From an uncultured delta proteobacterium (GTDB lineage: Bacteria > Desulfobacterota > Desulfobacteria > Desulfobacterales > UBA11574), in the NCBI GenBank assembly GCA_963706295.1, contig CAVPLW010000006.1, forward strand, positions 337,277-401,276: a stretch of DNA of 64,000 nucleotides. Reading direction: 5' to 3'. The notes under the pieces were generated by a model. That model was not told the origin of the DNA. It worked only from the letters and a program-made list of their open reading frames with translations, and did not search any database. How positions within the stretch are numbered: the first letter of the stretch is position 1; each line of letters begins with the position of its first letter. This document shows, one piece after another, positions 1 through 64,000 of this stretch. A program made the position numbers and the translations under genes.

Positions 1-507
1 GGTCATCTGATTCGTCGTTACAAAATTGATGAATTCTCCCAACTCTGGAATGTCCTCCGGGGCCAGATGAGTCTGGTCGGCCCTCGCCCCCAAGTGCTGT
101 GTGATGTGGCGCTGTATACTGAAGAAGAACTGCATCTGCTTGATGTCAGGCCAGGAATCAGCGACTTGGCGTCAATCGTGTTTTCCGACGAAGGTAAAAT
201 CCTTGAAGGTAGTGAGGATGCTGATCTGAAATATAACCAGGTCATCCGTCCGTGGAAGAGTCGGCTTGGTTTGTTCTACGTACAGAAACAAAGTTGCTTG
301 CTTGACTTTCAAATTGTATCTTTGACAATTGTTGCCCTTGTTTCGAGATCAAGAGCTTTGCATGGAGTGCAAGGACTTCTAAAAAAGCTGGGGGCTGATA
401 ATCAATTAATCAATATTGCAGGTCGAAAAGATCCTCTTCAGCCGTATCCACCTCCTGGAGCAGATCATGTTGTTCAAAATCAAAAATCATGGATTAATAT
501 CCAATAG
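1..507 (+). CDS. Bacterial sugar transferase (WbaP/PglC-type polyprenyl-phosphate sugar-1-phosphate transferase), C-terminal part; 5' end lies outside the window
   Basis: Frame 1 is open from base 1. The translation GHLIRRYKIDEFSQLWNVLRGQMSLVGPRPQ...DVRPGISDLASI is the conserved C-terminal core of the bacterial sugar transferase family. Confidence 0.85.
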   Translation, partial: GHLIRRYKIDEFSQLWNVLRGQMSLVGPRPQVLCDVALYTEEELHLLDVRPGISDLASIVFSDEGKILEGSEDADLKYNQVIRPWKSRLGLFYVQKQSCLLDFQIVSLTIVALVSRSRALHGVQGLLKKLGADNQLINIAGRKDPLQPYPPPGADHVVQNQKSWINIQ

Positions 508-511
508 GCCG

Positions 512-1744
512 ATGCATAAGCTGCAAGCAACTAATAAGGGTTTTGAATTATTAAGGCAAAGTGTTCCTGTTTTAATGGGGATCTTTATTTTTTTTAATCC
601 TTTTCCACATACTACAGCTGTTAAAGAGGTGTGCTTTTATCTGTCTGTTGTTATTTTTTTTTCCTTAATTATTTTTAAGAAAAACGACTTCTCATTTAAA
701 ACACCCTTTATGCTTTCTTTCGTTCTTTTTGTTTGCTGGGTATTTATAGGTCTTTTTTTTGCTCTCGACAAAAATAACAGTATTCATGATTTTTACTCGC
801 ATTTGCTGAGGTACATTATACTTTATTATATAATAATCAATCTGTTCAGCTCAAAAAGACGTCTTGTTGATCTTTCATGGATTATAATTATTTCTATCGC
901 CATTTTTTCAATTGGAGGAATAATTTTTTTTTATTTTATTTTGGGAAATATATTAACACAAAGGTTTATTGGTTTCACTCAAACTTCAATCAGTACTATC
1001 GCTGTAACAGCCATGTTTGCAATGATTCTTTCCCTGAACAATTTATTTAATGAGACTATTTTTTACCGCAAGATAATTCTCATTGTTTGTTTTTTTTCAG
1101 CACTATTTTCGATAGTTTTATCTCAATCTCTTAGCTCTTTGGCTAGTCTTTGTTTGGTAGTTGTCATAATTTTTTCCAATAAGAAAAAATTCTTGATTGC
1201 TTTGTTAGGGACAATTTTGATTTTTGTTGTTATAACACCTTTTAATAACCGTCTTCTTTCCATCTATACTAATCCATTGATTGCTTTTCGAGTCGGTATA
1301 AATTATCACACCTATGAAATTATAAAAGATTACCCGATAATAGGCATAGGTTTTGGAATGGAAACATACAAAAAAGCTCTTGACTTAGAAACCTATCATA
1401 AAAGAGTTCCAGAGAAATACAGAGAAAATTATATTTATGATGACCCTCATAATATTTTTTTCGATATTGCAGTGAGGACTGGGTTGGTTGGTTTCGCATT
1501 TTTTATTTACATAATATTCGTTTTTATAAAAACATGTTGGGGTTGTATTAAATATGGGAATGACGATTTCATAAAGAACTGGGGCCGGTGCCTTACTGCT
1601 GCCTTTGTTTCTTTTTTAGTAATAGGATTTTTTCACCCGGTTCTCAACCGCGCGCCAGAAACTATTCTTTGTGCTATGTTTTCCATGTTAACGATTGTGT
1701 GGCGTTTAAATAATGAACCAGTCACTAAGTGCTCTAATTCGTAA
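512..1744 (+). CDS. O-antigen ligase / Wzy-like polytopic membrane protein
   Basis: ORF 416..1744 is very hydrophobic with many predicted TM segments. The loop YDDPHNIFFDIAVRTGLVGF resembles the Wzy_C/O-antigen-ligase motif. I chose the ATG at 512 because the upstream part overlaps the preceding gene. Confidence 0.6.
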   Translation: MHKLQATNKGFELLRQSVPVLMGIFIFFNPFPHTTAVKEVCFYLSVVIFFSLIIFKKNDFSFKTPFMLSFVLFVCWVFIGLFFALDKNNSIHDFYSHLLRYIILYYIIINLFSSKRRLVDLSWIIIISIAIFSIGGIIFFYFILGNILTQRFIGFTQTSISTIAVTAMFAMILSLNNLFNETIFYRKIILIVCFFSALFSIVLSQSLSSLASLCLVVVIIFSNKKKFLIALLGTILIFVVITPFNNRLLSIYTNPLIAFRVGINYHTYEIIKDYPIIGIGFGMETYKKALDLETYHKRVPEKYRENYIYDDPHNIFFDIAVRTGLVGFAFFIYIIFVFIKTCWGCIKYGNDDFIKNWGRCLTAAFVSFLVIGFFHPVLNRAPETILCAMFSMLTIVWRLNNEPVTKCSNS

Positions 1745-1795
1745 ATTCGATGACGTATTTTTATCAGTACAACTATCCCGTATAAGCTGAAGTCC

Positions 1796-1931
1796 AAAAG
1801 TTTGAAGTTTGAAGTGCCTAAAGTGAGCTAAAGTTGAGGAACACGCTTTCAGCGCAATCAATTATAAATTAAAATTGATAGAATACCTTAACTTTAGGCA
1901 CTTTAGTTCACTTTAGGCACTTTACACTTTT
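1796..1931. repeat. Word-hairpin element, family A copy 1: arms of tandem GTGCCTAAA / GTGAGCTAAA words around an AT-rich centre
   Basis: The left arm aaaagtttgaagtttgaagtgcctaaagtgagctaaagttgagg is an imperfect reverse complement of the right arm ccttaactttaggcactttagttcactttaggcactttacactttt. A second copy lies at 57794..58023. Confidence 0.8.
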
Positions 1932-2387
1932 GCATAAATAGAATGAATAAACCAAGTTATAAATACGCCACCGTATTTACGAATACATGTAACTAAGGAC
2001 GCAGTATAAAAAACGTTATCACACCTGCATTTCCAATTCTAAACAAAATGATCCGACATTTAGGATCTGCCCTGCTGTTTAGAGCACGCATGTTTCCCTT
2101 CCGACTTTTTTAATACCATTGGCAGGCAGGTTCATTCGTGTTAAAGACACATTAAAGTTTAGTCCCGCCATCTTTTTCCAAGTGCCAATGGGATTGACAA
2201 AATGGAACGGGTGGTTTACGAATATTTAGGAACAGCATGGGCCACCCTTAGGGGACAAATAAACCCACAAAATCTCATGGAACCCTAATGTTTAAATAGA
2301 GTCAAAAGGAATGATCCCTTTTTAAACGTCATTAACTTTTATCAGATCGAAAACTCAACGCACCTTGGGAAAACAGCCGAAACAACA

Positions 2388-4280
2388 ATGAAGTTCAGAC
2401 TATTATACAAGAATTTTTTTATTGTCTTGCTTGCCGATATTCTCCTTTTGACAGGCTCTTTGTTTTTGGCCTACCTGATCCGCTTTGATTTCGTCCTTCC
2501 ACAGCCACATTCGGTGCTGCTGTATCAAATACTGCCCTTTATACTGATTATAAAAATTGTCTGTTTTTATTTTTTTGATCTCTACCGCGGCATGTGGAGA
2601 TATACCAGCATTGCCGATCTATTAAATATCATCAAGGCGTCCTTCGTAAGCTCACTGGTTATTATCTGTTTAATTCTTTTCAGTCATTCCAGGTTCATCG
2701 GTTTTCCGCGGTCTGTTTTTATTATGGACTGGTGTTTTACTGTATTATTGATTTCCGGATACAGGCTCTGTATCCGTCTTTATTTTGAACGGATTAGCAA
2801 TGATAAAATTTCATCCATACCAACCCGCCAAGTTTTGACTATGTTTTTCAGAAAAACGACTGAAACAAAAAGACTTCTCATTATCGGAGCAGGCGATGGC
2901 GGTGAAAAGATTTACAGGGAGATACACAACAATGCCCGGCTTCAGTATGCGGTAATTGGTTTTCTTGACGATGACTCGGCTAAGATCGGAAGAAAGATTC
3001 ATGGCATTCCGGTATTGGGCAGAATCAAGGATATAACAAGAATCGCAAAAAAAGTAAATGTAGATGAGGCGCTGATTGCGATTCCATCGGCGACATCCGA
3101 ACAGATGCGAGAAATTCTGACGCATTGCAGGAAAAGCGGAGTCAAATTTAAAACCATTCCCGGCATTGGAGAGCTCATTAACGGAAAAGTTACGGTGAAT
3201 GTGATTCGAGAGGTTGATTACCGTGACCTTCTTGGGAGGGATGTGATCAAGTTGGATGAAGATAAAATAGGGTCATATCTTCATGGTCAGTGCGTCATGG
3301 TCACAGGTGCTGGCGGTTCCATCGGTTCTGAGCTTTGCAGACAAATTTGTAGGTTCCAGCCGTATAATCTTGTAATGTATGAAAGGGCTGAAAGCCCGTT
3401 ATACGAAATTGACCGTGAACTCAAACAGGATTTTGGTGATATTAAAACCATTCCCGTATTGGCTGATATCCAGGATAAAGATCAACTTGAAAAGGCTTTT
3501 GAGGCTTACCGTCCCCAAACTGTTTTTCATGCCGCAGCCTATAAACATGTTCCCATGCTTGAAATGCAACCTTGGAAGGCTGTGGATAATAATATCCAGG
3601 GAACAGCAAATCTCGTTGAAGTTACCAATAAATTTAATGTTGAACGTTTTGTTTTTGTCTCTACCGACAAAGCTGTACGACCGGCAAATGTGATGGGGGC
3701 TTCCAAGCGGATAGCTGAAATGTTGATACAGAGCCAAAACGGTTGTGGACTTTCACATACAAAATTTATGACGGTTCGTTTCGGGAATGTTGTCGGGAGT
3801 GTCGGGAGTGTGGTTCCGCTTTTTAAAAAACAAATCAAAAAGGGCGGACCCGTTACCGTCACGCACCCTGAGGTGACGCGATTTTTCATGACGATCCCTG
3901 AAGCATGTCAGCTAATTCTGCAGGCAGGGGCCATGGGCAAGGGGGGCGAGATTTTTTTATTTGATATGGGTACATCCATAAAAATTGATGATATGGCCAG
4001 GGATCTCATTCGATTTTCCGGATTTGAGCCAGAGGTGGACATCAAGATCGAATATATTGGCCTGAGACCTGGTGAAAAACTATTCGAGGAGCTAATCATT
4101 GAAGGAGAAGATGTTGTTCCCACCAGCCATGAAAAAATCATGGTGCTAAAGGGAATGGATTGTAATTTGCAGATTTTAAACGGTAATATACACAATTTGA
4201 TTCAAATAGCCAGGGACCAAAACTTAGAAACGATTAAAGGAAAGCTTCAAGAAATGGTGCCCGAATATCGACCCTTTTAA
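2388..4280 (+). CDS. CapD/PglF/WbpM-type membrane-anchored nucleotide-sugar 4,6-dehydratase/epimerase
   Basis: 630 aa. An N-terminal TM bundle is followed by two Rossmann motifs (IIGAGDGG and VTGAGGSIGSEL) and AAAYKHVPMLE. This architecture is typical of the polysaccharide biosynthesis CapD family. Confidence 0.9.
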   Translation: MKFRLLYKNFFIVLLADILLLTGSLFLAYLIRFDFVLPQPHSVLLYQILPFILIIKIVCFYFFDLYRGMWRYTSIADLLNIIKASFVSSLVIICLILFSHSRFIGFPRSVFIMDWCFTVLLISGYRLCIRLYFERISNDKISSIPTRQVLTMFFRKTTETKRLLIIGAGDGGEKIYREIHNNARLQYAVIGFLDDDSAKIGRKIHGIPVLGRIKDITRIAKKVNVDEALIAIPSATSEQMREILTHCRKSGVKFKTIPGIGELINGKVTVNVIREVDYRDLLGRDVIKLDEDKIGSYLHGQCVMVTGAGGSIGSELCRQICRFQPYNLVMYERAESPLYEIDRELKQDFGDIKTIPVLADIQDKDQLEKAFEAYRPQTVFHAAAYKHVPMLEMQPWKAVDNNIQGTANLVEVTNKFNVERFVFVSTDKAVRPANVMGASKRIAEMLIQSQNGCGLSHTKFMTVRFGNVVGSVGSVVPLFKKQIKKGGPVTVTHPEVTRFFMTIPEACQLILQAGAMGKGGEIFLFDMGTSIKIDDMARDLIRFSGFEPEVDIKIEYIGLRPGEKLFEELIIEGEDVVPTSHEKIMVLKGMDCNLQILNGNIHNLIQIARDQNLETIKGKLQEMVPEYRPF

Positions 4281-4333
4281 CATCTGTCCGTTTGACGATA
4301 TAGACACTAATTGAATATTTGCATGAAGTATAA

Positions 4334-4380
4334 AAAAGCCGTGATGATGGATCCTCATTGTTACGGCTTTTGTTATTTTT
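4334..4380 (+). terminator. Rho-independent terminator candidate after the capD-like gene
   Basis: The stem aaaagccgt (4334-4342) pairs with acggctttt (4363-4371) and is followed by the T-rich tract tgttattttt. Confidence 0.55.
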
Positions 4381-4457
4381 TAAGTTATGATATTTAGGCA
4401 TAAGCGTAAGGAGCTTCCTATTGATACGGTTTGAGGAAACTTCACAAAAGGTTAATC

Positions 4458-5711
4458 ATGAAAAGTGAGAGTGCGTTAAAAATTGAAAAGCTGGTACAAA
4501 AAGGTGTTAAGATCCCCAATCCTCAAAGTGTTGAAATTGGCTCTGAAGTCAATACAGACAGAATTTCAGGCGATGGTGTTGTCATATATTCCGGCTGCAA
4601 AATCTTTGGTAGTTCAGTACTGATACTAAAAGGAACCAAACTGGGGTATGAGGGACCTGTTACCATCGATAATTGTCAGGTTGGACCTCAGGTCGAGCTT
4701 AAAAGCGGGTTTTTCAGAGACGCCGTTTTCCTGAAAAAGGTGAGCCTGGGATCAGGTGCCAATGTCCGGGAAGGAACGATCATGGAAGAAGAATCATGTG
4801 TTGCCCACTCGGTTGGTCTGAAACAGACCATTCTCTTTCCTTTTGTGACCCTGGGGAGTCTGATCAATTTTTGCGACTGTTTAATGTCCGGCGGTACAAG
4901 CCGGAAAGACCACAGTGAAGTCGGGAGTTCTTATATACATTTTAATTATACTCCCAATCAAGACAAAGCCACGCCATCACTCATCGGCGATGTGCCCAGA
5001 GGTGTTATGCTGAACCAGAAACCCATATTTCTCGGAGGGCAGGGGGGGCTTGTGGGGCCGTGTCGTCTGGAATTTGGTTCGGTCACAGCAGCTGGAACGA
5101 TATGCAGGAAAGATCAATTGCAGTCTGGGCATCTTATTTTTGAAAAGAAAACAAAGAGTGACAATATTCCTTTTACATTTGGGATGTACCGATCGATCAA
5201 AAGGGTAGTGGTCAACAACATCATCTATATTGCAAACCTGATGGCCCTTGAACAATGGTATAACCATGTACGTTCGCAATTCATTTCAAATGATTTTCCA
5301 GAACCTCTTTTAGACGCCTTAAAAGAAAAACTCGCTATGGCAGTCGATGAGAGAATAGGGCGGTTAAAAACACTGAGCCAAAAAATGCCCGATTCTGTAA
5401 AAGTATATCAAAAGATCTCAAAAGAAAATGCATCCTCTCGTATTTTGCAACAAAAAAACGAGTTTTATAACAAATGGACTGAAATAGAGGATCATTTCAG
5501 ATCGTTGACGAATATAGATGTCAAAGAGAACCTGAGGGATATGTTTATGGAAAAGATTCGCCTTGGTATTATAAATACAGAAAAAGATTATATTTCTGTA
5601 ATTACAGAACTTAAAAGCGAAGATAAAAAACACGGGACACGATGGCTTCAGGGTATTGTCGATCATATCACCACCGGCGCACTTAAAATTATGCCGACGT
5701 TTAAAAGCTGA
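4458..5711 (+). CDS. Left-handed beta-helix (hexapeptide-repeat) acyltransferase-like protein with a C-terminal helical extension
   Basis: The N-terminal ~240 aa carry imperfect hexapeptide repeats (GDGVVIYSGCKIFGSSVL, LGSGANVREGTIMEE, IFLGGQGGLVGPCRLEFGSVTAAGT), like the GlmU C-terminal domain. No nucleotidyltransferase domain is present. The ATG at 4458 is preferred to the TTG at 4431. Confidence 0.6.
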   Translation: MKSESALKIEKLVQKGVKIPNPQSVEIGSEVNTDRISGDGVVIYSGCKIFGSSVLILKGTKLGYEGPVTIDNCQVGPQVELKSGFFRDAVFLKKVSLGSGANVREGTIMEEESCVAHSVGLKQTILFPFVTLGSLINFCDCLMSGGTSRKDHSEVGSSYIHFNYTPNQDKATPSLIGDVPRGVMLNQKPIFLGGQGGLVGPCRLEFGSVTAAGTICRKDQLQSGHLIFEKKTKSDNIPFTFGMYRSIKRVVVNNIIYIANLMALEQWYNHVRSQFISNDFPEPLLDALKEKLAMAVDERIGRLKTLSQKMPDSVKVYQKISKENASSRILQQKNEFYNKWTEIEDHFRSLTNIDVKENLRDMFMEKIRLGIINTEKDYISVITELKSEDKKHGTRWLQGIVDHITTGALKIMPTFKS

Positions 5712-5734
5712 ATGATGCTGATTAGAAAATAGAT

Positions 5735-5806
5735 AACCGCAAATGGACGCAAATGAACATAAATATTATTATTTTAATTTGTGTTTATTCGTGTTCATCC
5801 GCGGTT
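5735..5806. repeat. Word-hairpin element (GCAAATGAAC-type words)
   Basis: aaccgcaaatggacgcaaatgaacataaata and the AT-rich loop are followed by atttgtgtttattcgtgttcatccgcggtt, an imperfect reverse complement. The element lies just 3' of the beta-helix gene. Confidence 0.7.
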
Positions 5807-5849
5807 TCCCTTATCCTTTTTTTAAATGTAATAATAATTTGAGGTGCTC

Positions 5850-7205
5850 ATGAACAAGTTGTTCGGTACGGACGGGATACGCGGCGTTGCCAATGAATAT
5901 CCAATGACATCTGAATTGGCCATGAAGGTTGGAAAGGCTGTGGCGTCAATTTTCAAGGGACACAATGAGCGATCAAAAATCGTCATCGGGAAAGATACCC
6001 GGCTTTCCGGCGATATGCTGGAACATGCCATAGCATCAGGAGTATGCGCAATGGGGGTTGATGTTTATCTTTCTGGAATTCTTCCAACACCTGGAATTGC
6101 TTATTTAACCGCTTCAACAGGGGCAAATGCCGGCATTGTGATATCTGCATCCCACAACCCATTTTACGACAATGGCATAAAAATATTTAAAGGCGACGGC
6201 TTTAAGCTTTCTGATGAAAAGGAGGCTGAAATTGAACAGCTTGTTTTGAATGAAAACCTGGATCTATCGACAAAGGCGGTTCAGGATACCGGCCGTGTCT
6301 ATGCTATGGCCGACTCCGGAAAAAGTTATGCGAATTTCCTGAAGCACAACGTGCCGGGAAAGAACTGTTTTAAAGGACTGAAAATAATAATGGACTGTTC
6401 AAACGGAGCGACGTTTGACGTGGCACCGGAACTTTTGACCATGCTTGGCGCAGATGTTGATGCACTGTTTGTTCGTCCTGATGGAAAGAACATTAATGAC
6501 AATTGTGGATCCCAGAATCCGGAAGTGCTGAGAAAAAATGTTGTGAATAAAGGGGCTGATATCGGTCTTGCTTTTGACGGAGATGGAGACAGGCTTGTTG
6601 CTGTGGATGAAAAAGGGGGTGTTGCAACCGGCGACCAGATTATTGCGATTTGTGCAAGATACATGAAACAAACTGGGACCCTTAAAGGGAATTGTGTGGT
6701 CAGTACAGTCATGAGCAATTTGGGTCTTCGCCTTAGCTTAAAAGAAATGGGCATAACAAATATTGAGTCCAAAGTAGGGGATCGTCGTGTTGTGGAAAAA
6801 ATGATTTCTTCAGGAGCTGTGTTAGGAGGTGAAGACTCCGGTCATATGATTTTTTTAGACCATCATACCACTGGCGATGGTATTCTTACAGCTTTAAGAT
6901 TAATCGAAATTATGCAAGCAGAATCAAAACCATTGTCAGAGCTTCGCAAAATAATGACCGTATTTCCACAGGTTCTCATAAATGTCGAAGTGAGCCATAA
7001 ACCTGATATAGAGACCGTATCTGAGATTAAAGATGCGATTACATCGGTGGAACGCCGTCTGGATAATGAGGGCAGGGTGCTGGTGCGTTATTCAGGCACC
7101 GAACCGTTATGCAGAGTCATGGTTGAAGGGCCTATCATAGACAAAACCAGAATTTACTGCCAAGAATTGGCTGATGTGATAAAGAAAAATATCGGAAAAA
7201 TATAG
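5850..7205 (+). CDS. glmM: Phosphoglucosamine mutase
   Basis: N-terminal NKLFGTDGIRG, the active-site loop ISASHNPFYDNGIK and the metal-binding motif FDGDGDR are present. GAGG lies 6 nt before the ATG at 5850. Confidence 0.95.
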   Translation: MNKLFGTDGIRGVANEYPMTSELAMKVGKAVASIFKGHNERSKIVIGKDTRLSGDMLEHAIASGVCAMGVDVYLSGILPTPGIAYLTASTGANAGIVISASHNPFYDNGIKIFKGDGFKLSDEKEAEIEQLVLNENLDLSTKAVQDTGRVYAMADSGKSYANFLKHNVPGKNCFKGLKIIMDCSNGATFDVAPELLTMLGADVDALFVRPDGKNINDNCGSQNPEVLRKNVVNKGADIGLAFDGDGDRLVAVDEKGGVATGDQIIAICARYMKQTGTLKGNCVVSTVMSNLGLRLSLKEMGITNIESKVGDRRVVEKMISSGAVLGGEDSGHMIFLDHHTTGDGILTALRLIEIMQAESKPLSELRKIMTVFPQVLINVEVSHKPDIETVSEIKDAITSVERRLDNEGRVLVRYSGTEPLCRVMVEGPIIDKTRIYCQELADVIKKNIGKI

Positions 7206-7270
7206 GAAAGAGAAAAGAGGAATTAGGAAAGAGGAAAAAAGAGCAGAGATCAGAAGTCGGAGGTTGGAAG
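7203..7270. repeat. Purine-rich word tract (AGGAAAGAG / GAAGTCGG words), a half element sharing words with families B and E
   Basis: The tract reads taggaaagagaaaagaggaattaggaaagaggaaaaaagagcagagatcagaagtcggaggttggaag. The 13-mer ataggaaagagaa (7202-7214) recurs exactly as a reverse complement at 54540-54552. agatcagaag(g)tcgg recurs at 38257-38271. Confidence 0.65.
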
Positions 7271-7435
7271 ATAACCCATCAATTAAAAAATATAAGTGGT
7301 TTCAAAATGTTCAATTGGGTTCAAGATCAAGGCGGACTGGAACGGCCAACCGCAGTAATATCGGGAATATTTCGAGGATTGGGCATACCAATCCAACGCA
7401 GAGATTGAATCCCAGAGGAGGTTTTGTAACCACTT

Positions 7436-8137
7436 CTAGTCTCTATTACCTAAAATACGAAGCAGCATAAGAAACAAGTTTATAAAATCAAGATACAACG
7501 TCAGAGCACCTAATATTGCACCCTTTCTGACGGTTCCGCTGTCAAGCCCGTCCGGCTGTGACAGCGCCATGGTTCTGAGCTTCTGTGTATCATAGGCCGT
7601 GAGACCCACAAAAACGACAACACCGATATAACTGACGATCAAACTCATACCAGAATTGCGTACAAAAAGGTTTACGACCGATGCAATCACAATCCCGATG
7701 AGCCCCATAAACATGAACTGTCCCATGGATGTCAGATCACGTTTAGTGACCATACCGTAAATACTGGATACAACAAATGTCGCTGCACAGATAAAAAATG
7801 TTGAGGTTATTGAAGATCTTGTATAGATAAGAAATATTGCTGAAATCGTTGCTCCGTTTAATGCCGCATACAGCACAAACAAAGAGGTTGCGGTTGAAGC
7901 CTGCATTTTGTGGACTCTAGCGCTGATGGTAAAGACAAGAACAAGTTCACCGATGATCAATCCAAAAAAAATGAGCTGGTTTCCAAAGATCAGCTTCAAT
8001 AGGGTTTCGCTGTTTGATACATAAAATGCTACAACACCCGTTAATCCGAGACCGATGGCCATCCAATTATAGACGCTTCGAATAAACTCGTTGACTCGGA
8101 CTTGGGCCCGAGCTTTATTAAGCGGAATAGATTGCAT
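7436..8137 (-). CDS. BAX-inhibitor-1/YccA family membrane protein
   Basis: 233 aa with seven hydrophobic segments. The N-terminus FIRSVYNWMAIGLGLTG and the C-terminus LTLYLDFINLFLMLLRILG are typical of the Bax1-I family. Confidence 0.85.
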   Translation of the reverse strand: MQSIPLNKARAQVRVNEFIRSVYNWMAIGLGLTGVVAFYVSNSETLLKLIFGNQLIFFGLIIGELVLVFTISARVHKMQASTATSLFVLYAALNGATISAIFLIYTRSSITSTFFICAATFVVSSIYGMVTKRDLTSMGQFMFMGLIGIVIASVVNLFVRNSGMSLIVSYIGVVVFVGLTAYDTQKLRTMALSQPDGLDSGTVRKGAILGALTLYLDFINLFLMLLRILGNRD

Positions 8138-8273
8138 TTTAACCTCCTAATATTAATAACATTTACTCAATGTCATTCTCTTTTAAAAACATGTCGGATG
8201 TTATTGCCGACAATTTAAAACATATATAACACACAAATTATGTATTGCAAGATTAAAACCGTTTTTTATCGCC

Positions 8274-8537
8274 ATGAACCCTGACCAGTTATATCAAGAT
8301 CTTAAAGAACTTGCAGAAAAACTAGGTGTTTCGGTGTTAGAGCATAATTTTCGAAAAACCGGTATAACAGTGCAAAGTGGCCTATGCAAAGTCAAAGGAA
8401 AGACACTTTTTATCATGGATAAGCACAGTTCGATCAATGATAAAAACGAGATCCTTTTATCCTGTATCAGCAAAATGCCACATGAAGATATTTATATTGT
8501 GCCGTATTTGCGTGAGATGTTAAAAAGATGTCATTAG
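8274..8537 (+). CDS. Small hypothetical protein (87 aa)
   Basis: Clean ATG ORF in an otherwise non-coding gap. No family was recognised by eye. Confidence 0.4.
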   Translation: MNPDQLYQDLKELAEKLGVSVLEHNFRKTGITVQSGLCKVKGKTLFIMDKHSSINDKNEILLSCISKMPHEDIYIVPYLREMLKRCH

Positions 8538-8792
8538 TACCTTAATTGTGAATTTTGTGTTTTTTGTGGCAAAAAATTAGCTAAATTCATTGAGTGTAAT
8601 AGGATTAATATCACAACATAGTAGAAAGAGGCTATTTGCTTTTACTTTCGGCCCGGAAATTATGAAGCATTAATAAGTTTACATAATATATCTTATCAGA
8701 CATTGTAAAATAATAAAGTATAGAGAGCCCAAGGTTTTTAGCCCTTCAAAAGCAAAACTTGCTTATTGCTTTGCTTCAGGTTTTATGTTGAA

Positions 8793-8801
8793 TGGTATAA
8801 T
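8793..8801 (+). promoter_or_regulatory. Extended -10 promoter candidate (TGgTATAAT) upstream of xseA
   Basis: tggtataat lies at 8793-8801, 62 nt before the xseA ATG. The only -35-like hexamer, ttgctt at 8771-8776, has a long 19-nt spacer. Confidence 0.3.
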
Positions 8802-8862
8802 CAACTGTGATAATCATTTTTAGTCAATAATAAATACATTAAAAGAAAATAGTTAAAACTTA

Positions 8863-10230
8863 ATGAATTCATACCCCAGTATCCATTACATGGGCCCCTC
8901 GAATACAGATCAACATCGAATCTACACTGTTTCAGAGCTCACTTCAGATATTAAAGATATACTTGATAAAACCTATCCATTTATCTGGATATACGGTGAA
9001 ATATCGAATTTTAATGTTCCAGCTTCCGGCCATTTTTATTTTACGGTCAAAGATGAACATGCTCAGATCAATGCGGTAATGTTTCGAAATCAAAACCGGA
9101 ATTTAAAATTTAAGCCTGAAGACGGAATAAACATTACAGGGCTTGGTAGAATCACTGTTTATGAGCCTCGTGGAACATACCAGATTATATTTGAGTATCT
9201 TGAACCAAAAGGTACAGGCGCCATCCAACTGGCGTTTGAACAGCTAAAAAAACGTCTTGCAGATGAAGGGTTGTTTGATGAGAAACATAAAAAGCCCCTA
9301 CCCTTTTTGCCCCGAAAAATCAGTATCATTACCTCACCCACCGGAGCTGTTGTCCATGACATTTTAAAAATTATCGATCGTCGTTTCTCAAACCTCCATC
9401 TTGAAATTGTATCCGTCAAAGTGCAGGGATATGGTGCTGAAGACGAGATTATATCCGCCATCGAGATGATAAATTCCCGTTGTGATTCAGATGTGGCTAT
9501 TTTGGCAAGAGGCGGTGGTTCATTGGAAGATTTTCATGCGTTTAATTCAGAGGCTGTTGCCAGAGCTGTTTTTGCTTCTAAGATTCCGATAATTTCAGCA
9601 GTTGGTCATGAAACCGATTTTAGCATAACAGATTTTGTTGCCGACTTTCGAGCACCAACACCATCTGCTGCCGCTGAACTGGCAGTTCCTTTAAAGAAAG
9701 AGCTTTATAGGAAAATTACTAATCTTTCAGAAGTATTGACAACCCGTTTTTTACGGTATTTCGGACAGTTGCAAACCGTTATAAAAAGAATGTCGAATCG
9801 ACTGCTTCATCCCGACAGAAAAATAGTGGACTTAAGGCTAAGAAACGATGACATGCTGGGTCGACTTAACAGAGCGTTTAAAAACAGCTTTCTAAAACAT
9901 CATGAACGACTTTTGTGGCGTATCGAAAGACTCTTTTCCAACGATCCTTCAATACAGATAAAATTACTTAAAGATAAACTTGATATAAAAAATTCTAACA
10001 TTAATATATATATACAAATATTATTAAGTAATAAACGTTCAACACTTCGAGAGCTTGAAGCAAAGCTTTACACTCTAAGCCCTGAGGCAATTCTGGCAAG
10101 GGGATACAGTATTACCAGAACCATCCCGGATGCAGCTGTTATCAGAGATCCCCAAGAGGTGTACATTGGTCAGGATCTTGAAGTAATGGTTGCCGGAGGT
10201 GCCTTTATTTGCTCGGTAAAAAGGAAATAA
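8863..10230 (+). CDS. xseA: Exodeoxyribonuclease VII large subunit
   Basis: The OB-fold signature IWIYGEISNFNVPASGHFYFTVKDEHAQINAVMF and the catalytic region ARGGGSLEDF are present. The gene is followed directly by xseB. Confidence 0.93.
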   Translation: MNSYPSIHYMGPSNTDQHRIYTVSELTSDIKDILDKTYPFIWIYGEISNFNVPASGHFYFTVKDEHAQINAVMFRNQNRNLKFKPEDGINITGLGRITVYEPRGTYQIIFEYLEPKGTGAIQLAFEQLKKRLADEGLFDEKHKKPLPFLPRKISIITSPTGAVVHDILKIIDRRFSNLHLEIVSVKVQGYGAEDEIISAIEMINSRCDSDVAILARGGGSLEDFHAFNSEAVARAVFASKIPIISAVGHETDFSITDFVADFRAPTPSAAAELAVPLKKELYRKITNLSEVLTTRFLRYFGQLQTVIKRMSNRLLHPDRKIVDLRLRNDDMLGRLNRAFKNSFLKHHERLLWRIERLFSNDPSIQIKLLKDKLDIKNSNINIYIQILLSNKRSTLRELEAKLYTLSPEAILARGYSITRTIPDAAVIRDPQEVYIGQDLEVMVAGGAFICSVKRK

Positions 10231-10234
10231 CATT

Positions 10235-10477
10235 ATGGCCAATCAGACCTTTGAAAAAGCGATGAATAAACTTGAAAAGATTGTTCAAGAACTTGAATCC
10301 ACTGACCTGCCGCTTGAAAAAGCAATAAAAAAATTTGAAGAAGGTGTTCAGCTGTCCAAATTTTGCTCTGAAAAACTCGATGAAACTGAAAAAAGGATTA
10401 CCATTTTGCTAAAGGATCAGAACGATCGTGTATTTGACAAACCGTTTATCTCGGAAACCGAGTCTGATGATGAATAG
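10235..10477 (+). CDS. xseB: Exodeoxyribonuclease VII small subunit
   Basis: 80 aa. FEKAMNKLEKIVQELESTDLPLEKAIKKFEEGVQL is the typical XseB helix-hairpin. Confidence 0.9.
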   Translation: MANQTFEKAMNKLEKIVQELESTDLPLEKAIKKFEEGVQLSKFCSEKLDETEKRITILLKDQNDRVFDKPFISETESDDE

Positions 10478-11360
10478 TTTTGATCTGAAGTCATATCTTT
10501 CTTCTAAAAGAGAGCACATTAACGAAGCGCTTGATTCGATATTCGCGAATACTTCAAGTAAAATTGTAAAAGCCATGAAGTATTCACTTATGGCGGGCGG
10601 AAAACGGATAAGACCGGTTTTATGTGTAGCTGCTGCCGAAACAGTTGGAGGGCAGAGCCAAGATGTGATCAGAGCTGCCTGTGCCCTTGAAATGATTCAC
10701 ACCTATTCGCTAATCCATGATGACCTCCCTGCTATGGACAACGATGAAATACGAAGGGGGCAGCCAACCTGTCATGTGGCCTTTGATGAAGCCACAGCAA
10801 TTCTTGCCGGTGATGCCCTTCTCACCCTGGCTTTTGAGGTGCTTTCGTCAATTGAGTTTATCCAAGAAAATCATGTTCTAAATTGGATGAATGTTATACA
10901 TACCCTATCGACAGCTGCCGGATATAAGGGAATGATTGAAGGACAGATGCAGGACATGGCCGGTGAAGGCCACTTGCTTTGTTTAGAGGAGCTTGAGAAC
11001 ATGCATGCCTTAAAAACAGGTGCTCTGATTGAAGCATCCGTAACTGTTGGGGCAATTTTAGCTAAAGGAAGCCTTGATCAGATTCAACAGCTTAAAACGT
11101 ATGCAAAAAATATTGGGCTTGCATTTCAGGTCACCGATGACTTATTGGACGTTGAAGGTGATCCAAATGTTATGGGAAAAGATGTGGGTTCGGATCAAGC
11201 ACGAAGTAAAAGCACCTACCCCGCTCTTCTTGGAATAGAGCAATCAAAGCAATTCGCGAAAAAACTTGTAAACAATGCCTTGAAAGCACTTGATTATTTT
11301 GATAACAAAGCTCATCCTCTCCGGGCTATTGCATATTATATTGTTGATAGAAAAAAATAA
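10467..11360 (+). CDS. ispA: Farnesyl/geranyl-diphosphate synthase (polyprenyl synthetase)
   Basis: The first Asp-rich motif LIHDDLPAMDNDEIRRG and the second motif FQVTDDLLD are present. The ATG at 10467 overlaps the xseB end by 11 nt. Confidence 0.92.
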   Translation: MMNSFDLKSYLSSKREHINEALDSIFANTSSKIVKAMKYSLMAGGKRIRPVLCVAAAETVGGQSQDVIRAACALEMIHTYSLIHDDLPAMDNDEIRRGQPTCHVAFDEATAILAGDALLTLAFEVLSSIEFIQENHVLNWMNVIHTLSTAAGYKGMIEGQMQDMAGEGHLLCLEELENMHALKTGALIEASVTVGAILAKGSLDQIQQLKTYAKNIGLAFQVTDDLLDVEGDPNVMGKDVGSDQARSKSTYPALLGIEQSKQFAKKLVNNALKALDYFDNKAHPLRAIAYYIVDRKK

Positions 11361-11374
11361 GGGGTCATAATACG

Positions 11375-13252
11375 TTGAGCTTTCTTGAAAAAATTAATTC
11401 ACCTAAAGATTTAAAAAAAATGTCTAAAAATGATCTGCCGCTTCTTGCCTCAGAAATACGGAAGATTATTATCGACGTGGTATCTAAAAATGGCGGCCAC
11501 CTTGCACCAAGTCTGGGCGCTGTTGAACTGGCCATTGCCATCCACTATGTCTTTAACGCCCCTGATGATAAAATTATATGGGATGTTGGACACCAGTCTT
11601 ATGCGCATAAGCTGCTTACCGGAAGAAGAGAACGGTTTCACACCCTACGTCAGTATAATGGAATATGCGGGTTTACACGTATGAGTGAAAGCCCCTATGA
11701 TGCTTTTTCAACCGGCCACAGCAGCACTTCAATATCTGCAGGGCTTGGAATTGCATGTGCCAAGCGTTTGAAAAATGATAATTCCAAGGTTATCGCCGTT
11801 ATAGGAGACGGCTCTATGACTGCAGGGCTTGCCTATGAGGGCCTTAACCAGGCAGGAGACATTAATAAAAACATTCTCGTTATACTTAACGACAATGATA
11901 TGTCTATTGCACGCAATGTAGGTGCTGTATCTTCTTTATTAAGCCGCGCATTTTCAGCAAAATATTTACAGGATTTTAAAAAGGAAGTGGGAGACTTTCT
12001 TAAATCTTTGCCAAAATATGGAGACGATATCTATCAATTTGCAAAGCGTTCCAAAGAGTCCTTTAAAACGTTTATAACTCCTGGGATGTTGTTTGAAGCC
12101 TTTAATTTTGAATATTTTGGTCCTATAAACGGCCATAAACTTGATCATCTCATCGATATTCTTAATAATGTTAAATGTCTAAACGAGCCAGTACTACTCC
12201 ATGTAACGACGACAAAAGGCAAAGGATACCCACCTTCTGAAAAAAATCCAGTCTATTTTCATGGTGTTGGATGCTTTGACGCTGATACTGGAGAAAGTAT
12301 AAAAGAAGATTATACGATTCCGACATATACTCATGTTTTTGGACAAACGTTGCTCAAAATGGCGTCAGAAGACCATAGAATCATCGCGGTGACCGCTGCA
12401 ATGCCCGAAGGTACAGGTCTCTCGGATTTTGCACATGCCTATCCGGATCGCTTTTTTGATGTGGGAATCGCTGAGCAGCACGCCGTAACTTTTGCAGCAG
12501 GATTAGCAACAGAAGGATTCAGGCCTGTAGTGGCCATATATTCAACGTTTTTGCAGCGTGCCTATGACCAGATATTACATGATGTGTGTATTGAGGCAGT
12601 CCCAGTTATTTTTGCAGTGGACCGCGGTGGAATTGTCGGTGAGGATGGAGCGACCCATAACGGTGTTTTTGATTTATCTTATCTTAGAAGTCTTCCCAAC
12701 ATGGTGGTCATGGCACCCAAGGATGAAAATGAACTTTGCAGAATGCTGACCACAGCTATCGCCCATAATGGCCCCATTGCGATTCGATATCCCAGGGGAA
12801 CCGCTGAGGGTGAAAAAGTGGAAAATCAAGATATCCCCATACCCATCGGTAAAGGAGAAGTGCTTAAAAAAGGAGATGATGTTGTTATCTTCGCCATCGG
12901 TCGGTCAGTTAACGAAGCGCTTTCCGCTCATGGCATGCTCAAAGAGCATAATATTTCTGCAACGGTTGTAAATTGTCGTTTTGTAAAACCCCTTGATGCC
13001 GATTTGATAGGGTCTCTTTCCAGAAAAATACCGCGAATTATAACCATTGAAGAGAATGTTCGTCAGGGAGGATTTGGAAGTGCGGTTTTGGAATGTCTGG
13101 CCGATCAGGAGATAACAGGGTTTCGTTTGAAATGTATCGGAATACCGGATACCTTTGTTGAACACGGTGCTCAGGAGTTTCTCAGGTCTAAATATGGTGT
13201 TGATGCGTCCGCTATATTCAATGCAGCGAAAAAGCTGATGAATGATACCTGA
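11375..13252 (+). CDS. dxs: 1-deoxy-D-xylulose-5-phosphate synthase
   Basis: GGHLAPSLGAVELAIAIHYVFNAPDDKIIWDVGHQSYAHKLLTGR and the ThDP motif GDGSMTAG are present across 625 aa. The start is a TTG. Confidence 0.95.
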   Translation: MSFLEKINSPKDLKKMSKNDLPLLASEIRKIIIDVVSKNGGHLAPSLGAVELAIAIHYVFNAPDDKIIWDVGHQSYAHKLLTGRRERFHTLRQYNGICGFTRMSESPYDAFSTGHSSTSISAGLGIACAKRLKNDNSKVIAVIGDGSMTAGLAYEGLNQAGDINKNILVILNDNDMSIARNVGAVSSLLSRAFSAKYLQDFKKEVGDFLKSLPKYGDDIYQFAKRSKESFKTFITPGMLFEAFNFEYFGPINGHKLDHLIDILNNVKCLNEPVLLHVTTTKGKGYPPSEKNPVYFHGVGCFDADTGESIKEDYTIPTYTHVFGQTLLKMASEDHRIIAVTAAMPEGTGLSDFAHAYPDRFFDVGIAEQHAVTFAAGLATEGFRPVVAIYSTFLQRAYDQILHDVCIEAVPVIFAVDRGGIVGEDGATHNGVFDLSYLRSLPNMVVMAPKDENELCRMLTTAIAHNGPIAIRYPRGTAEGEKVENQDIPIPIGKGEVLKKGDDVVIFAIGRSVNEALSAHGMLKEHNISATVVNCRFVKPLDADLIGSLSRKIPRIITIEENVRQGGFGSAVLECLADQEITGFRLKCIGIPDTFVEHGAQEFLRSKYGVDASAIFNAAKKLMNDT

Positions 13253-13995
13253 TGGCTGCAGGTAAAAAAAGACTTGATCTGGTCGTGGTAGAAAAAGGGC
13301 TTGTGCACAGTCGCCAACGCGCCCAAGCTCTGATTATGGCTGGGAAAGTTCTGGTTAATAACCAAATTGTGGATAAACCCGGCACATCCGTTTTACCAGA
13401 GGACGATATTTTTCTTCAAGGGGAAGATCATCCCTATGTCAGCAGAGGTGGCCTTAAACTCGAAAAAGCACTTCATACCTTGGGAATCAATATCAACGGT
13501 TTTGTGTGTCTCGATGTGGGCGCATCCACGGGCGGTTTCACTGACTGTCTTTTACAACATGGTGCAGGCCGTGTTTATGCTGTAGATGTCGGTTATGGTC
13601 AGCTGGCTTGGAAATTGAGGCAGAATCCTCGAGTTGTTGTTATAGAACGAATGAACATACGGCATATGCAGCCTGAAACCCTTCCGCAACTCGTAGATCT
13701 TGTGACCATAGATGTTTCCTTTATTTCCCTTAAAAAGGTTGTTCCCGAGATATTAAAATTTATGAAAAAAAGTGCTGGAATTCTGGCGTTGGTTAAACCC
13801 CAATTTGAGGTGGGGAAAAGGAATGTCGGAAAAGGTGGGGTGGTACGTGACCCGGTTCTTCATGCTCAAGTTATCGAAAATCTTTCTGATTTTTTTGTAA
13901 AAAAGCATCTTTTCAGCGAATGGGTTATTCCCTCTCCTATATTGGGACCAAAAGGAAACATAGAGTTTTTCATTTCATTAAAATTTGAAAGTTGA
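13252..13995 (+). CDS. tlyA: TlyA-family 16S/23S rRNA (cytidine-2'-O)-methyltransferase
   Basis: It has an S4-like N-terminus (RLDLVVVEKGLVHSRQRAQALIMAGKVLVN) and the FtsJ SAM motif DVGASTGGFTDCLLQHGA. The start overlaps the dxs stop (TGATG). Confidence 0.9.
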   Translation: MAAGKKRLDLVVVEKGLVHSRQRAQALIMAGKVLVNNQIVDKPGTSVLPEDDIFLQGEDHPYVSRGGLKLEKALHTLGININGFVCLDVGASTGGFTDCLLQHGAGRVYAVDVGYGQLAWKLRQNPRVVVIERMNIRHMQPETLPQLVDLVTIDVSFISLKKVVPEILKFMKKSAGILALVKPQFEVGKRNVGKGGVVRDPVLHAQVIENLSDFFVKKHLFSEWVIPSPILGPKGNIEFFISLKFES

Positions 13996-14204
13996 GCTTG
14001 ATTTTTTATATATAAACCTATAAAAAATTTAGATTTAGGATTATTACTCAAATTTCGCACCGTTTATTTTCGGCTACGTCAATAAAGCGTCCTATGGCTT
14101 GGAAATTTTTTTAGTAAAATATATGGTGTCATATACGAGTGGGAAAATTGAGTTATTATGTATCTAAATCTACACTTTTTTACTTTTAGCAGAGAGGAGA
14201 TTAA

Positions 14205-16277
14205 ATGGCCGAAACAATAGAAAGTTTAAGGAACATTGCTTTTGCATCCCACGGCGGTGCAGGAAAAACTTCTCTGGCCGAAACAATGCTTTTCAATGCA
14301 GGTATCATTAACAGAATTGGCCGCGTTGAAGACGGCAACACTGCAATGGACTTTGAGCCGGAAGAACTTAAACGCAATTCAAGCTTAAGCAGCGGATTCC
14401 ATCAATTCAACTGGAAAAAGCATACCGTTAGCCTCATTGATACACCCGGTGATCAAAATTTCTTTTCAGATACAAAAAGCTGCATGCAGGCTGCCGACAG
14501 CGCGGTTATTGTGGTGGATGCCGTAGACGGAATAAAAGTTCAAACCGAACAAGCCTGGGATTTTGCTGAAGCATTTAAGTTACCATGTATTATTTTTATC
14601 AACAAACTCGATAGGGAACGTGCTGATTTTATGCGCGCTTTCAAAGATGCTGTCGAATGTTTTGAGCCGAAACCGATGATCATACAGATCCCAATAGGAT
14701 CCGAAGCAAACTTTAGCGGCATCATTGACATAGTTAGCATGAAAGCTTACACCTATGATGACAAGGGCAAAGCAACGAAAATTGACATCCCCTCAGATAT
14801 GCAGGATATGGTTTCAGAAGAGCGAGAGGCTCTTGTGGAAAATGTTATCGAGTCAGATGACGAGCTTCTGGAAAGGTATCTTGAAGGAGAACCGCTGTCA
14901 GATGATGAAATAAAGGTTGCTTTAAAAAAAGGGATCTTGTCGCGGTCATTTGTCCCTGTTCTTTGTGGGTCGGTCACAAAAAATATCGGTGTGGATCTCT
15001 TGCAGGATTTTATTATTCATTGCATGCCTTCACCGCTGGATCGAGGCTCCTGGATCGCAGCTGATGCGACTGGAGATGGCGAAATAGAATGTCGTCCTGA
15101 TCCCGATGCTCCCTTCTCTGGTTTTGTGTTCAAAACTGTTGCCGATCCATTTGCCGGACGTCTTTCAATATTCAGGATTGTTTCAGGGACACTTGGGGGG
15201 GACGGAAATTTCTTTAACGTTAACAAAGATACAAGTGAAAGATATAACCAACTTTTAAGGCTTGCCGGAAAAGAACAGAAGCAAATTACCAAGGCCGGTC
15301 CCGGTGCAATCGTTGCTGTGGCGAAATTAAAAGTGACAACCACCGGTGATACCATTTGCAATAGTGGCCAAAAGGTTAAATTTAAATGCGCAGATCCCCT
15401 TCCGCCTTTGATTTCATTTGCCGTAAAAGCCAAGTCTAAAGGGGATGAGGACAAAGTATTCATCTCTTTATCAAAACTATTGGAAGAAGATATGTCCCTA
15501 CAGCTTACACGCAATCCCGAAACAAAGCAGATTCTGTTATCCGGCCGTGGGCAGGTTCATATTGAAGTTACGACTGAAAAACTCAAAAGGAAGTTCAACG
15601 TTGAGGTCCAATTGGATACACCTAAAGTCCCCTATAAAGAGACCATTACCAAGAAAGTCAGGGTCCAGGGAAAACATAAAAAGCAGACCGGAGGCCATGG
15701 TCAGTTTGGTGACTGTTGGATTCAGATAGAACCGCTTCCCAGAGGAAAAGGTTTTGAGTTCGAAAATAAAATTGTTGGTGGTGTTATCCCCAGACAGTAT
15801 ATACCGGCTGTGGAAAAAGGTGTCATTGAATCGTCTCAAAAAGGGGTTCTTACAGGGTTCCCGTGTGTCGATTTTAAAGTTATCCTCGACGACGGTTCTT
15901 TTCATGCTGTAGATTCATCTGAAATGGCATTTAAAATCGCAGGTTCTCTCGCTTTCAAAAAGGCCGCTAAAGATGCCGGCCCTGTTCTTTTGGAACCGAT
16001 TATGAATGTATCAGTTATTACTCCGGATGAATACATGGGTGACATCATGGGAGATCTTAACAGCAGGCGTGGCCGAGTCCTTGGTATGGACAGCAAGGGT
16101 AAAAATCAGGTGATTAAAGCACAGGTGCCCATGACCGAATTTTTAAGCTATGCACCTGATTTAAATTCAATTACCGGAGGCCGGGGCTTCTTTACCATGG
16201 AATTTTCACATTACGCCGAAGTTCCTGCCCAAATCTCCCAAAAAATTGTTGAAGAAATAAACAAAGCCAAAGAATAG
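14205..16277 (+). CDS. Elongation factor G paralogue (EF-G-like GTPase)
   Basis: 690 aa with full five-domain EF-G collinearity (DTPGDQNF, NKLDRE, HGQFGDCWI). The P-loop reads SHGGAGKTSL rather than the canonical AHIDAGKTT. Confidence 0.85.
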   Translation: MAETIESLRNIAFASHGGAGKTSLAETMLFNAGIINRIGRVEDGNTAMDFEPEELKRNSSLSSGFHQFNWKKHTVSLIDTPGDQNFFSDTKSCMQAADSAVIVVDAVDGIKVQTEQAWDFAEAFKLPCIIFINKLDRERADFMRAFKDAVECFEPKPMIIQIPIGSEANFSGIIDIVSMKAYTYDDKGKATKIDIPSDMQDMVSEEREALVENVIESDDELLERYLEGEPLSDDEIKVALKKGILSRSFVPVLCGSVTKNIGVDLLQDFIIHCMPSPLDRGSWIAADATGDGEIECRPDPDAPFSGFVFKTVADPFAGRLSIFRIVSGTLGGDGNFFNVNKDTSERYNQLLRLAGKEQKQITKAGPGAIVAVAKLKVTTTGDTICNSGQKVKFKCADPLPPLISFAVKAKSKGDEDKVFISLSKLLEEDMSLQLTRNPETKQILLSGRGQVHIEVTTEKLKRKFNVEVQLDTPKVPYKETITKKVRVQGKHKKQTGGHGQFGDCWIQIEPLPRGKGFEFENKIVGGVIPRQYIPAVEKGVIESSQKGVLTGFPCVDFKVILDDGSFHAVDSSEMAFKIAGSLAFKKAAKDAGPVLLEPIMNVSVITPDEYMGDIMGDLNSRRGRVLGMDSKGKNQVIKAQVPMTEFLSYAPDLNSITGGRGFFTMEFSHYAEVPAQISQKIVEEINKAKE

Positions 16278-16284
16278 CCAATTT

Positions 16285-16336
16285 TGAAAGTCCGCTATTT
16301 CCGCCTCCGAATTTCGGTGGATCTGGCGGACTTTCA
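16285..16336. terminator. Bidirectional hairpin between convergent genes
   Basis: tgaaagtccgc (16285-16295) pairs perfectly with gcggactttca (16326-16336). An inner ccgaa/ttcgg hairpin is also present. Confidence 0.5.
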
Positions 16337-16340
16337 ACCC

Positions 16341-16982
16341 TTAATACCCGCCTCTCATACATCGTTTGCAGGGTGCAAAACCAGACCAAAATGCGTCCCA
16401 TTTTCTTGTAAAAAAGACCCTGTTTCTTTTTTCTATTCTTTTTCCATACGGACATGTTTTCAAATGAAACCGTTTCGATCTTTCACTCCCCAAATATTCT
16501 TCGCCCTCTTTATCATTCGAAATACGCCACATCCCTTGTTTAGCCGACATGGCATCCCTTTGGGTCTGTAACAACATCCTCTCGTATTTTACATTCGGTT
16601 TTCGAGGCAGTGCATAAGCGTATCCTTTTTCTATCATTTCTTTATTTATAAAAGTACCGTCTAATAAAAAAATGTATGCCAGTGATCGACCATAACGGTC
16701 ATACTTTTCTTTGTCGAATTCCAATCTCACCTTTTTTGATCGAACTAGTGATTGATTGTATTTTTTTGCCGCATATCCAAATGCTTCTGCTTTTTGATTG
16801 TCATGGGCAATCTCGGGTGCGTTTATGCCGATATAACGCACATGCCGGCCATCACTGAGTACAATAGTATCTCCGTCATTTACCCATTTTACCTTGTACC
16901 ATTCCTGCACTAATGCGGTTCGGCTGAATAACAAGACCGATAATAAAATTAGCTGTAAATACAAAAAATATTTTCGCATCAT
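16341..16982 (-). CDS. Secreted thermonuclease (SNase) family protein with a C-terminal Ada-type zinc-finger-like tail
   Basis: A signal-like N-terminus MMRKYFLYLQLILLSVLLFS is followed by the SNase core VNDGDTIVLSDGRHVRYIGINAPE. The C-terminus FHLKTCPYGKRIEKRNRVFFTRKWDAFWSGFAPCKRC follows the Ada metal-binding pattern. Confidence 0.8.
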   Translation of the reverse strand: MMRKYFLYLQLILLSVLLFSRTALVQEWYKVKWVNDGDTIVLSDGRHVRYIGINAPEIAHDNQKAEAFGYAAKKYNQSLVRSKKVRLEFDKEKYDRYGRSLAYIFLLDGTFINKEMIEKGYAYALPRKPNVKYERMLLQTQRDAMSAKQGMWRISNDKEGEEYLGSERSKRFHLKTCPYGKRIEKRNRVFFTRKWDAFWSGFAPCKRCMRGGY

Positions 16983-17011
16983 TTTATTATTATTTATCAA
17001 GTGGATGGACA

Positions 17012-18115
17012 CTAAATTGTATCTAAACCACAGTGCTTTGCAGCACTTTTATCCAGAATATTCGATAAACCGCCGTAATCTGAAGGAACAAATCCAAGAG
17101 ACTTTTTCCAGACCTCATCGTCTTCCATACATAAATAAATCATCACATCAGGAGCATAGTCCCTTATGTATGACACTATCTTTCGATACAGATCGATTCT
17201 TAATGGTTTAAAATAACGCATCTTTCCGTCAAGGCCGGATATAAATTCCCCGTAAATGATCTTTGATTTTGGAAAGCGTTTTTGTATGATCGGCTTCAAA
17301 GCAGGTACAAAGCGAAAAGTGCCAAGGCTGATCCATACAATATTTTCAGAAGATATATGGGAAAACAACTGCTCAACGACACTCGTGTATTCTTCTTCAC
17401 ACCCGTCATAGATCACCAAGGGATCAAAATGAAAGCCAAGGGGATAACCCCAGGACTCACATTTTGCAGCAGCACGAAGTCTATCAGAGAGAGATGTCGT
17501 ATGGCGTTCCTCATTTTTAATAATACGGGGTGTATTCAAAGACCATGACACAATCGTTTTGTGATTGTGGTGAAGTGCTTTCAGTTTTTTTATGTTCACT
17601 GTTTTAGTTTTAAGTTCCAATACGGCTCTGGACTGTTTTGAAAATTTAGGTACAAGAAGATCTGAGAGATCCGTCCAATTATCCCAAATCATGCTGTCTG
17701 TAAATTCTCCGGTTCCGATTCTGGTTAAGGTTTTATTTAAAAAAAGACGGTCTATCTCTACCAGAAGTTCATCGTGATTGACAAAATATTGCAGTATGGG
17801 TGGATGAAAGTAGGTTTGAAGAATGCAATATGAACAGTCCATGGTACAAAATGTGCCCATATGCAGAATCTGATAACCACAGCATGTATATGACCGTGTT
17901 CCGGGACATGGCTTAATAAAGGCGCCTTTATTTCGGGTGAGAAATAAGATCCTTTTGCCTTTTTGGACCGAATCATCAGACGATAAAACCGATTTATAAA
18001 CCTCTTTTGAACTATGAACGATTGAAACCGGTACATTAGGGATGCGTGATCGAATGGAAACAACCTGGGGGGAATGGAGTACCTGTTGATCGATATATAG
18101 TTTTACAAGGGACAA
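17012..18115 (-). CDS. Spore-photoproduct-lyase-like radical SAM enzyme
   Basis: The radical-SAM cluster motif CTMDCSYC is preceded by PCPGTRSYTCCGYQILHMG. Length and layout fit SplB-family proteins. The start is a TTG. Confidence 0.75.
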   Translation of the reverse strand: MSLVKLYIDQQVLHSPQVVSIRSRIPNVPVSIVHSSKEVYKSVLSSDDSVQKGKRILFLTRNKGAFIKPCPGTRSYTCCGYQILHMGTFCTMDCSYCILQTYFHPPILQYFVNHDELLVEIDRLFLNKTLTRIGTGEFTDSMIWDNWTDLSDLLVPKFSKQSRAVLELKTKTVNIKKLKALHHNHKTIVSWSLNTPRIIKNEERHTTSLSDRLRAAAKCESWGYPLGFHFDPLVIYDGCEEEYTSVVEQLFSHISSENIVWISLGTFRFVPALKPIIQKRFPKSKIIYGEFISGLDGKMRYFKPLRIDLYRKIVSYIRDYAPDVMIYLCMEDDEVWKKSLGFVPSDYGGLSNILDKSAAKHCGLDTI

Positions 18116-18422
18116 GGGAATAATTTAATTTAATGTATGAATGTTTTCATTTATTGAATGTAATTAGAAAATTGTCTTTTAAAAAGATAGTAAAACATAT
18201 ATTATGGGTCAAGCATGAAAACAAATCTTTAAGAACTTTATCAATAATGGGCAAATGAGGGCATTTTTCAAAGGTCTCTTGACACATGATCGCCGCATTG
18301 ATAATTGTTGGAGTCCGTGGTCATTTCAAACGAAACACAATACAAAAAGATACAAAACACTTGATGATTTCGACATGTTACGAATATATCAGGTGTGATA
18401 TCTTCAGGAGATCTTAGAAAGC

Positions 18423-18701
18423 ATGCTGCTGAGTATACAAAGAAAAGGGAAGAAAGTTTTAATGGATGGAGAAGAGCTGCAGGAATATATGTCAGTAAAG
18501 CTCAATGAACTCGCCGGATTACTCTCAAATATGGCGATAGCCTTGGTTATGACCAGTCTGTTGGTTGTTTTCACTTTCTTTAGGGCTGGAGATATGTACT
18601 TCTATGCTATCATTCTTCTCCCACTTGTAGGACGCTGGTATATGGGGGGTATGGTCAACAAGTGGCTCAGAAATAAATTCAAAGAACTTTTATATACATA
18701 A
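18423..18701 (+). CDS. Small two-TM membrane protein (92 aa), hypothetical
   Basis: The ORF has two hydrophobic stretches (MAIALVMTSLLVVFTFF and FYAIILLPLVG). No family was recognised. Confidence 0.4.
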   Translation: MLLSIQRKGKKVLMDGEELQEYMSVKLNELAGLLSNMAIALVMTSLLVVFTFFRAGDMYFYAIILLPLVGRWYMGGMVNKWLRNKFKELLYT

Positions 18702-18792
18702 TCGTCTGCAACTTTAGACAAAGGTAAGTTTTTTCTCCAGTTACGCATCCGAATATGGCTAAAGAGTCCTTGAAGTCGTAGAGGTGACAATA

Positions 18793-19539
18793 GTGCGTGT
18801 TGCCGTTCTTTCAGATATCCACGCAAATATAGAGGCTTTTCAAGCAGTTGTTAATGATATTGAGAACCAGGCCGACCGAATTCTGAATCTTGGAGACCTT
18901 GTTGGGTATAATGCAAGCCCCAATGAGTGTGTCAAACTGGCCAGAGATATCGGAATACATTCTATTTTGGGCAATCATGATCTGGCAGCATGCAATCTTG
19001 CTTTTGCTGAGAATTTCAATATTTTTGCCCGAAATGCCATCCTTTGGACACGAAAAAACCTTACCCATGAAAATATCCAATTTTTAAACGATTTGGAGAA
19101 AAACCATCGCTTATCCGGCGGCCTTGCATGCCATGGATCCCCTGATGATACGAGCAGCTACATCGCCCTTCCCTTCCAGGCCAGAGCCACGTTAAAAAGG
19201 ATGAAAAAGGGGATCTTTGGACAGATAAATGTGTGCCTGTTCGGGCATACCCATAAAAGGAAGGTCTGGCGAATGGATGTTCGAGGGAAAGTGGCGCCGG
19301 TCGAAATTCCTTTGAATGGAATGATCAGGTTAAATGGGGATGAACTTTACCTTTTAAATCCTGGAAGCGTCGGCCAGCCGCGAAACGGAGACCCCAGGTC
19401 TTCATATTTCATATTTGACACCGAAACCAATACAGTAAGCTTTAAACTGGTAAAATATAATGTGGCATCAACGATTAAAAAAATAACTGAAGCAAACTTG
19501 CCTGAATTTTTAGCAAAAAGACTTTTGACTGGAACTTAG
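18793..19539 (+). CDS. Calcineurin-like metallophosphoesterase (YfcE/MJ0936-like), paralogue 1
   Basis: The motifs AVLSDIHAN, LGDLVGYN, GNHD, GHTH and PGSVGQPR are present. The GTG at 18793 is 9 nt after AGAGG, and the ORF is open from 18784. A paralogue lies at 55592..56317. Confidence 0.8.
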   Translation: MRVAVLSDIHANIEAFQAVVNDIENQADRILNLGDLVGYNASPNECVKLARDIGIHSILGNHDLAACNLAFAENFNIFARNAILWTRKNLTHENIQFLNDLEKNHRLSGGLACHGSPDDTSSYIALPFQARATLKRMKKGIFGQINVCLFGHTHKRKVWRMDVRGKVAPVEIPLNGMIRLNGDELYLLNPGSVGQPRNGDPRSSYFIFDTETNTVSFKLVKYNVASTIKKITEANLPEFLAKRLLTGT

Positions 19540-19620
19540 ACGGGTGGCCTAATTATACGTTTCGGAATTTCTATGACCTGTTGTAATCACAAGTCTATTA
19601 TAGCATTTTGTTCATGCAAC

Positions 19621-19740
19621 TGGTTTGGAAGCTTGGAATGTTGGAATATTGGGATTAAGAACGGAATCAACCTATTTATACTGTCAAAAAATCCTTCAAA
19701 CCCATCATTCCAATACTCCTTTATTCCATCATTCCAATTG
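19621..19740. repeat. Word-hairpin element (TTGGAATG words)
   Basis: tggtttggaagcttggaatgttggaatattgggattaagaacggaat pairs with atccttcaaacccatcattccaatactcctttattccatcattccaattg as an imperfect reverse complement around an AT-rich centre. Confidence 0.7.
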
Positions 19741-19778
19741 TGAGCGAAGCGAACTAACTTGCATTAAAAGGTAATAAA

Positions 19779-20336
19779 ATGAAAAAATTAAAAAAAAATG
19801 GAAAGCTAAAAGACGGCACTGTTGTTCTATTAAGGCCCATGGTCAAGGCCGACCGAAAAGGATTGGGAGAATTTTTTAACCGGCTTACCCCTTCGGTGCT
19901 CCAGTATGTGCGCAACGATGTCACCGACCCAAAAGTTCTCGACAAATGGTTCGATCAACTGAATTACGATCGTGTGTTTCCGCTTCTGGCCTTTAAAAAC
20001 GACAAGGTGGTGGCCAATGCAAGCCTTCACCGTGTGTCCCATGGCTGGAGGAAACATCTGGCCACCATCAGGATCGTCGTGGATACGGAATTCCATGGAA
20101 AAGGGCTGGGTACCCTGATGATCAACGAACTTGTCGATCTGGCCCAGGAATTTGGAATCGAGAAGCTCATGGTTGAGTTTCCCCTAAGGGCTCATGAAGC
20201 CCTGGCAATGTTCAAAAAGGCCGGGTTCAGTCCCAGGGGGGTGATCGAGGGGCTCATGAAAGACCGTCATGGTAAAGACTTGGACATAGTAATAATGGTG
20301 ATGGATGTGGCAGCATATGCCGATAAGTCAAGATAA
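19779..20336 (+). CDS. GNAT-family N-acetyltransferase
   Basis: The acetyl-CoA motif VVDTEFHGKGLGTLMINELVDLAQEFG (Q/RxxGxG/A type) is present in a 185-aa protein. Confidence 0.8.
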   Translation: MKKLKKNGKLKDGTVVLLRPMVKADRKGLGEFFNRLTPSVLQYVRNDVTDPKVLDKWFDQLNYDRVFPLLAFKNDKVVANASLHRVSHGWRKHLATIRIVVDTEFHGKGLGTLMINELVDLAQEFGIEKLMVEFPLRAHEALAMFKKAGFSPRGVIEGLMKDRHGKDLDIVIMVMDVAAYADKSR

Positions 20337-20355
20337 TTCCTAATGCAATGTTCGC

Positions 20356-21666
20356 TTAATAGAGCGGTAATATCTTTTTCCCGTAATCGGGAATGGAGGC
20401 GAGTAAATCTTCCCTGAGTGCTTTTGCATTCGGGTATCGATTTTCAGGATTTTTCTCCAGGCATTTCATTATGATGCGCTCTATTTCCTGATCTAAAGCT
20501 TCATTGAATTTGCTCGGTGGAGATGGAGGAGTCCTAAGGATAATGTCCATGAGTACCTTCTCCACTTCATGATAAAAAGGGAACATCCCCGTATAAAGCA
20601 CGTACATAACAACCCCGATGGCCCAGACGTCCGAGCGTCTCTGGCTTTTTCCCATAATTTGCTCTGGCGCCATGTAAGGCCTGGAGCCTGTTACAGTGGC
20701 GGACACCTCTTTTTCCCAGAGTTCTTTGGCTGCGCCGTAGTCCAGGAGTTTTATGGTTCCGTTTGGTCTTACCATCACATTCTCTGGCTTTATGTCTCGG
20801 TGGACGACCCCTAGATCGTGGGCATGAGCCACCACATCTGTGAGTTGAATCACGACGGACTCTACCTCTTTATCCTCGAGATCCCGCTCAATCACATCGT
20901 AAAGTGTTTTACCAACTATAAACTCCTGAATCAGCGTTTTTTTGTCCATTACTTCTATCATCTCGAAAACCTTGGGAACACCTTCATGACCGGTCAGACG
21001 CCTTAATATCCGGGCCTCCTTTTCGAACTTGGCATTTAAATTTTTATGCAGGGGAATCTTGGCAACAAAAATTTCTGGTGGATCCTTTGTCACGTCTTTT
21101 ACCTTCCATACCTCGCCAAAGCTCCCAATCCCCAACCTGTCCAGTTTCTCATACCGTTGTTTCATAAGCTCTTTTTCAGTTGACCTAGGATATAAACTTC
21201 GAAAAATCCTTTTCCAGAACCCAGGATAGCCGCCCTTTTCAATAGGGGCGCATACTCCTATTCTTAGCCTTGCATAATCGCCGCCATTTGCCATACGGGC
21301 GTGCACGTCGATCCTCTTTATAAGTTCTTTGGAATCAATGGGACAGGCGAGAAAGTCCGCCGCACCGGCTTTCAACGCCGATGCTGCCAGCTCCTCGGAA
21401 AAGCTTTCCAGAATCACAATCATCGGCTTTCCCAATTTAAGATCTTTGATGAACTGCTCAAGGGAAATGTCGGATTGTCTCAAGGACAAAAGGGCAACAT
21501 CTATTTTTTTCTTCTCTGCAAGCGTTCGCCGGGCTTCTTTCAAATCCATGGCTGTATAGACTCGATAACCGTAATTGTTAAGAAGCTTTTTTAGTCTGGC
21601 ACCTCTAATCTGGTCGCTGTCAATAACTAAAACAACTCTTTTTTTCCCATACGGGGTCTGATCCAT
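20356..21666 (-). CDS. Receiver-like domain fused to a Hanks-type Ser/Thr protein kinase
   Basis: The N-terminus has a CheY-like fold (VVLVIDSD...IDVALLSL...MIVILES...FLACP). The C-terminal kinase carries GIGSFGEVWKV, FVAKI, HRDIKPENVMV, DYG and PYMAPE. Confidence 0.85.
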   Translation of the reverse strand: MDQTPYGKKRVVLVIDSDQIRGARLKKLLNNYGYRVYTAMDLKEARRTLAEKKKIDVALLSLRQSDISLEQFIKDLKLGKPMIVILESFSEELAASALKAGAADFLACPIDSKELIKRIDVHARMANGGDYARLRIGVCAPIEKGGYPGFWKRIFRSLYPRSTEKELMKQRYEKLDRLGIGSFGEVWKVKDVTKDPPEIFVAKIPLHKNLNAKFEKEARILRRLTGHEGVPKVFEMIEVMDKKTLIQEFIVGKTLYDVIERDLEDKEVESVVIQLTDVVAHAHDLGVVHRDIKPENVMVRPNGTIKLLDYGAAKELWEKEVSATVTGSRPYMAPEQIMGKSQRRSDVWAIGVVMYVLYTGMFPFYHEVEKVLMDIILRTPPSPPSKFNEALDQEIERIIMKCLEKNPENRYPNAKALREDLLASIPDYGKKILPLY

Positions 21667-21807
21667 ATTTTATCATCTCCAGAAAATTGGCCAGTCAGAT
21701 TTTAGTTTGACACACAAACTCTATTTCTCTATACTCCATTTCCACGAAATAGCCGTGTTGTGTTTTTACCTTTGCATCAGCTCAATATAGAAATAGGAGG
21801 ATTTGCC

Positions 21808-22419
21808 TTGCCCTTAATGATATTCAATTCAGAAGAAATTCTCTATTACAGTGTAACCATACTCGTCATCGTTGCTTTCAGCTCCGGTTTTACGCGACTT
21901 TTCGCTTTAAGTTTCGCAAATGTAAAGCCTGCCGGGGAAGAGGCCGATTTCGATTTCAATCCCTTCGGCAACCTGGATATTGTGGGGACCATCGTCTTTT
22001 TTCTGGGAGGTTTCGGCTGGGGCAAACAAGTGGACGATCAAAAGATCGGCTTCAAGCATCAGAAGCTGGGATGGCTCCTTGTTTCGCTGGTTGCCCCCTT
22101 TGCCAGTCTGACCCTGGCGGTCAGTGCGGCTTACATGAAGCAATACTTCTGGACCGACCGCGTCGTCGAGGTCGTACTCCATCTGTGCGCGGCTGTGACC
22201 GCTTACCATATACTCCCCATTCCTCCCCTGGCAGGTTCTAGACTGATCTACCTGGCGTTGCCCGGTCAGAATCAGCGTGTCTGGAGAATGTACTCAAGGA
22301 TCGGACCCTATATTCTCCTGGCTTTCGTAATCGCTGAACGTTTTTCGGGGGTGCCGTTATTAAAAGAGACGGTTGCACCGGTTTTGGACGTTGTGACCAG
22401 GTTTGCCGAATACCATTAA
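21808..22419 (+). CDS. Site-2-protease (M50) family homologue lacking the metal-binding motifs
   Basis: NPFGNLDIVGTIVFFLGGFGWGKQV and LPIPPLAGSRL align with the M50 motifs NPxxHxDxxGT...FGWAKPV and PxPPLDG. The HExxH position reads SSGFT. The TTG at 21808 lies 7 nt after AGGAGG, and the ORF is open from 21760. Confidence 0.6.
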   Translation: MPLMIFNSEEILYYSVTILVIVAFSSGFTRLFALSFANVKPAGEEADFDFNPFGNLDIVGTIVFFLGGFGWGKQVDDQKIGFKHQKLGWLLVSLVAPFASLTLAVSAAYMKQYFWTDRVVEVVLHLCAAVTAYHILPIPPLAGSRLIYLALPGQNQRVWRMYSRIGPYILLAFVIAERFSGVPLLKETVAPVLDVVTRFAEYH

Positions 22420-22437
22420 CCCGAATTTATCACAAAG

Positions 22438-22472
22438 AAAGGCGGAGAGGGTTAGCCCCTCCCCGCCTTTTT
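22438..22472. terminator. Bidirectional rho-independent terminator
   Basis: aaaggcggagaggg, loop ttag, then cccctccccgccttttt. A-runs and T-runs flank both sides, and the hairpin sits between convergent genes. Confidence 0.7.
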
Positions 22473-22512
22473 AGTTTACGATTGATCTTAATCTGTCAAA
22501 ATCGACCGAGTT

Positions 22513-23796
22513 CTATGCACCTCTTTTTTGTGGTTTCTTGGTAACCATAGAAATCAGAATTGCGAGAATGAGCAGTCCGCCTGCGACATAGAATGCGGTG
22601 TCGTAAGATCCGGTTGCGTCCTTGATTTTACCTGCCAGTTTGGGCATGAAGGCGCCCAAACCCCAGCCTATGAACACGAGTCCGTAATTAAAGCCCAGAT
22701 TTTTCGGGCCATAGAAGTCAGCCGTATAGGAGGGCATCAGGGCCAGGCCGCCGCCGTAGACCCAGTAAGCGATCATACAGGCCGTGAACGTCATAAAAAG
22801 CGATTTGGCCGCAATCATCGCCGGCAGCGCGAATAGGCAGAGAGCCGCGACCGCGGCATTGATCATGTAAGCCCGGTCCCGGCCGATGATATCCGAGTAC
22901 TTGCCTGTCCCGACCCGGCCCGCGGCGTTCATAAAACCGCCTGCAGCAACCAGTATAAATCCTTGTTCCAGGAAGGGTTTTACAATTTTAGCGGCGTGAC
23001 CGATGATGAGAAGGCCCGCTTGGGTGTTCAAGCAGAACAGGGCCACCAACGCGTAAAACTGCCACGTTCCCATCATCTCTCCTGCCTTCCAGTCAACCAC
23101 AGATGCAGCAGCTTTCTTTGTCGCTGCCGTCTCAGGCGGTTGAGGTGGAACGTATCCCTCTTCAGGCCATTTCAAAATCTGGGCCGCGATAAAGATGACG
23201 ATCAGGTAAGCGACACCAAGTACTAAAAATGACGCCGAAAGCGAATAACTGGTAATAATCCACTGGATGAGCGGGGACACGTAAAAGGCCGCGCCGCCGT
23301 AACCCGCGACCGTAATACCAATCATGACACCCACCTGATGGGGACCGACCCATCTTCGTGTTGCGGGAACGGGAGCGGCATAACCAATGCCCATGGCGAT
23401 ACCGCCGCCGACGCCGAATCCCCAGAGGATTCCGGCGTAGGAGTGAGCCGTACCGGCGATAATCATACCCAGTCCCATGAAGACGGCAGAGATGGAGCCG
23501 GCCACGGAAGGACCGTATTTATCCTGGATCTTCCCGCCGGGAATCATGAGCAGGGCAAAGACTAAAATACACAATGACGCCGGGTTGGAGGCCTGTTCCG
23601 CAGTAAGGGCGGCGGTCCAGCCGTGGGCCTTCATGTAAACGTCGTCTGTGAGATACTTGAGCCATACGGACCACGCATACAAACAGCCCAGACATAAGTT
23701 GATGGTCGTACCAGCGAGGATAACAGCCCATCCACGTCCGGGTATTGCATCTACCGGTTTATTGTAACCCTCGGCATACTTTCCTAAAAATGCCAT
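22513..23796 (-). CDS. MFS transporter, oxalate/formate-antiporter-like
   Basis: 427 aa with about 12 TM segments. It is Gly/Ala-rich in the MFS manner, and the N-terminus WAVILAGTTINLCLGCLYAWSVW is typical of the OFA subfamily. Confidence 0.75.
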   Translation of the reverse strand: MAFLGKYAEGYNKPVDAIPGRGWAVILAGTTINLCLGCLYAWSVWLKYLTDDVYMKAHGWTAALTAEQASNPASLCILVFALLMIPGGKIQDKYGPSVAGSISAVFMGLGMIIAGTAHSYAGILWGFGVGGGIAMGIGYAAPVPATRRWVGPHQVGVMIGITVAGYGGAAFYVSPLIQWIITSYSLSASFLVLGVAYLIVIFIAAQILKWPEEGYVPPQPPETAATKKAAASVVDWKAGEMMGTWQFYALVALFCLNTQAGLLIIGHAAKIVKPFLEQGFILVAAGGFMNAAGRVGTGKYSDIIGRDRAYMINAAVAALCLFALPAMIAAKSLFMTFTACMIAYWVYGGGLALMPSYTADFYGPKNLGFNYGLVFIGWGLGAFMPKLAGKIKDATGSYDTAFYVAGGLLILAILISMVTKKPQKRGA

Positions 23797-24191
23797 TAGT
23801 ACACCTCCTTAAAGTTTGAAACATTCAGTTAATTACCGGAGTCTTTAAGGTACGTTTTAGCTGATATTCTATGACACTTCTTTGACCTGTTACGAATTCA
23901 GCTAACTCGTCCAGTTAAGGTGTCATTTTGAATAACCAACAGCTATTTAGCCACATGGCATAAAGCATCCTTACGATTTCCGGTTTAAAAAAAACATAGC
24001 CACTGGAAGAGAGGGTTGTTTTGCTGATCGTGCGTCAAAAAAACACACCAGCTTCTTCTCTTCTCATAGCCAAACTGTGATATCACCCCCTTTCCGGTTA
24101 ATTGTTAAAATAAGCCGCTTTTTCTTTTGTTTTGGCCATTATGAACCAAACCATTTAATACCTGAATCGATCTGCTTAGAACCGGTGAATT

Positions 24192-24854
24192 TCAGTTTGC
24201 TGATTCAGGGCGTGTTTCTATACCTCGGTTAAATATTTCAAATGCAATTTCAAGGGTCGGTTTTAAGAAATCTTTTTTACTGTCAATCAATCTTTTACTT
24301 TCCTCCCAAAGAACAACACCTGAAAATAACGCCCACACAATGTCGGCCAATGCCACCGGATGCCTGTCGATAAACTCTCCTTTTTCTATTCCTTCTTCAA
24401 AAACTCTTGCCATGGACTTAAATGAATGTCTGGATAAATCCTTAATGTCCGTAAGCAGATGAGGTGATAAATTCTTCAGCGTTTCGCTGGATTGCAGATG
24501 GAACATGTTGATCAGCACAAGCGGATCAAACTCGTAGACTTCATATAGGGCTTCCTTGAGTGCTTTTAATTTTTCTTTTGGCTCTTTATACTTTTCGTTA
24601 TGTACATGTTCCAGCCGGATGCTCATATATTGCAAAATTCTGAGCGATAGAGAGGCAAACAACTCTTCTTTATTTTTGAAATAGAGATAAATCGTACCTG
24701 GGCTTAGTTCTGCTTCCTTGGCAATATCTTCCATGGTTGCCTTGTTGAAGCTCTTTTTTGAAAAAACTCTTTTTGCGGCAACCATTATTTGCTGCCGTCT
24801 TCTTCCTCTTTCCCGTTCTTTCCTTTCCTTTATACCCATATTTCCCTGAACCAT
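24192..24854 (-). CDS. TetR/AcrR-family transcriptional regulator
   Basis: The HTH region reads FNKATMEDIAKEAELSPGTIYLYFKNKEELF. Confidence 0.88.
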   Translation of the reverse strand: MVQGNMGIKERKERERGRRRQQIMVAAKRVFSKKSFNKATMEDIAKEAELSPGTIYLYFKNKEELFASLSLRILQYMSIRLEHVHNEKYKEPKEKLKALKEALYEVYEFDPLVLINMFHLQSSETLKNLSPHLLTDIKDLSRHSFKSMARVFEEGIEKGEFIDRHPVALADIVWALFSGVVLWEESKRLIDSKKDFLKPTLEIAFEIFNRGIETRPESAN

Positions 24855-24872
24855 ATTTATTTAATTAAGCTT

Positions 24873-24901
24873 TATATAAATGGTGCTTTTTGTTTAGTCA
24901 A
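24873..24901 (-). promoter_or_regulatory. Sigma70-type promoter candidate for the TetR gene
   Basis: On the minus strand, TTGACT (24896-24901) and TATATA (24873-24878) are separated by exactly 17 nt. The -10 lies about 20 nt upstream of the ATG. Confidence 0.4.
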
Positions 24902-24939
24902 GAAAATATATTCATTTTTATTGCGATTGAGAAGAATTT

Positions 24940-24954
24940 CCAATGATTCATTGG
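24940..24954. promoter_or_regulatory. Perfect 7-1-7 palindrome CCAATGA-T-TCATTGG
   Basis: Read directly from the sequence. It lies about 40 nt upstream of the putative -35 of the TetR gene. Confidence 0.3.
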
Positions 24955-25107
24955 ACTTATTGACATAACCCATTGATATTTAATTTAAACTCAGATTATT
25001 TTCAACTCATCATGAATCAATGACCTATTTTTTAATAAAAAGAACTCGATCTATATTTGCAATATAAGGTATTTTTATTTCAATAATGATCTATATATGG
25101 TGTTCGA

Positions 25108-26061
25108 TCAATCCACAATTTTTTTAAGGTATGGGTTTTCCATGAGAGCGTAAAAAGCAGTTTTAAAGCCTTTGAGTTGAGTCATGTTGTTAAAACTTAA
25201 TTGCAATGTATAGGTTGGACTTTCAAAATTGGTTGGCGGAACCAGTTTAAAACCCTTTTCGAGGTTCAATTTTTGACGATATTGTTCATAAGATTTTTCG
25301 ATGATAGCTATGGTTGGAAAGCGCCGTTGTTTTAAATATATCCTTATATTGTGAGCCTTTTGATTTTTATCAAGGTCCTCATTCATCAAGATTTTTTTCA
25401 GATGCGATTCTTCAATAACCTGTAAGATAGATTTGTCTTCACGCATGGCAATTTCTTTTACCAGCGTTACGATTTCCCTCTGCTTATTAAGACTCAATTT
25501 AAGGGTATCAAAAAGTTTTATAAAACCTTTCGCATCATCCCACGACATTCCAGCAAGCTCCAAAAGCATGGCAAGGGAAATCGTATTGGAAAGGATGGCG
25601 TTTTGAAGCGGTTCGGAAAGATGACAAATGCCTTTGAGCTTTTTGATCATTGATGGATGTTCAGATAGGCCCAATAACGACAGTTCTTCGGCCAGCTTGT
25701 TAATATCTCTGAAAAAGTCGGACAGCATTTCGATGGACCTTGACTTTTCTATTAAGTTCAAAGGTCTTTGAAAAGCGTTATCTGTGATGGCATATTTTAT
25801 ACACTTAAGCCTCATGGTATCAGGGTCGAGAATCATCGCTTCAAGTTTAGACCAATTCAGGCGTCGACAGGCTTCAATCCTACGAAAACCGCATATAATC
25901 GTATAGGTTGTTTCTTTTTTCAATAACAATGGAAGATGCAACATCCCAACATGATTTATTGAGTGCATCAAATCATCCACTTGCTTCTCGGTAGTGATAC
26001 GAAAAACATCATCACTGAAATCGATCTGGGACAGATTGACGATTTTTTCTCTAAAGCGCAT
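25108..26061 (-). CDS. ParB/Srx N-terminal-domain protein with a long helical C-terminal region
   Basis: [31 protein letters not shown]...[16 protein letters not shown] matches the ParB N-domain, including a GxRR box. The ATG at 26061 overlaps the purC end by 11 nt. Confidence 0.65.
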
Positions 26062-26947
26062 GGGTTGTTGCAGTGAGTTGTTGAAATGCTTCAAGATATT
26101 TATTGCGTGTATTGTCAATTACATTTTGTGGTAGGGATGGTGCCGGTGGCTTTTTATTCCAGTTGATGGAAAGCAGGTAGTCTCGGAGATATTGCTTGTC
26201 AAAACTTTTTTGCGCCCCTCCGGGTTTATAGGAGGGTTGGGGCCAGAATCTGGAAGAATCCGGCGTCAAAACCTCATCGATGAGTATAAGCTCGTCATCC
26301 AAAAGGCCAAACTCGAATTTCGTATCCGCAATGATGATACCCTTTTTATATGCCAGGTCGGCACCTTTGTTGTAGATTTCAATACTGAGTGTTCTGACTT
26401 TTTCGGCCAACGGTTTTCCGATCTTTTCTACTGTTTTTCCAAAATCTATATTAATGTCATGAAGACCTGACTCTGCTTTGGTTGAGGGCGTAAATACAGG
26501 TTCGGAAAGCTTGTCGGACTCTTTCAGACCTTCGGGAAGTTTTATACCGCAGACACTACCGGAAACCTGGTAATCATTCCAACCGGATCCGGATATATAG
26601 CCCCTTACAATACACTCAATGGGCAGTGGTGTCGCTTTTTTTACAAACATGCTCCTTCCACGAAGAATTTCCGAATAAGGTCTGCATATCTCAGGATAAT
26701 CATCCACGTTAGCGGAAATCACATGATTGGGTAAAACCGGCTTCATTATCTCGAACCAAAAAAGGGAGATTTGAGTTAGAATTTTTCCTTTTTCAGGAAT
26801 TGGGTTGGGCATGACAACATCAAAGGCGGAAATTCGATCTGTAGCCACCATCAAAAGATGATCACCAAGATCGTATATATCTCGCACTTTACCCCTTTTT
26901 ATTAGATTTAACGATTCGAAACTTGTTTCAATTACAGCCTGTTTCAT
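26051..26947 (-). CDS. purC: Phosphoribosylaminoimidazole-succinocarboxamide (SAICAR) synthase
   Basis: [23 protein letters not shown] and [10 protein letters not shown] are present. The internal ATG (MKQAV) is the preferred start. Confidence 0.93.
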
Positions 26948-27010
26948 TAAATTAAATCCTTTATTCAGATACAGCTCTTCACCCATTCCATTCGAAAAAT
27001 ATTTAAAGAT

Positions 27011-27355
27011 TTACTGTTCCGAAAATACTTCGATATATTTTTTTAAAATTTCAATTGTCGCGTCATCAGTTTCGACGAACTCGATTCCTGCTTCAAACTT
27101 TTCATCTTTTCCGGGTGTGGAGAAAATAATACTACCCTTGATATTAATCAGTTCGTCTTCAAGGCCTATTGCCAGTTCTATAGTATATTTTGGATCTATT
27201 GAAACATGTGTTTCCAGCAGAATTCCCTCTTCGCTGACATTTAAAGTTCTTCCCATTCCCTGAGCGACAACACTCTCAGTCGCATCAATGCAACTATAGA
27301 ATATCAGATTGAGTGCGTTGATTCTTGGATGATGCCTTTTTTCGTTTATCCCCAT
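27011..27355 (-). CDS. PilZ-domain protein (single domain, c-di-GMP receptor type)
   Basis: The RxxxR motif (RHHPR) and the D/NxSxxG motif (NVSEEG) are both present at the usual spacing in a 114-aa protein. Confidence 0.8.
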   Translation of the reverse strand: MGINEKRHHPRINALNLIFYSCIDATESVVAQGMGRTLNVSEEGILLETHVSIDPKYTIELAIGLEDELINIKGSIIFSTPGKDEKFEAGIEFVETDDATIEILKKYIEVFSEQ

Positions 27356-27415
27356 GTTATTCCCCCAGTGGTTATGATTTTACGGGCAATCGATTTTCTT
27401 TTAGTTGAAATATCA

Positions 27416-28600
27416 TTATTCCAGGGTTTGTTTCCGGCTGGATTTTTTATGAAATTCGCATGTGACCATGGAGGTTACCGATATACAGGTTGCAAGATGA
27501 TCAATAAAGTTTTTAAATGTGGCTTGAAGCTGGTTGTATTCCTGTTGAAAGCTGTCAGGTGACATTTTCTTGAACTCGAGGTTCTTCGAGCCAAAGACGG
27601 AAGCATGAAATGGTTCTTGTCCAAGATCAAGGAACGGAATATTGCCAAAGAGATCTCCCGGATAAAGACTCCCAAGCGGCACATATCCATATTCGGTGTG
27701 CCGGACAATATGAGCGACTCCTTTAGTGATTTCAAACAAATTCTCTTCACCATCCCCCTGGTTAATCACCTGATTTTTGACGTTAATATATTCTTCCAAC
27801 CGTATCTTGTTCAAATGAATATCAACTGCCATATCAGTGACCTGTTTCATCCTTTTATCAAGACTTATGGCAAGGTTTCTAAAAGAATTGGACATACGCA
27901 AGAAGTCAACTGAAAGGCGACGCGCATCGAGCACACCCAGTTGGACATTGGTAACTGCAGAAATTGCCGCACTTCGAACGGTTCCCTCTAACATTAAAAA
28001 AGAAGAAAGACTCCCAATAAATGCGCCTTCACCGATCCTGAGCAATTTTAAGTGGCCTTTCGGAGTTTTTCTGACAATTTCTGCTACACCTTCCAAAATG
28101 ACCCATAACCAGCCACCGTGTTTTCCTTCTGCCACGATCTTGTTGTTTGCACGGAATTCTTCCTCGTCCACGATATACGTATAATCGATGAGAGGTCCCT
28201 TTATAATAGGCATTTTTGATGAATCTCCAAAAGATTGTGATGCGTCGGAAAATGTTAAAGGTCCTAACCGTTCTATCTGGCAATCGTCGAGCATGCTTAA
28301 AGCGTCAAGGATAATTTGCATGCGGCTTTTATTAATAATCCGTTCACAAGAAACACTTTCATCTCTGAATTCAAATTCTCCATCAACCCATCCAAAAAGT
28401 GAGTTCAAAGCATCAAGCCCGACCAATGATCCCGCCGACGCATTCACTGGGTTCCCTTTGACGAAATATATTTTTCCCTGGACTTGGGCATATTTACTTG
28501 TAATACACAGAACACCCGTGCTTGTATTTGAACCGAGAAATTGTAAGATATCACCGAGGCTCAGAAATTTAAGATTACCTGCAAGAGCGAAATTTCCCAT
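27416..28600 (-). CDS. DUF4388 (PATAN-like) domain protein with two cyclic-nucleotide-binding-like domains
   Basis: The N-terminus LKFLSLGDILQFLGSNTSTGVLCI...GKIYFVKGNPVNA...GLDALNSLFGWVDGEFEF is a DUF4388 signature. Two CAP-effector-like beta-barrels follow. The first retains VRSAAISA; the second reads FHASVFG. Confidence 0.7.
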   Translation of the reverse strand: MGNFALAGNLKFLSLGDILQFLGSNTSTGVLCITSKYAQVQGKIYFVKGNPVNASAGSLVGLDALNSLFGWVDGEFEFRDESVSCERIINKSRMQIILDALSMLDDCQIERLGPLTFSDASQSFGDSSKMPIIKGPLIDYTYIVDEEEFRANNKIVAEGKHGGWLWVILEGVAEIVRKTPKGHLKLLRIGEGAFIGSLSSFLMLEGTVRSAAISAVTNVQLGVLDARRLSVDFLRMSNSFRNLAISLDKRMKQVTDMAVDIHLNKIRLEEYINVKNQVINQGDGEENLFEITKGVAHIVRHTEYGYVPLGSLYPGDLFGNIPFLDLGQEPFHASVFGSKNLEFKKMSPDSFQQEYNQLQATFKNFIDHLATCISVTSMVTCEFHKKSSRKQTLE

Positions 28601-28609
28601 TTTTTATAT

Positions 28610-29224
28610 TTACTGTCCTAATTTCATTTCTTTTTTTAATGATATTAATGTTAGCTTAAAGCATTCCTTTAACGTCGCTCCAACACCTTGACCCGTGATA
28701 GCGCTGGCTGGAAAAGAAGGTACTTTAAGCTGTCTGTTTAAATCCCTTTCCATCTGCTCTATAGCCATAATAGGAAGCCCTTCTCCAGCAAGATCTCTTT
28801 TGTTGTGCTGCATGACAAGGGGAATGTTAAAAATGTTGATCCCGTATTCTTTTAAATTATGCTGTAAATCCTTCAAAGACAGCATGTTTTTTTCACGCCG
28901 AACCGCCAGTGAATCGGCGACAAAAATCACACCGTCAACCCCTTTTAATACAAGTTTTCTGGTGGATCTGTATTGAACCTGACCGGGAACTGTGTAAACT
29001 TGAACCGTAACATCAAAGCCTTTTATCTCACCAAGCCCCATGGGAAGAAAGTCAAAGAAAAGGGTCCGATCACCTTCGGTATCAATGGAAACCATTTCGC
29101 CGGTCACTTGTTTTTTATATGACTTATAAATATGCTCCATATTCGTTGTTTTACCACATCTTCCAGGTCCGTAATATACGATTTTACACTCGATCTGTCT
29201 TTTTTTAAGATTTAAAATAGCCAT
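28610..29224 (-). CDS. mglA: MglA-family Ras-like small GTPase
   Basis: It is collinear with Myxococcus MglA: IECKIVYYGPGRCGKTTN, GDRTLFFDFLP (intrinsic Arg), YTVPGQVQY (catalytic Gln), LKGVDGVIFVADS and QHNKRDL. Confidence 0.88.
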   Translation of the reverse strand: MAILNLKKRQIECKIVYYGPGRCGKTTNMEHIYKSYKKQVTGEMVSIDTEGDRTLFFDFLPMGLGEIKGFDVTVQVYTVPGQVQYRSTRKLVLKGVDGVIFVADSLAVRREKNMLSLKDLQHNLKEYGINIFNIPLVMQHNKRDLAGEGLPIMAIEQMERDLNRQLKVPSFPASAITGQGVGATLKECFKLTLISLKKEMKLGQ

Positions 29225-29524
29225 ATAACATCAGCCCCGTATCATTGGATTAGATATGTCAAATCATCACAATATGACATTAAATTAGTATTTCACAAAA
29301 TTTTCTCAAAATTTTCAAGTTCTTTATTGTTTCGTGATTCTTTCCAGATTTAATTTTTCGAGTCAATTCGAATGCTTCGTTAATATTTTGCCGTTATTTT
29401 TGGTAAATATAGATTTTTACAGACAAATCATAGGGTAATCTTTGATAATTATTCAGCCTGAAAAAGAAAATATTAAAGCCTAATGCCCAGATATTAAAAA
29501 AAACATCTTCAACGGTATTATGGT

Positions 29525-30511
29525 CTAATGAACCACAACCTCAATGTCCACGCAGTAATCTCCCCGTAAAGGGCCGATTGTGATTTCTTTTACTGCAGAA
29601 ACTAAACCTGAGCCATTAAACAGGCCAACGTTAGAATAATACTGAACACCATGAATCTCAGATCCAATTTTAAAGTTTTCTATCACATTTTTATCTCTGC
29701 TTGGAATGAGAAGGCTGACAACTTTTCCCAATTGGAACCTGACTTTAAATTCAAATACATGACCTTTTTGAGGGCCGCTGTCCACAGTTATTCCGATGGA
29801 GTTGACATCAAGAACATCCTCACTTTCGGCTTGAGATTCAACTTCACTCTTCTCCAACCCGGCATCCTCTGGTTCGGAAACTTGAACCTGATCATTTTCT
29901 GAAAATACCGCCACCTTAACTTTATCCACCTGTTCTTTCGTCTTTGGAAGCGTTTCTTCAACCCCCTCACTTTTCAAGAGGCTTTCAAAGAAAATAAATA
30001 CTAAATTCAACTGATTAGGATTAAATATATCGTCTAAAAGCCATTTCTTATACTGAGATATGGCTTCATCTATTGAAAAAAGTGTCATATGGCATCTTAA
30101 GATATTCTTGGCAGCATTAACACGGGTCGAATCTCTTTTTAGAAGTTCATTAAAGTCTGATATCGCTCTTTTAAACTGACCGAACTTTGCCAATGCCACT
30201 GCGCCCTCAAGTGCTTTTGCATCTTCATCCACATCGGGTGAAAACGCGTACATCTTTTTAATCAGGTCTTGAATATTTTCTGAGACTTCAGGTTTCTTTG
30301 GGGCCAATTCGATCTTGGAAATATCTTTATTCAACACGTTGATTTTCTTGGAGATTCCCTCAAGAAGGTTTTGTTTGTTTTTGAGTTGTTCGTTGTTCTG
30401 TATGAGTTCGGTTGCATCATTATATTTCGCTATCGCCTCATACAATAACCCCTGGGAATGATAGAGTTCTGCTTCCTTTAACAATGTTTTTATCTTTTTT
30501 ATTATATTCAT
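29525..30511 (-). CDS. TPR-like repeat protein with an acidic linker and a C-terminal beta-rich domain, hypothetical
   Basis: TPR-like helices are present (LYHSQGLLYEAIAKYNDATELI and LAKFGQFKRAISDFNELLKRD). A Glu/Ser-rich linker and a roughly 100-aa beta-rich C-terminus follow. The function is not recognised. Confidence 0.5.
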   Translation of the reverse strand: MNIIKKIKTLLKEAELYHSQGLLYEAIAKYNDATELIQNNEQLKNKQNLLEGISKKINVLNKDISKIELAPKKPEVSENIQDLIKKMYAFSPDVDEDAKALEGAVALAKFGQFKRAISDFNELLKRDSTRVNAAKNILRCHMTLFSIDEAISQYKKWLLDDIFNPNQLNLVFIFFESLLKSEGVEETLPKTKEQVDKVKVAVFSENDQVQVSEPEDAGLEKSEVESQAESEDVLDVNSIGITVDSGPQKGHVFEFKVRFQLGKVVSLLIPSRDKNVIENFKIGSEIHGVQYYSNVGLFNGSGLVSAVKEITIGPLRGDYCVDIEVVVH

Positions 30512-30984
30512 GTTGAACCCCGAGCCACATTGGTAAAGTTTAAATTTTTTGTGATATGATCATGAAGGGATATTCCCTCATGAACCGAAGAAAATGAATT
30601 ATTGATACAATGACATATTATTACATTTTGTTCAATTATTCCATTTAAAAATTTCGAAGAAATTTGTGGAGCCGTGACATGATGAAATAAATATCTTACC
30701 TAAATTGGGCGTTTCAAATCACATTCCCTTTTTATCATTATAATTTCAAAGGTCTAAAATGTCTGCACGTATTTCTTATCCTGCCATACACATTATGTCA
30801 ATAACAAGAAAAATAGATTATCTCATAAATATATTGACAACATTCGATTTTATGTTATCAAAATTACAATGTTATTCTCTTTTGGGTCGTTTTAAACTAA
30901 ATATTTTTTCCCATTCTATCAGCTGAAATACACTGGAAATAATCTTTTTAGCGTTCATCAAGATATCGAAATGCATTAATATAA

Positions 30985-31932
<948 letters not shown>

Positions 31933-31966
31933 TTTAACAGCCACGTTCGCTTCTCTGCGAAAAAGA

Positions 31967-33850
31967 TTACTCGCTCGCCTTCAGGCTGTTTTTAATCTTT
32001 TCCGCTATTTTATAACTGATTCCGGGCAGAACGCTCAACTCCTCCAGTGTTGCTGCCCGGATTTTTTTTATGCTCTTAAAATGCTTTAAAAGAATTAATT
32101 TTCTCTTTTCGCCCACACCCTGAATTGAATCAAGGGAAGAATGCATCAATGTCTTGATCCGCCGCTCACGGTGAAACGAAATGGCAAAACGATGGGCTTC
32201 ATCTCTTATCCGTTCTAAAAATAAAATCAGGTCCCCTTCCCTGCCCAAATTTACAGGATTTGCCTGTCCGGGTTTATAGATTTTGTCCTGTGTTTCCCCT
32301 TTTTTTTCATTTCTTTTTGCAATACTGATGAGTTGAATATTTTTTTCTAGTTTCAAAGACGTTAGGACTGCAACCGCTATGCTTAGTTGTCCTTTGCCAC
32401 CGTCGACCATGAGGATATCGGGATAGGGTTCTGATGTTTTATCCTTACTATATCTCCTATTAAGGACTTCAGCCATACAGGCATAGTCGTCCTTTGCTAC
32501 AGTTGTCTTGAGTCTGTATTTTCGATATAAAGATTTATTCGGCTTTCCTTTTTCAAAAACAACCATACAGGAAACAGCATCTTTTCCTGAAATGCTGGAA
32601 TTATCAAAGCATTCAATCCGAAACGGTATTTTGTCCATCTTCAACCGCTGCTGGAGACGAACAAGAAGTTGGGTATCTTTTGAAACCTCGGCAATGAGCT
32701 CTCGGAGGCTGTTTTTTGCATTTTGACATGCCATCTTAACAAGGCGAACCTTTTCTCCTCGTTTGGGTGATATGATTCTCACTTTTTGCCCTTTGATTTT
32801 ACTGAGTATTTCTTCTGTTAAAAATGCGTCTTCAAGTAGTGTTGGGACCAAAATCTCTTTGGGAACAAAACGTGTTGTATCATAATATTGTCGAATAAAT
32901 TCACCAACCATTTCGGAGTCTGTTGACATCGTCTTCGAAAACTTGAAATTTCGTGTCCCAATAAGAAACCCGCTACGGATAAAAAGAAGCGTAAACATAG
33001 AATTCTCATCAGATCTTGCAATCCCGAGTACGTCCCGGTCTTTAAAATCATTTGTAACCGCCACCTGTTTTTCAAGCGTCTGCTCAAGTGCAAACATTTT
33101 GTCCCTCAAAACCGCCGCTTTTTCATAATCATGCACATTCGCAGCGGAAATCATCTCCTGTTTTATTTTTTTAATCAGATCGGGGGTTCTTCCTTTTAAA
33201 AATAAAACAACCTCTTTTACAATGTTATCATAGATTTTATTGTCCACCTCGAGGCAGCACGGCCCAAGACATGATGCTATTTGGTAGTTGAGACAGGGTC
33301 TTGAACGACGATTAAAATCTTTTTGTTTACACTTTCTGAGCCTGAACGTTTTATGGATGATCTTGAGTGTTTTTTGAACGGCGGCAGAAGAAGAAAATGG
33401 GCCAAAATAAAGGGCACCGTTTTTAGAAATTTTTCTGACTACGGCAAGGTTTGGATATGGATTTTTGATGTCCAACCGCAAAGAGGGGTATCTTTTGTCG
33501 TCTTTTAAAATAACATTATAGCGAGGTTTGTAACGTTTGATAAGGTTCGATTCAAGAATCAAGGCTTCTTTTTCACTATCGGTGATAATTGTATCAAAGT
33601 CCGATATGTTTCGAATAAGAATTTCTGTTTTCATGTCCATTCGTGATGTGCTGTTTCCAATGCGCGCAAAGTATGAAGCCAGCCGTTTTTTTAAACTTCT
33701 GGCTTTACCCACATATATCACTTTACCATGAGCGTCTTTCATGAGATAGACACCGGGCTGGGAAGAAACCTTGGCCAATTTACCTTTGATACTGGATGCT
33801 GGATCCTCCCTGGCAGTTGTTAATTCAAATTTTGTTTTTTTCGATGTCAC
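31967..33850 (-). CDS. uvrC: Excinuclease ABC subunit C
   Basis: It has the GIY-YIG motif (GVYLMKDAHGKVIYVGKARSLKKRL), a UVR domain and a C-terminal (HhH)2 (LDSIQGVGEKRKLILLKHF). Confidence 0.95.
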   Translation of the reverse strand: MTSKKTKFELTTAREDPASSIKGKLAKVSSQPGVYLMKDAHGKVIYVGKARSLKKRLASYFARIGNSTSRMDMKTEILIRNISDFDTIITDSEKEALILESNLIKRYKPRYNVILKDDKRYPSLRLDIKNPYPNLAVVRKISKNGALYFGPFSSSAAVQKTLKIIHKTFRLRKCKQKDFNRRSRPCLNYQIASCLGPCCLEVDNKIYDNIVKEVVLFLKGRTPDLIKKIKQEMISAANVHDYEKAAVLRDKMFALEQTLEKQVAVTNDFKDRDVLGIARSDENSMFTLLFIRSGFLIGTRNFKFSKTMSTDSEMVGEFIRQYYDTTRFVPKEILVPTLLEDAFLTEEILSKIKGQKVRIISPKRGEKVRLVKMACQNAKNSLRELIAEVSKDTQLLVRLQQRLKMDKIPFRIECFDNSSISGKDAVSCMVVFEKGKPNKSLYRKYRLKTTVAKDDYACMAEVLNRRYSKDKTSEPYPDILMVDGGKGQLSIAVAVLTSLKLEKNIQLISIAKRNEKKGETQDKIYKPGQANPVNLGREGDLILFLERIRDEAHRFAISFHRERRIKTLMHSSLDSIQGVGEKRKLILLKHFKSIKKIRAATLEELSVLPGISYKIAEKIKNSLKASE

Positions 33851-33922
33851 TTCTTTAGTTATTTGACCCGATATTTTACGATTTATTGAAATTGCATAAA
33901 AATATGAGAGCGAAACATGAGT

Positions 33923-35917
33923 TCAAAATTCAAAGACAATCATTTCCTTCATGGCTTGGATTTGATCCCGAATTTCAGCGGCCTTTTCAAACTCTAACTC
34001 TTCCGCCGCCTGTTTCATCTCTCTTTCAAGATTTCTGATGATGATATCAAGATTTTCTACAGATTCATATTGTGCAAGTGTTTCTGCCACTCTGTCTTTC
34101 GGTTTATCATTAAACTCAGCCAGCTTTTCAAAAACAGGTGTAATTTCTTTTTCTATGCTTGTCGGCGTAATCGAATGCTGCTTATTGTAAAGTTTCTGAA
34201 TATCTCGGCGCCGGTTTGTTTCGTCGATGGCCCGTTGCATGGATCGGGTCACGAAATCGGCATACATAATCACCTGTCCTCTGACATTTCTGGAAGCGCG
34301 ACCGCAGGTCTGGATCAGTGACCGGGTTGAACGTAAAAAACCCTCTTTATCGGCATCGAGGATGGCCACAAGTGAGACCTCAGGAATGTCGAGCCCTTCA
34401 CGAAGAAGATTGATTCCGATAAGCACATCGAATTCTCCTTTTCTTAAATTGTGGATGATGTCCATTCGTTCCAGAGTGCCGATATCTGAATGAAGATACT
34501 GAACCTTTATCCCCATATCCGAATAATATTCTGTGAGATCTTCAGCCATACGCTTTGTCAGTGTGACAACCAACACCCGTTCATCTCTTTCCATCCGGTG
34601 TTGAATTTCTTCCAATAGATCGTCAACCTGGTATTTGGCTTTTCTCACCTCGATCATCGGGTCGATCAACCCGGTAGGTCTCACAATCTGCTCGACGAGT
34701 TCATTTTTTGCCTCTGCAATTTCATAGTCGGAAGGCGTGGCTGAAACATAAACCACTTGCGATATTTTTGATTCAAATTCTTCAAATGTCAATGGGCGGT
34801 TATCCAGAGCCGACGGCAGTCTGAATCCATATTCAACAAGGTTCCTTTTGCGCGATCTATCCCCTTTATACATGGCTTGAATTTGGGGAATCGCGATATG
34901 GCTTTCATCAATAAACATCAAAAAATCATTTGAGAAATAATCCAAAAGTGTTGGTGGTGGTTCTCCTGGCGATCTTTGCGTTAGGTGGCGGGAATAATTT
35001 TCGATTCCATTACAGTATCCCAATTCCTGCATCATTTCCAAATCAAAGTTTGTCCTTTCTTCAATTCTTTGTGCTTCAATCAGTTTATTTTCATCCCTGA
35101 AATAGTCGATTCTCCGTGTCAATTCAGTCGTGATGGTTTTAACGGCTCTTTTGAGAATATTTTTTTGGGTCACGTAATGGCTGGCCGGATATATGGTAAT
35201 ACGGTTCAAGTGTTTTTTGACAATACCTCTAAGGGGGTCGATCTCGGAAATCGATTCTAACTCGTCTCCAAAAAATTCAATACGAAGCGCATTGTTTTCT
35301 TCATATGACGGAAAAATTTCGACCCGGTCTCCCCTGACCCTGAAAATCCCTCTATAAAAATCGACATCGTTCCTTTCGTAATGTATGGCCACCAGTTCCG
35401 AAAGGAATCTATCCCGTTCGAGCACCATATTTTTTTCCAAGTCAATACGCATGGCCAGATACTCTTCAGGAGCGCCGAGACCGAATATGCACGATACGCT
35501 CGCCACCACAATCACATCCCGGCGGGACAATACCGACCGTGTGGCGGAATGGCGAAGCTTGTCGATCATCTCGTTAATAGAAGAGTCTTTTTGAATATAC
35601 GTGTCGCTTGAAGGGATGTATGCTTCGGGCTGGTAGTAATCATAGTAGCTCACAAAATATTCCACAGCATTTTCAGGAAAGAGAATTCTGAATTCATTAT
35701 AAAGCTGCGCGGCAAGGGTTTTATTCGGAGCGATGACCAGGGCTGGTTTCCCTACGATAGCAATGACATGTGCCATTGTAAATGTTTTTCCTGAGCCGGT
35801 GACGCCCAAAAGAACGCTGTGCTTCTTGCCGGACTGAATCCTTTTGCTTAAGGCACGAATGGCGACTGTTTGATCGCCCTTTGGGGTAAAATCTGAGACT
35901 AACTTAAAGGAAGGCAT
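33923..35917 (-). CDS. uvrB: Excinuclease ABC subunit B
   Basis: Walker [14 protein letters not shown], the DESH box (FIDESH) and a C-terminal UVR motif ([13 protein letters not shown]) are present. Confidence 0.96.
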
Positions 35918-36056
35918 GATGTTAGGTATGATATGATTCTTATATAATTAGCAATAGCTTGGATTTTATGGAACTTTTCCGCTTCATGTGCAAACGAAGG
36001 ATATATTTATTATTCTTTCTTAGTGACTTGGTGCCTTAGTGGCAGATACGAATTCA

Positions 36057-37496
36057 TTAATTATTGATCTTCCAAACCGTCTCTTCAGGCCGGTCTTCCA
36101 GAATAACATCCATGTCAGCAAGCTGGTTTCTGATCTGATCGGCCTTTTTCCAATCCTTAGCCTTTCTGGCTGCATTTCTTTCTTCAACCATTTTTGCAAT
36201 CATGGTGGGATCAACGGATTTTTGTTCGAGGACTTGTGTTTGTTTTTTATCAAAATATACAGCGGGTTTCTCAAGTAGTATCCCGAGAATGTTGCCGGTT
36301 CTCCGAATGTCTGCCAGCCCGCATTGTATGGTTTGCTTTATTTGGTCAGAACCGCTGTTTTCATGCTGATCCAACAAACGATTGACCGTGCGAACCGTAT
36401 CAAAAATAATGCCGATGCCACGCGCTGAATTGAAATCGTCGTTCATTACCTCACAAAATTGCTGCCAGCAATCACCAGGTTCAATGTTCTGATCTGAATC
36501 GAGTTCCATTGTTTTATCCACCCGCAAAAGAAGTGCATACATCTTATCAAGTCCCCTGCGGGCTTCGTCCATTGCTTTTTCTGTGAAGTCAACAGGACTG
36601 CGATAATGATTGAAAAGAAGAAAAAGACGCACAACTTCCGGATGATATGTTTTCAAGATATCTTTAATCATCAAAAAATTGCCCAAAGACTTCGACATTT
36701 TTTCCTGATTTATATTTACAAAGCCGTTATGTATCCAGTATTTGACAAACGGTTCTCCGGAAATGCTTTCCGATTGGGCGATTTCATTCTCGTGATGAGG
36801 AAAGCACAGATCCTTGCCGCCGCCATGAATGTCAAAGGTTACTCCCAGATATTCGCTGCTCATGACCGAACATTCTATGTGCCACCCAGGCCTTCCCTTT
36901 CCCCATGGGCTTTCCCAAAACGGTTCTCCGGGTTTGGCAGATTTCCATAAAACAAAATCAAAAGGGTTGTTCTTTCTTTCATTGATATCGACTCTGGCGC
37001 CGGCTTCCATTTCGTCCAGTTTTCGGCCGGAAAGCTTCCCGTATTCCTCGAACTTTTCAACAGAAAAATACACATCACCTTCTACCCGGTATGCAAATCC
37101 CCCTTTAATTAACTTTTCAATGAATTGAATGATCTGTATGATGTGATCGGTAGCTTTGGGTTCTATGGTCGCTCTCTCAACGTTCAGGGCATCCATATCT
37201 TCATAAAATTCTTTGATGAATCTTTCTGCGACTGCAGTTGAGTCAATACCGAGTTGATTTGCCTTGTCGATGATTTTATCATCTACGTCCGTGAAATTTC
37301 TGACATAGAGCACATCATAGCCTATTGCTTTCAGATATCGGGCGATAACATCAAAAACGACCACAGATCTTGCATGCCCAATATGGCAGGAATCATATAC
37401 CGTGGGACCGCAAACATACATTCGAACCTTTCCGGGGTCTAAAGGCTTAAAAACCTCTTTTTTTCTGTTCAGTGTATTAAAAACGCGAAGTGACAT
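36057..37496 (-). CDS. cysS: Cysteine--tRNA ligase
   Basis: The HIGH motif (CHIGHARS) and the KMSKS motif are present in a 479-aa protein. Confidence 0.95.
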   Translation of the reverse strand: MSLRVFNTLNRKKEVFKPLDPGKVRMYVCGPTVYDSCHIGHARSVVVFDVIARYLKAIGYDVLYVRNFTDVDDKIIDKANQLGIDSTAVAERFIKEFYEDMDALNVERATIEPKATDHIIQIIQFIEKLIKGGFAYRVEGDVYFSVEKFEEYGKLSGRKLDEMEAGARVDINERKNNPFDFVLWKSAKPGEPFWESPWGKGRPGWHIECSVMSSEYLGVTFDIHGGGKDLCFPHHENEIAQSESISGEPFVKYWIHNGFVNINQEKMSKSLGNFLMIKDILKTYHPEVVRLFLLFNHYRSPVDFTEKAMDEARRGLDKMYALLLRVDKTMELDSDQNIEPGDCWQQFCEVMNDDFNSARGIGIIFDTVRTVNRLLDQHENSGSDQIKQTIQCGLADIRRTGNILGILLEKPAVYFDKKQTQVLEQKSVDPTMIAKMVEERNAARKAKDWKKADQIRNQLADMDVILEDRPEETVWKINN

Positions 37497-37552
37497 TGTT
37501 TTCTGTCCGTATTTTTTGTTTTAACTTGAGTTTACGGTTTCAAGTTGCGATT

Positions 37553-38020
37553 TTATTCAACAAGTGCGATGCATAAGGCGGCAATACCCTCCCCCTTCCC
37601 CATCATTCCAAGAGTTTCTAATGTCGTTGCTTTAACATTAACACACTCCGGTTCAATTTCAATTGTTCTTGCAATATTTTTTTGCATTGTTTCTTTAAAT
37701 GATGTAATTTTAGGTGCTTCGGCCATAATGGTTGAATCTAAATTGATGACCGTGAAGCCTTTGTCTTTCAAGAATTTATACGTTTTTGAGAGAATTATCA
37801 TGCTTGAAATATCTTTTAACTTTGGATCGGTATCCGGAAAATGAAAACCAATATCACCCAAACCGGCTGCCCCCAACAGTGCGTCGCACACGGCATGAAT
37901 AAGGACATCAGCGTCAGAATGCCCAAGCAGACCTTTTTCAAAAGGAATGGTGACTCCGCCCAATACCAGCTTGCGCCCTTCAACCAACCGATGAACGTCA
38001 TATCCTATACCGATGCGCAT
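37553..38020 (-). CDS. ispF: 2-C-methyl-D-erythritol 2,4-cyclodiphosphate synthase
   Basis: MRIGIGYDVHRL...GHSDADVLIHA is present in a 155-aa protein. Confidence 0.93.
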   Translation of the reverse strand: MRIGIGYDVHRLVEGRKLVLGGVTIPFEKGLLGHSDADVLIHAVCDALLGAAGLGDIGFHFPDTDPKLKDISSMIILSKTYKFLKDKGFTVINLDSTIMAEAPKITSFKETMQKNIARTIEIEPECVNVKATTLETLGMMGKGEGIAALCIALVE

Positions 38021-38187
38021 TTTTCCTCACAATTTTTTATTATAGCCATATTGAAAAACATTCATATATCATATAATAAATATCACAAAAATATAAATTT
38101 ATGCAAAGCCTATAATAAATCACTATTGTCCCAAAACGATCTTATAGTTGAACATGAGTTATTATATTTAACAGTTCATCCGTAAAT

Positions 38188-38364
38188 GTTCGGTTCCAGG
38201 TTCAGGGTTCAAAGTTCAAGGGTTATAATATATGAACAGAAGGTGGGAAGGTGAGAAGATCAGAAGGTCGGCTTTTCTCAGACTTTCCAACCTTCTTACG
38301 TTCTAACTTTCTTAACTTCTTAAAAAATAGGAATCTTCAACATGGAACCGTGAACCTTGAACCC
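38188..38364. repeat. Word-hairpin element, family B copy 1 (GGTTCAAGG / GAAGGT words)
   Basis: It shares about 125 nt of near-identity with 55252..55379. The outer arms ggttcaagggtt and ggaaccgtgaaccttgaaccc are inverted. It carries an extra 24-nt word duplication at 38245-38268. Confidence 0.85.
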
Positions 38365-38386
38365 TCAACCTATATTCATATATGCC

Positions 38387-38575
38387 ATGCCGATTCGAAT
38401 GATAGCACAAGAGCTTTACCGTCTGATCCAAGAAGTGGAAAGGCTGGAGAAAAATTTAAAGAGCGTTCCCTTTGAAAAACAAGCCGAAATCAAAGATCAA
38501 CTTCGCAAAACAAAGGCTGAAAGGGATCGTGTGCATGCGATTCTTGAGGGCAAAAAAGATCACCGGCCCAAATAA
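38387..38575 (+). CDS. Small charged helical protein (62 aa), hypothetical
   Basis: I moved the start to the ATG at 38387 because the ORF-track start at 38357 lies inside repeat B1. The sequence MPIRMIAQELYRLIQEVERLEKNLK looks like a coiled coil. Confidence 0.4.
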   Translation: MPIRMIAQELYRLIQEVERLEKNLKSVPFEKQAEIKDQLRKTKAERDRVHAILEGKKDHRPK

Positions 38576-38745
38576 CCCATACGACGAACAATATGAATCA
38601 ATAAGGGTGTTGTTCGATACATCGAAGCTGGCCATCAAGACCTTTTATAAGATATATAAATTTCATCGTTTTTTTATAAAAACCCGTCAATCTCAATGGA
38701 TGGGTTTTTCTTGTGCTGATAGAGATAGTATGGTATTCGGAAGTT

Positions 38746-38946
38746 ATGATTACTAAATTTATAAAATATTTACCCTCTAAAAATGTTAAATACAGATTCG
38801 ATTTCGAAATCGGTTATCTTACTAAAAGTCCTTGTAAAGAGTGTTCACATAGAAGGGATTTCCCCGGATGTGAAGACGATTGTCGTATCCTGGACAAGAT
38901 ACACACTGTTTTGTCCGAGGTTGTCTCCTGTTCGAGGCGAAGTTAG
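38746..38946 (+). CDS. Small Cys-rich protein (66 aa), hypothetical
   Basis: SPCKECSHRRDFPGCEDDCRILDKIH carries four Cys in a CxxC...C...C layout. It lies immediately upstream of pgi. Confidence 0.4.
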   Translation: MITKFIKYLPSKNVKYRFDFEIGYLTKSPCKECSHRRDFPGCEDDCRILDKIHTVLSEVVSCSRRS

Positions 38947-38970
38947 TTCGATCATCTTCTGGAGGACCGC

Positions 38971-40593
38971 ATGACCCAGTTTAAACACAATGAAAATCCG
39001 ACTTGGAATCGGTTGATACAACGTGCCGATACTATGAATCTACCTGAAAAACATTTAAAACACCTGCTTACGGACAACAACCGTCTCGATAAATTTTCTT
39101 TAAAAGCTGCCGGCATTTTTTATGATTTTTCCCGCCAGAGAGTCGACGAGAAAACTATGGATCACTTGATCGAATTGGCTGAATTTAGAAAGTTAAAGCA
39201 ACGGTTTGACGATATGGTCAGCGGTAAAAAACTCAATGTCACGGAAAATCGGCCGGCGCTTCACACGGCGGCAAGAAATTTTTCCGATGATCCTGTTTTG
39301 GTCGACGGTAAAGACGTCATGCCTTCTATACGTAAAGTTCGAAAAGACATTAAAACATTCGTTTCAACCATTCATGAGGGGAAAATCGCCGGATCCACTG
39401 GAAAACCATTTAATACCGTGGTCGTTATCGGAATCGGAGGATCATACCTTGGCACCGAGTTCGTGGCCAATGCACTCCATGCTCTGGGGGACAAAAATAT
39501 GAAGATGATGTTTCTTTCCAATGTTGATATCCATAACTTCGGAAAGATTGCATCCGTCATCGATGTTGAAAGAACCCTTTGGATTGTCATTTCAAAAAGC
39601 TATACCACGGCGGAAACCATGGCCAATGTGAATCAGGTCCGCGCTTTTATTGAAGAAAAGGGTCTTGATCCTGCCAAACATTTTGTAACGGTAACCAGCA
39701 AGGGATCTCCGGGAGACGATTCAGCAAATCCGGTCCTTTCCTCATTTCATATGTTTGATTTCATCGGGGGAAGATACAGTGTTACCTCTGCCGTAGGCGG
39801 TGTGCCGCTGAGCCTTTATCTTGGGTATGAGCGGTTTGAACGGTTTTTAAAAGGTGCTGAAGAAATGGATCTGCATGCCCGGCATGCAACGGAAAGGGAA
39901 AATATTCCGCTCGTGGCCGCTTTAATTTCGGTTTGGAACAACAATTTCTTGGGTTATCCGGCACAAGCCATTATCCCCTATGCATCACCGCTTTCCAAAC
40001 TTGCAGCACATATCCAACAACTCAGTATGGAAAGTAACGGCAAATCGGTCACAAAGGACGGCAATCCACTGAATGAACCAACAGGAGGTATCATTTTTGG
40101 AGAACCGGGCACCAATGCGCAGCATTCATTCTTTCAACTGGCCCATCAGGGAAGGGCTTTTCCCATTGATTTTATCGGTGTCATTCATCCCCATTATAAT
40201 CAGTATCAGAACCAATCAAAAGGGGTGACCAACCATCAAGAACTCTGGTCAAATCTCATCGCGCAGCCCACCGCCCTTGCCCAGGGAAAGAAAGACGCAA
40301 ACCCTGCAAAATCGTTTTCAGGAAATCGGCCGTCTTCAACCATTCTTTTAAACGATCTCTCCCCTGAAAACATCGGTCGTCTTCTTGCCTTTTATGAGGC
40401 CAAAACGGTTTTTGAAGCCTTTATCTGGGGCATAAATCCCTTTGATCAATTTGGCGTGGAACTGGGCAAAATCCTGGCCACAGATATTCGAAAAGAAATG
40501 GCTATGAAAAATCAAGACAAGTCGCACACTTTTGAGAATGTCGATCCCATCACCAAATTTTATCTGGATACCCTTTTTTCTGATTGCCTTTGA
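38971..40593 (+). CDS. pgi: Glucose-6-phosphate isomerase
   Basis: VVIGIGGSYLG, ISKSYTTAET and the C-terminal PGI signature region are present in a 540-aa protein. Confidence 0.93.
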   Translation: MTQFKHNENPTWNRLIQRADTMNLPEKHLKHLLTDNNRLDKFSLKAAGIFYDFSRQRVDEKTMDHLIELAEFRKLKQRFDDMVSGKKLNVTENRPALHTAARNFSDDPVLVDGKDVMPSIRKVRKDIKTFVSTIHEGKIAGSTGKPFNTVVVIGIGGSYLGTEFVANALHALGDKNMKMMFLSNVDIHNFGKIASVIDVERTLWIVISKSYTTAETMANVNQVRAFIEEKGLDPAKHFVTVTSKGSPGDDSANPVLSSFHMFDFIGGRYSVTSAVGGVPLSLYLGYERFERFLKGAEEMDLHARHATERENIPLVAALISVWNNNFLGYPAQAIIPYASPLSKLAAHIQQLSMESNGKSVTKDGNPLNEPTGGIIFGEPGTNAQHSFFQLAHQGRAFPIDFIGVIHPHYNQYQNQSKGVTNHQELWSNLIAQPTALAQGKKDANPAKSFSGNRPSSTILLNDLSPENIGRLLAFYEAKTVFEAFIWGINPFDQFGVELGKILATDIRKEMAMKNQDKSHTFENVDPITKFYLDTLFSDCL

Positions 40594-40615
40594 GAATGTC
40601 GCAAGTTAAACGTTT

Positions 40616-41629
40616 TTATTCTGCGAATCGATAGATTACTGCTCCCCAAGTCAATCCTGCACCCAGTGCCAGAAAAACAACCGTGCTGCCCTTGCCGATA
40701 CGGTTTTTCTCAAGGGCTTCATCCAACGCGATGGGTATGCTCGCTGCTGTTGTATTTCCATATTGCTGAATATTGTTAAACACTTTTTCCGGAGACACAT
40801 TCATCAGATTTGCAAATGCTTCGTTGATACGAAGATTGGCCTGATGCGGAATGAAAAGGTCAATGTCGTCCAATGAAAGATTCGCTTTTTTCAAAACCGT
40901 TTTGGTAACCTCTGAAAGTCTTTTAACAGCGGTTTTAAATACCAGTCTGCCGTCCATTACCGGATAATGGCGACCCTCTGTCATCATCTCTTTACTTAAA
41001 AAAGGGCTCATTTTGTGAGACGGCAGTTCCATCATAAGGGCATTTGCCAGTTCTCCCTGAGCGTGAAGTACAGAGGATATAACACCCACAGATTCCTCGG
41101 TTTCAACGCCCTCCAGGCAAGCGGCACCTGCACCGTCACCGAATATGACCGACACATGGCGACCCCGGGTGGAAATGTCGAGTGCCGTGCTATGAACTTC
41201 AGCACCGACCAAAAGAATCCGATTTGCATGCCCGCTTTGAATAAACGCGTCAGCAGTGGTTAACCCATAAATAAACCCTGTACATTGCTGCCGGATATCA
41301 AGGGCAGGCGTTGTTTTAAGCCCGAGTTTATGCTGCAAGATACACCCTGAACCCGGGAAATAGATATCCGGGCTCAAGGTTCCGAATATAATGAGATCAA
41401 TATCTTCAGGATACCATCCCGCGCGCTTAAGGGCAATTTTTGCAGCCTCAAGACCGAGATCCGAAGATCCAATGCCACCGTTTTCTGGGACCCAGTGTCT
41501 TTGCTCTATTCCGGTCCGTTGTCGAATCCATTCGTCTGACGTATCCATCCATTGTGAAAGATCATCGTTTGTTACAATACGTGGCGGCACAAAACGACCG
41601 GTTCCTTTTATCATTGTTTTTTTCATCAA
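40616..41629 (-). CDS. fabH: 3-oxoacyl-ACP synthase III
   Basis: The active-site Cys context ALDIRQQCTGFIYGL is present, together with HQAN and GNTTAASIP. Confidence 0.92.
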   Translation of the reverse strand: MMKKTMIKGTGRFVPPRIVTNDDLSQWMDTSDEWIRQRTGIEQRHWVPENGGIGSSDLGLEAAKIALKRAGWYPEDIDLIIFGTLSPDIYFPGSGCILQHKLGLKTTPALDIRQQCTGFIYGLTTADAFIQSGHANRILLVGAEVHSTALDISTRGRHVSVIFGDGAGAACLEGVETEESVGVISSVLHAQGELANALMMELPSHKMSPFLSKEMMTEGRHYPVMDGRLVFKTAVKRLSEVTKTVLKKANLSLDDIDLFIPHQANLRINEAFANLMNVSPEKVFNNIQQYGNTTAASIPIALDEALEKNRIGKGSTVVFLALGAGLTWGAVIYRFAE

Positions 41630-41758
41630 GGTTCCCTGTTAACGTATTGGTATTTTTATAATTGAGTTGGATTATTAACTCCCGCCTTCGTTGGAGTGAC
41701 GACTATTTCGGCTTTTTACAAAACCATCAAATTTAGTTCACTTCAAAATTTAGTTCAG

Positions 41759-43627
41759 TTAATCTGTTTCTTCCCACAACGCATCCTTCAACCCTGAGTT
41801 GCGGTTAATTTTACGCAATATGGTGGTTTTAATGATCCCTTCCCTACCCCAAATCGAAATATGGTTTTTGGCTCTGGTAATCCCTGTGTAAAGAAGTTCA
41901 CGAGTTAATACAGGATAATCCTGGTTCGGTAAAATAAGAAGGACCGTCTCAAACTCTGACCCCTGACTTTTGTGAACAGTCATTGCATAAGCTGTTTCGT
42001 GTTCCGGAAGCCGATATGGAAGAAACCGCCTGAGTTTACCGGCAACACCTGAAAAGTAAACATACAAATCTTTGCTTTTTGAATCCGGTTCAGACATGGT
42101 GATTCCGATATCTCCATTAAAAAGTTCCAAGCTGTAATCGTTACGCGTAATCAGAACAGGTCTTCCTCTGTACCATGGATAGGTTGATAAATTATCGAGT
42201 TCGATAAAGCCGTTCCGGTTTAATATTTCCTCCGTCAATCTGTTTATTTCAATAACACCCAATGCGCCAAATTTGACGGCACAGAGTATCCTGAATCGAT
42301 TAAACAGCTCAAGTGCTCTGTGAGGATCACGGCAATTAAGATAATCTGAATATCCATTGATGACTTCTTTTGACAGGGCCATTGAAAGATCGTTAGGGCC
42401 TGAGATCTTTTTCCAATCGATTTGATCCGGATTGCTTTTAAGGGTTGAGAAAGTTTCATCAAATTTGCCGTTATTTACAGCTCGGCTGCATTCTCCAATT
42501 CCACTGGTATCTGTAAATCGATAACTCTTTTTTAGAACAACCATACAGTCATAAAGGCCCGGATTGTCTTTAAGTTTCTTGCTCGAGACTTCCATTTTAC
42601 ACTGGGTTAGCTTCTCAAACTGTTTGTAAAAATATTTCGAAAATAAGTGGACATTGTCCCTGTCACAGATATCTGACATTACAAAACCTGCTTCCACTGA
42701 AGCAAGCTGATCCCTGTCTCCAATGAGTATGACTCTGGCATCATTTTTCACAGCTGAAAGGAGTTTGGACATCAACGCAAGATCCACCATTGAAACTTCA
42801 TCCACCACTACGATGTCGGCAGTGAGAGGATTTTCAGCATTATGGTAAAAATATGGGGAGCCAGGAATTGTTTTCAGCATTCTGTGAATCGTGTATGCCT
42901 CGGAAGGTATGGCATCAATAATATCATCGCTACAGTTGAGTGTTTTTTTTGCAGCCTTAATTGATTCACCGATCCTTGCCGCTGCTTTTCCTGTGGGCGC
43001 GGCGAGTAAAATGCTGAGTTTATCTTTTCGGGATAGCTCTAAAAGAAGGGCAAGAATTTTTGCCGTCGTGAAAGTTTTGCCGGTTCCCGGACCTCCGGTA
43101 ATGACACAAAACTTTTTAAACGCAGCGATAACCCCGGCCACTTTGTGCCAATTGAATTCATCAGTCCCAATATTTGGAAAAAGCCTGTTTAGGCTGTCTT
43201 TTAAAGTGGATCCATCTATTCCCTGAATATCTTCCTTGATGCGGCTTTTGATTGTATTTGAAAGTCTGTTTTCGTAATCCCAATATCTATAAAGGTAGAG
43301 TCTGTTTTTTTCATCGAGTATCAGGGGACGAAATTCACCGGGTCTTCCCACCACCCGGCTTTGGCTTAAAGTTTTTAACCACTCTGAAAGTTTCGGACTT
43401 TTAAATCTATCTTCACCATCAATTTCTAAAAGGATCGGCTTTCGGGCTATAGAATTGAGGTCAAGATACCCATCTCCGTCGCCGGTTGCACGACTGACAA
43501 AGGCAGCAGCAAGAAAAATATCCGGATTATCACTTTTATCAAAACTTGTGACAAACTTGGCAAAATGAACATCTATATCAGAAAGATATCCTTTATCAAT
43601 TAAATTGGCTAAACTATCTTTGTTCAT
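41759..43627 (-). CDS. recD: Exodeoxyribonuclease V alpha subunit
   Basis: Walker A ITGGPGTGKTFT, Walker B VVVDEVSMVD, and the SF1 helicase motifs VILIGDRDQL and MTVHKSQGSEF are present. Confidence 0.9.
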   Translation of the reverse strand: MNKDSLANLIDKGYLSDIDVHFAKFVTSFDKSDNPDIFLAAAFVSRATGDGDGYLDLNSIARKPILLEIDGEDRFKSPKLSEWLKTLSQSRVVGRPGEFRPLILDEKNRLYLYRYWDYENRLSNTIKSRIKEDIQGIDGSTLKDSLNRLFPNIGTDEFNWHKVAGVIAAFKKFCVITGGPGTGKTFTTAKILALLLELSRKDKLSILLAAPTGKAAARIGESIKAAKKTLNCSDDIIDAIPSEAYTIHRMLKTIPGSPYFYHNAENPLTADIVVVDEVSMVDLALMSKLLSAVKNDARVILIGDRDQLASVEAGFVMSDICDRDNVHLFSKYFYKQFEKLTQCKMEVSSKKLKDNPGLYDCMVVLKKSYRFTDTSGIGECSRAVNNGKFDETFSTLKSNPDQIDWKKISGPNDLSMALSKEVINGYSDYLNCRDPHRALELFNRFRILCAVKFGALGVIEINRLTEEILNRNGFIELDNLSTYPWYRGRPVLITRNDYSLELFNGDIGITMSEPDSKSKDLYVYFSGVAGKLRRFLPYRLPEHETAYAMTVHKSQGSEFETVLLILPNQDYPVLTRELLYTGITRAKNHISIWGREGIIKTTILRKINRNSGLKDALWEETD

Positions 43628-43708
43628 TTAATACATTAATTAAAGGGTAAAGCGGTTTTATTAAAAAATCTTCAATATTCAATTTTGAACCGGTTCATCC
43701 GGGTTGGG

Positions 43709-46700
43709 TTATTTTCCATCTAATATAAGCTCCGCAAGAAGAGCATCAACAAGGGTTTTATCAGGAATATCTTTGTAAATACCGAATTGAGGGCCTTTGT
43801 CCGGATCCACCCCTCTTATAAAGATGTAAAAAACACCGCCAAAATGTCGTTCATAGCTAAATTCAGGTATTCTCAGCTGAAGGTATTGATGAAGTGCCAG
43901 GACATATAAATGATATTGCAAAATGTAAAAATCCCTGCTCATCACATTATTCAAAACATTTTTGCCATAGTCTTCAACGCTGCTTCCTAAATAGTTCGAT
44001 TTCCAGTCCACCAACCAAAAACGATCCTGGTCATGAAAAACCATATCGATGTAACCTTTCATAAAACCTTTGGTTAAAGAAAAGCTGAGCTTACCAAGCC
44101 GGTCCGGAAAATCATCAACAAGATCGATGCCCCCATAATCAGCAAATATCTTTCTGAGTCGATTCGGTGACAGCGGTTTGAGTGGAAAATAAAACTCCAT
44201 TTCATTGATCCTGTTGCGGCATTGAACGGAAGAAAGCATCAAAGTGGTTTTGTTTATGGAAAGTGGTACTGAAAGAACATTGTCCACCATGGCACAGACA
44301 GGTTTTAGCCATTTGGATTCAAATCTGTAATCCTTTAATTTGTTTGATATCAATTTTATTCTTTCTTCTGTACAGCTTTCAGCAAAATCAAGATGTTCAA
44401 AAACGTCATGGAAGAATATCCCGGCCCGGGTTCCTTTTGGAAATGAAAAAATGTTTTCATTTGTAAATAAATGCGAATCGTTTTCCGTTATAGGTGTATA
44501 CAAATCATGGGATACGTCACGATCCGGAAGTTCTGCATCCAGTGTCCGTTGTGATATGAGACGTGAAAAACTGGAGATGTTCCATGTGGTATCAATTTTT
44601 CCTGAAAAATGTCTGCAAGACAACCCTTCCTTTTTATCCTCTTCTGCCAAGTATTCCATGGTATCGTCAAGCGGTAGCGGAACAATTTTTATTGACCCTT
44701 CTGACTTGGTTGATAGCTGTTTTAAGTCTTCGAGCAAATCCTCTTCGTTTTTTTCTAAAACATCTTCTCTTAAAGATGTCAGCAGATTTTCTCTTAAAAT
44801 ATCTTCTGATTGCCCTTTATAATGTAACAGATAAGCGATGGCAGAAGTTTCAGCGGTATTGAATCTACCCCATACAAGATAACATTTATGTATCGCTCGT
44901 GTTATTGCAACATAAAGCAACCTCAGGTTTTCAGCCAGGCGTTCATTTTGAGCAATGGCAAGGTGTGTGCCGAAGTTTTTTGAACCAAGATCAAGGGTGA
45001 GGGTTTCATTTTTATCCGTGTCATGGAACAGAATCTCGCGGTCTTCAATTAAGGACCCCTCCCATGCAAAGGGACAAAACACAACAGGGAACTCAAGACC
45101 TTTACTTTTGTGAATGGTGATAATTTGTACGGCCTGATCATCGCTTTCAAGACGAAGTTGATGCGTTTCAGATTCAGGTACTTCAGCGTTTCTTTGTTCT
45201 GAAAGCCATTTAAGCAGACCGGTGATACCAAGCTTTTTTTCAGATGATTCCTGATGTAGAATTTCTGCCAAATGGAGTAGATTGGTCAGTCTCCTTTCAC
45301 CGTCAGGAAAACTCAAAAGGCGTTCCCTAACCTTTTCCTCGGCCATCAACAGCCGAAACATCCGGATAAAGCCATACCGTGTCCATAAGCGAAAATATTC
45401 TCTGAACCTGCTGTATTTGGCTTCCAACCAGAACGGTTCCCCGCCGACCGAATCGAGGTCTTCTCCAAAAACACCGAGGATATCGGTCACAACCGCGGCA
45501 TTAAATGCCCTTTCGTTTCCGGGTTCGGCAATGCTTAACAGAATTCTTTCCATTTCCATTGCCTCATGGGTATGGAATATGTTTCCTGTATGATGGAGAA
45601 CCGATGGGATACTTTTTAATGAAAGGTTCTTTTTTATTATCTGCGCCTGTCGATTTGTTCTGACAAGAACAGCAATATCTTTTGCATTAATGCCATGGGA
45701 GAGATTGTTTTTATTTTCCAGAGATAAGGTGGGATATTTCACCCGCAACCGCCCTTGCGATGAGTGGTACAGCCTCGGTTTTATTCAGTGGTTTAGCTGT
45801 GTTGGCATTTTTGTTTGCTCCCAAATACCATAATGTCAACGCCGGTAAAGATCTTTCGTTCATCGACTTGATTTTCTTTCCGGAAATACCCTTTTCAAAT
45901 CCAATCTTATCAAAGACAAACGGTGCATTTATATTTGAGAATATGGTATTTACTGCGGTTATCAAATTGGGATTTGATCGCCAGTTTTTTATCAAGGTAT
46001 ATTTTGAATCTGTGTTTCGCACAGCTTTCATATAAGAAAAAATATCTGCTCCCCGGAAACTGTATATGGATTGTTTTGGATCTCCGATCATAAAAAGTGT
46101 GCTCTTTTTTGAATCGAAAATCCGGGTAAAAATGATATACTGAAAAGAATCCGTATCTTGAAATTCATCAACAAGGGCGGCACTGTATTTTTTCCGAATT
46201 ATTTGAGCGAGCTTTTTCCCACCGGTATCTTCGAGTGCATTTTTAAGCTTTATTAAAAGATCGTCATAGAATTGAATATTGTTTTGTTTTTTTCTTACCA
46301 AAAGCTGTTCCCGGGTGAATTTGAAACACTGGGCCTTAAAATACATCAAATATGTTTCCATCTCAGATTCAAGGAAAACACCTTTGTGGTAAAGTTTATC
46401 ACAGATATCAAAATATTCATGTGAAAGGGGTCTACAATTTTTCCGGGTCGAATTTTCTATTTTGGCTGCGGTAAATTTTTCAAAACCTTTAAATAAAGGA
46501 AAACCGCTAGATTTTTCATCAACAAACTTGTCCATTAATGCGATCATGGAGGCAACCATCAGGTCTCTTTTTGAAACATCCATTTGCATTGTTACTGATT
46601 TCAAACTGCCATAAATTGATCCGCTAAGAGATGAATCTTTCAACAAATGTGTCACCTGGATACGTGATTTTGGCCAAATAGTTTGCAGTCTTTTGAACAT

Positions 46701-47336
46701 CGCTCTAAAGTCATTAAGGCTTGTCAAATCAGGCTGTTCAAGCTCTGGAACAATCTTTATATCTGCGGTTCTATTTTTTGTCAGAAGCCTTAAAAAATAC
46801 TCTGGTCCGGATATTTTTTTTAGGAGAAAACTTATAAATTCCATGGGCAAACTGTAAAAATGTTTTCTCCAGAAATCATCCACAATTTCCCGTGTCAAAC
46901 TTGTGGGATCGGCCACAAGTTCTGTGTCGAACAAACTCTGTGTTTCAAAAGCATTCTCATGGAGAATCCGCTGACAAAAACCGTGTATGGTAAATATCGC
47001 GGCATTGTCAAATTCCATCACCGCATCTTGAATCAATTGAATTGCTAAATCCCGATTATCATATTTTTTAACAATGGTTTTGATGAAGACATCATGACTC
47101 GAATCCTTTAAAAAAGCGGATTTTGCATCCAAAAGCGTGTTGCGGATTCTTTCTTTAAGCTCTTCAGTGGCAGCCTTGGTAAACGTTACCACCAGTATTT
47201 GATTTACCGTTAATTGTTTTTCGAGAATAAGTCTTAAAAAGAGGCCGGCAATGGTATAGGTCTTACCGGTACCTGCGCTTGCCTCAATGAGATTGGTTCC
47301 TGTGAGGGGAGTGTTGATTGGATCAAAAATTTTCAT
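43709..47336 (-). pseudogene. recB: Exodeoxyribonuclease V beta subunit interrupted by a single frameshift (ORFs 45711..47336 and 43709..45748)
   Basis: The N-terminal ORF has UvrD-type motif I (EASAGTGKTYTIAG). The C-terminal ORF has the helicase C-domain (ITIHKSKGLEFPVVF) and the RecB nuclease motif (GYIDMVFHDQDRFWLVDWKSNYLG). The two frames overlap at a T5-A-T4 tract (45708-45717). Confidence 0.85.
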
Positions 47337-47343
47337 ATACTGG

Positions 47344-48696
47344 TTAAAAATCGTAGATGCCCATGTAGTTTTCAGGTGAAATCTTTTTTAATTCGTCTTT
47401 AACGGTTTGTGTAACATCTAAACTTTCTATAAATTCTAAAATTGTGTTGCGGTCAATGTGTGAATGGACCCGTGTCAATGCTTTCAAAGCTTCATAGGGT
47501 TCCGGATATCCTTCCCTGCGCAAAATTGTTTGAATCGCCTCAGTCACAACCGCCCAATTTTTCTGCAAGTCATTTTGAATCGCTTCATTATTTAGGAGCA
47601 ATTTGTCCAGCCCTTTTAGCAATGATTTAAAGGCAATCAGAGTATGGGCCAACGGCACACCGATATTTCTTGTAACCGTGGAGTCGGTCAAGTCTCTCTG
47701 CAGTCGCGAAATCGGGAGCTTTGAGGAAAGATGCGCGAAGATCGCATTTGCCACTCCCAGATTTCCTTCTGAATTTTCGAAGTCAATGGGATTGACCTTG
47801 TGGGGCATGGTTGAAGATCCCACTTCATTCTCTTTGATCTTTTGCATGAAGTAATTCATTGAGATATACAACCATAAGTCTTGATTCATATCAATGAGAA
47901 TGGTATTGATTCTTTTAAGGTTATCACAAAATGCGGCCAGATGATCATAATGCTCAATCTGAGTCGTCATTTTTGATCGTTCAAGGCATAGCACTTCGTT
48001 CACAAAATAATTTCCGAATGCAATCCAGTCGATGTTTGGATAGGTAACATAATGCGCGTTGAAATTACCCGTTGCCCCACCAAATTTTGCTGAAAATGGA
48101 ATTGTTTTCAACAGGGCTTTTTGTTTTTTCAATCGCTCGACAAAAACATAAAGTTCTTTGCCCAGGCTTGTGGGCGAGGCCGGCTGGCCATGGGTTCGAG
48201 CCAGCATAGGAACATGTTTCCATTGTTTTGCTTTTTCAATTAATGTTGCCACAACCTGTTCCAAAACCGGTTCCATAATTTCTATCCAGGCTTCTTTTAA
48301 CGAACAGGGTATCGCCGTGTTATTAATATCCTGAGATGTTAAGCCAAAATGGATAAATTCTTTGTAACGATGCAATCCCAGCTCCTCAAATGCTTCTTTG
48401 AGATAATATTCAACCGCCTTGACGTCGTGGTTGGTCACCCGCTCGATGTCTTTTATTTTTTGAGCATCTTCATGAGAAAATTTTTTATAAAGACGCCTCA
48501 AGCTTTCAAACATGCTCTTATCAACATCTTCCAGTTGAGGCAGCGGCAGATTGCATAATGCAATAAAATATTCGACTTCAACTCGAACACGATATCTTAT
48601 CAATGCACCTTCTGAAAAATATTCTGCAAGCTTTTCAACAGTTTTTCGATAACGGCCGTCAACAGGAGAAATTGCACTTAAAGATGTAAGTTCCAT
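47344..48696 (-). CDS. purB: Adenylosuccinate lyase
   Basis: The fumarate-lyase signature SSTMPHKVNP and the N-terminus SPVDGRY are present in a 450-aa protein. Confidence 0.94.
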   Translation of the reverse strand: MELTSLSAISPVDGRYRKTVEKLAEYFSEGALIRYRVRVEVEYFIALCNLPLPQLEDVDKSMFESLRRLYKKFSHEDAQKIKDIERVTNHDVKAVEYYLKEAFEELGLHRYKEFIHFGLTSQDINNTAIPCSLKEAWIEIMEPVLEQVVATLIEKAKQWKHVPMLARTHGQPASPTSLGKELYVFVERLKKQKALLKTIPFSAKFGGATGNFNAHYVTYPNIDWIAFGNYFVNEVLCLERSKMTTQIEHYDHLAAFCDNLKRINTILIDMNQDLWLYISMNYFMQKIKENEVGSSTMPHKVNPIDFENSEGNLGVANAIFAHLSSKLPISRLQRDLTDSTVTRNIGVPLAHTLIAFKSLLKGLDKLLLNNEAIQNDLQKNWAVVTEAIQTILRREGYPEPYEALKALTRVHSHIDRNTILEFIESLDVTQTVKDELKKISPENYMGIYDF

Positions 48697-48945
48697 GATG
48701 TTTTATTCCTATTTGACAATGATTTAAAATGAAAATATGCGTATTGCACAAGAAATGTAAGATAATGCGGTAAACGTGTCAAGCAAATGATAATTTCAAG
48801 GAGCACCCTAAAAAAAGGATGCGAGACTTGAATTATAACTTGCTGAAAATATTTTAATAAAATTATTTGACAAAAAATTAAAAAAATTGATAAGTACAAA
48901 ATACTAAACACCAAAGTGTGTTAATCCTGAGAAAGGAGAGGAATC

Positions 48946-49266
48946 ATGGCAGAAATGAAAATCAGTTATGATGGCAATTACCCAACCGTTGAAATTAATT
49001 TTTTCCTAAATGAGGCAAGAGAAGATTACAGCATTAAATTGCCGATGTCAAAAATGTGGTATAAAGACATCATTTATGAAATAGAGAAAGTTGCAGAAGA
49101 AGAAAAAAAGAAGGCAGGAAAATATTTGAATGAAGACAATCGGCAAATGATGACCCACTCCTTTGATATATATTCAAAGTTAATAGAGATCGGCAAAGAG
49201 CTTAGAAAAGATTTAGAAACGGATTCAGAAGGTATTAAATTAAGTGACACTTCTGGAGGTTTGTAG
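48946..49266 (+). CDS. Hypothetical protein (106 aa)
   Basis: An ATG ORF preceded by GGAGAGG. No family was recognised. Confidence 0.45.
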   Translation: MAEMKISYDGNYPTVEINFFLNEAREDYSIKLPMSKMWYKDIIYEIEKVAEEEKKKAGKYLNEDNRQMMTHSFDIYSKLIEIGKELRKDLETDSEGIKLSDTSGGL

Positions 49267-49279
49267 AAGATAAAAAAAA

Positions 49280-52279
49280 TCAGCCCGCTACATCTAACGC
49301 CTCCACCCGATTTACGGTCATGGTGATGGCGCCGAAGTCTTCTTCCACCTTCCCGTGGAGGATAAAGGGACGGCTTCGATCCAGGATGGCACAGAAGCGG
49401 CGGTAGGCTTTGGGGAAAAAGATCGTTTCAATCAGCCCGGTGTCGTCTTCAAAAGTCAGAAATTCCATGGCATCGCCATGCTTGGTATGCACAACCTTTC
49501 CGGTAATCAACAGACCGGCAATGCGAACATGACGGCCGATGAAGCGATGCAAGTCCATGGCTTTGACAGTCTTTAGTTTCCTTAACGTTTCGGCGTATAA
49601 CATCATGGGATGCCGATCGCACAAAAAACCCAGGGCTGCATATTCTTGCCGCAAACGCTCTCTTTTCTTCTCCGGCGGGAACGCCGGTTTTGGCACTGCC
49701 ATCCTCTCATTAAACAAATCCCCTGCCCCGTATCGGTTTGATCTGGATTTTTGCCAGCAGGCCAGCTCCCACAACAGGGCAGCGCGATTCTCTTTTGGAT
49801 GAAGCAAATCAAAAGCACCAGCGTTAATCAGAGAGCGGGCTTCAGGGCTGGCCGGCCGAATTCGATCAAGGAAATCAACGATGTCGTTGTAAGGTTTTTC
49901 TTTGCGCCCTGAAACAATACGTTTGCATGTTTCTGAACTTACATTCTTTGCGGACGACAATCCCACCCGAATGATTCCAGCGCTGCCTTTCCAAAGGATA
50001 TCGCTGTTGTTTACGTCAGGGGGCAGAATTTCCACACCCGTGCGGCGTGCTTCCGACACGTAAGCAAAGGTGCTGTAAAAACCGCCCTGATTGCTGATGA
50101 CCGCGGCCATGAACTCTGCAGGATAATGGGTCTTCAGATAGGCTGCCTGGAAAGAGACCCGGGCATAGCTTGCACTATGAGGCTTGCAAAATGAATAACC
50201 GCTGAAACTCATCATCATGCTCCAGATGGCCGAAATCTGATCGTTACGAACCCCCCTTGCTTGTGCACCTGAAGTGAAACGCGCTTGATAATCATCCAAT
50301 TTTCGGTTCTTATCTTTCTTGGACATAATCTTGCGAAGGCCATCAGCGTCAGCATGTGAAAATCCGGCCAGCGCCACAGCGGTTTTGGAAACATCCTCTT
50401 GATAGACCATGATTCCATGGGTTTCCTCAAGCACATCCGAAAGTAAGGGATGAATCGGCTCCCATCTGCCGCCATGCAGGCGACGGACGTATTCACGGAT
50501 AAACTCATTGGCCGCCGGCCGTATGATACTGCTGTTGATTACCAGATGTTCAAAATCGCCGACCTTTGTCTTTTTCTGCAACATGCGCATGGCGGGGCTT
50601 TCGATGTAAAAGCAGCCCATGGTATTCCCTTTTGCCACATTCGCCTGTGTCGCGCCATCATCTTCCGGCTCCCAGAGCTGCTCGTCAAATACCGTACGGT
50701 TATTCCTAAGATTTGCAATGGCATCTCGGATAACACCCAGGCTGCGATTACCGAGAAGATCGATTTTAACCAGACCGCTCTCTTCTGCAGCATCTTTTTC
50801 CCACTGAATAATCGGAACACCTTTGGGGGCAAGTTCAACAGGAACATAATTGTCTATGGGCTCAGGGGTAACCACCACACCACCCGGATGAACAGAAATG
50901 TAGCGTGGAATACCAATGATGTACCGGGCTGTACGAATAATTTTTGGCCAGGGCCTTGGAAAATCAAATTCGGAAAGCTCGGGCAATTGTTTAAGCTTTT
51001 GAAGAAAATCTTCTTTAGTGTGATCCGCTCGCCAGAACCATGGAAGACGTTTGGTGACACGGCCGATCTCTTGATCGGTAAGCCCGAAGACCTTGGCCAC
51101 CTCCCGTATCGCCATGCGCGGCCGAAAAGTGACGTGATTACAGATCAGCGCAGCGTGGCCTTTATATTGGTCCAATACGGACTGCAAAACCTTGTCCCGT
51201 TCATCCCAGGCAAAATCGATATCGATATCCGGTGAATCTGAACGCCCGGGGTTCAGAAACCGCTCGAAATACAAGTTGTGCTTGATGGGACAGACATTGG
51301 TAATTCCCAGGCTGTAAGCTACCAGTGATGCCGCACCGCTTCCCCGGCCGCAAATACGCGGGCTGCGAGACACGATATCCTGAACCACAAGAAAATATGA
51401 TGAAAATCCCATCTCCTTAATGATACGAATTTCATGCTCCAGGCGATCCACAACGGTTTCAGACAGATCATCTCCGTACCGTTTTTTCGCCCCCTTATAA
51501 GCGACATCCCGCAGTGCTTGATCGGCACCATTTGATTGTATATCGGTCCATGGCGGCAGAACAAGCCCACGGCAAGGACCGGTGAATGTCAACTGTTCTG
51601 CAATGGCTTCAGTGGCTCGAAGTACATCCGGCCAGATGGCAAAACGTCTGGTATACTCGGATGCCGTTGCCAGCCATGCGTCGGGCGACGTTGTCTCTTC
51701 CGTCGTTAATCGGGAAAGAGAGGTGTTCAAATCAATGGCCCGCAGTATCCGGTGTGTTTTGAAATCATCCGGATCTGTAAAAAAACTTCCCGGCGTGAAC
51801 AGCATCGGAATGCCAAGATATCGGGACGTCTTCCGCAATCGAAGGGCAATGCCGTCCGGTTTGCCTGAAACCGCCGCTGCAACCGTTAATCCGGCTTCGT
51901 GCCACTGTGTCAAAAGCTCTGGATGTTGTGTGATGATCACCAATCCTCCGGCATGGGTGAGGATAACGGATTTTAGGTCAAACGCCGCATCAATATGACG
52001 ACGTGTAATGATACGGCAAAGATTACGGTAGCCCTGATCGCTTTTCACAAGACAAACAGCTCGGTATCCGGTTTCGGAATCCGTCAGTTCCGCACCGACA
52101 ATCGGAGTTATATTCTCGCGCTTACAACTCTTTAAAAAGGGCCACAGGCCGTATAAATTATTGGTATCCGTGATCGCAAGACGGCGATAACCCCGTTTTT
52201 TTGCAGCAGCACAGATCTTCTCCGGAGAGCATGTGCCCCACATCAATGAATAATACGAATGAACGGTCAAAGGAACCAT
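49280..52279 (-). CDS. dnaE2: Error-prone DNA polymerase III alpha-like subunit (DnaE2/ImuC)
   Basis: It has a PHP N-terminus (VHSYYSLMWGT...AITDTNNLYG) and a PolIIIA core (PDIDIDF, GIPRYISVHPGGVVV, SIIRPA). It is 999 aa and lies downstream of imuB and lexA. Confidence 0.9.
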   Translation of the reverse strand: MVPLTVHSYYSLMWGTCSPEKICAAAKKRGYRRLAITDTNNLYGLWPFLKSCKRENITPIVGAELTDSETGYRAVCLVKSDQGYRNLCRIITRRHIDAAFDLKSVILTHAGGLVIITQHPELLTQWHEAGLTVAAAVSGKPDGIALRLRKTSRYLGIPMLFTPGSFFTDPDDFKTHRILRAIDLNTSLSRLTTEETTSPDAWLATASEYTRRFAIWPDVLRATEAIAEQLTFTGPCRGLVLPPWTDIQSNGADQALRDVAYKGAKKRYGDDLSETVVDRLEHEIRIIKEMGFSSYFLVVQDIVSRSPRICGRGSGAASLVAYSLGITNVCPIKHNLYFERFLNPGRSDSPDIDIDFAWDERDKVLQSVLDQYKGHAALICNHVTFRPRMAIREVAKVFGLTDQEIGRVTKRLPWFWRADHTKEDFLQKLKQLPELSEFDFPRPWPKIIRTARYIIGIPRYISVHPGGVVVTPEPIDNYVPVELAPKGVPIIQWEKDAAEESGLVKIDLLGNRSLGVIRDAIANLRNNRTVFDEQLWEPEDDGATQANVAKGNTMGCFYIESPAMRMLQKKTKVGDFEHLVINSSIIRPAANEFIREYVRRLHGGRWEPIHPLLSDVLEETHGIMVYQEDVSKTAVALAGFSHADADGLRKIMSKKDKNRKLDDYQARFTSGAQARGVRNDQISAIWSMMMSFSGYSFCKPHSASYARVSFQAAYLKTHYPAEFMAAVISNQGGFYSTFAYVSEARRTGVEILPPDVNNSDILWKGSAGIIRVGLSSAKNVSSETCKRIVSGRKEKPYNDIVDFLDRIRPASPEARSLINAGAFDLLHPKENRAALLWELACWQKSRSNRYGAGDLFNERMAVPKPAFPPEKKRERLRQEYAALGFLCDRHPMMLYAETLRKLKTVKAMDLHRFIGRHVRIAGLLITGKVVHTKHGDAMEFLTFEDDTGLIETIFFPKAYRRFCAILDRSRPFILHGKVEEDFGAITMTVNRVEALDVAG

Positions 52280-52283
52280 GTTA

Positions 52284-52320
52284 GGATTGATGATTTATGA
52301 TTGACGATTTAAGATTGAAA
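52284..52320. repeat. Word element, family E half copy (GATTGATGA words)
   Basis: ggattgatgatttatgattgacgatttaagattgaaa matches 20 of its first 21 nt with the left arm at 54424. It lies in the imuB-dnaE2 spacer. Confidence 0.7.
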
Positions 52321-52361
52321 ATTTAAATAAGCCTTTGTCAATTCTTCCCCAAATAATCAAT

Positions 52362-53534
52362 CTAATTAAGGGTTCTTCCCACGCGAATGGCGTTGAATCC
52401 GTAGTGACGGCGGATGGAATCAAGGGCAAAAATCAGATTGTCGCTTTTCCTTTTTTCTTGTTCGTGTTCGCTAAAAAGCGCCATTTGTGCCGGGGGATAG
52501 GTCAGACGATGGCAAATCAAACGCAGATGACGGATACGCACACGACGTTTCCAGGCCCCTTCAAGAGCGGTCTTCGCCACAGCAAATAAACGAAAATCAT
52601 TGGCCGTCGCCGGATCGGCGGTGACCTGTCGGGTCATCCGCCTCCCGTCGGAATAGTCGATGACAATTCTGATCCGCCTTGCCGTCAGTCGTCGTTTGCG
52701 CAGGTCAATACCGGCCTTCTCGACAAGCCGATACAATGCACCTTCCACGGATGTCGCCGTGTTGGTATCGTTTCCAAACGTATAATCGACACTGACCGTG
52801 GGGTGTTCCTGTCCCACAGGTAAGACCGGCGACGGGTCAATGCCACGCACGGCATTGTACAGACTGTGACTGCGGTTGCCAAACATCACATACAATTGCC
52901 CCATGGACAGATTGGCCACATGGCCGGTGCGGGTCAGATTGAATTCCCGGAAACATTTCAGGTCTTCCCTTTCGATACCGGGAACAAGTTGAATCGGCAA
53001 GGGTTTCATAAAACACGCTTCCTCACCTGCCCCGACAATATATTCACCCACCGGTTTGACCATGCGTGTCGCCACTTTGGCCACCAGCTTGTTGGGGGCA
53101 ACCGACCAGATCGGATCTAAGCCCATATTGGCGCGCATCTCTTTCCGGATGCGCCATGCGATGTCAGGCGGCGGACCGAAAAGTCTCCCTGTTCCGGTGA
53201 CATCTACGAACAAATGTCCATCGTGGTCGCTTTTTTCGATCAACGGCGAATAGGGCAATGCACATTTTAAAAGCTGAACCATTGCACGTTCGTAACGGAA
53301 AGGGTGAAGCGGCAGCACAACGGCGTCCCGACAATAGCGAAGTGCCCGTCGCAGGGCCATTCCTTTACGAACGCCATTTTGATAAGCCTCTTCACTCATG
53401 TCATATACTGTTGCCCGTACTGCGGTATCATGGGCGATGATCACCGAACGTTCCTTCAGACGTCGATCCACAAGTCGCTCCACGGCCACGGCAAAATCAG
53501 CCACATTGATATGGATGATTGAGCGTTCGCGCAT
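52362..53534 (-). CDS. imuB: ImuB-like Y-family-polymerase homologue (predicted catalytically inactive)
   Basis: It has the Y-family fold. The N-terminus SIIHINVADFAVAVE replaces the DinB-type HIDMDAFYASVE acidic residues. It lies between DUF72 and dnaE2. Confidence 0.8.
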   Translation of the reverse strand: MRERSIIHINVADFAVAVERLVDRRLKERSVIIAHDTAVRATVYDMSEEAYQNGVRKGMALRRALRYCRDAVVLPLHPFRYERAMVQLLKCALPYSPLIEKSDHDGHLFVDVTGTGRLFGPPPDIAWRIRKEMRANMGLDPIWSVAPNKLVAKVATRMVKPVGEYIVGAGEEACFMKPLPIQLVPGIEREDLKCFREFNLTRTGHVANLSMGQLYVMFGNRSHSLYNAVRGIDPSPVLPVGQEHPTVSVDYTFGNDTNTATSVEGALYRLVEKAGIDLRKRRLTARRIRIVIDYSDGRRMTRQVTADPATANDFRLFAVAKTALEGAWKRRVRIRHLRLICHRLTYPPAQMALFSEHEQEKRKSDNLIFALDSIRRHYGFNAIRVGRTLN

Positions 53535-53535
53535 A

Positions 53536-54380
53536 TCAGACCACCATCAAGCCCCGCTCCTTTAACAACGCTGCCATTCTTTGGGCATTCTCCGGCGCCT
53601 GAGCCCGAACATGATTGTTAAAAAAAATGACGCCTTTACGCGCCCGACTGATCATGGGTTCAATTTTGTTTTCAATCCACGCATGAAGTTCATCGTCAGA
53701 ATAGCTGTAATCAAACTGAAGCTGCATATTCCCCGAACGCCAACCCTTGGCATTTCGGCCATGAAAACGCACATAAAACAGATCCGGGTTGGTGACCACG
53801 TCCAAAACCGGAAACAGGTTCGGCAAATCCGGTGCATCGACGCCCACCAGCGTCACCTGACGGCGTTCCAATTCAGAAAACACCCGATCGCTGGCCCAGG
53901 AACGATGTCGGAACTCAATGGCCAGAGGCAAACCATGAAGCTTGTCGAGCAAAGCTGCCAGGTATTTTCGGTTTGATGTTGTGCGGAGGAACGAGGGGGA
54001 AGCTGGATCAAAACAGCGACGAGCTGTCCGGTCTGAACGAGTGGAACGATACCCTCCCTATAGAGAACCGTCTGATCGCGCCATTGCTGCCGGTCGATTT
54101 CATGGGTCAGGGTGCGTGTTAACTTGGCAGCGAACAAAAACTCCTGAGGAACTTGTTGGCGCTGGCGTTCAATGGCTTCAGCTTTGGGCATCTGATACCA
54201 GGTATAATTAAGTTCGGTAATCAAAAAGCACCGAGCATATCGCTGTAACATCTTGCCCGATTTTGTGCCAGAGGGATAAAATCCGGCGTCGACCCATTCT
54301 GCATAGGAAAAGCCGCTTGTGCCTACATACAATTGGCAGGTTTTGGAATCTTTTTGTTCTTCAGTGGTTATTGCCGTCAT
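53536..54380 (-). pseudogene. DUF72 (YecE-like) family gene interrupted by a frameshift in a G5 run (ORFs 53853..54380 and 53536..53952)
   Basis: The N-terminal part has YVGTSGFSYAEWVDAGFYP. The C-terminal part has LAIEFRHRSW...FYVRFHGRN. Adding one G to the run at 53995-53999 gives a continuous LIQLPPSFLRTTSNRKYLAALLDKLHGLPLAIEFRH, which restores the family's LPPSF motif. Confidence 0.85.
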
Positions 54381-54423
54381 GTGTTGCTCTGAACCTAAAC
54401 GATTTCGGAAGAATTCCCTTTTT

Positions 54424-54611
54424 GGATTGATGATTTATGATTGTTGATTGACGATTGAAGGCTTCGCTCCGGTAATTTAAGTTTTCACTTTTCAACCATC
54501 AATTTTCAATTGATCTGCCGCCGACTCCTATTTCCTTTTTTCTCTTTCCTATTTCAACCTCTGCCGGTTCAATCAACAATCGACAATCATCAATCATCAG
54601 TCGACAATCCC
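54424..54611. repeat. Word-hairpin element, family E full copy
   Basis: The left arm ggattgatgatttatgattgttgattgacgattgaag (54424-54460) is an imperfect reverse complement of the right arm caatcaacaatcgacaatcatcaatcatcagtcgacaatccc (54570-54611). The interior holds a pyrimidine word tract that is the reverse complement of the words at 7203-7240. Confidence 0.8.
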
Positions 54612-55231
54612 ATGGGTCCTCTCTGAACACCGATAACCTTACCCTGGATCAGGATCTCATTGAAATCATACCTGACCGCCTTGTAGGCAGGATTTTCAGG
54701 ACGCAGCTCAATATGTTTTTTTCTGCGAAAAAAACGCTTGACCGTCGCTTCTTCTTGATTGATCAGGGCCACAACGATTTCACCATCTTCGGCAAATTGA
54801 CGCGGCTCACAAATCACCAGGTCTCCATCCAAAATAGCGGCATCCCTCATCGAGTCGCCTTTTACCCTAAGCGCAAACAGGTTTGGACCACGGTACAAGG
54901 TTGAATCGATCACAACGCTCCCACCCCATTCCTGCTGGGCATACAACGGTAATCCAGCAGCGATGTCCCCCACGATAGGCACTTCCCGCCACCGCATGAT
55001 GCCTGCCGTTTTTCGGATGCGATTCAGCAGATGGATCGTGCGGCTGTAACGACCGTCACGTTTGAGAATTCCTTTTTTCTCAAGCGCTTTTATAAGCTGA
55101 GATATCGCCGCATGGCTCACCCCCATCTCAACTGCCGACTGCCGTAAGCTGGGCGCTTTCCCGGTTCTGATAATTTCATGCTCCAAATAGCTAAAAAATC
55201 GTTGCTGTTTTGGAGTGAGTTCTGGTTGCAT
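54590..55231 (-). CDS. lexA: LexA repressor
   Basis: It has a wHTH N-terminus, the Ala-Gly cleavage site (VGDIAAGLP), the Ser nucleophile (VKGDSM) and Lys (ATVKRF). Confidence 0.92.
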   Translation of the reverse strand: MQPELTPKQQRFFSYLEHEIIRTGKAPSLRQSAVEMGVSHAAISQLIKALEKKGILKRDGRYSRTIHLLNRIRKTAGIMRWREVPIVGDIAAGLPLYAQQEWGGSVVIDSTLYRGPNLFALRVKGDSMRDAAILDGDLVICEPRQFAEDGEIVVALINQEEATVKRFFRRKKHIELRPENPAYKAVRYDFNEILIQGKVIGVQRGPMGLSTDD

Positions 55232-55251
55232 GGAACAAATCTCCCTATCAC

Positions 55252-55379
55252 GGGTTCAAGGGTTATAATATATGAACAGAAGGTCGGCTTTTCTCAGACT
55301 TTCCAACCTTCTTCCGTTCTAACTTTCTTAACTTCTTAAAAAATAGGAATCTTCAACCTGGAACCGTGAACTCTGAACC
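55252..55379. repeat. Word-hairpin element, family B copy 2
   Basis: It is near-identical to 38209..38364 apart from the 24-nt insertion in copy 1 and a few substitutions. Confidence 0.85.
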
Positions 55380-55415
55380 TGTAAACGGTTACTATATTTC
55401 TGATTAACATAGCAT

Positions 55416-55451
55416 AATGTAAATGTCAATGTAAATATTATTGTAAAGCTA
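55416..55451. promoter_or_regulatory. Three phased 12-nt direct repeats (AATGTAAATGTC / AATGTAAATATT / ATTGTAAAGCTA)
   Basis: TGTAAA occurs at 55418, 55430 and 55442, an exact 12-nt period, and a fourth time at 55380. The repeats lie in the divergent lexA / metallophosphoesterase intergenic region. Confidence 0.35.
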
Positions 55452-55591
55452 AGCCTTTCTCCATGCCGTTTGACATATAATCTGATGTGTTGTTTATGCA
55501 ACGATAGGGTTGAATCAACGATGTAATGAAGCGGATACAGGACGAATATATCTTATTGATAGAATATCATAAAAATGATAGGTTTCATATT

Positions 55592-56317
55592 ATGAGAATG
55601 GCGGTGATATCTGATATTCATGCTAACCTGGAAGCGTTCAAACAGGTTCTTGTCGATATCGGGAAATCAAATATTGACAATACGATTTGTCTGGGCGACA
55701 ACATCGGTTACGGTCCTGAGCCTGAGCAGGTTGTCGCCATGATCAAAGATCATAATATCCCAACGGTTATGGGAAATCATGAACTGGCCGTGATTGATCA
55801 AAAATATCTATCTTTATTTAATCCCCTTGCCCGGAAATCCTTGCTAAAAACAATCGAATTGCTATCTGAAGAAACCATAAACTTCATTTCCGGATTAGAA
55901 CCATTCTTGATTCGTTATGAATGCCGTTTTGTTCACGGCTTCCCGCCTGATTCGGCGGCCATGTATCTTTTTCAAGTTCCAGAAGATGAACTGCTGCTAA
56001 CTTTCAAGCAAATGAAAGAAAGAATCTGTTTTTTAGGACATACTCACCGTCTTGAAATCATCGACTTTAACGGCCAAATTGTTACCCGCGAACCGCTAAC
56101 TCAGAGTACCACCAGCCTTGACAGGGATCGTCAGTATATCATCAATATCGGAAGTGTGGGACAGCCAAGAGACGGCAATAATTGTGCAAAATACGTTATC
56201 TGGGATACATTGAACGATAACATCGAGGTAAAATTCATACCTTATGATATTGTTTCGGTTATCGATAAAATTATAGCAGCCGGTCTTCCCACTGAACATG
56301 CACTTCGTCTTTTATAA
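55592..56317 (+). CDS. Calcineurin-like metallophosphoesterase, paralogue 2
   Basis: AVISDIHAN, LGDNIGYG, GNHE, GHTH and GSVGQPRDG are present. It is collinear with 18793..19539 to the C-terminus (AAGLPTEHALRL versus EANLPEFLAKRL). Confidence 0.8.
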   Translation: MRMAVISDIHANLEAFKQVLVDIGKSNIDNTICLGDNIGYGPEPEQVVAMIKDHNIPTVMGNHELAVIDQKYLSLFNPLARKSLLKTIELLSEETINFISGLEPFLIRYECRFVHGFPPDSAAMYLFQVPEDELLLTFKQMKERICFLGHTHRLEIIDFNGQIVTREPLTQSTTSLDRDRQYIINIGSVGQPRDGNNCAKYVIWDTLNDNIEVKFIPYDIVSVIDKIIAAGLPTEHALRLL

Positions 56318-56381
56318 CTTTTGGTGCGTAAAGACAGTAAAACCATAAGAGTTATCGCACACAAAGCGGAGGATAATATCA

Positions 56382-57719
56382 ATGACAGATATTCTTGCCT
56401 TAAAAACGAAAATAATCAATTTTATCAGAGTCGACATATGGAGGGTTCGCGCTAAGGATCTTTCCCGAACAAAATACTTTTTTATTAAACAACTCCGAAT
56501 TCTTCTTTTAGCGACTCGCGGATTTGACAAACACAACTGGCCTTTAAATGCATCCGCACTTACGTTTTATTCCATACTATCCATTGTTCCAGTGGTTGCC
56601 ATGGCCTTCGGGATCGCAAAAGGTTTTGGTTATCAGAAGTTTCTTGAAAAACAATTATTGGATAAATTCTCGGGGCAGGAAGAAGTCATGAATCGTGTCG
56701 TTGGATTTGCCTATTCACTGCTTGACAATACAAAAGGTGGTATGATCGCGGGCATCGGTATTGTTTTCCTTTTATGGACAGTCCTCAAATTATTTAGCAA
56801 TATCGAACGGTCGTTCAATGATATCTGGGAAGTCAAAAAGCCTCGCGCGTACGGGAGAAAATTCAGTGACTATCTCTCTATTATGATGATTTCTCCCATA
56901 CTCTTCACCCTGTCCAGCAGTGTTACAGTATTTATAACGACCCAAATTACGGTAATTACCCAAAAAGTAGCACTGTTAGGGATGTTCAGTCCTGTCATAT
57001 TTTTCATGCTGAAATTAACACCGTATTGTTTGATATGGGCACTTTTTATATTTATGTATATCTTAATGCCCAACACCCGGGTTAATTTCAGTTCGGGAAT
57101 GATTGCCGGGGTTATCGCCGGAACAATTTTCCAGATCGTCCAGTGGGCCTATGTCGACTTTCAGGTGGGGATGGCAAGGTATAATGCAATATACGGGAGT
57201 TTCGCTGCATTTCCGTTATTTTTAATATGGATTCAGATGAGTTGGTTGATTGTTCTTTTTGGTGCAGAAATTTCTTTTGCGCATCAATATGTGGATACCT
57301 ATGATTTTGAGCCGGATCGTCATTACATTAGCCCGGCGTTTAAAAAATTACTCTCCCTTCAGATTGCCCATCTCATCATATCTACTTTTTCAAAAGGCCA
57401 AAACCCGTTAACAGCTTTAAAAATATCGCAAATCCTTGAGATCCCGATCCGTCTGGTACAGCAGATACTTGACGAATTGGTTGAAGTTGGCGTTTTGTCC
57501 AATACCGAACTCAAAGAAAACGAAGAATTATCCTTTCAACCCGCCCGCGATATCAATTTTATTACCATAAAATCTATTATCCAAGCCTTTGAACAGAAAG
57601 GCTCGGATAACATCCCTGTTGCACAGACGGCTGAATTAAAGTCTTTATCGGAAGCGTTAAAAGCGCTAAATGATGAAATTGAAAAATCTCCTGCAAACCG
57701 TCTTTTAAAAGATATTTAA
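56382..57719 (+). CDS. YihY/BrkB-family inner-membrane protein with a C-terminal soluble extension
   Basis: NASALTFYSILSIVPVVAMAFGIA and six TM segments match the YihY family. An extra soluble region of about 130 aa forms the C-terminus. Confidence 0.75.
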   Translation: MTDILALKTKIINFIRVDIWRVRAKDLSRTKYFFIKQLRILLLATRGFDKHNWPLNASALTFYSILSIVPVVAMAFGIAKGFGYQKFLEKQLLDKFSGQEEVMNRVVGFAYSLLDNTKGGMIAGIGIVFLLWTVLKLFSNIERSFNDIWEVKKPRAYGRKFSDYLSIMMISPILFTLSSSVTVFITTQITVITQKVALLGMFSPVIFFMLKLTPYCLIWALFIFMYILMPNTRVNFSSGMIAGVIAGTIFQIVQWAYVDFQVGMARYNAIYGSFAAFPLFLIWIQMSWLIVLFGAEISFAHQYVDTYDFEPDRHYISPAFKKLLSLQIAHLIISTFSKGQNPLTALKISQILEIPIRLVQQILDELVEVGVLSNTELKENEELSFQPARDINFITIKSIIQAFEQKGSDNIPVAQTAELKSLSEALKALNDEIEKSPANRLLKDI

Positions 57720-57793
57720 GTTACCAAGGAGTACAAATCCTGCTCGACATTATTTACTGATATGGTGACTTCGATATCAAAACGGAAAAAGTT

Positions 57794-58023
57794 ACAAGTG
57801 CCTAAAGTGAGCTAAAGTGAGCTAAAGCCCGCCCTGGTGCGCATTGCTCATATTTTGACCTGACCTATGCTTCATTACAAAAATAACTTTTTGAGTAAAG
57901 AGTTTTGGTAACCGGTCTGGGCCAGGGTTTAAAGAATGTATAGCCAATTATATTTTAATGACAGCGCGTTAGCGCTACCTTAACTTTAGGCACTTTAAAT
58001 CACTTCAAACTTTAGGCACTTGT
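57794..58023. repeat. Word-hairpin element, family A copy 2
   Basis: The termini are a perfect inverted repeat, acaagtgcctaaagt ... actttaggcacttgt. The arms consist of GTGCCTAAA/GTGAGCTAAA words. The centre is longer than in copy 1 but shares a caattata..ttttaatg segment. Confidence 0.85.
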
Positions 58024-58089
58024 GAATCTGTAGGAATCTGCCTGTCCCGTAGCTTCGGAAGCTGGCATTGGGATGGCCTATTAGCACAT

Positions 58090-58848
58090 CTACTCAAACT
58101 CTTCGGAAAGTAAAATCGCTTCCGCCACATGGCGCATGGACTTTCGTGAGTCCATGCTTCGTTTTTGAATCCATCGAAATGCATCGTTTCCGTCCATTTT
58201 TCGACGGCGCATCAGAACCTCTTTGGCTCGTTCCACAAGCTTCCGGGTCTCGAGTTCTTCCTGGATAACCTTTGTTTTGACCATCAACTCTGTATTAATG
58301 ATGGCTGCGGCAGCCTGATTGGCCACCGTCTTTATCAGGTTTACCTCGGTCTCAGAAAAGTCATGGGGTTTGGCCGTAAAACAATTAAGCACCCCGATCA
58401 CTTTTTCATCCTGAACCTGAAGCGGTACTCCCACCATGGATACCAGTCCAAGTTTTTTGGCCATCTCTTTTTCTTTGAATCGGGGTTCTTTCAAAACATC
58501 TTTGATAATCAGCGGTTGTTTATGGGTGGTCACAAAACCGACAACCCCTTCATCCATGTTGAGTGAGCGATCTTTCACGTAATCAGGGTCAATGGCTTGA
58601 GTAGCCTTAAGGCGAATTTTATTTGGCGTCACTGTCTCGTCAATGAGCCACAAAGAACAGATCTCAACCCCTGTCACTTTGGCCGTAACCATTACAATCA
58701 GTTTGAGAATATCCTCAAGATACAGGTCCGAGGTGATGGCCCGGCTGATGTCCATCAAGCCCTTGATATATTTGTCGTGAGTTTCGGGTGTAATTTTTTC
58801 CATTGTCTTCTCGTTATGGACCTCTTTAAATTTTTGCGGGTAAACCAT
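58090..58848 (-). CDS. GAF-ANTAR RNA-binding antiterminator-type regulator
   Basis: A GAF domain (SLWLIDE...VVGFV...VGVPL) is followed by ANTAR helices (ELETRKLVERAKEVLMRRRKMDGNDAFRWIQKRSMDSRKSMRHVAEAIL). Confidence 0.85.
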   Translation of the reverse strand: MVYPQKFKEVHNEKTMEKITPETHDKYIKGLMDISRAITSDLYLEDILKLIVMVTAKVTGVEICSLWLIDETVTPNKIRLKATQAIDPDYVKDRSLNMDEGVVGFVTTHKQPLIIKDVLKEPRFKEKEMAKKLGLVSMVGVPLQVQDEKVIGVLNCFTAKPHDFSETEVNLIKTVANQAAAAIINTELMVKTKVIQEELETRKLVERAKEVLMRRRKMDGNDAFRWIQKRSMDSRKSMRHVAEAILLSEEFE

Positions 58849-58873
58849 TACCTAAATTGAGCAATTGTTGAGG

Positions 58874-58960
58874 TTGCCGCAGATACAAGGAAGATGTCGT
58901 TTCGCTATAGTTAGCTATGCGGTACGGCATCTGACGCAGTAGATGCGGTAAGATCGGCAA
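58874..58960. other. Long imperfect hairpin (~87 nt) in the ANTAR / wHTH-regulator intergenic region
   Basis: ttgccg pairs with cggcaa, agatgtcgt with acggcatct, and cgctatag with ctatgcg, around the loop ttag. The word atgcggta is repeated at 58917 and 58943. Confidence 0.5.
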
Positions 58961-59110
58961 TCCCGAAGGGTTTCAAATTTAAAAAACATAAATCAATATA
59001 ATTCATTAAAAACAAAAGATATTTTATCACCTTTTAAAATTTGAAACGCTCGGTTTGTGTTTACCATAAATCAACCCTGAATGACAAATAAACTTTTTGT
59101 AAAAAAATAA

Positions 59111-59150
59111 TTGACAATATTTGTTTATTATGAGTAGAATACCTACTCAT
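59111..59150 (+). promoter_or_regulatory. Sigma70-type promoter with an overlapping inverted repeat (candidate auto-operator)
   Basis: TTGACA (59111-59116) and TAGAAT (59135-59140) are separated by 18 nt. The inverted repeat atgagtag (59130-59137) / ctactcat (59143-59150) straddles the -10. The ATG lies at 59164. Confidence 0.5.
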
Positions 59151-59163
59151 AAAGGAACGTATT

Positions 59164-59715
59164 ATGGAAAATTTATTCACGGGACTTATTTCTTCAAAAA
59201 CCCGTATCAAACTGCTCATCCGTTTTTTCTTTAATCCAAGTACGCGGTCATACCTTCGTGAACTGGCAAATGAATTCAATGTGTCTACGAACTCGGTTCG
59301 AGAAGAGCTCAACCAGTTGACCAGAACCGAACTCCTCACATCTCAAAAAAGCGGCCGCCAGGTCTTTTATAAAGCAAATCAAAAACATCCCTTGTTTCCA
59401 GAACTAAAATCCATGGTCAGTAAAGTTATGGGCATCGATCAGGTTGTCGACGGCATCGTCACCCGACTGGGCGACATAGAACGTGCCTATCTCTTGGACG
59501 ATTATGCAGAAGGTAAAGATTCCGGAATTATTGACCTTGTTCTTGTTGGAAATATTGATCAATATCACCTCAATGATTTGAGCAGAAAAACTGAACGATA
59601 TATTAAACGCAAAATTCGCACCCTTGTCCTAAGCAGGGATGAATTTAAAGAATTTGAACCGAAGTTAAAAGCATGTCCCAACATATTAATCTGGGAAGCG
59701 AAAAAAAATAATTGA
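59164..59715 (+). CDS. Winged-helix (ArsR-like) transcriptional regulator
   Basis: The N-terminus KTRIKLLIRFFFNPSTRSYLRELANEFNVSTNSVREELNQL resembles an ArsR-type HTH. The C-terminal ~90 aa are unassigned. Confidence 0.6.
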   Translation: MENLFTGLISSKTRIKLLIRFFFNPSTRSYLRELANEFNVSTNSVREELNQLTRTELLTSQKSGRQVFYKANQKHPLFPELKSMVSKVMGIDQVVDGIVTRLGDIERAYLLDDYAEGKDSGIIDLVLVGNIDQYHLNDLSRKTERYIKRKIRTLVLSRDEFKEFEPKLKACPNILIWEAKKNN

Positions 59716-59772
59716 TCAGTACCACTTAAATGATTTTAGCAGAAAAACTGATTTGTGTTATAATTGCAGCTA

Positions 59773-60630
59773 ATGAACAGCAAAAATAAAATAAAACGAT
59801 ATTGCCCAGATCAAAACAAGGGTTGGGGTCTTCGTGTCTGGCATGAGATGTTTTCGGAATTGGTAGACAGCCACGAGCTTGTTTGGCGGCTTTTTTTAAG
59901 AAATTTTAAGGCAAAATACAGACAGACTGTGTTGGGATTCCTTTGGGCTTTGATTATGCCCCTTTTAGCTGTCGGCACTTTCGTTTTTCTAAACCGGGCG
60001 GGAGTCCTTAACATTGGCAAGGTGGATATCCCCTATCCTGCCTATGCTTTGCTGGGTTTGACCGTATGGCATATTTTTGCCGGTGGTTTGGGGGCATGCA
60101 GCAACTCTATTGTGGCCGGCGGCAGTATGGTTGTAAAAATCAACTTTCCCAAAGAGGCCCTTGTGCTTTCTTCGCTTGGTGAAGCTCTGGTTGAAACTTT
60201 GGTCCGATTAGCTTTGACAGTATTCGTCTTTGCCATTTATAAAGTAGTTCCGGCATGGACTGCTATTCTGTTTCCTCTCACGCTTATTCCTTTACTTCTG
60301 TTTACACTGGGGCTCGGCTTTATGCTTTCCATTTTAAATGCTGTGTTTCGGGATGTGGCCAATATTGTATCGCTTTCCTCTACCTTTTTGCTTTTTATTA
60401 CACCGGTCCTTTATCCGGAACCAAAAGCAGCTTTTTTCAAAGCCTTTACAATATTCAATCCCCTGGCTGCACTCGTATCTGGCCCTAGAGATTTGGTCGT
60501 GAAGGGCTATTTGACGCAGCCTGTTTCTTTTTGGTTTTACAGCGCTCTGTCTCTGATAATTTTTATTATTTCATGGCGTTTGTTTCACCTTGCTGAGATT
60601 AGAATTGCGGAAAGAGTGGGTGCACGATGA
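59773..60630 (+). CDS. wzm: ABC-2 type polysaccharide export permease (Wzm-like)
   Basis: The N-terminus ELVWRLFLRNFKAKYRQTVLGFLWALIMPLL is the ABC-2 signature, and six TM segments follow. Its stop overlaps the next gene's start (ATGA). Confidence 0.85.
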   Translation: MNSKNKIKRYCPDQNKGWGLRVWHEMFSELVDSHELVWRLFLRNFKAKYRQTVLGFLWALIMPLLAVGTFVFLNRAGVLNIGKVDIPYPAYALLGLTVWHIFAGGLGACSNSIVAGGSMVVKINFPKEALVLSSLGEALVETLVRLALTVFVFAIYKVVPAWTAILFPLTLIPLLLFTLGLGFMLSILNAVFRDVANIVSLSSTFLLFITPVLYPEPKAAFFKAFTIFNPLAALVSGPRDLVVKGYLTQPVSFWFYSALSLIIFIISWRLFHLAEIRIAERVGAR

Positions 60631-61823
60631 CCAACGATGTGCTTATAAGAGCTGAAGGGGTTTCCAAGAAATTTTCCTCCAAGCTCAAAACGTCCATGAA
60701 ATACGGTATTATTGATATTGCAAAAGATTTTATGGGCGTCCCTACACACAGTGATAAACTGAGACAGAATGAGTTCTGGAGCTTGCAGGATGTGAGCTTT
60801 GAAGTCCGTCGCGGTGAATGCCTGGGGTTGATCGGGCCTAACGGAGCCGGCAAAAGCACCCTGCTTAAAATGCTCAACGGCATTATCATGCCTGACAAGG
60901 GTTCTGTTGAGATCAACGGCCGAGTAGGCGCTTTAATAGAAGTTGGCGCAGGATTCCATCCATTGCTGACAGGTCGAGAAAATATTTACATTAATGGTTC
61001 CATTATGGGCCTCAGTAAAAAAAAAATCGATCAAAAGTTTGATTCGATTGTAGAATTTGCAGAGATTGGTGATTTTATCGATACACCAGTGAGCTATTAT
61101 AGTTCCGGTATGTATGTCCGTCTGGGGTTTGCGATTGCAGCACATCTGGAGCCGGATGTGTTGCTGATTGATGAAGTGTTGGCGGTCGGAGATATTGGCT
61201 TCCGGGCAAAATGTTTTAATTCGATTAATGAAATTATACAAAAGACAGGCGTTATTTTTGTCACCCACAGCATACCTCATGTTTCAAGGCTTTGTTCCGA
61301 TATTATTGTTTTAAACAGAGGGAAAACCATGTTTCAAGGGAAGGAAGTGGCAGCGGGTATTGATACATTTTATTCTAGCTTTAAGGATGAAAAGGCTATG
61401 ATAATAGGGGGGGGAAAAGCTAAAGTAATTGAAGTAGTGCTTGAAAGAAACGGTGTAAAAGGAATTGAAAAAATAAACTATTTGGATGAGTTAATAATCC
61501 ATATTCATGTTATTGTAGAGCCGAGCATTAAATATCCAAACATTATTGTGAACTTTTTTAACCAGGAGCGGCAAATTGTTCAACAGTGTTCCTCCTATTT
61601 TAATAATGTTGAAATTTATAATACCGGCAATGAAATTTCTGCTACTTTGAATTTAGACAAAATAAATCTTAACCCCGGTATTTACTTTTTGGAAGTTGGG
61701 ATAACGGCTGATAATTACGGTGAAATCCTTGTAAGGCATCAGGCCATTAAAAAAATTCAGGTTGTAGGAAGGTATGTTGGCTATTCGCCAATACTTGTAT
61801 CCGGCGAATGGGAATTAAACTAA
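60627..61823 (+). CDS. wzt: Polysaccharide ABC transporter ATP-binding protein with a C-terminal beta-rich domain (Wzt-like)
   Basis: Walker A GLIGPNGAGKST, the signature YSSGMYVRL and Walker B LLIDEVLAVGD are present. An extra ~150-aa C-terminus matches the layout of Wzt carbohydrate-binding domains. Confidence 0.85.
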   Translation: MTNDVLIRAEGVSKKFSSKLKTSMKYGIIDIAKDFMGVPTHSDKLRQNEFWSLQDVSFEVRRGECLGLIGPNGAGKSTLLKMLNGIIMPDKGSVEINGRVGALIEVGAGFHPLLTGRENIYINGSIMGLSKKKIDQKFDSIVEFAEIGDFIDTPVSYYSSGMYVRLGFAIAAHLEPDVLLIDEVLAVGDIGFRAKCFNSINEIIQKTGVIFVTHSIPHVSRLCSDIIVLNRGKTMFQGKEVAAGIDTFYSSFKDEKAMIIGGGKAKVIEVVLERNGVKGIEKINYLDELIIHIHVIVEPSIKYPNIIVNFFNQERQIVQQCSSYFNNVEIYNTGNEISATLNLDKINLNPGIYFLEVGITADNYGEILVRHQAIKKIQVVGRYVGYSPILVSGEWELN

Positions 61824-61837
61824 ATTAAAATTGTAAA

Positions 61838-62719
61838 ATGTATTTTATTTTGAGTACTGGCCGATCCGGTTCACTGACTATATCGCAAGTCCTTTCACAG
61901 ATAGATGGATGTGTCTGCTTGCACGAACCTTCACCTGAACTAATATTGGAATCATCCGCATACCGCTATGGCAATATATCTTCAAAAAAAATTAAGGAAA
62001 TTTTAATGGATACACGAAAGCCATTTATAAACGATTCCATCTATTGTGAATCAAACCAAACCCTCTCTCTTATCATACCGATTTTAGCGGAAGCTTTTCC
62101 GAAAGCTGGCTTTATCTGGCTTATCAGAAACGGTTTAGATATGATAGCATCTGCTTATCAAAAACAGTGGTATACAGGGCACTCTGAAAATCATGATCGC
62201 TATGAGGATTGCTCCCAAATAGAGAAAGATTGGATTAACGGGCGCATTTGCGGAGACCTTTGTGGCGAAATGACACCGGATGAATGGACAAAGCTGGGTA
62301 GATTTGGAAAGTGCTGCTGGTACTGGGACTATGTTAATCGTCTTATCGAAACAGATCTGAACAAATATGGACAAGATCGTTACAGAATGGTTCATTTAGA
62401 AGAATTAGCAATTGAGTTGCCCTCACTAATTCAATGGATGAAGTTAAGAACAATTCTAACCCCTCTTCCTAAACGGCATAATATAGCTAAAAGAATACCA
62501 TATAAATGGACGTTATGGTCCTCCGAAGAACGCCTGTTGTTTGAGAAGTGCTGTGGTCGCTTGATGGACACCTATTATCCATCGTGGCGAACACTCAATA
62601 ATGAATGGAAGGGCGTTGAAGAATCTAATTTTACTGTGGGATCGTTATCTTGGTTTCGTAGTAACTATCGTTTAGTTGCATTCATTAATTCTCTCTTTGC
62701 CCCTAACAGGTTCATATGA
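61838..62719 (+). CDS. Sulfotransferase-family protein
   Basis: A 5'-PSB-like loop (ILSTGRSGS) and a 3'-PB-like segment (WLIRNGLDMIASAY) are present. Confidence 0.6.
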   Translation: MYFILSTGRSGSLTISQVLSQIDGCVCLHEPSPELILESSAYRYGNISSKKIKEILMDTRKPFINDSIYCESNQTLSLIIPILAEAFPKAGFIWLIRNGLDMIASAYQKQWYTGHSENHDRYEDCSQIEKDWINGRICGDLCGEMTPDEWTKLGRFGKCCWYWDYVNRLIETDLNKYGQDRYRMVHLEELAIELPSLIQWMKLRTILTPLPKRHNIAKRIPYKWTLWSSEERLLFEKCCGRLMDTYYPSWRTLNNEWKGVEESNFTVGSLSWFRSNYRLVAFINSLFAPNRFI

Positions 62720-63639
62720 AAATATCGGTTTATATTACGTCTTATAATCAAAAAAAATACCTCATTGAGGCAATTGAAAGTGTTTTAGCACAGACTCTAC
62801 AACCGAGCCAAATTATTATTGCTGACGATTGCTCATTCGATGGTTCCCAACGATTAATTAAGGGTTATGCGTCTCGATATCCAGACCTTATTACTCCTAT
62901 TTATCATGAAAAGAACTTGGGAGTCACACAGACACGAATTGATGCGTTACATATGGTTACAGGCGATTATGTTAGTTATGTTGATGGGGATGATCGGTTT
63001 CTTCCCACTAAACTTGAAAAAGAAGCGAGGTTGCTTCGAGACAATTGTAATATCCAGGTTGTCTTTTCTAACAATTATTATATAACCGAAAGCGGCGAAC
63101 GTAGTGATGTATGGGCTAACAGTGAATCTCCGCCGGATGGGGATGTTTTTTGTCAAACTTTTGCACGTGATTTTCCTCGAAAAAATTTATTTCGCATGGA
63201 GTTGATTAATTATCATGCCTGGAAAGTTATGGGTTTCCATGATCCAAACCTAAAACTATACGAAGACTATGACATGCGAATACGTTTGTCCAAGAAATTC
63301 CGTATTGCATATTATCCTGAGCCTTTGAGTGAAATACGTACCCACGATAAAGGGCTTTCGAATATGCCTATGAGTATCCACTTAGAAGCCTTAGAATATA
63401 TTTATAAAAAAAACAAAATATTGCTTGCCGATCTTGATGTAAGCAACAGAGAATACATTCAAAGCAAACTGAAACCATGGCTGGCAAAAATTGCAACTCG
63501 AACAGCGACTCAGATTATAAATCAGGGATCTAAAAGTTTATATGCAAAAAGTAAGGCACTTGGTTATTTTCTTAAAGCATGTTCATATCATCCAAAGCAA
63601 TTTGATATAAAATTGTTAAAAAACATTTTACTTTCCTGA
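62716..63639 (+). CDS. Family 2 glycosyltransferase
   Basis: ISVYITSYNQKKYLIEAIESVLAQT, IIIADDCSFDGS and the DxD motif YVDGDD are present. Confidence 0.88.
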   Translation: MKISVYITSYNQKKYLIEAIESVLAQTLQPSQIIIADDCSFDGSQRLIKGYASRYPDLITPIYHEKNLGVTQTRIDALHMVTGDYVSYVDGDDRFLPTKLEKEARLLRDNCNIQVVFSNNYYITESGERSDVWANSESPPDGDVFCQTFARDFPRKNLFRMELINYHAWKVMGFHDPNLKLYEDYDMRIRLSKKFRIAYYPEPLSEIRTHDKGLSNMPMSIHLEALEYIYKKNKILLADLDVSNREYIQSKLKPWLAKIATRTATQIINQGSKSLYAKSKALGYFLKACSYHPKQFDIKLLKNILLS

Positions 63640-63702
63640 GTGGTTTACCAAATTTTAAATTTTATTTTAAATAATCCGGAAAAACGAGGGTATAGGCTCG
63701 AT

Positions 63703-64000
63703 ATGATTGGTGATAAAGGGGAAAATCTTATCTTTTTGATATCACAACCTAGAGCTGGATCAACAATGCTGCAAAGAATTCTTGCTTCACATCCTTTGAT
63801 ACTTTCGTCTGCTGAACCTTGGTTAATGCTTAATCCTGTTTATGGTATAAAAAGAACCGAATTACAGAATGAGTATAATCCTCACTGGGCTTATGGTGCA
63901 GTACAAGATTTTCTTAAACACTATACTGATGGGGAAGAGACATACTTTGAGGCAGTTAGAGCTTTTGCAAACGTTCTTTATGGAAAAGCACTTCAAGGGA
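63703..64000 (+). CDS. Sulfotransferase-family protein, N-terminal part (3' end lies outside the window)
   Basis: I translated this by hand from the ATG at 63703: MIGDKGENLIFLISQPRAGSTMLQRILASHP... It has a PAPS-loop-like QPRAGST and is open to the end of the window. It is absent from the ORF track because it has no stop. Confidence 0.6.
   Translation, partial: MIGDKGENLIFLISQPRAGSTMLQRILASHPLILSSAEPWLMLNPVYGIKRTELQNEYNPHWAYGAVQDFLKHYTDGEETYFEAVRAFANVLYGKALQG

Follow-up and report, generated by a model that had tools for sequence, protein, structure and literature searches.

Intergenic hairpins with arms of inverted tandem 7–10 nt words in an uncultured Desulfobacterales lineage: probable gene-less foldback repeats with relatives in other phyla

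Several intergenic regions in a 64,000 nt stretch of DNA from an uncultured Desulfobacterales lineage (herein the window) harbour hairpins whose arms are built of short tandem words, which raises the question of whether this is a genuine recurring architecture and, if so, what kind of element it represents. An array scanner was run on the 9.1 kb of intergenic and 54.9 kb of coding DNA of the window, with 200 dinucleotide shuffles serving as the control. It returned 18 intergenic tandem-word arrays against 1.6 ± 1.2 in the shuffles (maximum of 5 in 200), an excess of approximately 11-fold, and the frequency is therefore not that of shuffled intergenic DNA. Coding DNA contributes 9 arrays, such that intergenic density is 12 times higher, and when the relatives' loci are pooled with the window there are 40 arrays in 22 kb of intergenic versus 35 in 145 kb of coding sequence. 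A period of 7 nt is the most frequent (8 of the 18 intergenic arrays), and the words of the stem arms are generally tandem units of 7–10 nt, contiguous and without spacers; a CRISPR array, with its spaced repeats of 25–40 nt, was rejected on these grounds. A significant complementary array lies downstream of 7 of 14 window arrays, at a score reached in none of the 200 shuffles, and these seven pairs form hairpins with stems of 27–73 bp, for which fold energies on the plus and minus strands are near-equal (e.g. −63.6/−61.2 and −53.4/−50.9 kcal/mol).

The architecture described in the initial annotation, namely a word array, a variable centre and a complementary array, in several vocabularies, is thus real and far above chance in the shuffle test. 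That all loci follow this one plan is too strong a statement, since solo arms account for about half of all arrays, one of the named loci (7203–7270) is unpaired and another (58874–58960) is of a different type with a non-periodic 5′ arm. A preferred location at gene 3′ ends or in divergent gaps is not borne out either, as gap types match the background in the best-sampled family. The earlier observation can therefore be regarded as largely real and partly confirmed, and the interpretation attached to it as partly supported. GC skew in the window tracks gene orientation and is uninformative on replication direction.

Hairpin B (5735–5806; hairpins are given here without strand) has arms of approximately 10 nt CGCAAATGRA words at 5735–5765 and 5777–5806 around a 12 nt loop of A and T only, begins 24 nt past the stop of the preceding gene and has glmM downstream. 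Its fold (−30.3 kcal/mol, z −7.2) slightly favours the transcribed strand, and 10 nt periodicity is present in both arms (p about 0.0008), which bears out its description as a word hairpin. It is kept in three of the relatives' loci (L005, L006 and L008); L007 has a GGACACAGAT-word hairpin in its place, and in L009, where the flanking genes abut, it is absent. No further, non-orthologous copies were found in about 0.9 Mb of loci. From the glmM stop codon onward, an orphan arm on the plus strand (7203–7270) consists of GGAAAGAG and GGAATTAGG purine words. Its status as a periodic tract is upheld (period 7, p 0.0002), but not that of a hairpin, there being no hairpin fold (z +1.1) and no complementary partner within 300 nt. 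The orthologous purine tract in L006 and L008 continues into complementary pyrimidine words and so makes a full hairpin, and in L007 the gap after glmM is only 19 nt; complementary words also occur within the window at 54526–54555. Hairpin D (19621–19765) comprises arms of TTGGAATG words (19621–19660) and CATTCCAA words (19695–19740), with a conserved 3′ flank, TTGTGAGCGAAGCGAACTAAC. The long imperfect hairpin at 19621–19740 (z −3 to −3.5) and the significance of both sets of 8 nt words (p 0.0002 and 0.015, respectively) likewise confirm it as a word hairpin. Relatives of hairpin D are present in L015 and L022, and in L015 a CTAAAGTGAG hairpin is nested in the loop of a hairpin-D-family copy. 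The fourth named locus, 58874–58960, does contain a strong hairpin, but its 5′ arm lacks periodicity (p 0.72) and it forms part of a separate dispersed element of about 210 nt that is not a word array (58852–59060, plus strand; −41.7 kcal/mol on the plus versus −26.2 on the minus strand). This element has copies at other loci in L007, L044 and L002, and no Rfam match.

Word hairpins also lie beyond these loci, at 1798–1930, 38190–38372, 54420–54607 and 57789–58025. Fam3 is represented by two of them. Copy A (1798–1930) has a 5′ arm at 1798–1838 (AAGTTTG / CTAAAGTGAG) and a 3′ arm at 1888–1930 (ACTTTAGGC), with 30 nt at 90 % complementarity, a fold of −50.1/−44.8 kcal/mol (z −8.2) and a loop (1839–1887) containing a small GC hairpin and an AT-rich stretch; it has an ortholog in L033 and is absent from the same gap in L006–L009. 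Copy G (57789–58025) carries CTAAAGTGAG / ACTTTAGGC words in arms at 57789–57828 and 57984–58025 around a centre of approximately 155 nt with a nested hairpin (CCCGCCCTGG...CCAGGG), the whole folding at −78.4 kcal/mol. It is missing from L001, L003 and L004, in which the same gap holds other hairpins, and a nested centre resembling its own occurs in L031. Between the two copies the arms are conserved, whilst the centres differ.

The Fam1 copy at 38190–38372 (−63.6 kcal/mol) is a nested double hairpin, with outer arms at 38190–38221 (GGTTCAR) and 38336–38372 (YTGAACC), and an inner hairpin (38238–38323) with arms at 38238–38270 (AGAAGGTN) and 38282–38323 (NACCTTCT). A second, eroded copy (55245–55385) is 95 % identical to 38258–38363, with a single word left in each 5′ arm and with intact 3′ arms; orthologs in L001, L003 and L004 have 3–4 words per 5′ arm, with that of L004 also harbouring a 50 nt GC-rich palindromic insertion in its 3′ arm. 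The Fam2 hairpin (54420–54607; −53.4 kcal/mol) pairs GATTGAT words at 54420–54459 with ATCAATC words at 54568–54607 over 40 nt at 83 % complementarity, and its 108 nt centre contains further unpaired arrays (54482–54511 and 54526–54555). In relatives this gap holds a 3′-arm remnant only (L003), or Fam1-type arrays instead (L001, L002 and L004). An orphan Fam2 arm of GATTGAT words (52281–52327, plus strand) lies directly upstream of the start codon of a minus-strand gene of 999 aa, at a site occupied by a full GATTGAC hairpin in L001, an ATATCCA-word hairpin in L002 and an unrelated 500 nt insert in L003. The remnant 3′ arm of Fam4 (58028–58056, plus strand) consists of ATCTGTR words; this family, of GGACACAGAT-word hairpins, is complete at the 58028 gap in L001 and L004, and upstream of glmM in L007. 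GCGAAGC mini-hairpin motifs adjoin two arrays, an enrichment that is not significant, and exact-protein look-ups of three window proteins gave no match.

Genomes with flanking genes at 85–95 % identity thus differ in their word hairpins through gain, loss or swapping, and at the same intergenic sites copies are nested into one another or exchanged for other vocabularies, whilst the ordinary terminator at 4334–4371 is conserved across relatives. Word counts change independently in the 5′ and 3′ arms of orthologs, which points to slippage; the hairpin-templated slippage proposed earlier is a plausible source of copy-number change. Target-site duplications and empty sites could not be read reliably at orthologous gaps, because these have been replaced rather than simply filled and their alignments are poor.

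Contrary to the suggestion that the family is defined by structure rather than by sequence, each vocabulary proves to be a dispersed sequence family. Arrays of CTAAAGTGAG words occur in at least 120 metagenomic stretches, on contigs of 34–58 % GC, and at least 120 IMG/VR stretches contain GGTTCAR arrays, with the same vocabularies and shared non-repetitive centres recurring at unrelated loci. Amongst the matches listed, convergent pairs outnumber divergent ones by 73 : 1 for the CTAAAGTGAG family (CTAAAGT) and by 74 : 5 for GGTTCAR/GGTTCAA in IMG/VR. For 60 CTAAAGTGAG elements, the complementarity of arms within an element did not exceed that between arms of different elements (permutation p 0.94), and there is therefore no compensatory co-variation. 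Word hairpins are accordingly sequence families, and not a purely structural class. These 60 elements display neither sharp termini nor consistent target-site duplications, their ends fading word by word. IMG/VR scans for GGTTCAR, GATTGAY and GAAGGTG arrays returned many matches, about half of them in long open frames, where some arrays follow a 21 nt coding periodicity. Rfam covariance models gave no match at the gathering score and nothing relevant at E ≤ 1.

A TnpA-REP-like Y1 transposase acting in trans had been put forward as a possible agent. No enzyme or other neighbour gene recurs among 635 ORFs beside 120 elements, and the sole recurrent cargo is a PF05635/TIGR02436 ‘four helix bundle’ gene (23S-rRNA intervening-sequence protein), which is enclosed by CTAAAGTGAG arms in L020, L121 and L123. 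Homologues fetched by protein identity display the same enclosure in five distinct contexts, and where the proteins are at least 85 % identical, under the names Brocadiales/Scalindua and Deltaproteobacteria, the CTAAAGTGAG arms abut the start and stop codons. Distant homologues from Bacteroides, cyanobacteria, Chloroflexota and Treponema also have inverted word arrays, in vocabularies that differ from CTAAAGTGAG; those of Bacteroides, for example, sit between (AATTGAC)n and (ATTGTCA)n. Amongst ten plasmid-borne homologues (cyanobacteria, Chloroflexota, Spirochaetota and Bacteroidota), seven reach a score of 15 or more for inverted arrays, in other vocabularies, whilst those of Pseudanabaena, Bernardetia and Chondrinema do not. 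Inverted word flanks accompany 12 of 15 scored PF05635 genes, compared with 13 of 582 control genes (p 5.5 × 10−11), and in a same-plasmid control of 34 CDS they were present on both four-helix-bundle genes and on none of the 32 others. Arm vocabulary varies with the protein subfamily, as is expected if gene and arms travel together.

The CTAAAGTGAG vocabulary around these genes is that of Fam3 in the window (1798–1930 and 57789–58025), and it is shared for Fam3 only. PF05635 genes are lacking from the window itself and from about 100 kb of its close relatives. Searches of 2.1 Mb of GGTTCAR- or GATTGAY-rich contigs, and of the surroundings of GGTTCAR, GATTGAY and GAAGGTG arrays in IMG/VR, recovered none either, so that those vocabularies could not be tied to the gene. 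Thousands of proteins belong to the PF05635 family, for which we know of no role outside DGRs, nor of any recombinase or nuclease activity. It is related to the DGR protein Avd and has a solved structure (PDB 2RLD). The gene-bearing form of the word element thus encodes a protein that is not a known transposase.

With regard to known systems, the STRR sequences of heterocystous cyanobacteria are described as direct repeats and have been used for fingerprinting. They resemble the window arrays in being intergenic tandem 7 nt arrays that come in several vocabularies per genome and in hypervariable numbers of copies, and the window does carry intergenic tandem units of about 7 nt well above expectation (18 versus 1.6 arrays). 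As far as we are aware, neither an arrangement in inverted pairs nor an association with a gene family forms part of the STRR definition; cyanobacterial heptamer arrays were, however, found herein as inverted pairs around four-helix-bundle genes. The window differs in belonging to Desulfobacterales, in its words and in having 8 and 10 nt periods as well. Short, intergenic, hairpin-forming dispersed repeats also include REP/BIME, MITE, Nostoc SDR and Foldback elements, of which BIMEs are mosaics, Nostoc SDRs nest within tandem heptamers and the arms of eukaryotic Foldback elements consist of tandem sub-repeats. As opposed to REP, BIME and MITE sequences, the window arms are built of words and not of one palindrome, with no RAYT or transposase amongst the neighbours and no defined termini.

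Whilst the initial annotation recognised no named repeat class, there are precedents beyond STRR. In Xanthomonas, GGGAATC heptamers form opposite-strand array pairs that are always convergent, number 70–75 per genome, are intergenic and differ in length between close species; they were read as G-quadruplex forming, and a cargo gene was not noted (Rehm et al. 2015, PMC4692102). That system uses one vocabulary, rich in G, compared with several in the window. In Geobacter metallireducens, three classes (1–3) of ‘global regulator binding sites’, annotated as putative regulator sites, are paired on opposite strands, each with 3–5 tandem 7–9-mers, at variable spacing and in dozens of copies (Aklujkar et al. 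2009, PMC2700814). This is a related deltaproteobacterial lineage, although its vocabularies differ from those of the window, where convergent opposite-strand arrays at variable spacing are similarly found (7 of 14 paired). The TAACTGA repeats of Beggiatoaceae, cyanobacteria and Bacteroidetes, for which a role in translational regulation was proposed, are almost all direct, with one inverted case (MacGregor 2015, PMC4679880); they are comparable as intergenic heptamer arrays across distant phyla that often end beside start codons, and the Chondrinema four-helix-bundle gene is flanked by TAACTGA-like words. Finally, the 23S rRNA intervening sequences (IVS) of Leptospira and Coxiella are selfish insertions whose inverted-repeat termini form a long stem that RNase III cuts, and an S23p/PF05635 ORF lies in the loop (PMC4990558). 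Gene-bearing CTAAAGTGAG cassettes share this layout of complementary termini and a PF05635 ORF in the loop, whereas the window elements lie between protein-coding genes, have tandem-word arms and mostly occur as copies without an ORF.

Since CTAAAGTGAG arms also flank the PF05635 gene, the hairpins could represent versions of a selfish element that lack the gene. We consider it probable, albeit by no means secure, that the word hairpins are miniature gene-less foldback repeats of a broad IVS-like class, with arms of inverted tandem 7–10 nt word arrays, and our best reading relates them to cyanobacterial STRR and the Xanthomonas and Geobacter heptamer pairs. The window hairpins would then stand to PF05635 cassettes as MITEs do to full transposons. 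Judging from stem length, elements transcribed within operons could have their 27–73 bp stems cut by RNase III, as in rRNA IVS, which would make insertions tolerable and incidentally set mRNA ends, and the pentameric PF05635 protein may recognise the tandem words; both mobility and RNase III processing are what we infer here. Set against the IVS-like reading are the lack of PF05635 genes in the window and the close relatives covered, the restriction of the PF05635 tie to Fam3, the exclusively orthologous copies of hairpin B, the 3 of 15 PF05635 genes without clear inverted flanks and the lack of sharp termini or target-site duplications. The PF05635 gene could also enter pre-existing hairpins instead of bringing its own arms.

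This last scenario, in which word hairpins have their own origin and are landing pads rather than parts of PF05635 cassettes, the small gene preferring their loops, appears unlikely. Nested insertions in loops and arms are common, gene-less hairpins far outnumber gene-bearing ones (about 3 of 60 CTAAAGTGAG elements and 0 of 74 GGTTCAR pairs have the PF05635 gene), and in L148 and Treponema a complete gene-less word hairpin lies immediately upstream of such a gene, all of which would suit it; the arms shared at the very start and stop codons of highly similar proteins, and the tracking of protein subfamily by vocabulary, argue for the gene and arms as one cassette.

Quite unlikely, too, is that the arrays are host cis-regulatory sites whose words bind a global DNA- or RNA-binding regulator, with inversion serving regulation. 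Conservation of the word sequence and not of pairing would fit such a role, as would arrays that often abut start codons (also PMC4679880) and the annotation of similar paired arrays in Geobacter as regulator sites (PMC2700814). Yet the same housekeeping genes in close relatives stand beside other vocabularies or none, the 120 loci have no gene function in common, periods of 7–8 nt are out of phase with the DNA helix, and solo and eroded arms are frequent.

It is improbable that the hairpins are a pure mutational by-product, with slippage making arrays and intramolecular template switching inverting them in situ, without mobility or a gene. Variation in word number among orthologs and between arms, the orthologous-only copies of hairpin B, and fuzzy ends without target-site duplications can all be read in this way, but not so the identical vocabularies and shared centres at unrelated loci on contigs of widely different composition (34–58 % GC), the near-absolute chirality within families or the specific association with one gene family.

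It is very improbable that the hairpins are classical MITEs, or REP/BIME elements, that depend on a DDE or Y1 (RAYT) transposase supplied in trans, for which the words would be subterminal binding sites. Their dispersal in intergenic DNA, the conserved arms and varying centres of Fam3 copies A and G, and a likeness to eukaryotic Foldback elements and transposons bearing subterminal repeats speak in favour of this; nevertheless, the 60 CTAAAGTGAG elements lack the defined terminal inverted repeats and target-site duplications of MITEs, no transposase, Y1 or otherwise, recurs beside the 120 elements, at least eight vocabularies would require as many enzymes, and the arms are AT-rich word arrays, whilst a REP is a short GC-rich palindrome with a conserved 5′ tetranucleotide.

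Ordinary rho-independent terminators, or mRNA-stabilising hairpins kept by RNA-structure selection, can be set aside almost entirely: despite strong folding, the position of many hairpins just past stop codons in co-directional gaps and the slight bias of hairpin B to the transcribed strand, stems of 27–73 pairs have no adjacent T-run, pairing does not co-vary, divergent gaps hold hairpins too, and a terminator scan found a true, strand-biased terminator at 4334–4371 (−21.0/−11.9 kcal/mol), conserved unlike the word hairpins, of which it called none whole and matched only a 5-pair sub-hairpin in the 3′ arm of hairpin B (5789–5804) with no adjacent U-tract.

Returning to the word hairpins as gene-less foldback repeats, cyanobacterial arrays of heptamers and other short words have been in the literature for 35 years, joined later by those of Xanthomonas, Geobacter and giant sulfur bacteria, and we know of no accepted origin or function for them. 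The architecture is now seen in an uncultured Desulfobacterales lineage and is tied statistically to PF05635/TIGR02436 across phyla, such that the origin of the arrays and the role of this protein merge into one testable hypothesis. Tentatively, and with more doubt than confidence, the inverted word arrays of all these phyla (STRR, GGGAATC, Geobacter, TAACTGA and those of the window) might be footprints of a single class with a PF05635-encoding autonomous form, in which an Avd-like pentamer would bind approximately one word per subunit and RNase III would liberate the hairpin RNA as an intermediate in movement or regulation; a reverse transcriptase might copy it, much as happens with the help of Avd in DGRs. 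If true, this would provide a function for a very large family of ‘hypothetical’ proteins and an origin for heptamer repeats. At a practical level, the elements break assemblies and alignments at intergenic gaps and would place long double-stranded RNA stems inside operons.

Degenerate arrays of 7-, 8- or 10-nt words lie in the intergenic DNA of the window (approximately 9.3 kb; overall G+C content 41 %), often with a complementary array 10–160 nt downstream, as seen at the four loci named in the initial annotation and in the other tandem-repeat matches read. An array scanner detected 18 arrays in this DNA versus 1.6 ± 1.2 in dinucleotide shuffles (maximum 5, n=200), and nine within six times the amount of coding DNA. 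A complementary downstream array accompanies seven of 14 arrays at a score reached by no shuffle, such that the proposed plan of a word array followed by its complement does occur above chance. The hairpins so formed contain 27–73 predicted pairs, with folding z-scores of −4 to −8 and significant arm periodicity in every paired example, and nesting of elements inside one another is seen. Two of the four loci named as word hairpins did not bear this out: 7203–7270 is periodic but unpaired in the window genome (z +1.1), and 58874–58960 folds strongly, but its 5′ arm lacks significant periodicity (p 0.72).

Known RNAs can be set aside, as an Rfam search gave no match to the word hairpins. Nor are the hairpins explained by ordinary rho-independent termination: a terminator scan recovered a textbook example at 4334–4371 (17-bp stem and T-run) and called no word hairpin whole, its sole match there being a 5-pair sub-hairpin at 5789–5804. 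Whilst the terminator is strand-biased (−21.0/−11.9) and kept in four relatives (L006–L009), the word hairpins fold near-equally whichever strand is taken and lack such conservation.

This variability is apparent from nine syntenic loci of relatives, with flanking genes 85–98 % identical to those of the window, the alignments of which break exactly at the word-array gaps. Syntenic matches also assign the window to an uncultured Desulfobacterales/Desulfobacteraceae lineage. The hairpin at 5735–5806 is retained in three relatives, L007 has a GGACACAGAT-word hairpin instead and L009 has none, and in L006 and L008 the purine tract following glmM (7203–7270) is completed by pyrimidine words into a full word hairpin. 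The GATTGAT hairpin at 54420–54607 survives as a remnant in L003, with other arrays in its place in L001, L002 and L004; the gap at 52280 has four different contents in four genomes, and the CTAAAGTGAG element at 57789–58025 is absent from all three relatives compared. The number of words varies among orthologues, and the 5′ and 3′ arms change independently. Orthologues of the LexA-like gene (54590–55231) in L001 (4431–5069) and L004 (4219–4857) are bracketed by two inverted arrays of the Fam1 type (the family with outer GGTTCAR arms), scoring 32–36, in a composite-transposon-like arrangement. Adjoining this gene is a 12-nt AATGTAAATGTC repeat (window 55416–55447; L001 4163–4200; L003 4254–4289; L004 1055–1084) which, unlike the word hairpins, is conserved in all orthologues and may therefore be a genuine operator. 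At L004 ~905–955 (window ~55300), a 50-nt GC-rich palindrome, CGCCCGCCCGCC...GGCGGGCAGG, is inserted in the Fam1 3′ arm, suggestive of a REP-like hairpin that has nested among the words.

The suggestion of a class defined purely by structure is not upheld, as vocabularies recur as sequence families: three are present twice each within the window, and an 18-nt CTAAAGTGAG-type word (Fam3) matches at least 120 stretches of metagenomic DNA, whose contigs range from 34 to 58 % G+C. Within the matched stretches listed (at least 120) plus the window, totalling 788 kb, 239 CTAAAGTGAG arrays form 73 convergent pairs and one divergent, with centres of 4–442 nt; GGTTCAR arrays are comparably abundant in IMG/VR contigs (74 convergent pairs, five divergent). 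The CTAAAGTGAG elements are 96 % intergenic, with gap types in proportion to background; neither sharp ends nor target duplications were found for them, and their arms complement their own partner no better than the arms of other elements (p 0.94). Amongst all paired arrays, ~13 of 15 independent vocabularies have purines or G predominating in the 5′ arm and pyrimidines in the 3′ arm, a handedness that strand reversal leaves unchanged. Mini-hairpin motifs, GCGAAGC/GCTTCGC and C(TTCG)G, are found repeatedly just within or alongside arrays (window 19744 and 54461, L002, and many Fam3 centres), with no significant enrichment within the window alone.

The search for a co-occurring enzyme, as initially proposed, yielded no recurrent family amongst 635 ORFs neighbouring 120 CTAAAGTGAG elements from the matches listed. 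ORFs within long-centred elements encode only PF05635/TIGR02436 proteins, the four-helix-bundle family of 23S rRNA intervening sequences (IVSs). The best 120 matches to these are all at least 84 % identical, and those with a named source derive from Brocadiales, Scalindua, Planctomycetes and Deltaproteobacteria; two of them, fetched by protein identity alone, occur in several contexts with the same words abutting both the start and the stop codon. A distant Bacteroides subfamily (PDB 2RLD type), inserted between araD and araA and also between aminotransferase and DAHP synthase genes, has (AATTGAC)n on one side and (ATTGTCA)n on the other. Ten plasmid-borne homologues (cyanobacteria, Chlorohelix, Treponema, Bacteroidota) all occupy intercistronic gaps; for seven of them, inverted arrays in yet other vocabularies reach a score of 15 or more, those of Pseudanabaena, Bernardetia and Chondrinema being the exceptions. 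Adding three loci of the CTAAAGTGAG type and two from Bacteroides gives 15 scored PF05635 genes, of which 12 possess such flanks, compared with 13 of 582 control genes (p 5.5 × 10−11); in a same-genome control on 50 kb of Nostoc punctiforme pNPUN01, inverted flanks are confined to the two four-helix-bundle genes among 34 CDS. Several PF05635 genes reside in defence operons (L162 and L165, from cyanobacterial plasmids, and L160, L163 and L167), lying upstream of cas1, in the interval from cas2 to cas1, beside a Swt1 HEPN gene, or with a helicase gene on one side and a methylase gene on the other. TAACTGA-like words surround that of the Chondrinema plasmid (L169), TAACTGA being a repeat known from Beggiatoaceae, cyanobacteria and Bacteroidetes. 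Heptamer arrays are also on record from cyanobacteria under the name STRR.

Heptamer arrays, inverted or tandem, have been published for Xanthomonas (PMC4692102), Geobacter (PMC2700814), and Beggiatoaceae and others (PMC4679880); a full-text literature search returned no paper linking such arrays with PF05635, although works beyond its reach could exist. In the classical 23S rRNA IVS, a terminal-inverted-repeat stem is cut by RNase III and the loop carries an S23p ORF (PMC4990558), a layout like that of the PF05635 genes within inverted word arms; PF05635 is also related to the Avd protein of DGRs (PMC10053308). On account of this layout and relationship, the window's hairpins are read as gene-less miniature members of an IVS-like PF05635 class, directly supported only for the CTAAAGTGAG hairpins and extended by analogy to the other vocabularies. 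No PF05635 gene is present within the window or close relatives, nor among GGTTCAR- or GATTGAY-rich contigs totalling 2.1 Mb. As a serious rival, the gene may simply favour insertion into hairpins that already exist. Were the hairpins miniature IVS-like elements, RNase III would be expected to cut their stems, a PF05635 protein might bind the tandem words, and the elements may themselves be mobile.

Two further elements were noted. A ~170-nt element (7276–7445) separates the purine tract from the convergent Bax1-I-like gene, with a 41-nt imperfect inverted repeat (7284–7324/7405–7445) and no Rfam match, conserved in L005 and L009 and missing from L006–L008. Apart from the word arrays, a dispersed ~210-nt element (58852–59060) holds the 58874–58960 hairpin, has copies at L007 6121–6320 (minus strand), L044 1530–1656 and L002 ~5790–6000, and displays short terminal inverted repeats (TAAATTGAGC...). 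Its hairpin is far stabler on one strand, at −41.7 kcal/mol compared with −26.2 for the other; the element, which has no relation to the word arrays, is a candidate for either a small RNA gene or a MITE.

Follow-up and report, generated by a model that had tools for sequence, protein, structure and literature searches.

MglA is the model Ras-like polarity switch of bacteria, and almost everything known about its mechanism hinges on MglB, its GAP. How, then, is such a GTPase controlled where MglB is not encoded beside it? The question is raised by the Desulfobacterales, an environmentally abundant order of sulfate reducers that keeps a highly conserved MglA with no mglB nearby. It is directly testable with three or four proteins, as the partners are fixed in one operon. 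The locus described here, within the 64-kb stretch of DNA that was analysed (the window), is a conserved variant of a polarity switch already known from bacteria; the mechanism of this variant we infer from its genes. The reading that we prefer, and to which we give about an even chance, is that of a vertically inherited Desulfobacterales signalling operon (three genes, four in some lineages) in which an MglA without an adjacent MglB is served by its neighbours as proposed effector and scaffold.

Organization and conservation of the locus

All genes of the block lie on the minus strand (Table 1). The mglA gene is followed after 9 nt by a gene for a PATAN/CNB protein and this, after a further 60 nt, by pilZ, with a TPR-like gene 300 nt upstream of mglA. 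The ORFs, gaps and motifs listed in a first-pass annotation of this DNA all check out, and its proposal that mglA, the PATAN/CNB gene and pilZ form a module is borne out by their distribution. Gene-neighbourhood statistics, which that annotation had called for, were compiled from 80 species-level Desulfobacterales genomes with PATAN/CNB proteins that are 43–93 % identical, and reveal a near-invariant order: mglA immediately precedes the PATAN/CNB gene in 75/75 testable loci, and pilZ is downstream of it in 74 of the 75. The gap between the first two genes measures 3–15 nt in 55 of 79 loci, which points to co-translation and not to incidental adjacency. One subclade has a spacer of ~200 nt with its own promoter-like element at this position, suggesting looser coupling of mglA to the PATAN/CNB gene.

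Wider synteny (uvrC, mdh, purC, parB-like and tetR) is also kept in most loci, and much of the conservation of gene order could thus be inheritance. The block is parted from its usual flanks only in one rearranged lineage (L042–L044) and in L073; in the former it remains intact between entirely different neighbours, with AsmA and DUF4197 on one side and PCC and DAGK on the other. Together with the adjacency counts and the tight spacing, this retention supports a conserved unit as opposed to chance neighbours.

Table 1. Features of the mglA block, with positions numbered from the first nucleotide of the window
Feature	Position	Strand	Description
TPR-like gene	29525..30511	minus	328 aa; optional fourth block member
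Intergenic region	29225..29524	minus	300 nt, upstream of mglA
Sigma-70-like match	29476-29448	minus	promoter/terminator scan; weak match to consensus alone
Sigma-70-like match	29366-29337	minus	promoter/terminator scan; weak match to consensus alone
mglA	28610..29224	minus	204 aa; Group-1 Ras-like GTPase, MglA family, P-loop-arginine sub-branch (by sequence)
P-loop	29147..29170	minus	GPGRCGKT (translated); Arg codon 29159-29161, position 22 of M. xanthus MglA
PATAN/CNB gene	27416..28600	minus	394 aa; PATAN and two cNMP-type barrels
PATAN (DUF4388) domain	28283..28582	minus	residues 7-106; PF14332, E = 1.2e-16, 61.3 bits (cut-off 25)
First cNMP-type (CAP-effector) barrel and C-helix	27815..28174	minus	residues ~143-262; PF00027
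Phosphate-binding cassette, barrel 1	27962-28021		FIGS...VRSAAI
Second cNMP-type barrel and long C-terminal helix	27422..27793	minus	residues ~270-393; second PF00027 stretch
pilZ	27011..27355	minus	114 aa; stand-alone PilZ-domain protein
PilZ motif RxxxR	27323-27337	minus	RHHPR
PilZ motif [D/N]xSxxG	27224-27241	minus	NVSEEG

The intergenic region upstream of mglA likely holds the operon promoter, and two candidate sigma-70-like elements fall within it. A search against Rfam returned no riboswitch or other RNA family in the operon, this region included. No pilus, gliding or flagellar gene was found within the window, and any output machine named below is for this reason a guess.

The MglA GTPase and its P-loop arginine

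The product of mglA shares 53 % identity with M. xanthus MglA (BLASTP), and phmmer searches of the PDB align it over the full length of the M. xanthus (6h17_A, E = 1e-60) and T. thermophilus (3t12_A, 2e-53) proteins; it also scores above the Pfam cut-offs for Arf and Ras. Its sequence contains DRTLFFDF, TVPGQ and NKRD in addition to the P-loop GPGRCGKT, in agreement with the initial reading of this ORF as an MglA with P-loop, intrinsic arginine, catalytic glutamine and NKRD. An arginine beside the G2 threonine and TVPGQ are the signature of Group 1 as defined by Wuichet & Sogaard-Andersen in 2015 (PMC4316618), and by these motifs the window protein is a Group-1 MglA. Related MAGs encode MglA proteins that are 92–98 % identical, the range for orthologues across loci being 62–98 %, and the intrinsic arginine and TVPGQ (the equivalents of Arg53 and Gln82) are kept in 79 of 82 orthologues. 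Fusions of MglA with PATAN, CNB, PilZ or MglB were absent from 150 MglA cluster representatives, the long C-terminal tails of which are low-complexity sequence.

The P-loop has an arginine in each of the 78 orthologues in which this motif is recognisable. At the corresponding position 22 the 150 cluster representatives have leucine in 123 cases and arginine in ten by motif scan, plus one more by eye; the nine representatives that are nearer to the window MglA than to its M. xanthus counterpart divide into eight with arginine and one with lysine. Judged from these alignments, the arginine is a lineage-specific addition that marks a whole sub-branch of MglA. The further proposition that MglAs with this residue are always paired with a PATAN/CNB gene was rejected, as a sister MglA that has it (L087) is without a PATAN, PilZ or MglB neighbour; two further look-ups (L086 and L088) fell on contigs too short to show neighbours.

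With such a residue in the P-loop, the GTPase might be self-sufficient or nucleotide-locked, so that no GAP would be needed and the neighbouring proteins would localise it or read out its state. The occurrence of the arginine in all 78 orthologues and across the sub-branch would suit this idea, and in GBP1 (R48) and atlastin (R77) this position of the P-loop is occupied by a catalytic arginine. Four orthologues additionally have alanine in place of Gly21, and the sister lineages P0349, P0350 and P0422 have lost Gln82 or Arg53, as would be expected if MglB-assisted catalysis were not under selection. Five MglB-less MglAs have been reported to carry alanine or serine at position 21, and the Bdellovibrio protein, with S21, has been proposed to require no GAP (PMC3983030). 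The orthologous group itself, however, keeps both Arg53 and Gln82, a point in favour of an active cycle, and the P-loop arginine is also present in three representatives of the canonical type (P0379, P0469 and P0471). We therefore regard a self-sufficient or locked MglA as improbable.

Absence of mglB from the neighbourhood

The statement in the first-pass annotation that no Roadblock/LC7 ORF lies within several kb of mglA holds for the window and for 85 related loci. None of the 21 small ORFs of the window has a Pfam match to Robl_LC7, and its larger ORFs are housekeeping genes. An MglB HMM run against the window and the 85 loci (~8 kb around), translated in six frames, found nothing below E = 4, and the Pfam-annotated neighbours at L001 and L003 include no Roadblock/MglB protein. 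A coupled MglA–MglB pair is defined by an MglB within about four genes of mglA, and at the window locus there is none.

In Desulfococcus oleovorans Hxd3 the only MglA is a 204-aa Group-1 protein (Dole_2371) encoded beside a PATAN gene, and neither a coupled nor an orphan MglB is listed for this genome in the tables of Wuichet & Sogaard-Andersen (PMC4316618); a literature search for this species together with MglB found nothing. D. oleovorans Hxd3 is, as an aside, the only complete genome in published work with a 204-aa MglA adjoining a PATAN gene.

The window MglA could instead be an extra, SofG-like paralogue in a genome with a canonical mglA–mglB pair elsewhere, sharing that MglB or another GAP, with the PATAN/CNB and PilZ genes beside it through synteny only. 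Many deltaproteobacteria do possess several MglAs, with PATAN-adjacent orphans beside a canonical pair; within the Desulfobacterales, D. autotrophicum HRM2 and D. alkenivorans carry a 201-aa MglA with MglB, and the conserved housekeeping synteny of the flanks would fit as well. Yet the genomes with the 201-aa pair have no 204-aa copy in the published tables, whilst D. oleovorans has the 204-aa MglA only. In addition, the block outlives replacement of its flanks, and the gaps of 3–15 nt are not those of incidental neighbours. A SofG-like paralogue accordingly appears quite unlikely.

The PATAN/CNB protein

The 394-aa protein combines an N-terminal PATAN domain, annotation of which is precomputed for ~225 distinct homologues among the matches listed, with two cNMP-type barrels (PF00027, 67.5 bits in two stretches). 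This matches the DUF4388 domain and two CAP-effector-type barrels, with RSA in the first and HAS in the second, that had been recognised by eye. A first structure prediction, from a 13-sequence alignment, was discarded (pLDDT 35); the AF2 model from a more diverse alignment (pLDDT 83.6, pTM 0.72) displays the PATAN domain and two barrels in a PKA-R-like tandem that ends in a single long helix (residues 360–393). Block-mean pLDDT values are ~76–93 in its PATAN region, where the elements run beta-alpha-beta3-alpha-beta-alpha and lack a helical insertion. Foldseek searches with the whole model returned CNB-domain matches alone, the tandem barrels being nearest to the regulatory subunits of PKG and PKA (E = 3e-11).

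Neither barrel has the full canonical phosphate-binding cassette, which comprises a glutamate for the ribose 2′-OH and an arginine for the phosphate. Alignment to PKA RI-alpha places a serine at the glutamate position of barrel 1 and retains the phosphate-binding arginine; both residues (S197 and R209) are invariant in an 87-sequence alignment. The cassette of barrel 2 is degenerate (FGN...HAS), with asparagine for glutamate and histidine for arginine, and relatives have asparagine or histidine at the former position and H, N, Q or S at the latter. As the cassettes are non-canonical, the barrels may have a ligand other than a cyclic nucleotide, and from these residues a cyclic-nucleotide input is doubtful. 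The same doubt falls on the suggestion, made in the first-pass annotation, that GTP, a cyclic mononucleotide and c-di-GMP converge on this operon, the more so as the PilZ motifs discussed below are no guarantee of binding.

The JGI name for the protein, a CRP-like transcription factor, was rejected: Pfam, NCBIfam and the AF2 model reveal no HTH_Crp or other DNA-binding domain, and the NCBIfam CRP match spans only model positions 9–132, the nucleotide-binding part. Nor was a Roadblock, RomX-like, CDC25 or CDC25-homology/REM domain found in it with Pfam, NCBIfam and the MglB HMM. As in PKA and PKG, the CNB domains form a tandem, whilst the kinase-inhibitor sequence and docking domain of these proteins, and the CDC25-type GEF domain of Epac, are missing; so too are the cassette glutamate from both barrels and the arginine from the second. 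Epac acts as a GEF on the Ras-like GTPase Rap under the control of a cNMP-binding domain, and the resemblance of the 394-aa protein to it is one of logic only.

Any role of the PATAN/CNB protein as GAP, GEF or effector is conjecture at this stage. That it regulates the GTPase cycle, as a ligand-gated GAP or GEF replacing MglB (or RomR/RomX) with Epac-like logic, strikes us as rather unlikely. MglB is missing locally, with none for D. oleovorans in published tables, and the tightest coupling of all is that between mglA and the PATAN/CNB gene (3–15 nt in 55/79). Moreover, because the Arg53 and Gln82 equivalents are kept in 79/82 orthologues, it is probable that a GTPase cycle persists and would need control, for which tandem CNB domains are a classic allosteric module. 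Against such a role count the lack of any known GAP- or GEF-related domain, a PATAN secondary-structure order in the AF2 model that appears to differ from that of the Roadblock fold, and the sole documented activity of PATAN, which is binding to a pilus motor or divisome and not GTPase regulation. A more elaborate version, in which we place little confidence, would have the PATAN/CNB/CNB protein displace MglB as a small-molecule-gated GAP-, GEF- or GDI-like regulator after the Epac–Rap logic; the P-loop arginine would give catalysis in cis, as in GBP1 and atlastin, triggered by a partner-induced rearrangement and not by a Roadblock GAP, with c-di-GMP as a second input via PilZ.

The PilZ and TPR-like proteins

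The 114-aa protein scores 30.9 bits against PF07238 (cut-off 22.5), and its translation contains both c-di-GMP motifs, as had been noted from the outset; across 78 orthologues, conservation of the motif residues is 95 % or higher. A phmmer search of the PDB gave no match. By profile and motifs it is a putative PilZ receptor of the c-di-GMP type. Intact motifs do not guarantee binding, since PlpA of M. xanthus has both and yet fails to bind c-di-GMP in vitro (PMC8316039).

With regard to the gene upstream of mglA, first described as encoding a TPR protein with a beta-rich C-terminus, the ORF, its spacing and the beta-rich end stand, whilst the TPR label is weakly supported. The 328-aa product appears to consist of weak TPR-like helical repeats (~residues 10–160) that an acidic linker joins to a beta-rich C-terminal domain. 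Its TPR Pfam matches are all below gathering scores (best E = 3.8e-4), and those to consensus-TPR structures in the PDB have E = 0.003–0.9. The C-terminal domain was also considered as a second PilZ and rejected (hhalign probability 0.8 %). Of 65 related loci, 38 have the gene upstream of mglA; it is kept in the rearranged lineage (L042–L044) and missing from a clade of ~50 % identity.

Comparison with described systems and proposed function

The MglA–MglB systems of M. xanthus and T. thermophilus, which operate with RomR–RomX, resemble the present locus in having a Group-1 MglA with the intrinsic arginine, TVPGQ and NKRD. They differ from it in the MglB gene, of which there is none nearby here, and in the P-loop, where canonical MglAs have leucine instead of arginine; the Myxococcus module is, in turn, without the PATAN/CNB and PilZ partner genes that are found downstream of mglA here. 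M. xanthus does have PilZ proteins, PlpA and PixA, that control MglA polarity (PMC8316039). Like the 114-aa protein these are small and carry both c-di-GMP motifs, but their genes do not adjoin mglA, whereas pilZ here is part of the mglA operon.

A further parallel is found in Bdellovibrio bacteriovorus, in which an MglB-less MglA is the hub for the TPR protein Bd2492, RomR and CdgA, a receptor for c-di-GMP (PMC3983030). The two share an MglB-less MglA of Group 1 in which the P-loop is naturally substituted, a TPR protein (here weakly TPR-like) and a protein of c-di-GMP type. The substitutions are distinct, however, being G21S in Bdellovibrio and L22R here; the Bdellovibrio receptor is a degenerate GGDEF protein and not a PilZ, and no PATAN/CNB protein takes part. 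Furthermore, the genes for the Bdellovibrio partners lie at separate loci, and it was interaction assays that revealed them as partners, whilst the putative partners described here share one operon.

PATAN domains have been described in the cyanobacterial PATAN-REC regulators PixG, PixE and PatA, in which they control polarity and have the pilus motor PilB or the divisome as binding partner. These proteins and the 394-aa protein have in common an N-terminal PATAN followed by a signal-receiving module, with tandem cNMP-type barrels here replacing the receiver domain and a small GTPase, rather than a chemotaxis-like system, as neighbour.

On the preferred reading, MglA-GTP would bind the PATAN/CNB protein directly, and the PATAN domain would tie the complex to a polar machine. 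A type IV pilus motor would be the likeliest target, because PATAN binds PilB in cyanobacteria. The tandem barrels may form a ligand-sensing module that gates this partnership in place of a PatA-type receiver domain. PilZ would be a c-di-GMP-responsive accessory and the TPR-like protein, where present, a scaffold, roles that would mirror those of PlpA and PixA in Myxococcus and of Bd2492 and CdgA in Bdellovibrio. In this way the module may determine which cell pole is active, or change it, by second messengers and not by an MglB/Frz circuit. If the PATAN/CNB protein is indeed a ligand-gated regulator or effector, small-molecule second messengers would be linked to a bacterial small GTPase, and PATAN, a widespread but poorly understood domain, would gain a role in biochemical terms; otherwise the locus joins the orphan-MglA neighbourhoods that have been catalogued before.

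Such neighbourhoods are well represented in the literature. One survey classed 59 of 449 MglAs as 'orphans', and mglA and mglB are regularly found near PATAN genes, with examples given by Makarova et al. in 2006 and by Wuichet & Sogaard-Andersen in 2015 (Dole_2371, aq_1560, HTH_1432 and MXAN_2693). The novelty implied by the first-pass annotation is therefore lower, as orphan MglAs, MglA–PATAN adjacency and the combination seen in Bdellovibrio had all been published. In the catalogued pairs, as in the window, a Group-1 mglA adjoins a PATAN gene, and Dole_2371 (204 aa, Desulfobacterales) very probably belongs to the same module. By comparison, the 2006 and 2015 surveys record 'PATAN' alone and call the association 'occasional', the terms 'cNMP' and 'PilZ' being absent from their main text. 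What the present locus adds to these surveys is the CNB–CNB architecture, the PilZ gene, a near-invariant operon across an order and the P-loop arginine.

Gene layout and family assignments

The block comprises mglA, a gene encoding a protein with a PATAN (DUF4388) domain and two cNMP-type barrels (PATAN/CNB), and a PilZ gene, with a TPR-like gene upstream (see table). All motifs quoted in the first-pass annotation are present upon translation of the ORFs, including DRTLFFDF, TVPGQ and NKRD in MglA, and its domain assignments are upheld by Pfam. The GTPase matches the Arf and Ras models above cut-off, the 394-aa protein scores 61.3 bits for DUF4388/PATAN (cut-off 25) and 67.5 bits, in two stretches, for cNMP_binding, whilst the 114-aa protein reaches 30.9 bits for PilZ (cut-off 22.5). 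The TPR protein described there survives in part: a 328-aa ORF does lie 300 nt upstream of mglA, but every TPR model scores below threshold on it in Pfam and its best PDB match has E = 0.003, so that the name is weak.

Features of the window and their coordinates
Feature	Position	Strand	Remark
PilZ protein, 114 aa	27011-27355	minus	60 nt after PATAN/CNB gene
PilZ motif NVSEEG	27224-27241	minus	translated
PilZ motif RHHPR	27323-27337	minus	translated
PATAN/CNB protein, 394 aa	27416-28600	minus	9 nt after mglA
First cNMP cassette FIGS...VRSAAI	27962-28021	minus	translated
MglA, 204 aa	28610-29224	minus	ORF
MglA P-loop GPGRCGKT	29147-29170	minus	translated
TPR-like protein, 328 aa	29525-30511	minus	ORF
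Receiver–Ser/Thr kinase fusion, 436 aa	20356-21666	minus	
Local GC peak	22001-24000		GC 0.52 vs ~0.40
MFS transporter	22513-23796	minus	
TetR regulator	24192-24854		
ParB_N-domain protein, 336 aa	25108-26118	minus	
RecD-like gene	41759-43627		
UvrD/AddA-like helicase	43709-47336	minus	two ORFs
UvrD_C part	43709-45748	minus	
N-terminal helicase part	45711-47336	minus	
SOS-mutagenesis-type cassette	49280-55231	minus	
dnaE2-like Pol III alpha	49280-52279	minus	
imuB-like Y-family polymerase	52362-53534	minus	
DUF72 gene	53536-54380	minus	two ORFs
DUF72 ORF	53536-53952	minus	model positions 106-216
DUF72 ORF	53853-54380	minus	model positions 1-99
lexA	54590-55231	minus	

Conservation of the block

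About 1,450 homologues of the PATAN/CNB protein exist, and the ~225 distinct ones among the matches listed almost all share its architecture, at lengths of 385–412 aa. A neighbourhood survey covering a single genome for each species yielded 80 loci, whose PATAN/CNB proteins are 43–93 % identical. These belong nearly throughout to Desulfobacterales; a few labelled Nitrospinaceae, Gammaproteobacteria or Hyphomicrobiales are taken as mis-binned contigs. The three-gene order is conserved, with mglA directly upstream of the PATAN/CNB gene on the same strand in all 75 testable loci and the PilZ gene downstream in 74 of 75; a TPR-like gene precedes mglA less regularly (38 of 65 testable loci). L066 alone among the related loci has no detectable PilZ gene at this place; its PATAN/CNB gene is separated from purC by a gap of ~570 nt (9129–9696).

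The MglA match terminates at the PATAN/CNB gene start in every case, and the gap between the two genes is 3–15 nt in 55 of 79. One subclade (L051, L055, L058, L059, L062–L064, L069, L071, L078, L080 and L083) displays a spacer of ~200 nt as opposed to ~9 nt, harbouring a conserved T-rich stretch and then TG-n-TACAAT, which has the look of an extended −10 promoter; the second gene of this subclade therefore probably has a promoter of its own. The spacer yielded neither a conserved small ORF nor an Rfam element.

The wider neighbourhood (uvrC, mdh, purC, parB-like, tetR) is also kept in most loci, and gene order by itself could thus reflect inheritance. The informative cases are L042–L044, where the flanks are wholly different (AsmA and DUF4197 on one side, PCC and DAGK on the other) and the block of TPR-like, MglA, PATAN/CNB and PilZ genes is intact despite this; L073, with its downstream side rearranged, is a further case. 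In L042, a complete-chromosome MAG (CP070769.1), the PATAN/CNB gene (8001–9170) is divided into two ORFs, 8001–8735 and 8751–9170, the cause being a frameshift or an error in assembly. Two further complete genomes with the module are CP070746.1 and CP070694.1. That the block constitutes a co-inherited and largely co-transcribed signalling module, built around an MglB-independent MglA, is the reading with the most support, and we consider its chances to be roughly even.

Absence of a neighbouring MglB

In Pfam, Robl_LC7 has no match among the window's 21 small ORFs, and the larger ORFs are housekeeping genes, among them uvrB/uvrC, mdh, cysS, purC, purB, dxs, EF-G, recD-like and uvrD-like helicases and the dnaE2/imuB/lexA cassette. 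An HMM built from the PDB sequences of MglB from M. xanthus and T. thermophilus produced no match below E = 4 when run on the window and 85 related loci, all translated in six frames. Similarly, two syntenic loci, L001 and L003, show no Roadblock domain in the existing Pfam annotation of all genes called within 10 kb. The suggestion that no Roadblock/LC7 ORF lies near mglA is thus borne out.

It seems improbable to us that the window MglA is also served by a canonical mglB at another locus. Wuichet & Sogaard-Andersen (PMC4316618) found 59 of 449 MglAs to be uncoupled from MglB, with some Group 1 and Group 5 members near PATAN genes. Their Table S2 lists Dole_2371 of D. oleovorans Hxd3 as '<PATAN>MglA' of 204 aa, very probably an instance of this module. 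No other MglA is present in that strain, which is absent from their orphan-MglB table, and its genome is the only available evidence for a module-bearing genome without any mglB. Other Desulfobacterales in the table possess a 201-aa MglA together with MglB, and no 204-aa copy.

MglA and its P-loop arginine

In a search of solved structures, MglA of M. xanthus (E = 1e-60; 53 % identity) and of T. thermophilus (2e-53) match the window GTPase over its full length, and both Group 1 hallmarks, an arginine beside the G2 threonine and the TVPGQ G3 motif, are present. The best 120 matches are 92–98 % identical, and the few with named sources are Desulfobacteraceae or Desulfobacterales MAGs. Within the P-loop, arginine occupies the position of M. 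xanthus Leu22 and is kept in each of the 78 orthologues whose P-loop can be recognised, four of which additionally have alanine at position 21. Amongst the 150 best MglA cluster representatives at 50 % identity (P0348–P0497), leucine occurs here in 123 and arginine in 10. As all nine representatives closer to the window MglA than to that of M. xanthus carry arginine (eight) or lysine (one), a basic residue at position 22 marks a distinct MglA sub-branch.

Through this arginine the GTPase might be self-sufficient or nucleotide-locked, an explanation we hold to be doubtful; the catalytic glutamine and the intrinsic arginine are both kept in 79 of 82 orthologues. One or other of these is gone from some of the sub-branch's sister lineages (P0349, P0350 and P0422), which may be pseudo-GTPases. 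Variants seen in these sisters and in the sister-MglA locus L087 (8001–8618) are TVPGA or TVPGG for loss of the glutamine, and DLTLFFDF and KDKPLFFD for loss of the arginine. L087, which resides on a large contig, has no PATAN, PilZ or MglB neighbour, and the operon is therefore specific to the orthologous group of the window MglA; a 457-aa gene without a Pfam family lies downstream of the sister MglA.

None of P0348–P0497 carries PATAN, CNB, PilZ or MglB domains. Most are 300–800 aa in length, the G domain lying at the N-terminus and a long low-complexity tail rich in Pro, Ala, Ser and Lys following it; these tails may be genuine extensions of the SofG kind or read-through in gene calling.

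The PATAN/CNB and PilZ proteins

An AF2 model of the PATAN/CNB protein, generated from an 87-sequence alignment, is of good quality (pLDDT 83.6, pTM 0.72) and displays a compact PATAN domain (residues ~6–105), a disordered linker (116–128), two beta-barrels and, at the C-terminus, a long helix; it contains no DNA-binding domain. In Foldseek it comes closest to the tandem CNB domains found in regulatory subunits of PKG and PKA (E = 3e-11). Both cassettes are, in sequence, non-canonical: barrel 1 retains an invariant phosphate-binding arginine, has an invariant serine in place of the ribose-binding glutamate and contains a three-residue insertion, whilst barrel 2 lacks both glutamate and arginine. 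Thus barrel 1, at best, could bind a cyclic nucleotide, and the cyclic-mononucleotide input envisaged for this protein is doubtful. Both c-di-GMP motifs of the PilZ protein are at least 95 % conserved amongst orthologues.

In Synechocystis, PATAN domains bind PilB, the motor of the type IV pilus, and the M. xanthus PilZ proteins PlpA and PixA hold MglA unipolar (PMC8316039). On the best-supported reading, MglA would work independently of MglB, with the PATAN/CNB protein as its direct partner and the PilZ protein and, where present, the TPR-like protein as accessories; the output would, by analogy, be polar placement or activation of a machine, e.g. the type IV pilus, under the control of small molecules. 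It is possible but unlikely that this partner acts as a GAP or GEF with Epac-like logic. The initial proposal of a compact polarity or switch module is supported in part: its anatomy and conservation are shown, with its interactions, ligands and output inferred. A literature search found no paper on a PATAN/CNB protein or on a PilZ gene within an mglA operon. The block joins an MglB-less MglA hub, in a fixed operon, to a PATAN/CNB/CNB partner not described before, and is not a new class of system.

Other features of the window

The lexA/imuB/dnaE2 cassette has a GC content of ~0.51 against ~0.40 elsewhere, suggesting that it could have been acquired horizontally. A DUF72 gene occupies the usual imuA position, and its two overlapping ORFs match successive parts of the DUF72 model, indicating a frameshift, from either pseudogene formation or faulty assembly. 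The UvrD/AddA-like helicase, similarly divided into two ORFs with a 38-nt overlap, may be another frameshift, and adjoins a RecD-like gene. The local GC peak coincides with the MFS transporter gene, itself adjoined by a TetR regulator. The first 68 nt of the ParB_N gene are shared with the end of purC, which precedes it in most related loci; the ParB_N gene is absent from the rearranged L042–L044. The receiver–kinase fusion is conserved in L001 and L003, where its relative position is unchanged.

Follow-up and report, generated by a model that had tools for sequence, protein, structure and literature searches.

Within the window, by which we mean the whole stretch of 64,000 nucleotides analysed here, two copies of an intergenic repeat that we call Family B lie 17 kb apart. 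Copy 1 is flanked by ispF (37553-38020, minus strand, with its start at 38020) and by a small ORF of 62 amino acids, the ATG of which, at 38387, is 15 nt from the end of the element, while copy 2 is flanked by lexA (minus strand, start codon 55229-55231), the gene of the master SOS repressor, and on its other side by a divergent gene that begins near 55593. Alignment and repeat finding gave a shared block of 106 nt at 95% identity (38258-38363 and 55274-55379) and a second block of 34 nt at 97% identity (38214-38247 and 55254-55287), and in copy 1 the two blocks are parted by 24 additional bases (38245-38268), equal to three 8-nt words. These results bear out an initial annotation of the same DNA, which had proposed two near-identical copies in this gene context. 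The repeats are thus where that annotation had put them, although its bounds (38188-38364 and 55252-55379) are too short; alignment of the shell termini with those from other loci and other genera fixed the element ends at the positions listed in Table 1. The annotation had also suspected that the predicted start of the small ORF at 38357 is an artefact of the repeat and was right to do so, since this TTG falls within a repeat arm of copy 1, the proteins of relatives all align from the ATG at 38387, and upstream conservation ends just before CATAYATGCCATG.

Table 1. Coordinates of the Family B copies, their parts and associated features in the window
Feature	Position	Strand	Remark
Family B copy 1, complete composite, 192 nt	38180..38371	+	between ispF and small ORF
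Outer left arm: conserved 'T end' CCGTAAATGTTCGGTTCC, then GTTCNNN words	38180..38223	+	near-identical arm ends in other genera, 93-97% over ~40 nt (G023, G031, G034)
Spacer 1, TATAATATATGAA, half of the original outer-hairpin loop	38224..38236	+	minimal shell C14:123203-123282
Inner left arm, four 8-nt words CAGAAGGT GGGAAGGT GAGAAGAT CAGAAGGT	38237..38268	+	38245-38268 absent from copy 2
Loop CGGCTTTTCTCAGACTTTCC	38269..38288	+	conserved throughout the inner-hairpin family
Inner right arm, four 8-nt words AACCTTCT TACGTTCT AACTTTCT TAACTTCT	38289..38322	+	complementary to left words
Spacer 2, AAAAATAGGAATCTTCAACAT, other outer-loop half and junction motif CTTCAAC	38323..38343	+	
Outer right arm GGAACC GTGAACC TTGAACC CTCAACCT, conserved non-T end	38344..38371	+	right junction common to ispF-site copies of G012 and G007
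Proposed gene-conversion tract, lexA-type within ispF-site arms	minimum 38233..38345, maximum 38214-38356	+	diagnostic-site map
Family B copy 2, 147 nt	55243..55389	+	T end adjoins lexA ribosome-binding site
Sole surviving inner-left word CAGAAGGT of copy 2, site of the presumed 24-nt slippage deletion	55277..55284	+	
Promoter-like site TTTACA-18-TATGTT, TG before second hexamer	55406..55435	-	consensus match and conservation only

Anatomy and folding of the composite

Family B is a non-coding composite of two word hairpins, the loop of the outer one being taken up by the inner. The outer hairpin, or shell, is built of 7-8-nt GTTCARG/CYTGAAC words, and its conserved ends are asymmetric: one reads AGGTTGAG(C)G-GTTCA and the other CCTGAACCTGGAACCGAWCAKTTWAGGT. 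The inner part is made of 8-nt AGAAGGT/ACCTTCT words round a conserved loop, YGGC...TCTCAGA...TCCR, in which the closing GGC...TCC, together with the loop-proximal word, is nearly invariant among 16 copies. AGGT stands in direct orientation at both shell ends and is the same at all loci, so it would belong to the element itself or to a fixed target. In 18 composite copies, extracted from at least eight distinct loci, arms, spacers and loop follow one another in an unchanged order, which marks the composite as an inherited unit; the number of words varies among the copies.

The arms are nested inverted repeats, as first annotated. The RNA fold of copy 1 (-63.6 kcal/mol, z -5.2) has two nested stems and was equalled by none of 200 dinucleotide shuffles, and the corresponding DNA fold has a z score of -4.4. 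Copy 2 folds more weakly (z -2.0) because it is without three of the four inner-left words and most of the outer-left words. Scored against mononucleotide shuffles, the orthologues at the lexA site fold best (z -4.3 to -8.6) and family members at other loci fold weakly. On these predictions the term structured element is supported for both window copies and for the lexA-site orthologues, and is weakly supported for the members at other loci. A covariation test of the inner stem across 16 inner hairpins found no covariation signal: the consensus holds only the loop-proximal 7+2 pairs, one of which is doubly changed, and what it records is sequence conservation, evidence neither for nor against selection on pairing.

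Conservation of the loop and spacers between non-orthologous copies is also what might be seen if these parts formed a trans-acting sRNA, and a 74-aa ORF (38251-38475) that spans the element could be taken for a real small-protein gene. Against the former, Rfam gave no match at gathering score in the window and only chance-level matches (E 0.19-0.82) at nine element loci, and no promoter-like site within the element passed our scan. The ORF, for its part, extends in a different frame into the conserved small ORF and is broken in relatives by word indels and by GC-rich inserts of 48-60 nt. A gene of either kind is hardly credible here.

Distribution and relatives of the element

In a DNA search of 60 relatives, full-length composites were confined to the genus, where most of the 16 genomes carry them. 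At the lexA site, compared in 12 genomes, the full element is present in seven species (G000, the genome of the window, and G003, G004, G011, G012, G013 and G009). It is partial in G001, which has a few GTTCAAG words, in G005, with words and GC-rich mini-inserts, and in G010, where words surround a different inner element; G008 and G006 have 23 unrelated nt instead. At the ispF site an element with the same right junction is found in G000, in G012 (79% identity, with a different loop) and in G007 (partly deleted), and the remaining nine genomes with a readable spacer hold other sequence, namely an unrelated ~135-nt spacer common to five species (G008, G004, G015, G011, G009) or, in four others (G003, G013, G005, G010/G002), different small elements. 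A third orthologous site holds the composite in G009, G010 and G005, and other elements in G000 (C6:72806-73208), G004, G011 and G015. In G004, G012, G009, G010 and G008 there are additional nested inserts of GC-rich hairpins.

Element-bearing and element-free species are intermixed in a two-gene species tree, several nodes of which are weakly supported; in this tree G008, which is without the lexA copy, is among the nearest relatives of G000, and the copy-bearing G013 and G007 are distant. The simplest reading of the site pattern is old occupancy with later loss and replacement, and these intergenic sites are turnover hot spots for several small element families. A clean empty site was sought at the three orthologous loci (lexA, ispF and the third site) and none was found, each locus holding other sequence, so no target duplication, insertion chemistry or excision chemistry can be read from them.

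Further full copies of Family B were not found in G000, but there is one partial chimera (C10:68954-69150), which joins a left half from an abundant three-layer family to the Family B loop and right arm. Inner-type hairpins with the same words and a homologous loop number ~12 in the genome and are mostly found inside other shells; most sit in a different, three-layer composite (C5:36.5k, C14:124k, C14:214k, C14:224.8k, C1:70.6k, C2:17k, C2:150.7k, C22:126.8k). Arrays of GTTCNNN words outside ORFs were observed ~27 times, against ~4 in the shuffled genome. One of the outer type is a minimal GTTCNNN hairpin (C14:123203-123282) with the loop TTAGATATATAATTTAATCTTCCATCAACC, which equals Family B spacers 1 and 2 joined together, and for this reason the inner hairpin can be said to occupy the former loop of the outer one. 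The same shell encloses another cargo of ~125 nt, with a CACCCAATRGAT core, at C1:76505-76715, C4:20513 and C22:59390, and a third cargo beside a tpiA-like gene (C2:134431-134640). Elements in other genera of the same bacterial family have almost the same shell ends (at least ten copies in G023, 93-97% over ~40 nt), and there the shell again encloses other cargos, as in the G023 copies. The two layers of Family B are members of two different repeat families of this genome.

Likeness of the two copies

Copies whose cores are 95-97% identical, which lie 17 kb apart and which have long inverted arms could be the product of recent copy-and-paste transposition, that is, of an active MITE-like element mobilised in trans and moved whole between the lexA and ispF sites, and dispersal of the family over at least eight loci in the genus would agree with this. 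The make-up of copy 1 argues otherwise. We compared it column by column with the lexA-site copy of G011 and the orthologous ispF-site copy of G012. Over ~40 diagnostic columns (38233-38345) copy 1 is of the lexA type, one indel column being the sole exception, and in its spacers it has the lexA-type variants ATATGAAC and GGAATC, which are otherwise confined to the lexA-site clade. Its outer arms and flanks are those of the ispF type and of the family consensus (left GGTTCAGGGTTCAAAGTTCAAGGG; right GTGAACCTTGAACC-CTCAAC with the shared junction), an assignment based on four left and two right diagnostic sites together with word order and the shared right junction. A mosaic of this kind, with a lexA-type core in ispF-type arms, therefore points to a gene conversion of 113-143 nt and not to a fresh insertion. 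It indicates that the core of the lexA-site copy probably overwrote that of an element already present at the ispF site and that the breakpoints fall within the shared arms, and the chimera described above would be further evidence of exchange through shared words.

The arms and right junction of copy 1 are not those of the lexA-site arms; they agree with the family consensus and with the copies that G012 and G007 have at the ispF site. Other species, too, have copies at both sites, a target duplication is not visible, and no transposase is associated with the words, the Y1 transposase genes not being flanked by them, all of which makes recent transposition very unlikely. The initial annotation had left open whether the element was recently active or recently homogenised; homogenisation is supported by the mosaic structure of copy 1, and recent activity is not supported, both sites being held by orthologous copies in other species. 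A lexA-type core inserted a second time, into the loop of an existing shell, would give a similar picture to conversion, but the converted tract also takes in the outer-loop spacers.

The 24 nt that distinguish copy 1 had been described as an insertion or word expansion, and here the direction of change has to be reversed. The lexA-site copies of G011, G009, G003 and G013 carry three to four words at this place (all four in G011 and G009), so the 24 nt are ancestral and were lost from copy 2. The deletion in copy 2 is bounded by two identical CAGAAGGT words and looks like a typical slippage deletion, in which three words were lost between them. Because copy 1 retains all four inner-left words, the donor of the conversion would still have been intact and the deletion would have come later. 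Near-identity of such repeats is accordingly not evidence for recent mobility, which matters wherever repeats are dated or counted as "active".

A putative lexA leader, possible origins and known systems

Upstream of lexA a block, TAATGTAAATGTCAATGTAAAT...TATAG, is conserved in all 12 of the genus genomes compared and holds the promoter-like site of Table 1; a promoter scan at lexA found one site against 1.6 expected in shuffled sequence. Copy 2 lies downstream of this block in the lexA direction, and its T end is directly followed by the lexA ribosome-binding site (CGTGATAGGGAGATTTGTTCCATG). If the predicted promoter is used, we infer that the element would be a leader hairpin of the lexA mRNA, and an effect on lexA expression is plausible. 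In four of six comparisons with G000 the lexA-site element is more conserved than the third codon positions of lexA: it is 96.9% identical between G000 and G013 (third positions 80.3%), 97.7% between G000 and G011 (88.0%) and 97.0% between G000 and G004 (88.5%), and between G011 and G013 the values are 95.6% and 76.6%. In the comparisons with G012 and G009 the element is not more conserved than the third positions. Taken with the folding results, this pattern of conservation suggests that the element may be under constraint at lexA.

A firmer form of this idea would make Family B, or its T end together with the neighbouring word array, a selected cis-regulatory module, leader-like or operator-like, bound by a protein or processed by an RNase, that would couple lexA expression with that of the small ORF/pgi. 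Its position between the conserved promoter-like block and the ribosome-binding site, and its conservation relative to lexA third positions in most comparisons, speak for such a module. In addition, a start codon follows the T end at a distance of 12-44 nt at lexA, at the tpiA-like gene (C2:134431), at C1:76700, C6:17099, C6:312588 and C10:69124, and at loci in G014 and G031, and published TAACTGA arrays are likewise forward-oriented just upstream of start codons (PMC4679880). Of 19 arrays, ~13 have the T end pointing towards a gene start 12-172 nt away, a trend that is not significant and that rests on rough gene calls. Several observations weigh against a selected module: lexA is otherwise normal in G008 and G006, from which the hairpin is absent, and G001, G005 and G010 have only a few words; most species are without an ispF-site copy; copies at other loci have weak folding scores; covariation and a matching Rfam family are both missing; and the genes concerned have no common theme. 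We regard such a module as unlikely.

A second copy of the lexA-upstream block ATGTAAATGTCAATGTAAAT, sought with up to five mismatches in order to define a LexA box, gave chance-like matches only and does not allow an operator to be named. We also considered whether TATAAT in spacer 1 could act as an outward promoter and rejected this, as there is no acceptable -35 hexamer and the promoter scan did not call it. Beside ispF, copy 1 lies on the far, upstream side of the conserved promoter-like region, which makes an effect on ispF less likely than one on the small ORF. As the element is in the predicted lexA leader of most but not all species of the genus, these species provide a natural contrast in which the effect of the hairpin on expression could be tested.

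We also looked for machinery that might account for the spread of the element. There are six matches to PF01797 (Y1/RAYT) in the genome, and within 1.2 kb of them the GTTCARG and AGAAGG words occur at genome background only; identity with the REP/REPIN-RAYT system was rejected, the RAYT genes not being flanked by these palindromes. No coding element with these ends, such as a MITE's autonomous partner would be, is present in G000, and the sole relative that does encode a protein is the PF05635 cassette of G006, the product of which is not a known transposase. An integron attC core (GTTRRRY) was ruled out, as the words have C at position 4.

The G006 cassette raises the question of whether Family B is the gene-less relic of a PF05635 four-helix-bundle cassette, or a shell mobilised in trans by one. 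All four intact PF05635 genes of the G000 genome are flanked by inverted tandem-word arms, and Family B has arms of the same general kind, inverted arrays of tandem words within the 7-10-nt range. Among 79 PF05635 matches in the genus there is one intact gene, G006:C64:5224-5535, which sits between GGTTCARAGG/CYTGAACC arms of the same word type, with an inner junction motif, TTTCCA(T/G)CAACCYYGGAAC, that resembles CTTCAACCTGGAAC of Family B. The link is suggestive, but a six-frame search of the whole genome gave no PF05635 match at copy 1 or copy 2, and no such gene or fragment lies in or beside either, the interior ~100 nt consisting of words and loop. The arms of the four intact genes in G000 are made of words other than those of Family B, with no GTTCARG or AGAAGGT arms among them. 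Between the outer ends of the G006 cassette and those of the shell the alignment is loose at best, and no locus orthologous to the flanks of the cassette was found in G000. We hold an origin from these cassettes to be possible but doubtful.

The account that we consider probable as a whole is that Family B is an old, genus-wide composite that is not jumping here, that one copy was altered by conversion and the other then by slippage, and that the leader hairpin at lexA is tolerated or mildly useful. The composite would have had a single origin, no later than that of the genus, and been passed on as a unit now seen at eight or more loci. Its lexA-site and ispF-site copies would both be old residents of this genome, without active jumping. 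A conversion tract of 113-143 nt would have carried the lexA-site core into the ispF-site shell, and the lexA-site copy would afterwards have shed three words (24 nt) by slippage between CAGAAGGT words. The family would change chiefly as words are gained and lost, internal parts are deleted, small hairpins insert into arms and loop, copies exchange sequence and other small elements take over the same intergenic sites. At lexA the element would be transcribed as a 5' leader hairpin of ~150-190 nt that ends just before the ribosome-binding site, and any use it has might lie in mRNA stability or processing. For the first arrival of shells at their sites, the leading candidate would be descent from four-helix-bundle cassettes with like arms.

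The same material allows a bolder speculation, in which the GTTCARG shell would be an undescribed kind of cassette, with fixed asymmetric ends, word-array arms and interchangeable cargos (a hairpin, the ~125-nt non-coding core, a four-helix-bundle gene). Entry into preferred intergenic sites and into the loops of other hairpins would be hairpin-directed, arm-guided conversion would spread the contents, and the lexA copy would have been domesticated as a structured leader whose word number tunes the level of the SOS repressor. We think this quite improbable.

Many bacterial genomes commonly contain short tandem-word arrays and intergenic hairpins, which are still poorly explained. Family B is a genuine further example, one more word-armed hairpin of a class widespread in this lineage and not recently mobile, and the locus offers a clear, datable case history over 16 genomes of one genus. 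To such histories it adds a nesting that is inherited as a unit, sites that are repeatedly occupied, emptied and re-occupied by different small elements, and mini-hairpins that nest further. It also adds word slippage and a short, arm-guided gene conversion that would have homogenised two dispersed copies.

Several known systems share part of this architecture. BOX elements of Streptococcus pneumoniae are modular intergenic repeats, predicted to fold and found near gene starts, with a middle module present in a varying number of tandem copies. Their modules are 45-60 nt long and not built of 7-8-nt words, and we know of no nested hairpin-in-loop architecture described for them. The Correia/NEMIS elements of Neisseria are MITEs of 100-200 nt with inverted ends, which lie next to genes and are co-transcribed, folding into hairpins that RNase III can cleave and that can alter mRNA stability; nested MITE insertions are also known. 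Family B has terminal inverted repeats in the form of its complementary outer word arrays, but its outermost 10-20 nt are asymmetric (AGGTTGAG... against ...CAKTTWAGGT). The inverted ends of Correia elements are fixed, at 26 bp, and accompanied by a TA duplication, whereas Family B has word-array arms, asymmetric outer ends, no visible duplication and only 2-3 copies per genome.

REP, BIME and REPIN sequences resemble Family B as short extragenic palindromes that are mosaic or clustered, host other small inserts and possibly affect mRNA. REPs, however, are single palindromes of 20-40 nt with a conserved tetranucleotide and flank a RAYT gene, whereas the arms of Family B are tandem words of variable number. 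The 23S rRNA intervening sequences and other cassettes that carry a PF05635 four-helix-bundle gene likewise form a long hairpin with a cargo in its loop; in Family B there is no such gene or remnant, the location is not in rRNA, and the cargo is another hairpin.

The heptamer direct-repeat arrays, comprising the STRR of heterocystous cyanobacteria and the TAACTGA arrays of marine Beggiatoaceae, cyanobacteria and Bacteroidetes, are of unknown origin, and both regulator binding and transmission by mobile elements have been discussed for them (PMC4679880). Like Family B they are intergenic, consist of tandem 7-nt words and differ between strains by indels that are mostly whole-word steps (PMC4679880); in Family B the words are of 7-8 nt, and the 24-nt indel equals three of them. 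The published arrays lie in forward orientation near start codons (PMC4679880). In the published account they are direct repeats, apart from one inverted case (PMC4679880), whereas those of Family B form complementary arms in two nested layers. Unlike the STRR and TAACTGA arrays, Family B has conserved non-word loops, spacers and ends, and the whole unit of 150-190 nt is conserved at several loci.

GTTCARG shells and nested hairpins

The shell of Family B, its outer GTTCARG arms with conserved asymmetric ends, also encloses other cargos. A conserved non-coding cargo of ~125 nt (core CACCCAATRGAT, ...GAGCTGT...), for which no Rfam match was found, lies inside elements that share the GTTCARG shell of Family B and its ends, and is represented by at least six sequenced examples in G023, a genome of another genus of the same family, and by 3–4 in the source genome, G000. 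A further GTTCARG-shell element of G000 carries a different cargo, which includes the hairpin TTCACCCATTGGGTGAA, and lies immediately 5' of a gene, with the T end of the shell 23 nt from the start codon. This gene, which starts MDNRRPLIAGNWKM, looks like one for triosephosphate isomerase.

Parts of different repeats are joined in one chimeric element on contig C10 of G000, which stops 25 nt short of a start codon. Its left half (GC-rich piece, ACGAATAAACAC words and AGAAGG words) is of the type of the three-layer composite, an abundant repeat of this genome, and from the loop through the right arm it is of Family B type. Word arms also harbour GC-rich mini-hairpins of two kinds, found in lexA-site copies of relatives and at G000 loci. 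The first, GCCCGCCCGCCTCGCCTGAACGAGCCCCAGGCTCGCGATGGCGGGCAG, is a 48-nt insert that three species carry at one and the same position in the inner right arm and that G000 lacks; the second, TTTACCCGCCTTCGGCGGCGCCAGAGGCGACCAGGG, has three copies in G000.

Locations of the repeat elements and associated features (bare coordinates, window positions; C-numbers, contigs of G000; L-numbers, locus labels)
Feature	Genome	Location
Shell elements with ~125-nt cargo	G000	C1:76505-76715, C4:20513-20720, C22:59200-59414
Shell elements with ~125-nt cargo	G023	L131-L137
Shell element with different cargo	G000	C2:134431-134640
Chimeric element	G000	C10:68954-69150
lexA-site copies with mini-hairpins	G004, G012, G009	L042, L046, L045
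Mini-hairpin loci	G000	C2:150618, C10:68955, C15:33640
PF05635 half-genes	G023	L131, L132
PF05635 half-gene	G000	C2:104001-104245
AACACTTTAGC...GGACTAAACTATTACAAA element (outside window)	G000	C6:72806-73208
AACACTTTAGC...GGACTAAACTATTACAAA element, ispF site	G003	L057
Arms with runs of N, lexA and ispF spacers	G010	L048, L062
AAGTGCCTAAAGT- and GATTGATGA-type families (repeat finder)	G000	1805-1931, 57787-58027, 52276-52333, 54416-54459
Block upstream of lexA	G000	55400-55445

Interrupted PF05635 genes

Matches to PF05635, a four-helix-bundle gene family, are often half-genes covering residues 1-45 or 48-105. The frame is broken at the identical point in G023 and G000, just after a conserved ...PSN motif, and a short palindrome, CCTGCCCTGTTAAATAA...TTATTTAACAGGG, is inserted at the break. 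The pattern suggests that an element targets the PF05635 gene family or was amplified together with it.

Family B sites and the lexA upstream region

The element AACACTTTAGC...GGACTAAACTATTACAAA is non-coding, roughly 270-400 nt long and distinct from Family B. In G000 it fills the site at which G009, G010 and G005 have Family B, and it also fills the ispF site of G003. In G008, G004, G011 and G015 the ispF spacer is shorter and AT-rich, and may represent a truncated copy of this element.

In G010 the lexA and ispF spacers both have runs of masked sequence (N) that fall precisely within the arms of word hairpins. The run at lexA is surrounded by TGCCTAAAGT words, those of Family A in the initial annotation, within GTTCAAGG arms. 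The repeat finder also detected AAGTGCCTAAAGT- and GATTGATGA-type word-hairpin families in the window.

The block TAATGTAAATGTCAATGTAAATATTATTGTATAG is kept 5' of lexA in all 12 genus genomes compared, and a search of the genome did not find a second copy. Within it the direct repeat ATGTAAAT occurs twice, 12 nt apart, and these repeats overlap a TTGACA and the promoter-like site. The block is a candidate for the lexA promoter together with a LexA operator of unusual type.

Follow-up and report, generated by a model that had tools for sequence, protein, structure and literature searches.

A DUF72 gene conserved in the LexA-linked iPolY-dnaE2 cassettes of Desulfobacterales

Introduction

The locus described here raises the question of why lexA and a Y-family polymerase gene are separated by a gene of the DUF72 family, and whether this gene replaces ImuA, the RecA-fold partner in canonical imuA-imuB-dnaE2 cassettes, or has been added to a cassette which has no ImuA. 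The gene lies in a window of 64,000 nucleotides (the whole stretch of DNA analyzed), where the minus strand at 49280-55231 carries four co-directional genes, coding for LexA, a DUF72 protein, a Y-family polymerase predicted to be catalytically dead (iPolY), and a 999-aa DnaE2-type polymerase. The original prediction had located all four correctly, and had placed DUF72 in the position of ImuA.

Results

Organization of the cassette

The features of the region are listed in Table 1. A single base separates the DUF72 stop codon (53536-53538) from the iPolY start codon (53532-53534). This spacing, already noticed in the original prediction, argues for co-transcription in the window, but is not a general trait, the gap varying from -6 to 620 nt in related loci, with a median of 60 nt. 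Dozens of species-level genomes show this gene order, which excludes chance as an explanation, and we infer that lexA, DUF72, iPolY, and dnaE2 form one operon and are transcribed together.

Table 1. Location of genes and sequence elements in the window
Feature	Position	Strand	Remarks
Candidate LexA operator overlapping the lexA promoter	55417-55446	-	tandem T[TG]ACAT hexamers
lexA	54590-55231	-	TIGR00498 match above cutoff; Peptidase_S24 and LexA_DNA_bind domains; first gene of the putative operon
Imperfect inverted repeat pair, 40 nt	54420-54459 and 54568-54607 (span 54420-54607)	.	
DUF72 (PF01904) gene, predicted TIM barrel	53536-54380	-	split by a 1-nt deletion in the C5 run 53995-53999
Predicted inactive Y-family polymerase (iPolY, gbDinB2-like)	52362-53534	-	IMS and IMS_C domains
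DnaE2-type C-family polymerase, 999 aa	49280-52279	-	PHP, Pol III alpha core, finger, HhH, and OB domains

LexA, operator and spacer repeat

The lexA product matches TIGR00498 at 166 bits (cutoff 111). The cleavage site (Ala91-Gly92), the serine (Ser127, in GDSM) and the lysine (Lys165, in VKR) are intact, as anticipated, and judging from these residues the protein is an autocleavable repressor. An expectation-maximization motif search in 67 regions upstream of lexA led to the operator motif, the exact core of which, TTACATTGACATTTACAT, is found at 55417-55434, with a TTGACA -35 box inside it; another, degenerate copy reaches 55446. A single copy of the core lies in the window, where 0.1 matches are expected by chance, and of 80 related loci 42 contain the identical 18-mer, each time in single copy and upstream of lexA. 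Promoter and terminator scans, which included a promoter-like hit at 55435-55406, were uninformative. The core is a candidate site for LexA binding.

The lexA-DUF72 spacer, much shorter in many relatives, is filled by the inverted repeat, which overlaps the last lexA codons and is present nowhere else in the window. The arms are 83% complementary (RNA fold z-score -2.0), and the pair is probably either an inserted element or an RNA hairpin.

The DUF72 protein

The DUF72 region consists of two overlapping ORFs (53853-54380 and 53536-53952), which match the N-terminal (positions 1-99) and the C-terminal (106-216) half of PF01904, respectively. Addition of one C to the C5 run yields a 281-aa protein which features the family motif QLPPSF, and matches PF01904 over its full length at 188 bits. 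The family assignment is confirmed, and both peptides quoted for it are present. The product is a DUF72 protein and not ImuA, no RecA, SulA or ImuA match being found in Pfam and NCBIfam at E<=10. Similarity to DUF72 proteins of known structure is marked (E=1e-41 to TM1631, 1VPQ; 1e-26 to 1VPY). The product is not a YecE orthologue, as it scores 43.8 bits with NF007637, the cutoff of which is 412.

Structure prediction was carried out on a close homologue (P0121), 95% identical to the DUF72 protein of the window. The model, of moderate confidence (pLDDT 66), matches 1vpq, 1vpy and 1ztv with TM-scores of 0.72-0.79, and indicates that the protein is a TIM barrel and does not have a RecA fold. The TM-score is about 0.45 with UVDE and 0.39 with endonuclease IV, values equalled by unrelated TIM barrels; neighbors in the fold search include sugar epimerases and glycosidases scoring similarly to UVDE, and weak Foldseek hits to nucleases of these two types are 2j6v, 3c0l, 3bzj and 2x7v. 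Residues invariant in the family are kept (for example S25, N58, W61/Y62, K86, H93, Q126, E156/R158, R205/H207), and correspond to predicted DNA contacts in TM1631 (PMC3828134). In the examined papers that mention DUF72, no biochemical activity is reported for any protein of the family.

The polymerase subunits

The iPolY protein (390 aa) begins with IIHINVADFAVAVE. Alignment to Pol IV structures and E. coli DinB shows that the catalytic residues D8 and E104 are changed to N and H, respectively. Among 69 orthologues, both changes are found in all (69/69), and D10 is replaced by A in 67. The Y-family protein is accordingly predicted from its sequence to be catalytically inactive. The loss of the acidic residues had been correctly called; the assignment to canonical ImuB had not, because no ImuB-C domain is found in the protein, which ends in a QxxLF beta-clamp motif (Q350-F354), nearly invariant across orthologues, followed by a motif resembling the RecA N-terminus (approximately residues 367-387). 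By these sequence traits iPolY fits the published ImuA-less, gbDinB2-like group of inactive PolY proteins.

The last gene encodes, as proposed, a PHP/PolIIIA polymerase. It stops right after the OB fold, lacks the tau-binding C-terminal domain, and scores below the NCBIfam cutoffs both for DnaE (678 vs. 1002 bits) and for error-prone DnaE2 (580 vs. 939 bits).

Conservation, variants and mobility

Gene order was monitored in two samples. In 80 species-level genomes seeded on DUF72, counting loci with room for the neighbor, a dead Y-family polymerase gene follows DUF72 in 73/75, lexA is found upstream in 66/68, and dnaE2 downstream in 54/59. In an independent sample of 72 lexA loci, seeded solely on the operator 18-mer, DUF72 is the next gene after lexA in 34 of the 35 loci with room. 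The adjacency to the polymerase gene, which might have been peculiar to the source genome, is therefore conserved, and links DUF72 to translesion synthesis or damage processing, as had been suggested.

Variation was observed. The operator directly precedes DUF72-iPolY in one locus (L195) and iPolY-dnaE2, with no DUF72, in another (L108), and a third (L192) has lexA-iPolY-dnaE2 without DUF72, showing that the cassette is modular and headed by one operator. Within the same clade, DUF72 genes also occur alone, outside the cassette (L009, L036); together with L192 they indicate that the polymerase pair does not strictly need DUF72. More distant, plasmid-borne DUF72 genes are not in polymerase operons.

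The four cassette proteins diverge together (r = 0.93-0.97), and DUF72 is the most conserved of them, as expected for an enzyme. In the cultured strain Desulfosarcina ovata 28bB2T the cassette resides on a mobilizable MOBQ plasmid, and in 27/27 loci the cassette is richer in GC than its flanks. The cassette is Desulfobacterales-wide and horizontally mobile.

Discussion

Added component or ImuA substitute

A search for RecA-like ORFs across the entire window found none, in agreement with the earlier failure to spot an ImuA-like ORF. This, the conserved DUF72-iPolY adjacency and the 1-nt spacing in the window would suit a non-catalytic structural subunit in the role of ImuA/ImuA', which would join DnaE2 to the dead Y-family protein in a mutasome of a new type. 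Such a role is nevertheless quite improbable. In the sister gbDinB2-like cassettes (Geobacter, Pelobacter, Syntrophobacter, Nitrospira) the inactive PolY gene comes directly after lexA, and their genomes lack ImuA (PMC6511836), hence there is no ImuA slot for DUF72 to take. Nor does DUF72 stand in for a RecA-fold subunit, since in PolB2 operons, for example SRAP-DUF72-iRadA-PPB2-PolB2, it lies beside the inactive RecA homologue iRadA (PMC11791011). The RecA-N-terminus-like motif of iPolY points to RecA itself as partner, the predicted fold is the wrong one, family-wide polar residues are kept in DUF72, unlike in the degenerate ImuA and ImuB, and L192 and L108 do without the gene. On the strength of the sister cassettes and of the PolB2 operons, DUF72 is best read as an added component of the cassette, not as an ImuA replacement. 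The LexA-controlled operon would be a Desulfobacterales-wide, mobile elaboration of the ImuA-less LexA-iPolY-DnaE2 mutasome, a reading to which we assign a probability of about 0.6.

Upon DNA damage LexA would cleave itself and leave the tandem-hexamer operator overlapping the -35 box, allowing expression of the four genes. The dead Y-family protein may act as a scaffold, contacting the beta clamp via QxxLF and possibly recruiting RecA via its tail, while DnaE2 would carry out error-prone synthesis. DUF72 is probably a damage-processing TIM-barrel enzyme, most likely active, which may recognize damaged DNA or incise it, much as UVDE or endonuclease IV do, creating or cleaning 3' ends or gaps to be filled by the iPolY-DnaE2 machine; DnaE2 is reported to fill excision gaps in non-replicating cells (PMC8102061).

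The enzyme might instead be SOS-co-regulated and not act on DNA, cleansing for example damaged nucleotides or metabolites, and travel with the cassette outside the polymerase pathway. TIM barrels are mostly small-molecule enzymes, epimerases and glycosidases resemble the model as much as UVDE does, neither bound metal nor DNA is present in DUF72 crystal structures (PMC3828134), solo copies exist, and in other phyla most DUF72 genes are not beside polymerases. We consider this unlikely, given the independent recruitment of DUF72 beside two unrelated translesion polymerases, DnaE2 and PolB2, its tight co-divergence with the polymerase genes, and the match of its conserved surface residues to the published DNA-binding prediction. 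The broken reading frame means, in turn, that the gene may be non-functional in this genome, the cassette working as a plain LexA-iPolY-DnaE2 system, of which L192 and L108 provide natural examples. A true pseudogene is also rather doubtful, and the frameshift more likely an assembly error: the deletion falls in a homopolymer, at a site where the closest relatives show C6, or C5 followed by TT, and apart from it the two halves are undamaged, with about 95% identity to intact orthologues. A second split gene in the same 64 kb, recB, interrupted at an A-rich site, suggests assembly indel errors in the window. With DUF72 as an added, damage-processing component, the conservation of a family of unknown function in a presumably damage-inducible, error-prone polymerase operon of the sulfate-reducing Desulfobacterales points to a role in DNA repair.

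Comparison with known systems

The closest system is the gbDinB2-like cassette of Timinskas and Venclovas (2019), who described iPolY-DnaE2 systems in which ImuA is missing and the RecA-NT motif is present (PMC6511836). Shared traits are an inactive Y-family protein close to the PolY core, with the RecA-N-terminus-like C-terminal motif and without ImuB-C, lexA upstream, and dnaE2 immediately downstream of iPolY. Desulfococcus oleovorans and Desulfocapsa sulfexigens appear in their Table S4 as 'LexA->{1}->iPolY->DnaE2', but the intervening gene, identified here as DUF72, is neither named nor discussed. The present analysis also shows its near-universal presence in Desulfobacterales cassettes, and identifies the conserved operator.

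Like canonical ImuABC, the cassette is a LexA-linked operon, GC-rich and horizontally dispersed, with a dead Y-family protein carrying a clamp motif and a second Pol III alpha-type polymerase; unlike it, the cassette has no RecA-fold ImuA/ImuA' and no ImuB-C domain, and contains an extra TIM-barrel gene. The Geobacter sulfurreducens lexA-imuB-C-polY operon is likewise a small deltaproteobacterial operon with one accessory gene between lexA and the Y-family polymerase gene. There, the accessory product is a beta-rich ImuB-C domain protein, PolY is active, and DnaE2 is missing; here, a 281-aa TIM barrel is found, PolY is predicted to be dead, and DnaE2 is present.

In PolB2 operons, DUF72 similarly lies on the 5' side, in a translesion polymerase operon which is damage-inducible, encodes several subunits and is often LexA-linked; the polymerase there is B-family PolB2 in place of C-family DnaE2 and a dead Y-family protein. 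DUF72 is the 8th most frequent neighbor family of polB2 translesion operons (PMC11791011, 2025), an enriched neighbor in 119 operons, compared with about 97% of the cassettes analyzed here.

With UVDE and endonuclease IV, DUF72 shares the predicted TIM-barrel fold; published work calls DUF72 closest to UVDE, and TM1631 has been modelled on an endonuclease IV-DNA complex (PMC3828134). Identity is only about 10%, DUF72 crystals show no metal cluster, and nuclease activity is conjectural. The protein shares the conserved motifs GTSG, ELN.T.Y, K....TH, Q.PP.F, EFRH.SW, RFHGRN and FFNN with TM1631 (1VPQ), EF0366 (1VPY, 1ZTV) and E. coli YecE, and is set apart from them by an operon context specific to its clade.

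Gene content of the cassette

The cassette consists of four genes on the minus strand of the window (49280-55231). lexA lies 5' and dnaE2 3' of iPolY, a catalytically inactive Y-family polymerase homologue, and all run in one direction (see table). The four genes were checked for domains, profiles and position, and their description in the original prediction (lexA, DUF72, a dead Y-family gene, a 999-aa DnaE2-type polymerase) is therefore accurate.

Features of the cassette and of its upstream region (window positions)
Feature	Position	Strand	Description
Candidate LexA operator	55417-55434, degenerate copy on to 55446	minus	overlaps the -35 box
lexA	54590-55231	minus	NCBIfam LexA equivalog, 166 bits vs. 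cutoff 111
DUF72 gene	53536-54380	minus	overlapping ORFs 53853-54380 and 53536-53952, carrying the N and C halves of PF01904
iPolY	52362-53534	minus	390 aa; IMS and IMS_C domains
dnaE2-type gene	49280-52279	minus	Pol III alpha homologue, 999 aa

LexA combines a LexA DNA-binding (wHTH) domain with an S24 peptidase, and the autocleavage residues are present (Ala91-Gly92 site, Ser127, Lys165). The polymerase features PHP, core, finger, HhH and OB domains, and ends directly past the OB fold; the lack of the tau-binding C-terminal domain is the DnaE2 architecture. In NCBIfam the protein falls under the cutoff for DnaE and for error-prone DnaE2 alike. The stop codon of DUF72 and the start of iPolY are one base apart, and 82 nt separate iPolY from dnaE2. 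Sigma-70 promoter and terminator scans of the cassette gave results no better than shuffled sequence.

The lexA-DUF72 spacer is occupied by an imperfect inverted repeat pair of 40 nt (54420-54607; arms 83% complementary, 108 nt apart), which reaches into the final lexA codons. The window LexA owes to the repeat a short C-terminal extension, unalignable with most relatives. The repeat occurs once in the window, has an RNA fold z-score of -2.0, and could be a regulatory hairpin or else a small element inserted there. Elsewhere in the window, two minus-strand genes, one for a spore-photoproduct-lyase-like radical SAM protein (17012-18115) and, directly after it, one for a staphylococcal-nuclease-like protein (16341-17012), may be another DNA-damage gene pair.

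Frame and identity of the DUF72 gene

The DUF72 frame is broken in the window by a 1-nt deletion in a C5 run (53995-53999). Adding one C to the run restores an intact frame of 281 aa, in which the family motif QLPPSF is present. The corrected protein scores 188 bits on PF01904 over positions 1-216 of 217, and is matched by the crystal structure 1VPQ at E=1e-41. ImuA, RecA and SulA models in Pfam and NCBIfam gave zero matches to the corrected product at E<=10, and the gene is, as originally predicted, a DUF72 and not an imuA. It is not a YecE orthologue either (43.8 bits vs. a cutoff of 412).

At the frameshift site the nearest relatives (93-95% protein identity) have either C6, or C5 followed by TT (CTTCCCCCCTCG or CTTCCCCCTTCG vs. 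CTTCCCCCTCG in the window), and all DUF72 homologues among the matches listed are intact, at about 281 aa. A second gene of the window, recB, is split too: its helicase N part lies in ORF 45711-47336 and its helicase C part in ORF 43709-45748, both on the minus strand, overlapping and differing in frame. The two meet (45711-45748) at the A-rich site GGAAAATAAAAACAATC. The broken frame in itself is what a true pseudogene would look like. That 64 kb should contain two indels, both at homopolymer-rich sites, favours an assembly error over that reading, so that the frameshift is probably an error of assembly, and decay of the window copy is an improbable explanation.

The inactive Y-family protein

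Alignment with Pol IV structures and E. coli DinB indicates that catalytic residue D8 is replaced by Asn in 69/69 iPolY orthologues, D10 by Ala in 67/69, and E104 by His in 69/69; the E. coli DinB sequence served solely for the numbering of columns. The absence of catalytic acidic residues had been noticed originally in the window protein. The assignment of the protein to canonical ImuB did not hold. The family has a median length of 390 aa, lacks an ImuB-C domain, and has no domain beyond IMS_C. A QxxLF beta-clamp motif, almost invariant across orthologues, follows the little finger, and the protein ends about 35 residues further on, with a RecA-N-terminus-like motif as the only element in between. 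The best matches of iPolY are to Pol IV (DinB), in NCBIfam (E=7e-50) as in the PDB (E=7e-29), every one under the equivalog cutoff.

The tail NLIFALDSIRRHYGFNAIRVGR is kept across the 69 orthologues, with the pattern L..A.D.IR.RFG..AI..GR, which is that of the motifs published for the gbDinB2-like group, an ImuA-less LexA-iPolY-DnaE2 class (for example LLTAMDNIRSKFGDSAIYPGR; Timinskas and Venclovas 2019, PMC6511836, Table S4). In the same table a RecA-N-terminus-like motif is given for the PolY group called 'gbDinB2-like (other inactive)'. According to these authors, such iPolY-DnaE2 systems have no ImuA in the operon or in the genome, and RecA is the proposed partner of the motif (PMC6511836).

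Conservation of the cassette

When genomes were scanned with the corrected DUF72 protein, at least 578 confirmed relatives were obtained. The best 80 of these, from 80 species-representative genomes, come nearly all from Desulfobacterales and related MAGs, and are 63-95% identical to the query. Neighbours were counted by tblastn with the four window proteins, only at loci with room for the neighbour in question. In this sample (best 80 of at least 578) iPolY lies directly 3' of DUF72 in 73 of 75 loci, lexA 5' in 66 of 68, and dnaE2 3' in 54 of 59. The DUF72-iPolY adjacency seen originally in one stretch of DNA is a recurrent one. As exceptions among the 80 loci, DUF72 stands alone in two (L009, L036), and a dnaE2 match is missing in three (L029, L040, L048); L029, the only one of the three inspected, has an N-masked stretch directly past iPolY. 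Cross-locus identities of the four proteins are correlated (r = 0.93-0.97), and DUF72 is the most conserved and slowest-evolving of the four.

A candidate LexA operator

A search for exact-palindrome LexA boxes in 67 lexA upstream regions gave nothing coherent. Expectation-maximisation on the same 67 regions retrieved TTACATTGACATTTAC(AT), in which a T[TG]ACAT hexamer is present three times in tandem and a TTGACA -35 box occupies the centre. The core is exact in about two-thirds of the regions, and slightly varied in most others. The core of the candidate operator (TTACATTGACATTTACAT) is found once in the 64 kb of the window, vs. 0.1 copies expected by chance. The exact 18-mer resides in 42 of the 80 loci, invariably single and invariably 5' of lexA; a variant, ATACATTGACAGATACAT, is located 52 nt ahead of lexA in Desulfosarcina ovata. 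We infer that the LexA of the cassette would bind the tandem-hexamer motif as its operator. Direct-repeat LexA motifs are already known, for example in Alphaproteobacteria. For Desulfobacterales the motif provides a candidate LexA operator, which seems to consist of direct repeats; no earlier one for the order was met in the literature consulted.

The protein homologues obtained were the best 120 matches, all at least 69% identical; hence the operator 18-mer was used to scan metagenome contigs, as an independent sample free of DUF72 seeding. Out of 120 loci, 72 have lexA after the motif, and DUF72 comes next in 34 of the 35 that extend at least 700 nt past lexA. Three variants were met: lexA-iPolY-dnaE2 without DUF72 (L192), iPolY-dnaE2 directly after the operator (L108), and DUF72-iPolY directly after the operator without lexA (L195).

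About 30 metagenome matches to the 18-mer are not followed by lexA. They mark no coherent gene set, and neither recA nor uvrA is among the genes next to them; they look like chance matches. No wider LexA regulon was seen in this exact-match scan, which degenerate sites would escape. In one contig (L166) the exact 18-mer, at 2260, lies about 90 nt 5' of a gene for a 453-aa DnaQ-like exonuclease, with no lexA nearby, and may be either a chance match or a second member of the regulon.

Mobility and distribution of the cassette

Flanking genes are common to the closest relatives only (L001-L008). In all 27 loci with full flanks the cassette is richer in GC than its surroundings, the mean difference being 8.5 points (~0.51 vs. 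~0.40 in the window). GC excess and limited flank synteny fit repeated horizontal transfer. The full cassette resides, in the cultured strain D. ovata subsp. sediminis 28bB2T, on the 136-kb MOBQ mobilizable plasmid Do28_1 (locus L201, NZ_AP021877.1 57246-72067), where traA and an IS200/IS605 transposase lie within a few kb. In RefSeq its genes are named lexA, 'DUF72 domain-containing protein', 'hypothetical protein' (iPolY) and 'DNA polymerase III subunit alpha'. Given the GC excess, the differences in the flanks and the D. ovata plasmid, we regard the cassette as a unit that moves horizontally.

The window has a second GC-rich patch at 20001-24000 (0.46-0.52 vs. ~0.40), which hosts a response-regulator/Ser-Thr kinase fusion (20356-21666), a membrane-type ORF (21760-22419) and an MFS transporter (22513-23796). 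Complete four-gene cassettes were found on two separate contigs of one MAG (L045 and L073, MFD09779.bin.1.125), so that either the genome has two cassettes or the bin is mixed. Cassettes were also detected in bins of distant phyla, namely Planctomycetota (L064), Promethearchaeota (L014), Chloroflexia (L076) and Pseudomonadota (L072); in L064 the upstream LexA is 35% identical, vs. 65% for DUF72. These could result from mis-binning, or from transfer with a swapped regulator.

Possible function of DUF72

DUF72 is a widespread family without, to our knowledge, an assigned function. Structures of two members are available in three PDB entries, the oldest about twenty years old. Guilt by association speaks strongly for a role of DUF72 in DNA damage processing: the gene has a near-obligate, co-evolving position within an SOS-controlled error-prone polymerase operon, and it has been recruited independently to PolB2 operons. 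According to a 2025 study from the Venclovas laboratory (PMC11791011), DUF72 is over-represented in the vicinity of polB2 translesion operons, and its TIM barrel is closely related to UVDE; the supplement of that work includes 119 polB2 neighbourhoods with DUF72, such as SRAP-DUF72-iRadA-PPB2-PolB2. Independently of PolB2, the lexA-DUF72-iPolY-dnaE2 cassette links DUF72 to a translesion polymerase a second time, and much more tightly. In the literature on DUF72 we found neither a link to imuB or dnaE2, nor an assay of metal-dependent incision of damaged DNA.

An AlphaFold2 model was obtained from a shallow alignment for P0121, a homologue 95% identical to the window DUF72 (pLDDT 66, pTM 0.71). 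Foldseek matched the model to the DUF72 crystal structures 1vpq, 1vpy and 1ztv with TM-scores of 0.72-0.79. At this pLDDT, UVDE (E = 6e-3 to 2e-2, TM-score ~0.45) and endonuclease IV (E = 1.5e-2, TM-score 0.39) were also retrieved, interleaved with unrelated TIM barrels and scoring no better than those. TM1631 has been modelled as a DNA-binding endonuclease resembling endonuclease IV, lesions unpairing two nucleotides being a possible target (Konc et al. 2013 and follow-up). The cassette DUF72 keeps the family-invariant polar residues S25, N58, W61/Y62, K86, H93, Q126, E156/R158 and R205/H207, which include those predicted as DNA contacts in TM1631. Given the retention of these residues and the slow evolution of the protein, an active enzyme would fit its sequence better than a degenerate scaffold.

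In the mechanism proposed as the most economical, LexA derepression would switch on the whole module, lesions would be recognised or, by a presumed enzymatic step, incised by DUF72, DnaE2 would be recruited by the dead Y-family protein, itself attached to clamp and RecA, and error-prone filling or bypass by DnaE2 would follow. The filling of excision gaps by DnaE2 in non-replicating cells is reported in PMC8102061, and incision and filling would agree with it. We tentatively propose, with a probability of about 0.3, that the DUF72 family forms a new class of DNA endonucleases or processing enzymes, which would recognise lesions and feed specialised polymerases, as part of a LexA-switched, plasmid-transferable module in Desulfobacterales that would incise and fill in an error-prone manner, the same enzyme serving archaeal PolB2 mutasomes. 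If true, this would be the first function for the family containing E. coli YecE and B. subtilis YunF. D. ovata 28bB2T provides a cultured, plasmid-borne system in which the function of DUF72 can be tested.

The distant DUF72 genes inspected on plasmids of Agrobacterium, Deinococcus and Bradyrhizobium all lie outside polymerase operons. On a Deinococcus taeanensis plasmid (L203) a gene for SRAP (SOS response-associated peptidase) lies within a few kb of DUF72, as do ligD and alkB on a Bradyrhizobium barranii plasmid (L204); such loose neighbours form no operons, and their hint at a DNA-repair neighbourhood is anecdotal.

Comparison with known mutasome cassettes

The original prediction placed DUF72 in the position of ImuA. 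No RecA-like ORF is present among the window ORFs of at least 150 aa, in line with the lack of an ImuA-like gene reported there; ORF 21760-22419, which has no Pfam match, was considered and discarded, its translation being a hydrophobic membrane-type protein. The association of DUF72 with a translesion polymerase cassette stands. Its role as a replacement for ImuA finds no support, since the cassette belongs to a lineage described as free of ImuA, and in PolB2 operons DUF72 is placed alongside a RecA-like subunit. DUF72 is inserted between lexA and iPolY in an ImuA-less cassette lineage.

The published catalogue of that lineage (PMC6511836, Table S4) gives 'LexA->iPolY->DnaE2' for Geobacter, Pelobacter, Syntrophobacter and two of three Nitrospira species, 'iPolY->DnaE2' for Nitrospira moscoviensis and Sphaerochaeta, and 'LexA->{1}->iPolY->DnaE2' for Desulfococcus oleovorans Hxd3 and Desulfocapsa sulfexigens. 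Neither of the last two is among the loci compared here; DUF72 is almost certainly the gene that the table leaves unnamed as '{1}'. The ImuA-less LexA-iPolY-DnaE2 cassette is known, and what is new is the conserved fourth gene, in the literature just an unnamed spacer.

With the canonical ImuA-ImuB-DnaE2 system the cassette shares a dead Y-family protein and an adjoining DnaE2 without the tau-binding domain. In contrast, the gene upstream of the Y-family gene encodes DUF72 here and a RecA-fold ImuA or ImuA' there, and the long ImuB-C domain of the canonical system is missing in iPolY. With the gbDinB2-like cassette it shares an inactive PolY closer to DinB than to ImuB, the RecA-N-terminus-like tail, lexA at the 5' and dnaE2 at the 3' side. 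To this the Desulfobacterales form adds DUF72 as a conserved fourth gene, and the catalogue of bacterial mutasomes gains a four-gene, mobile, ImuA-less form.
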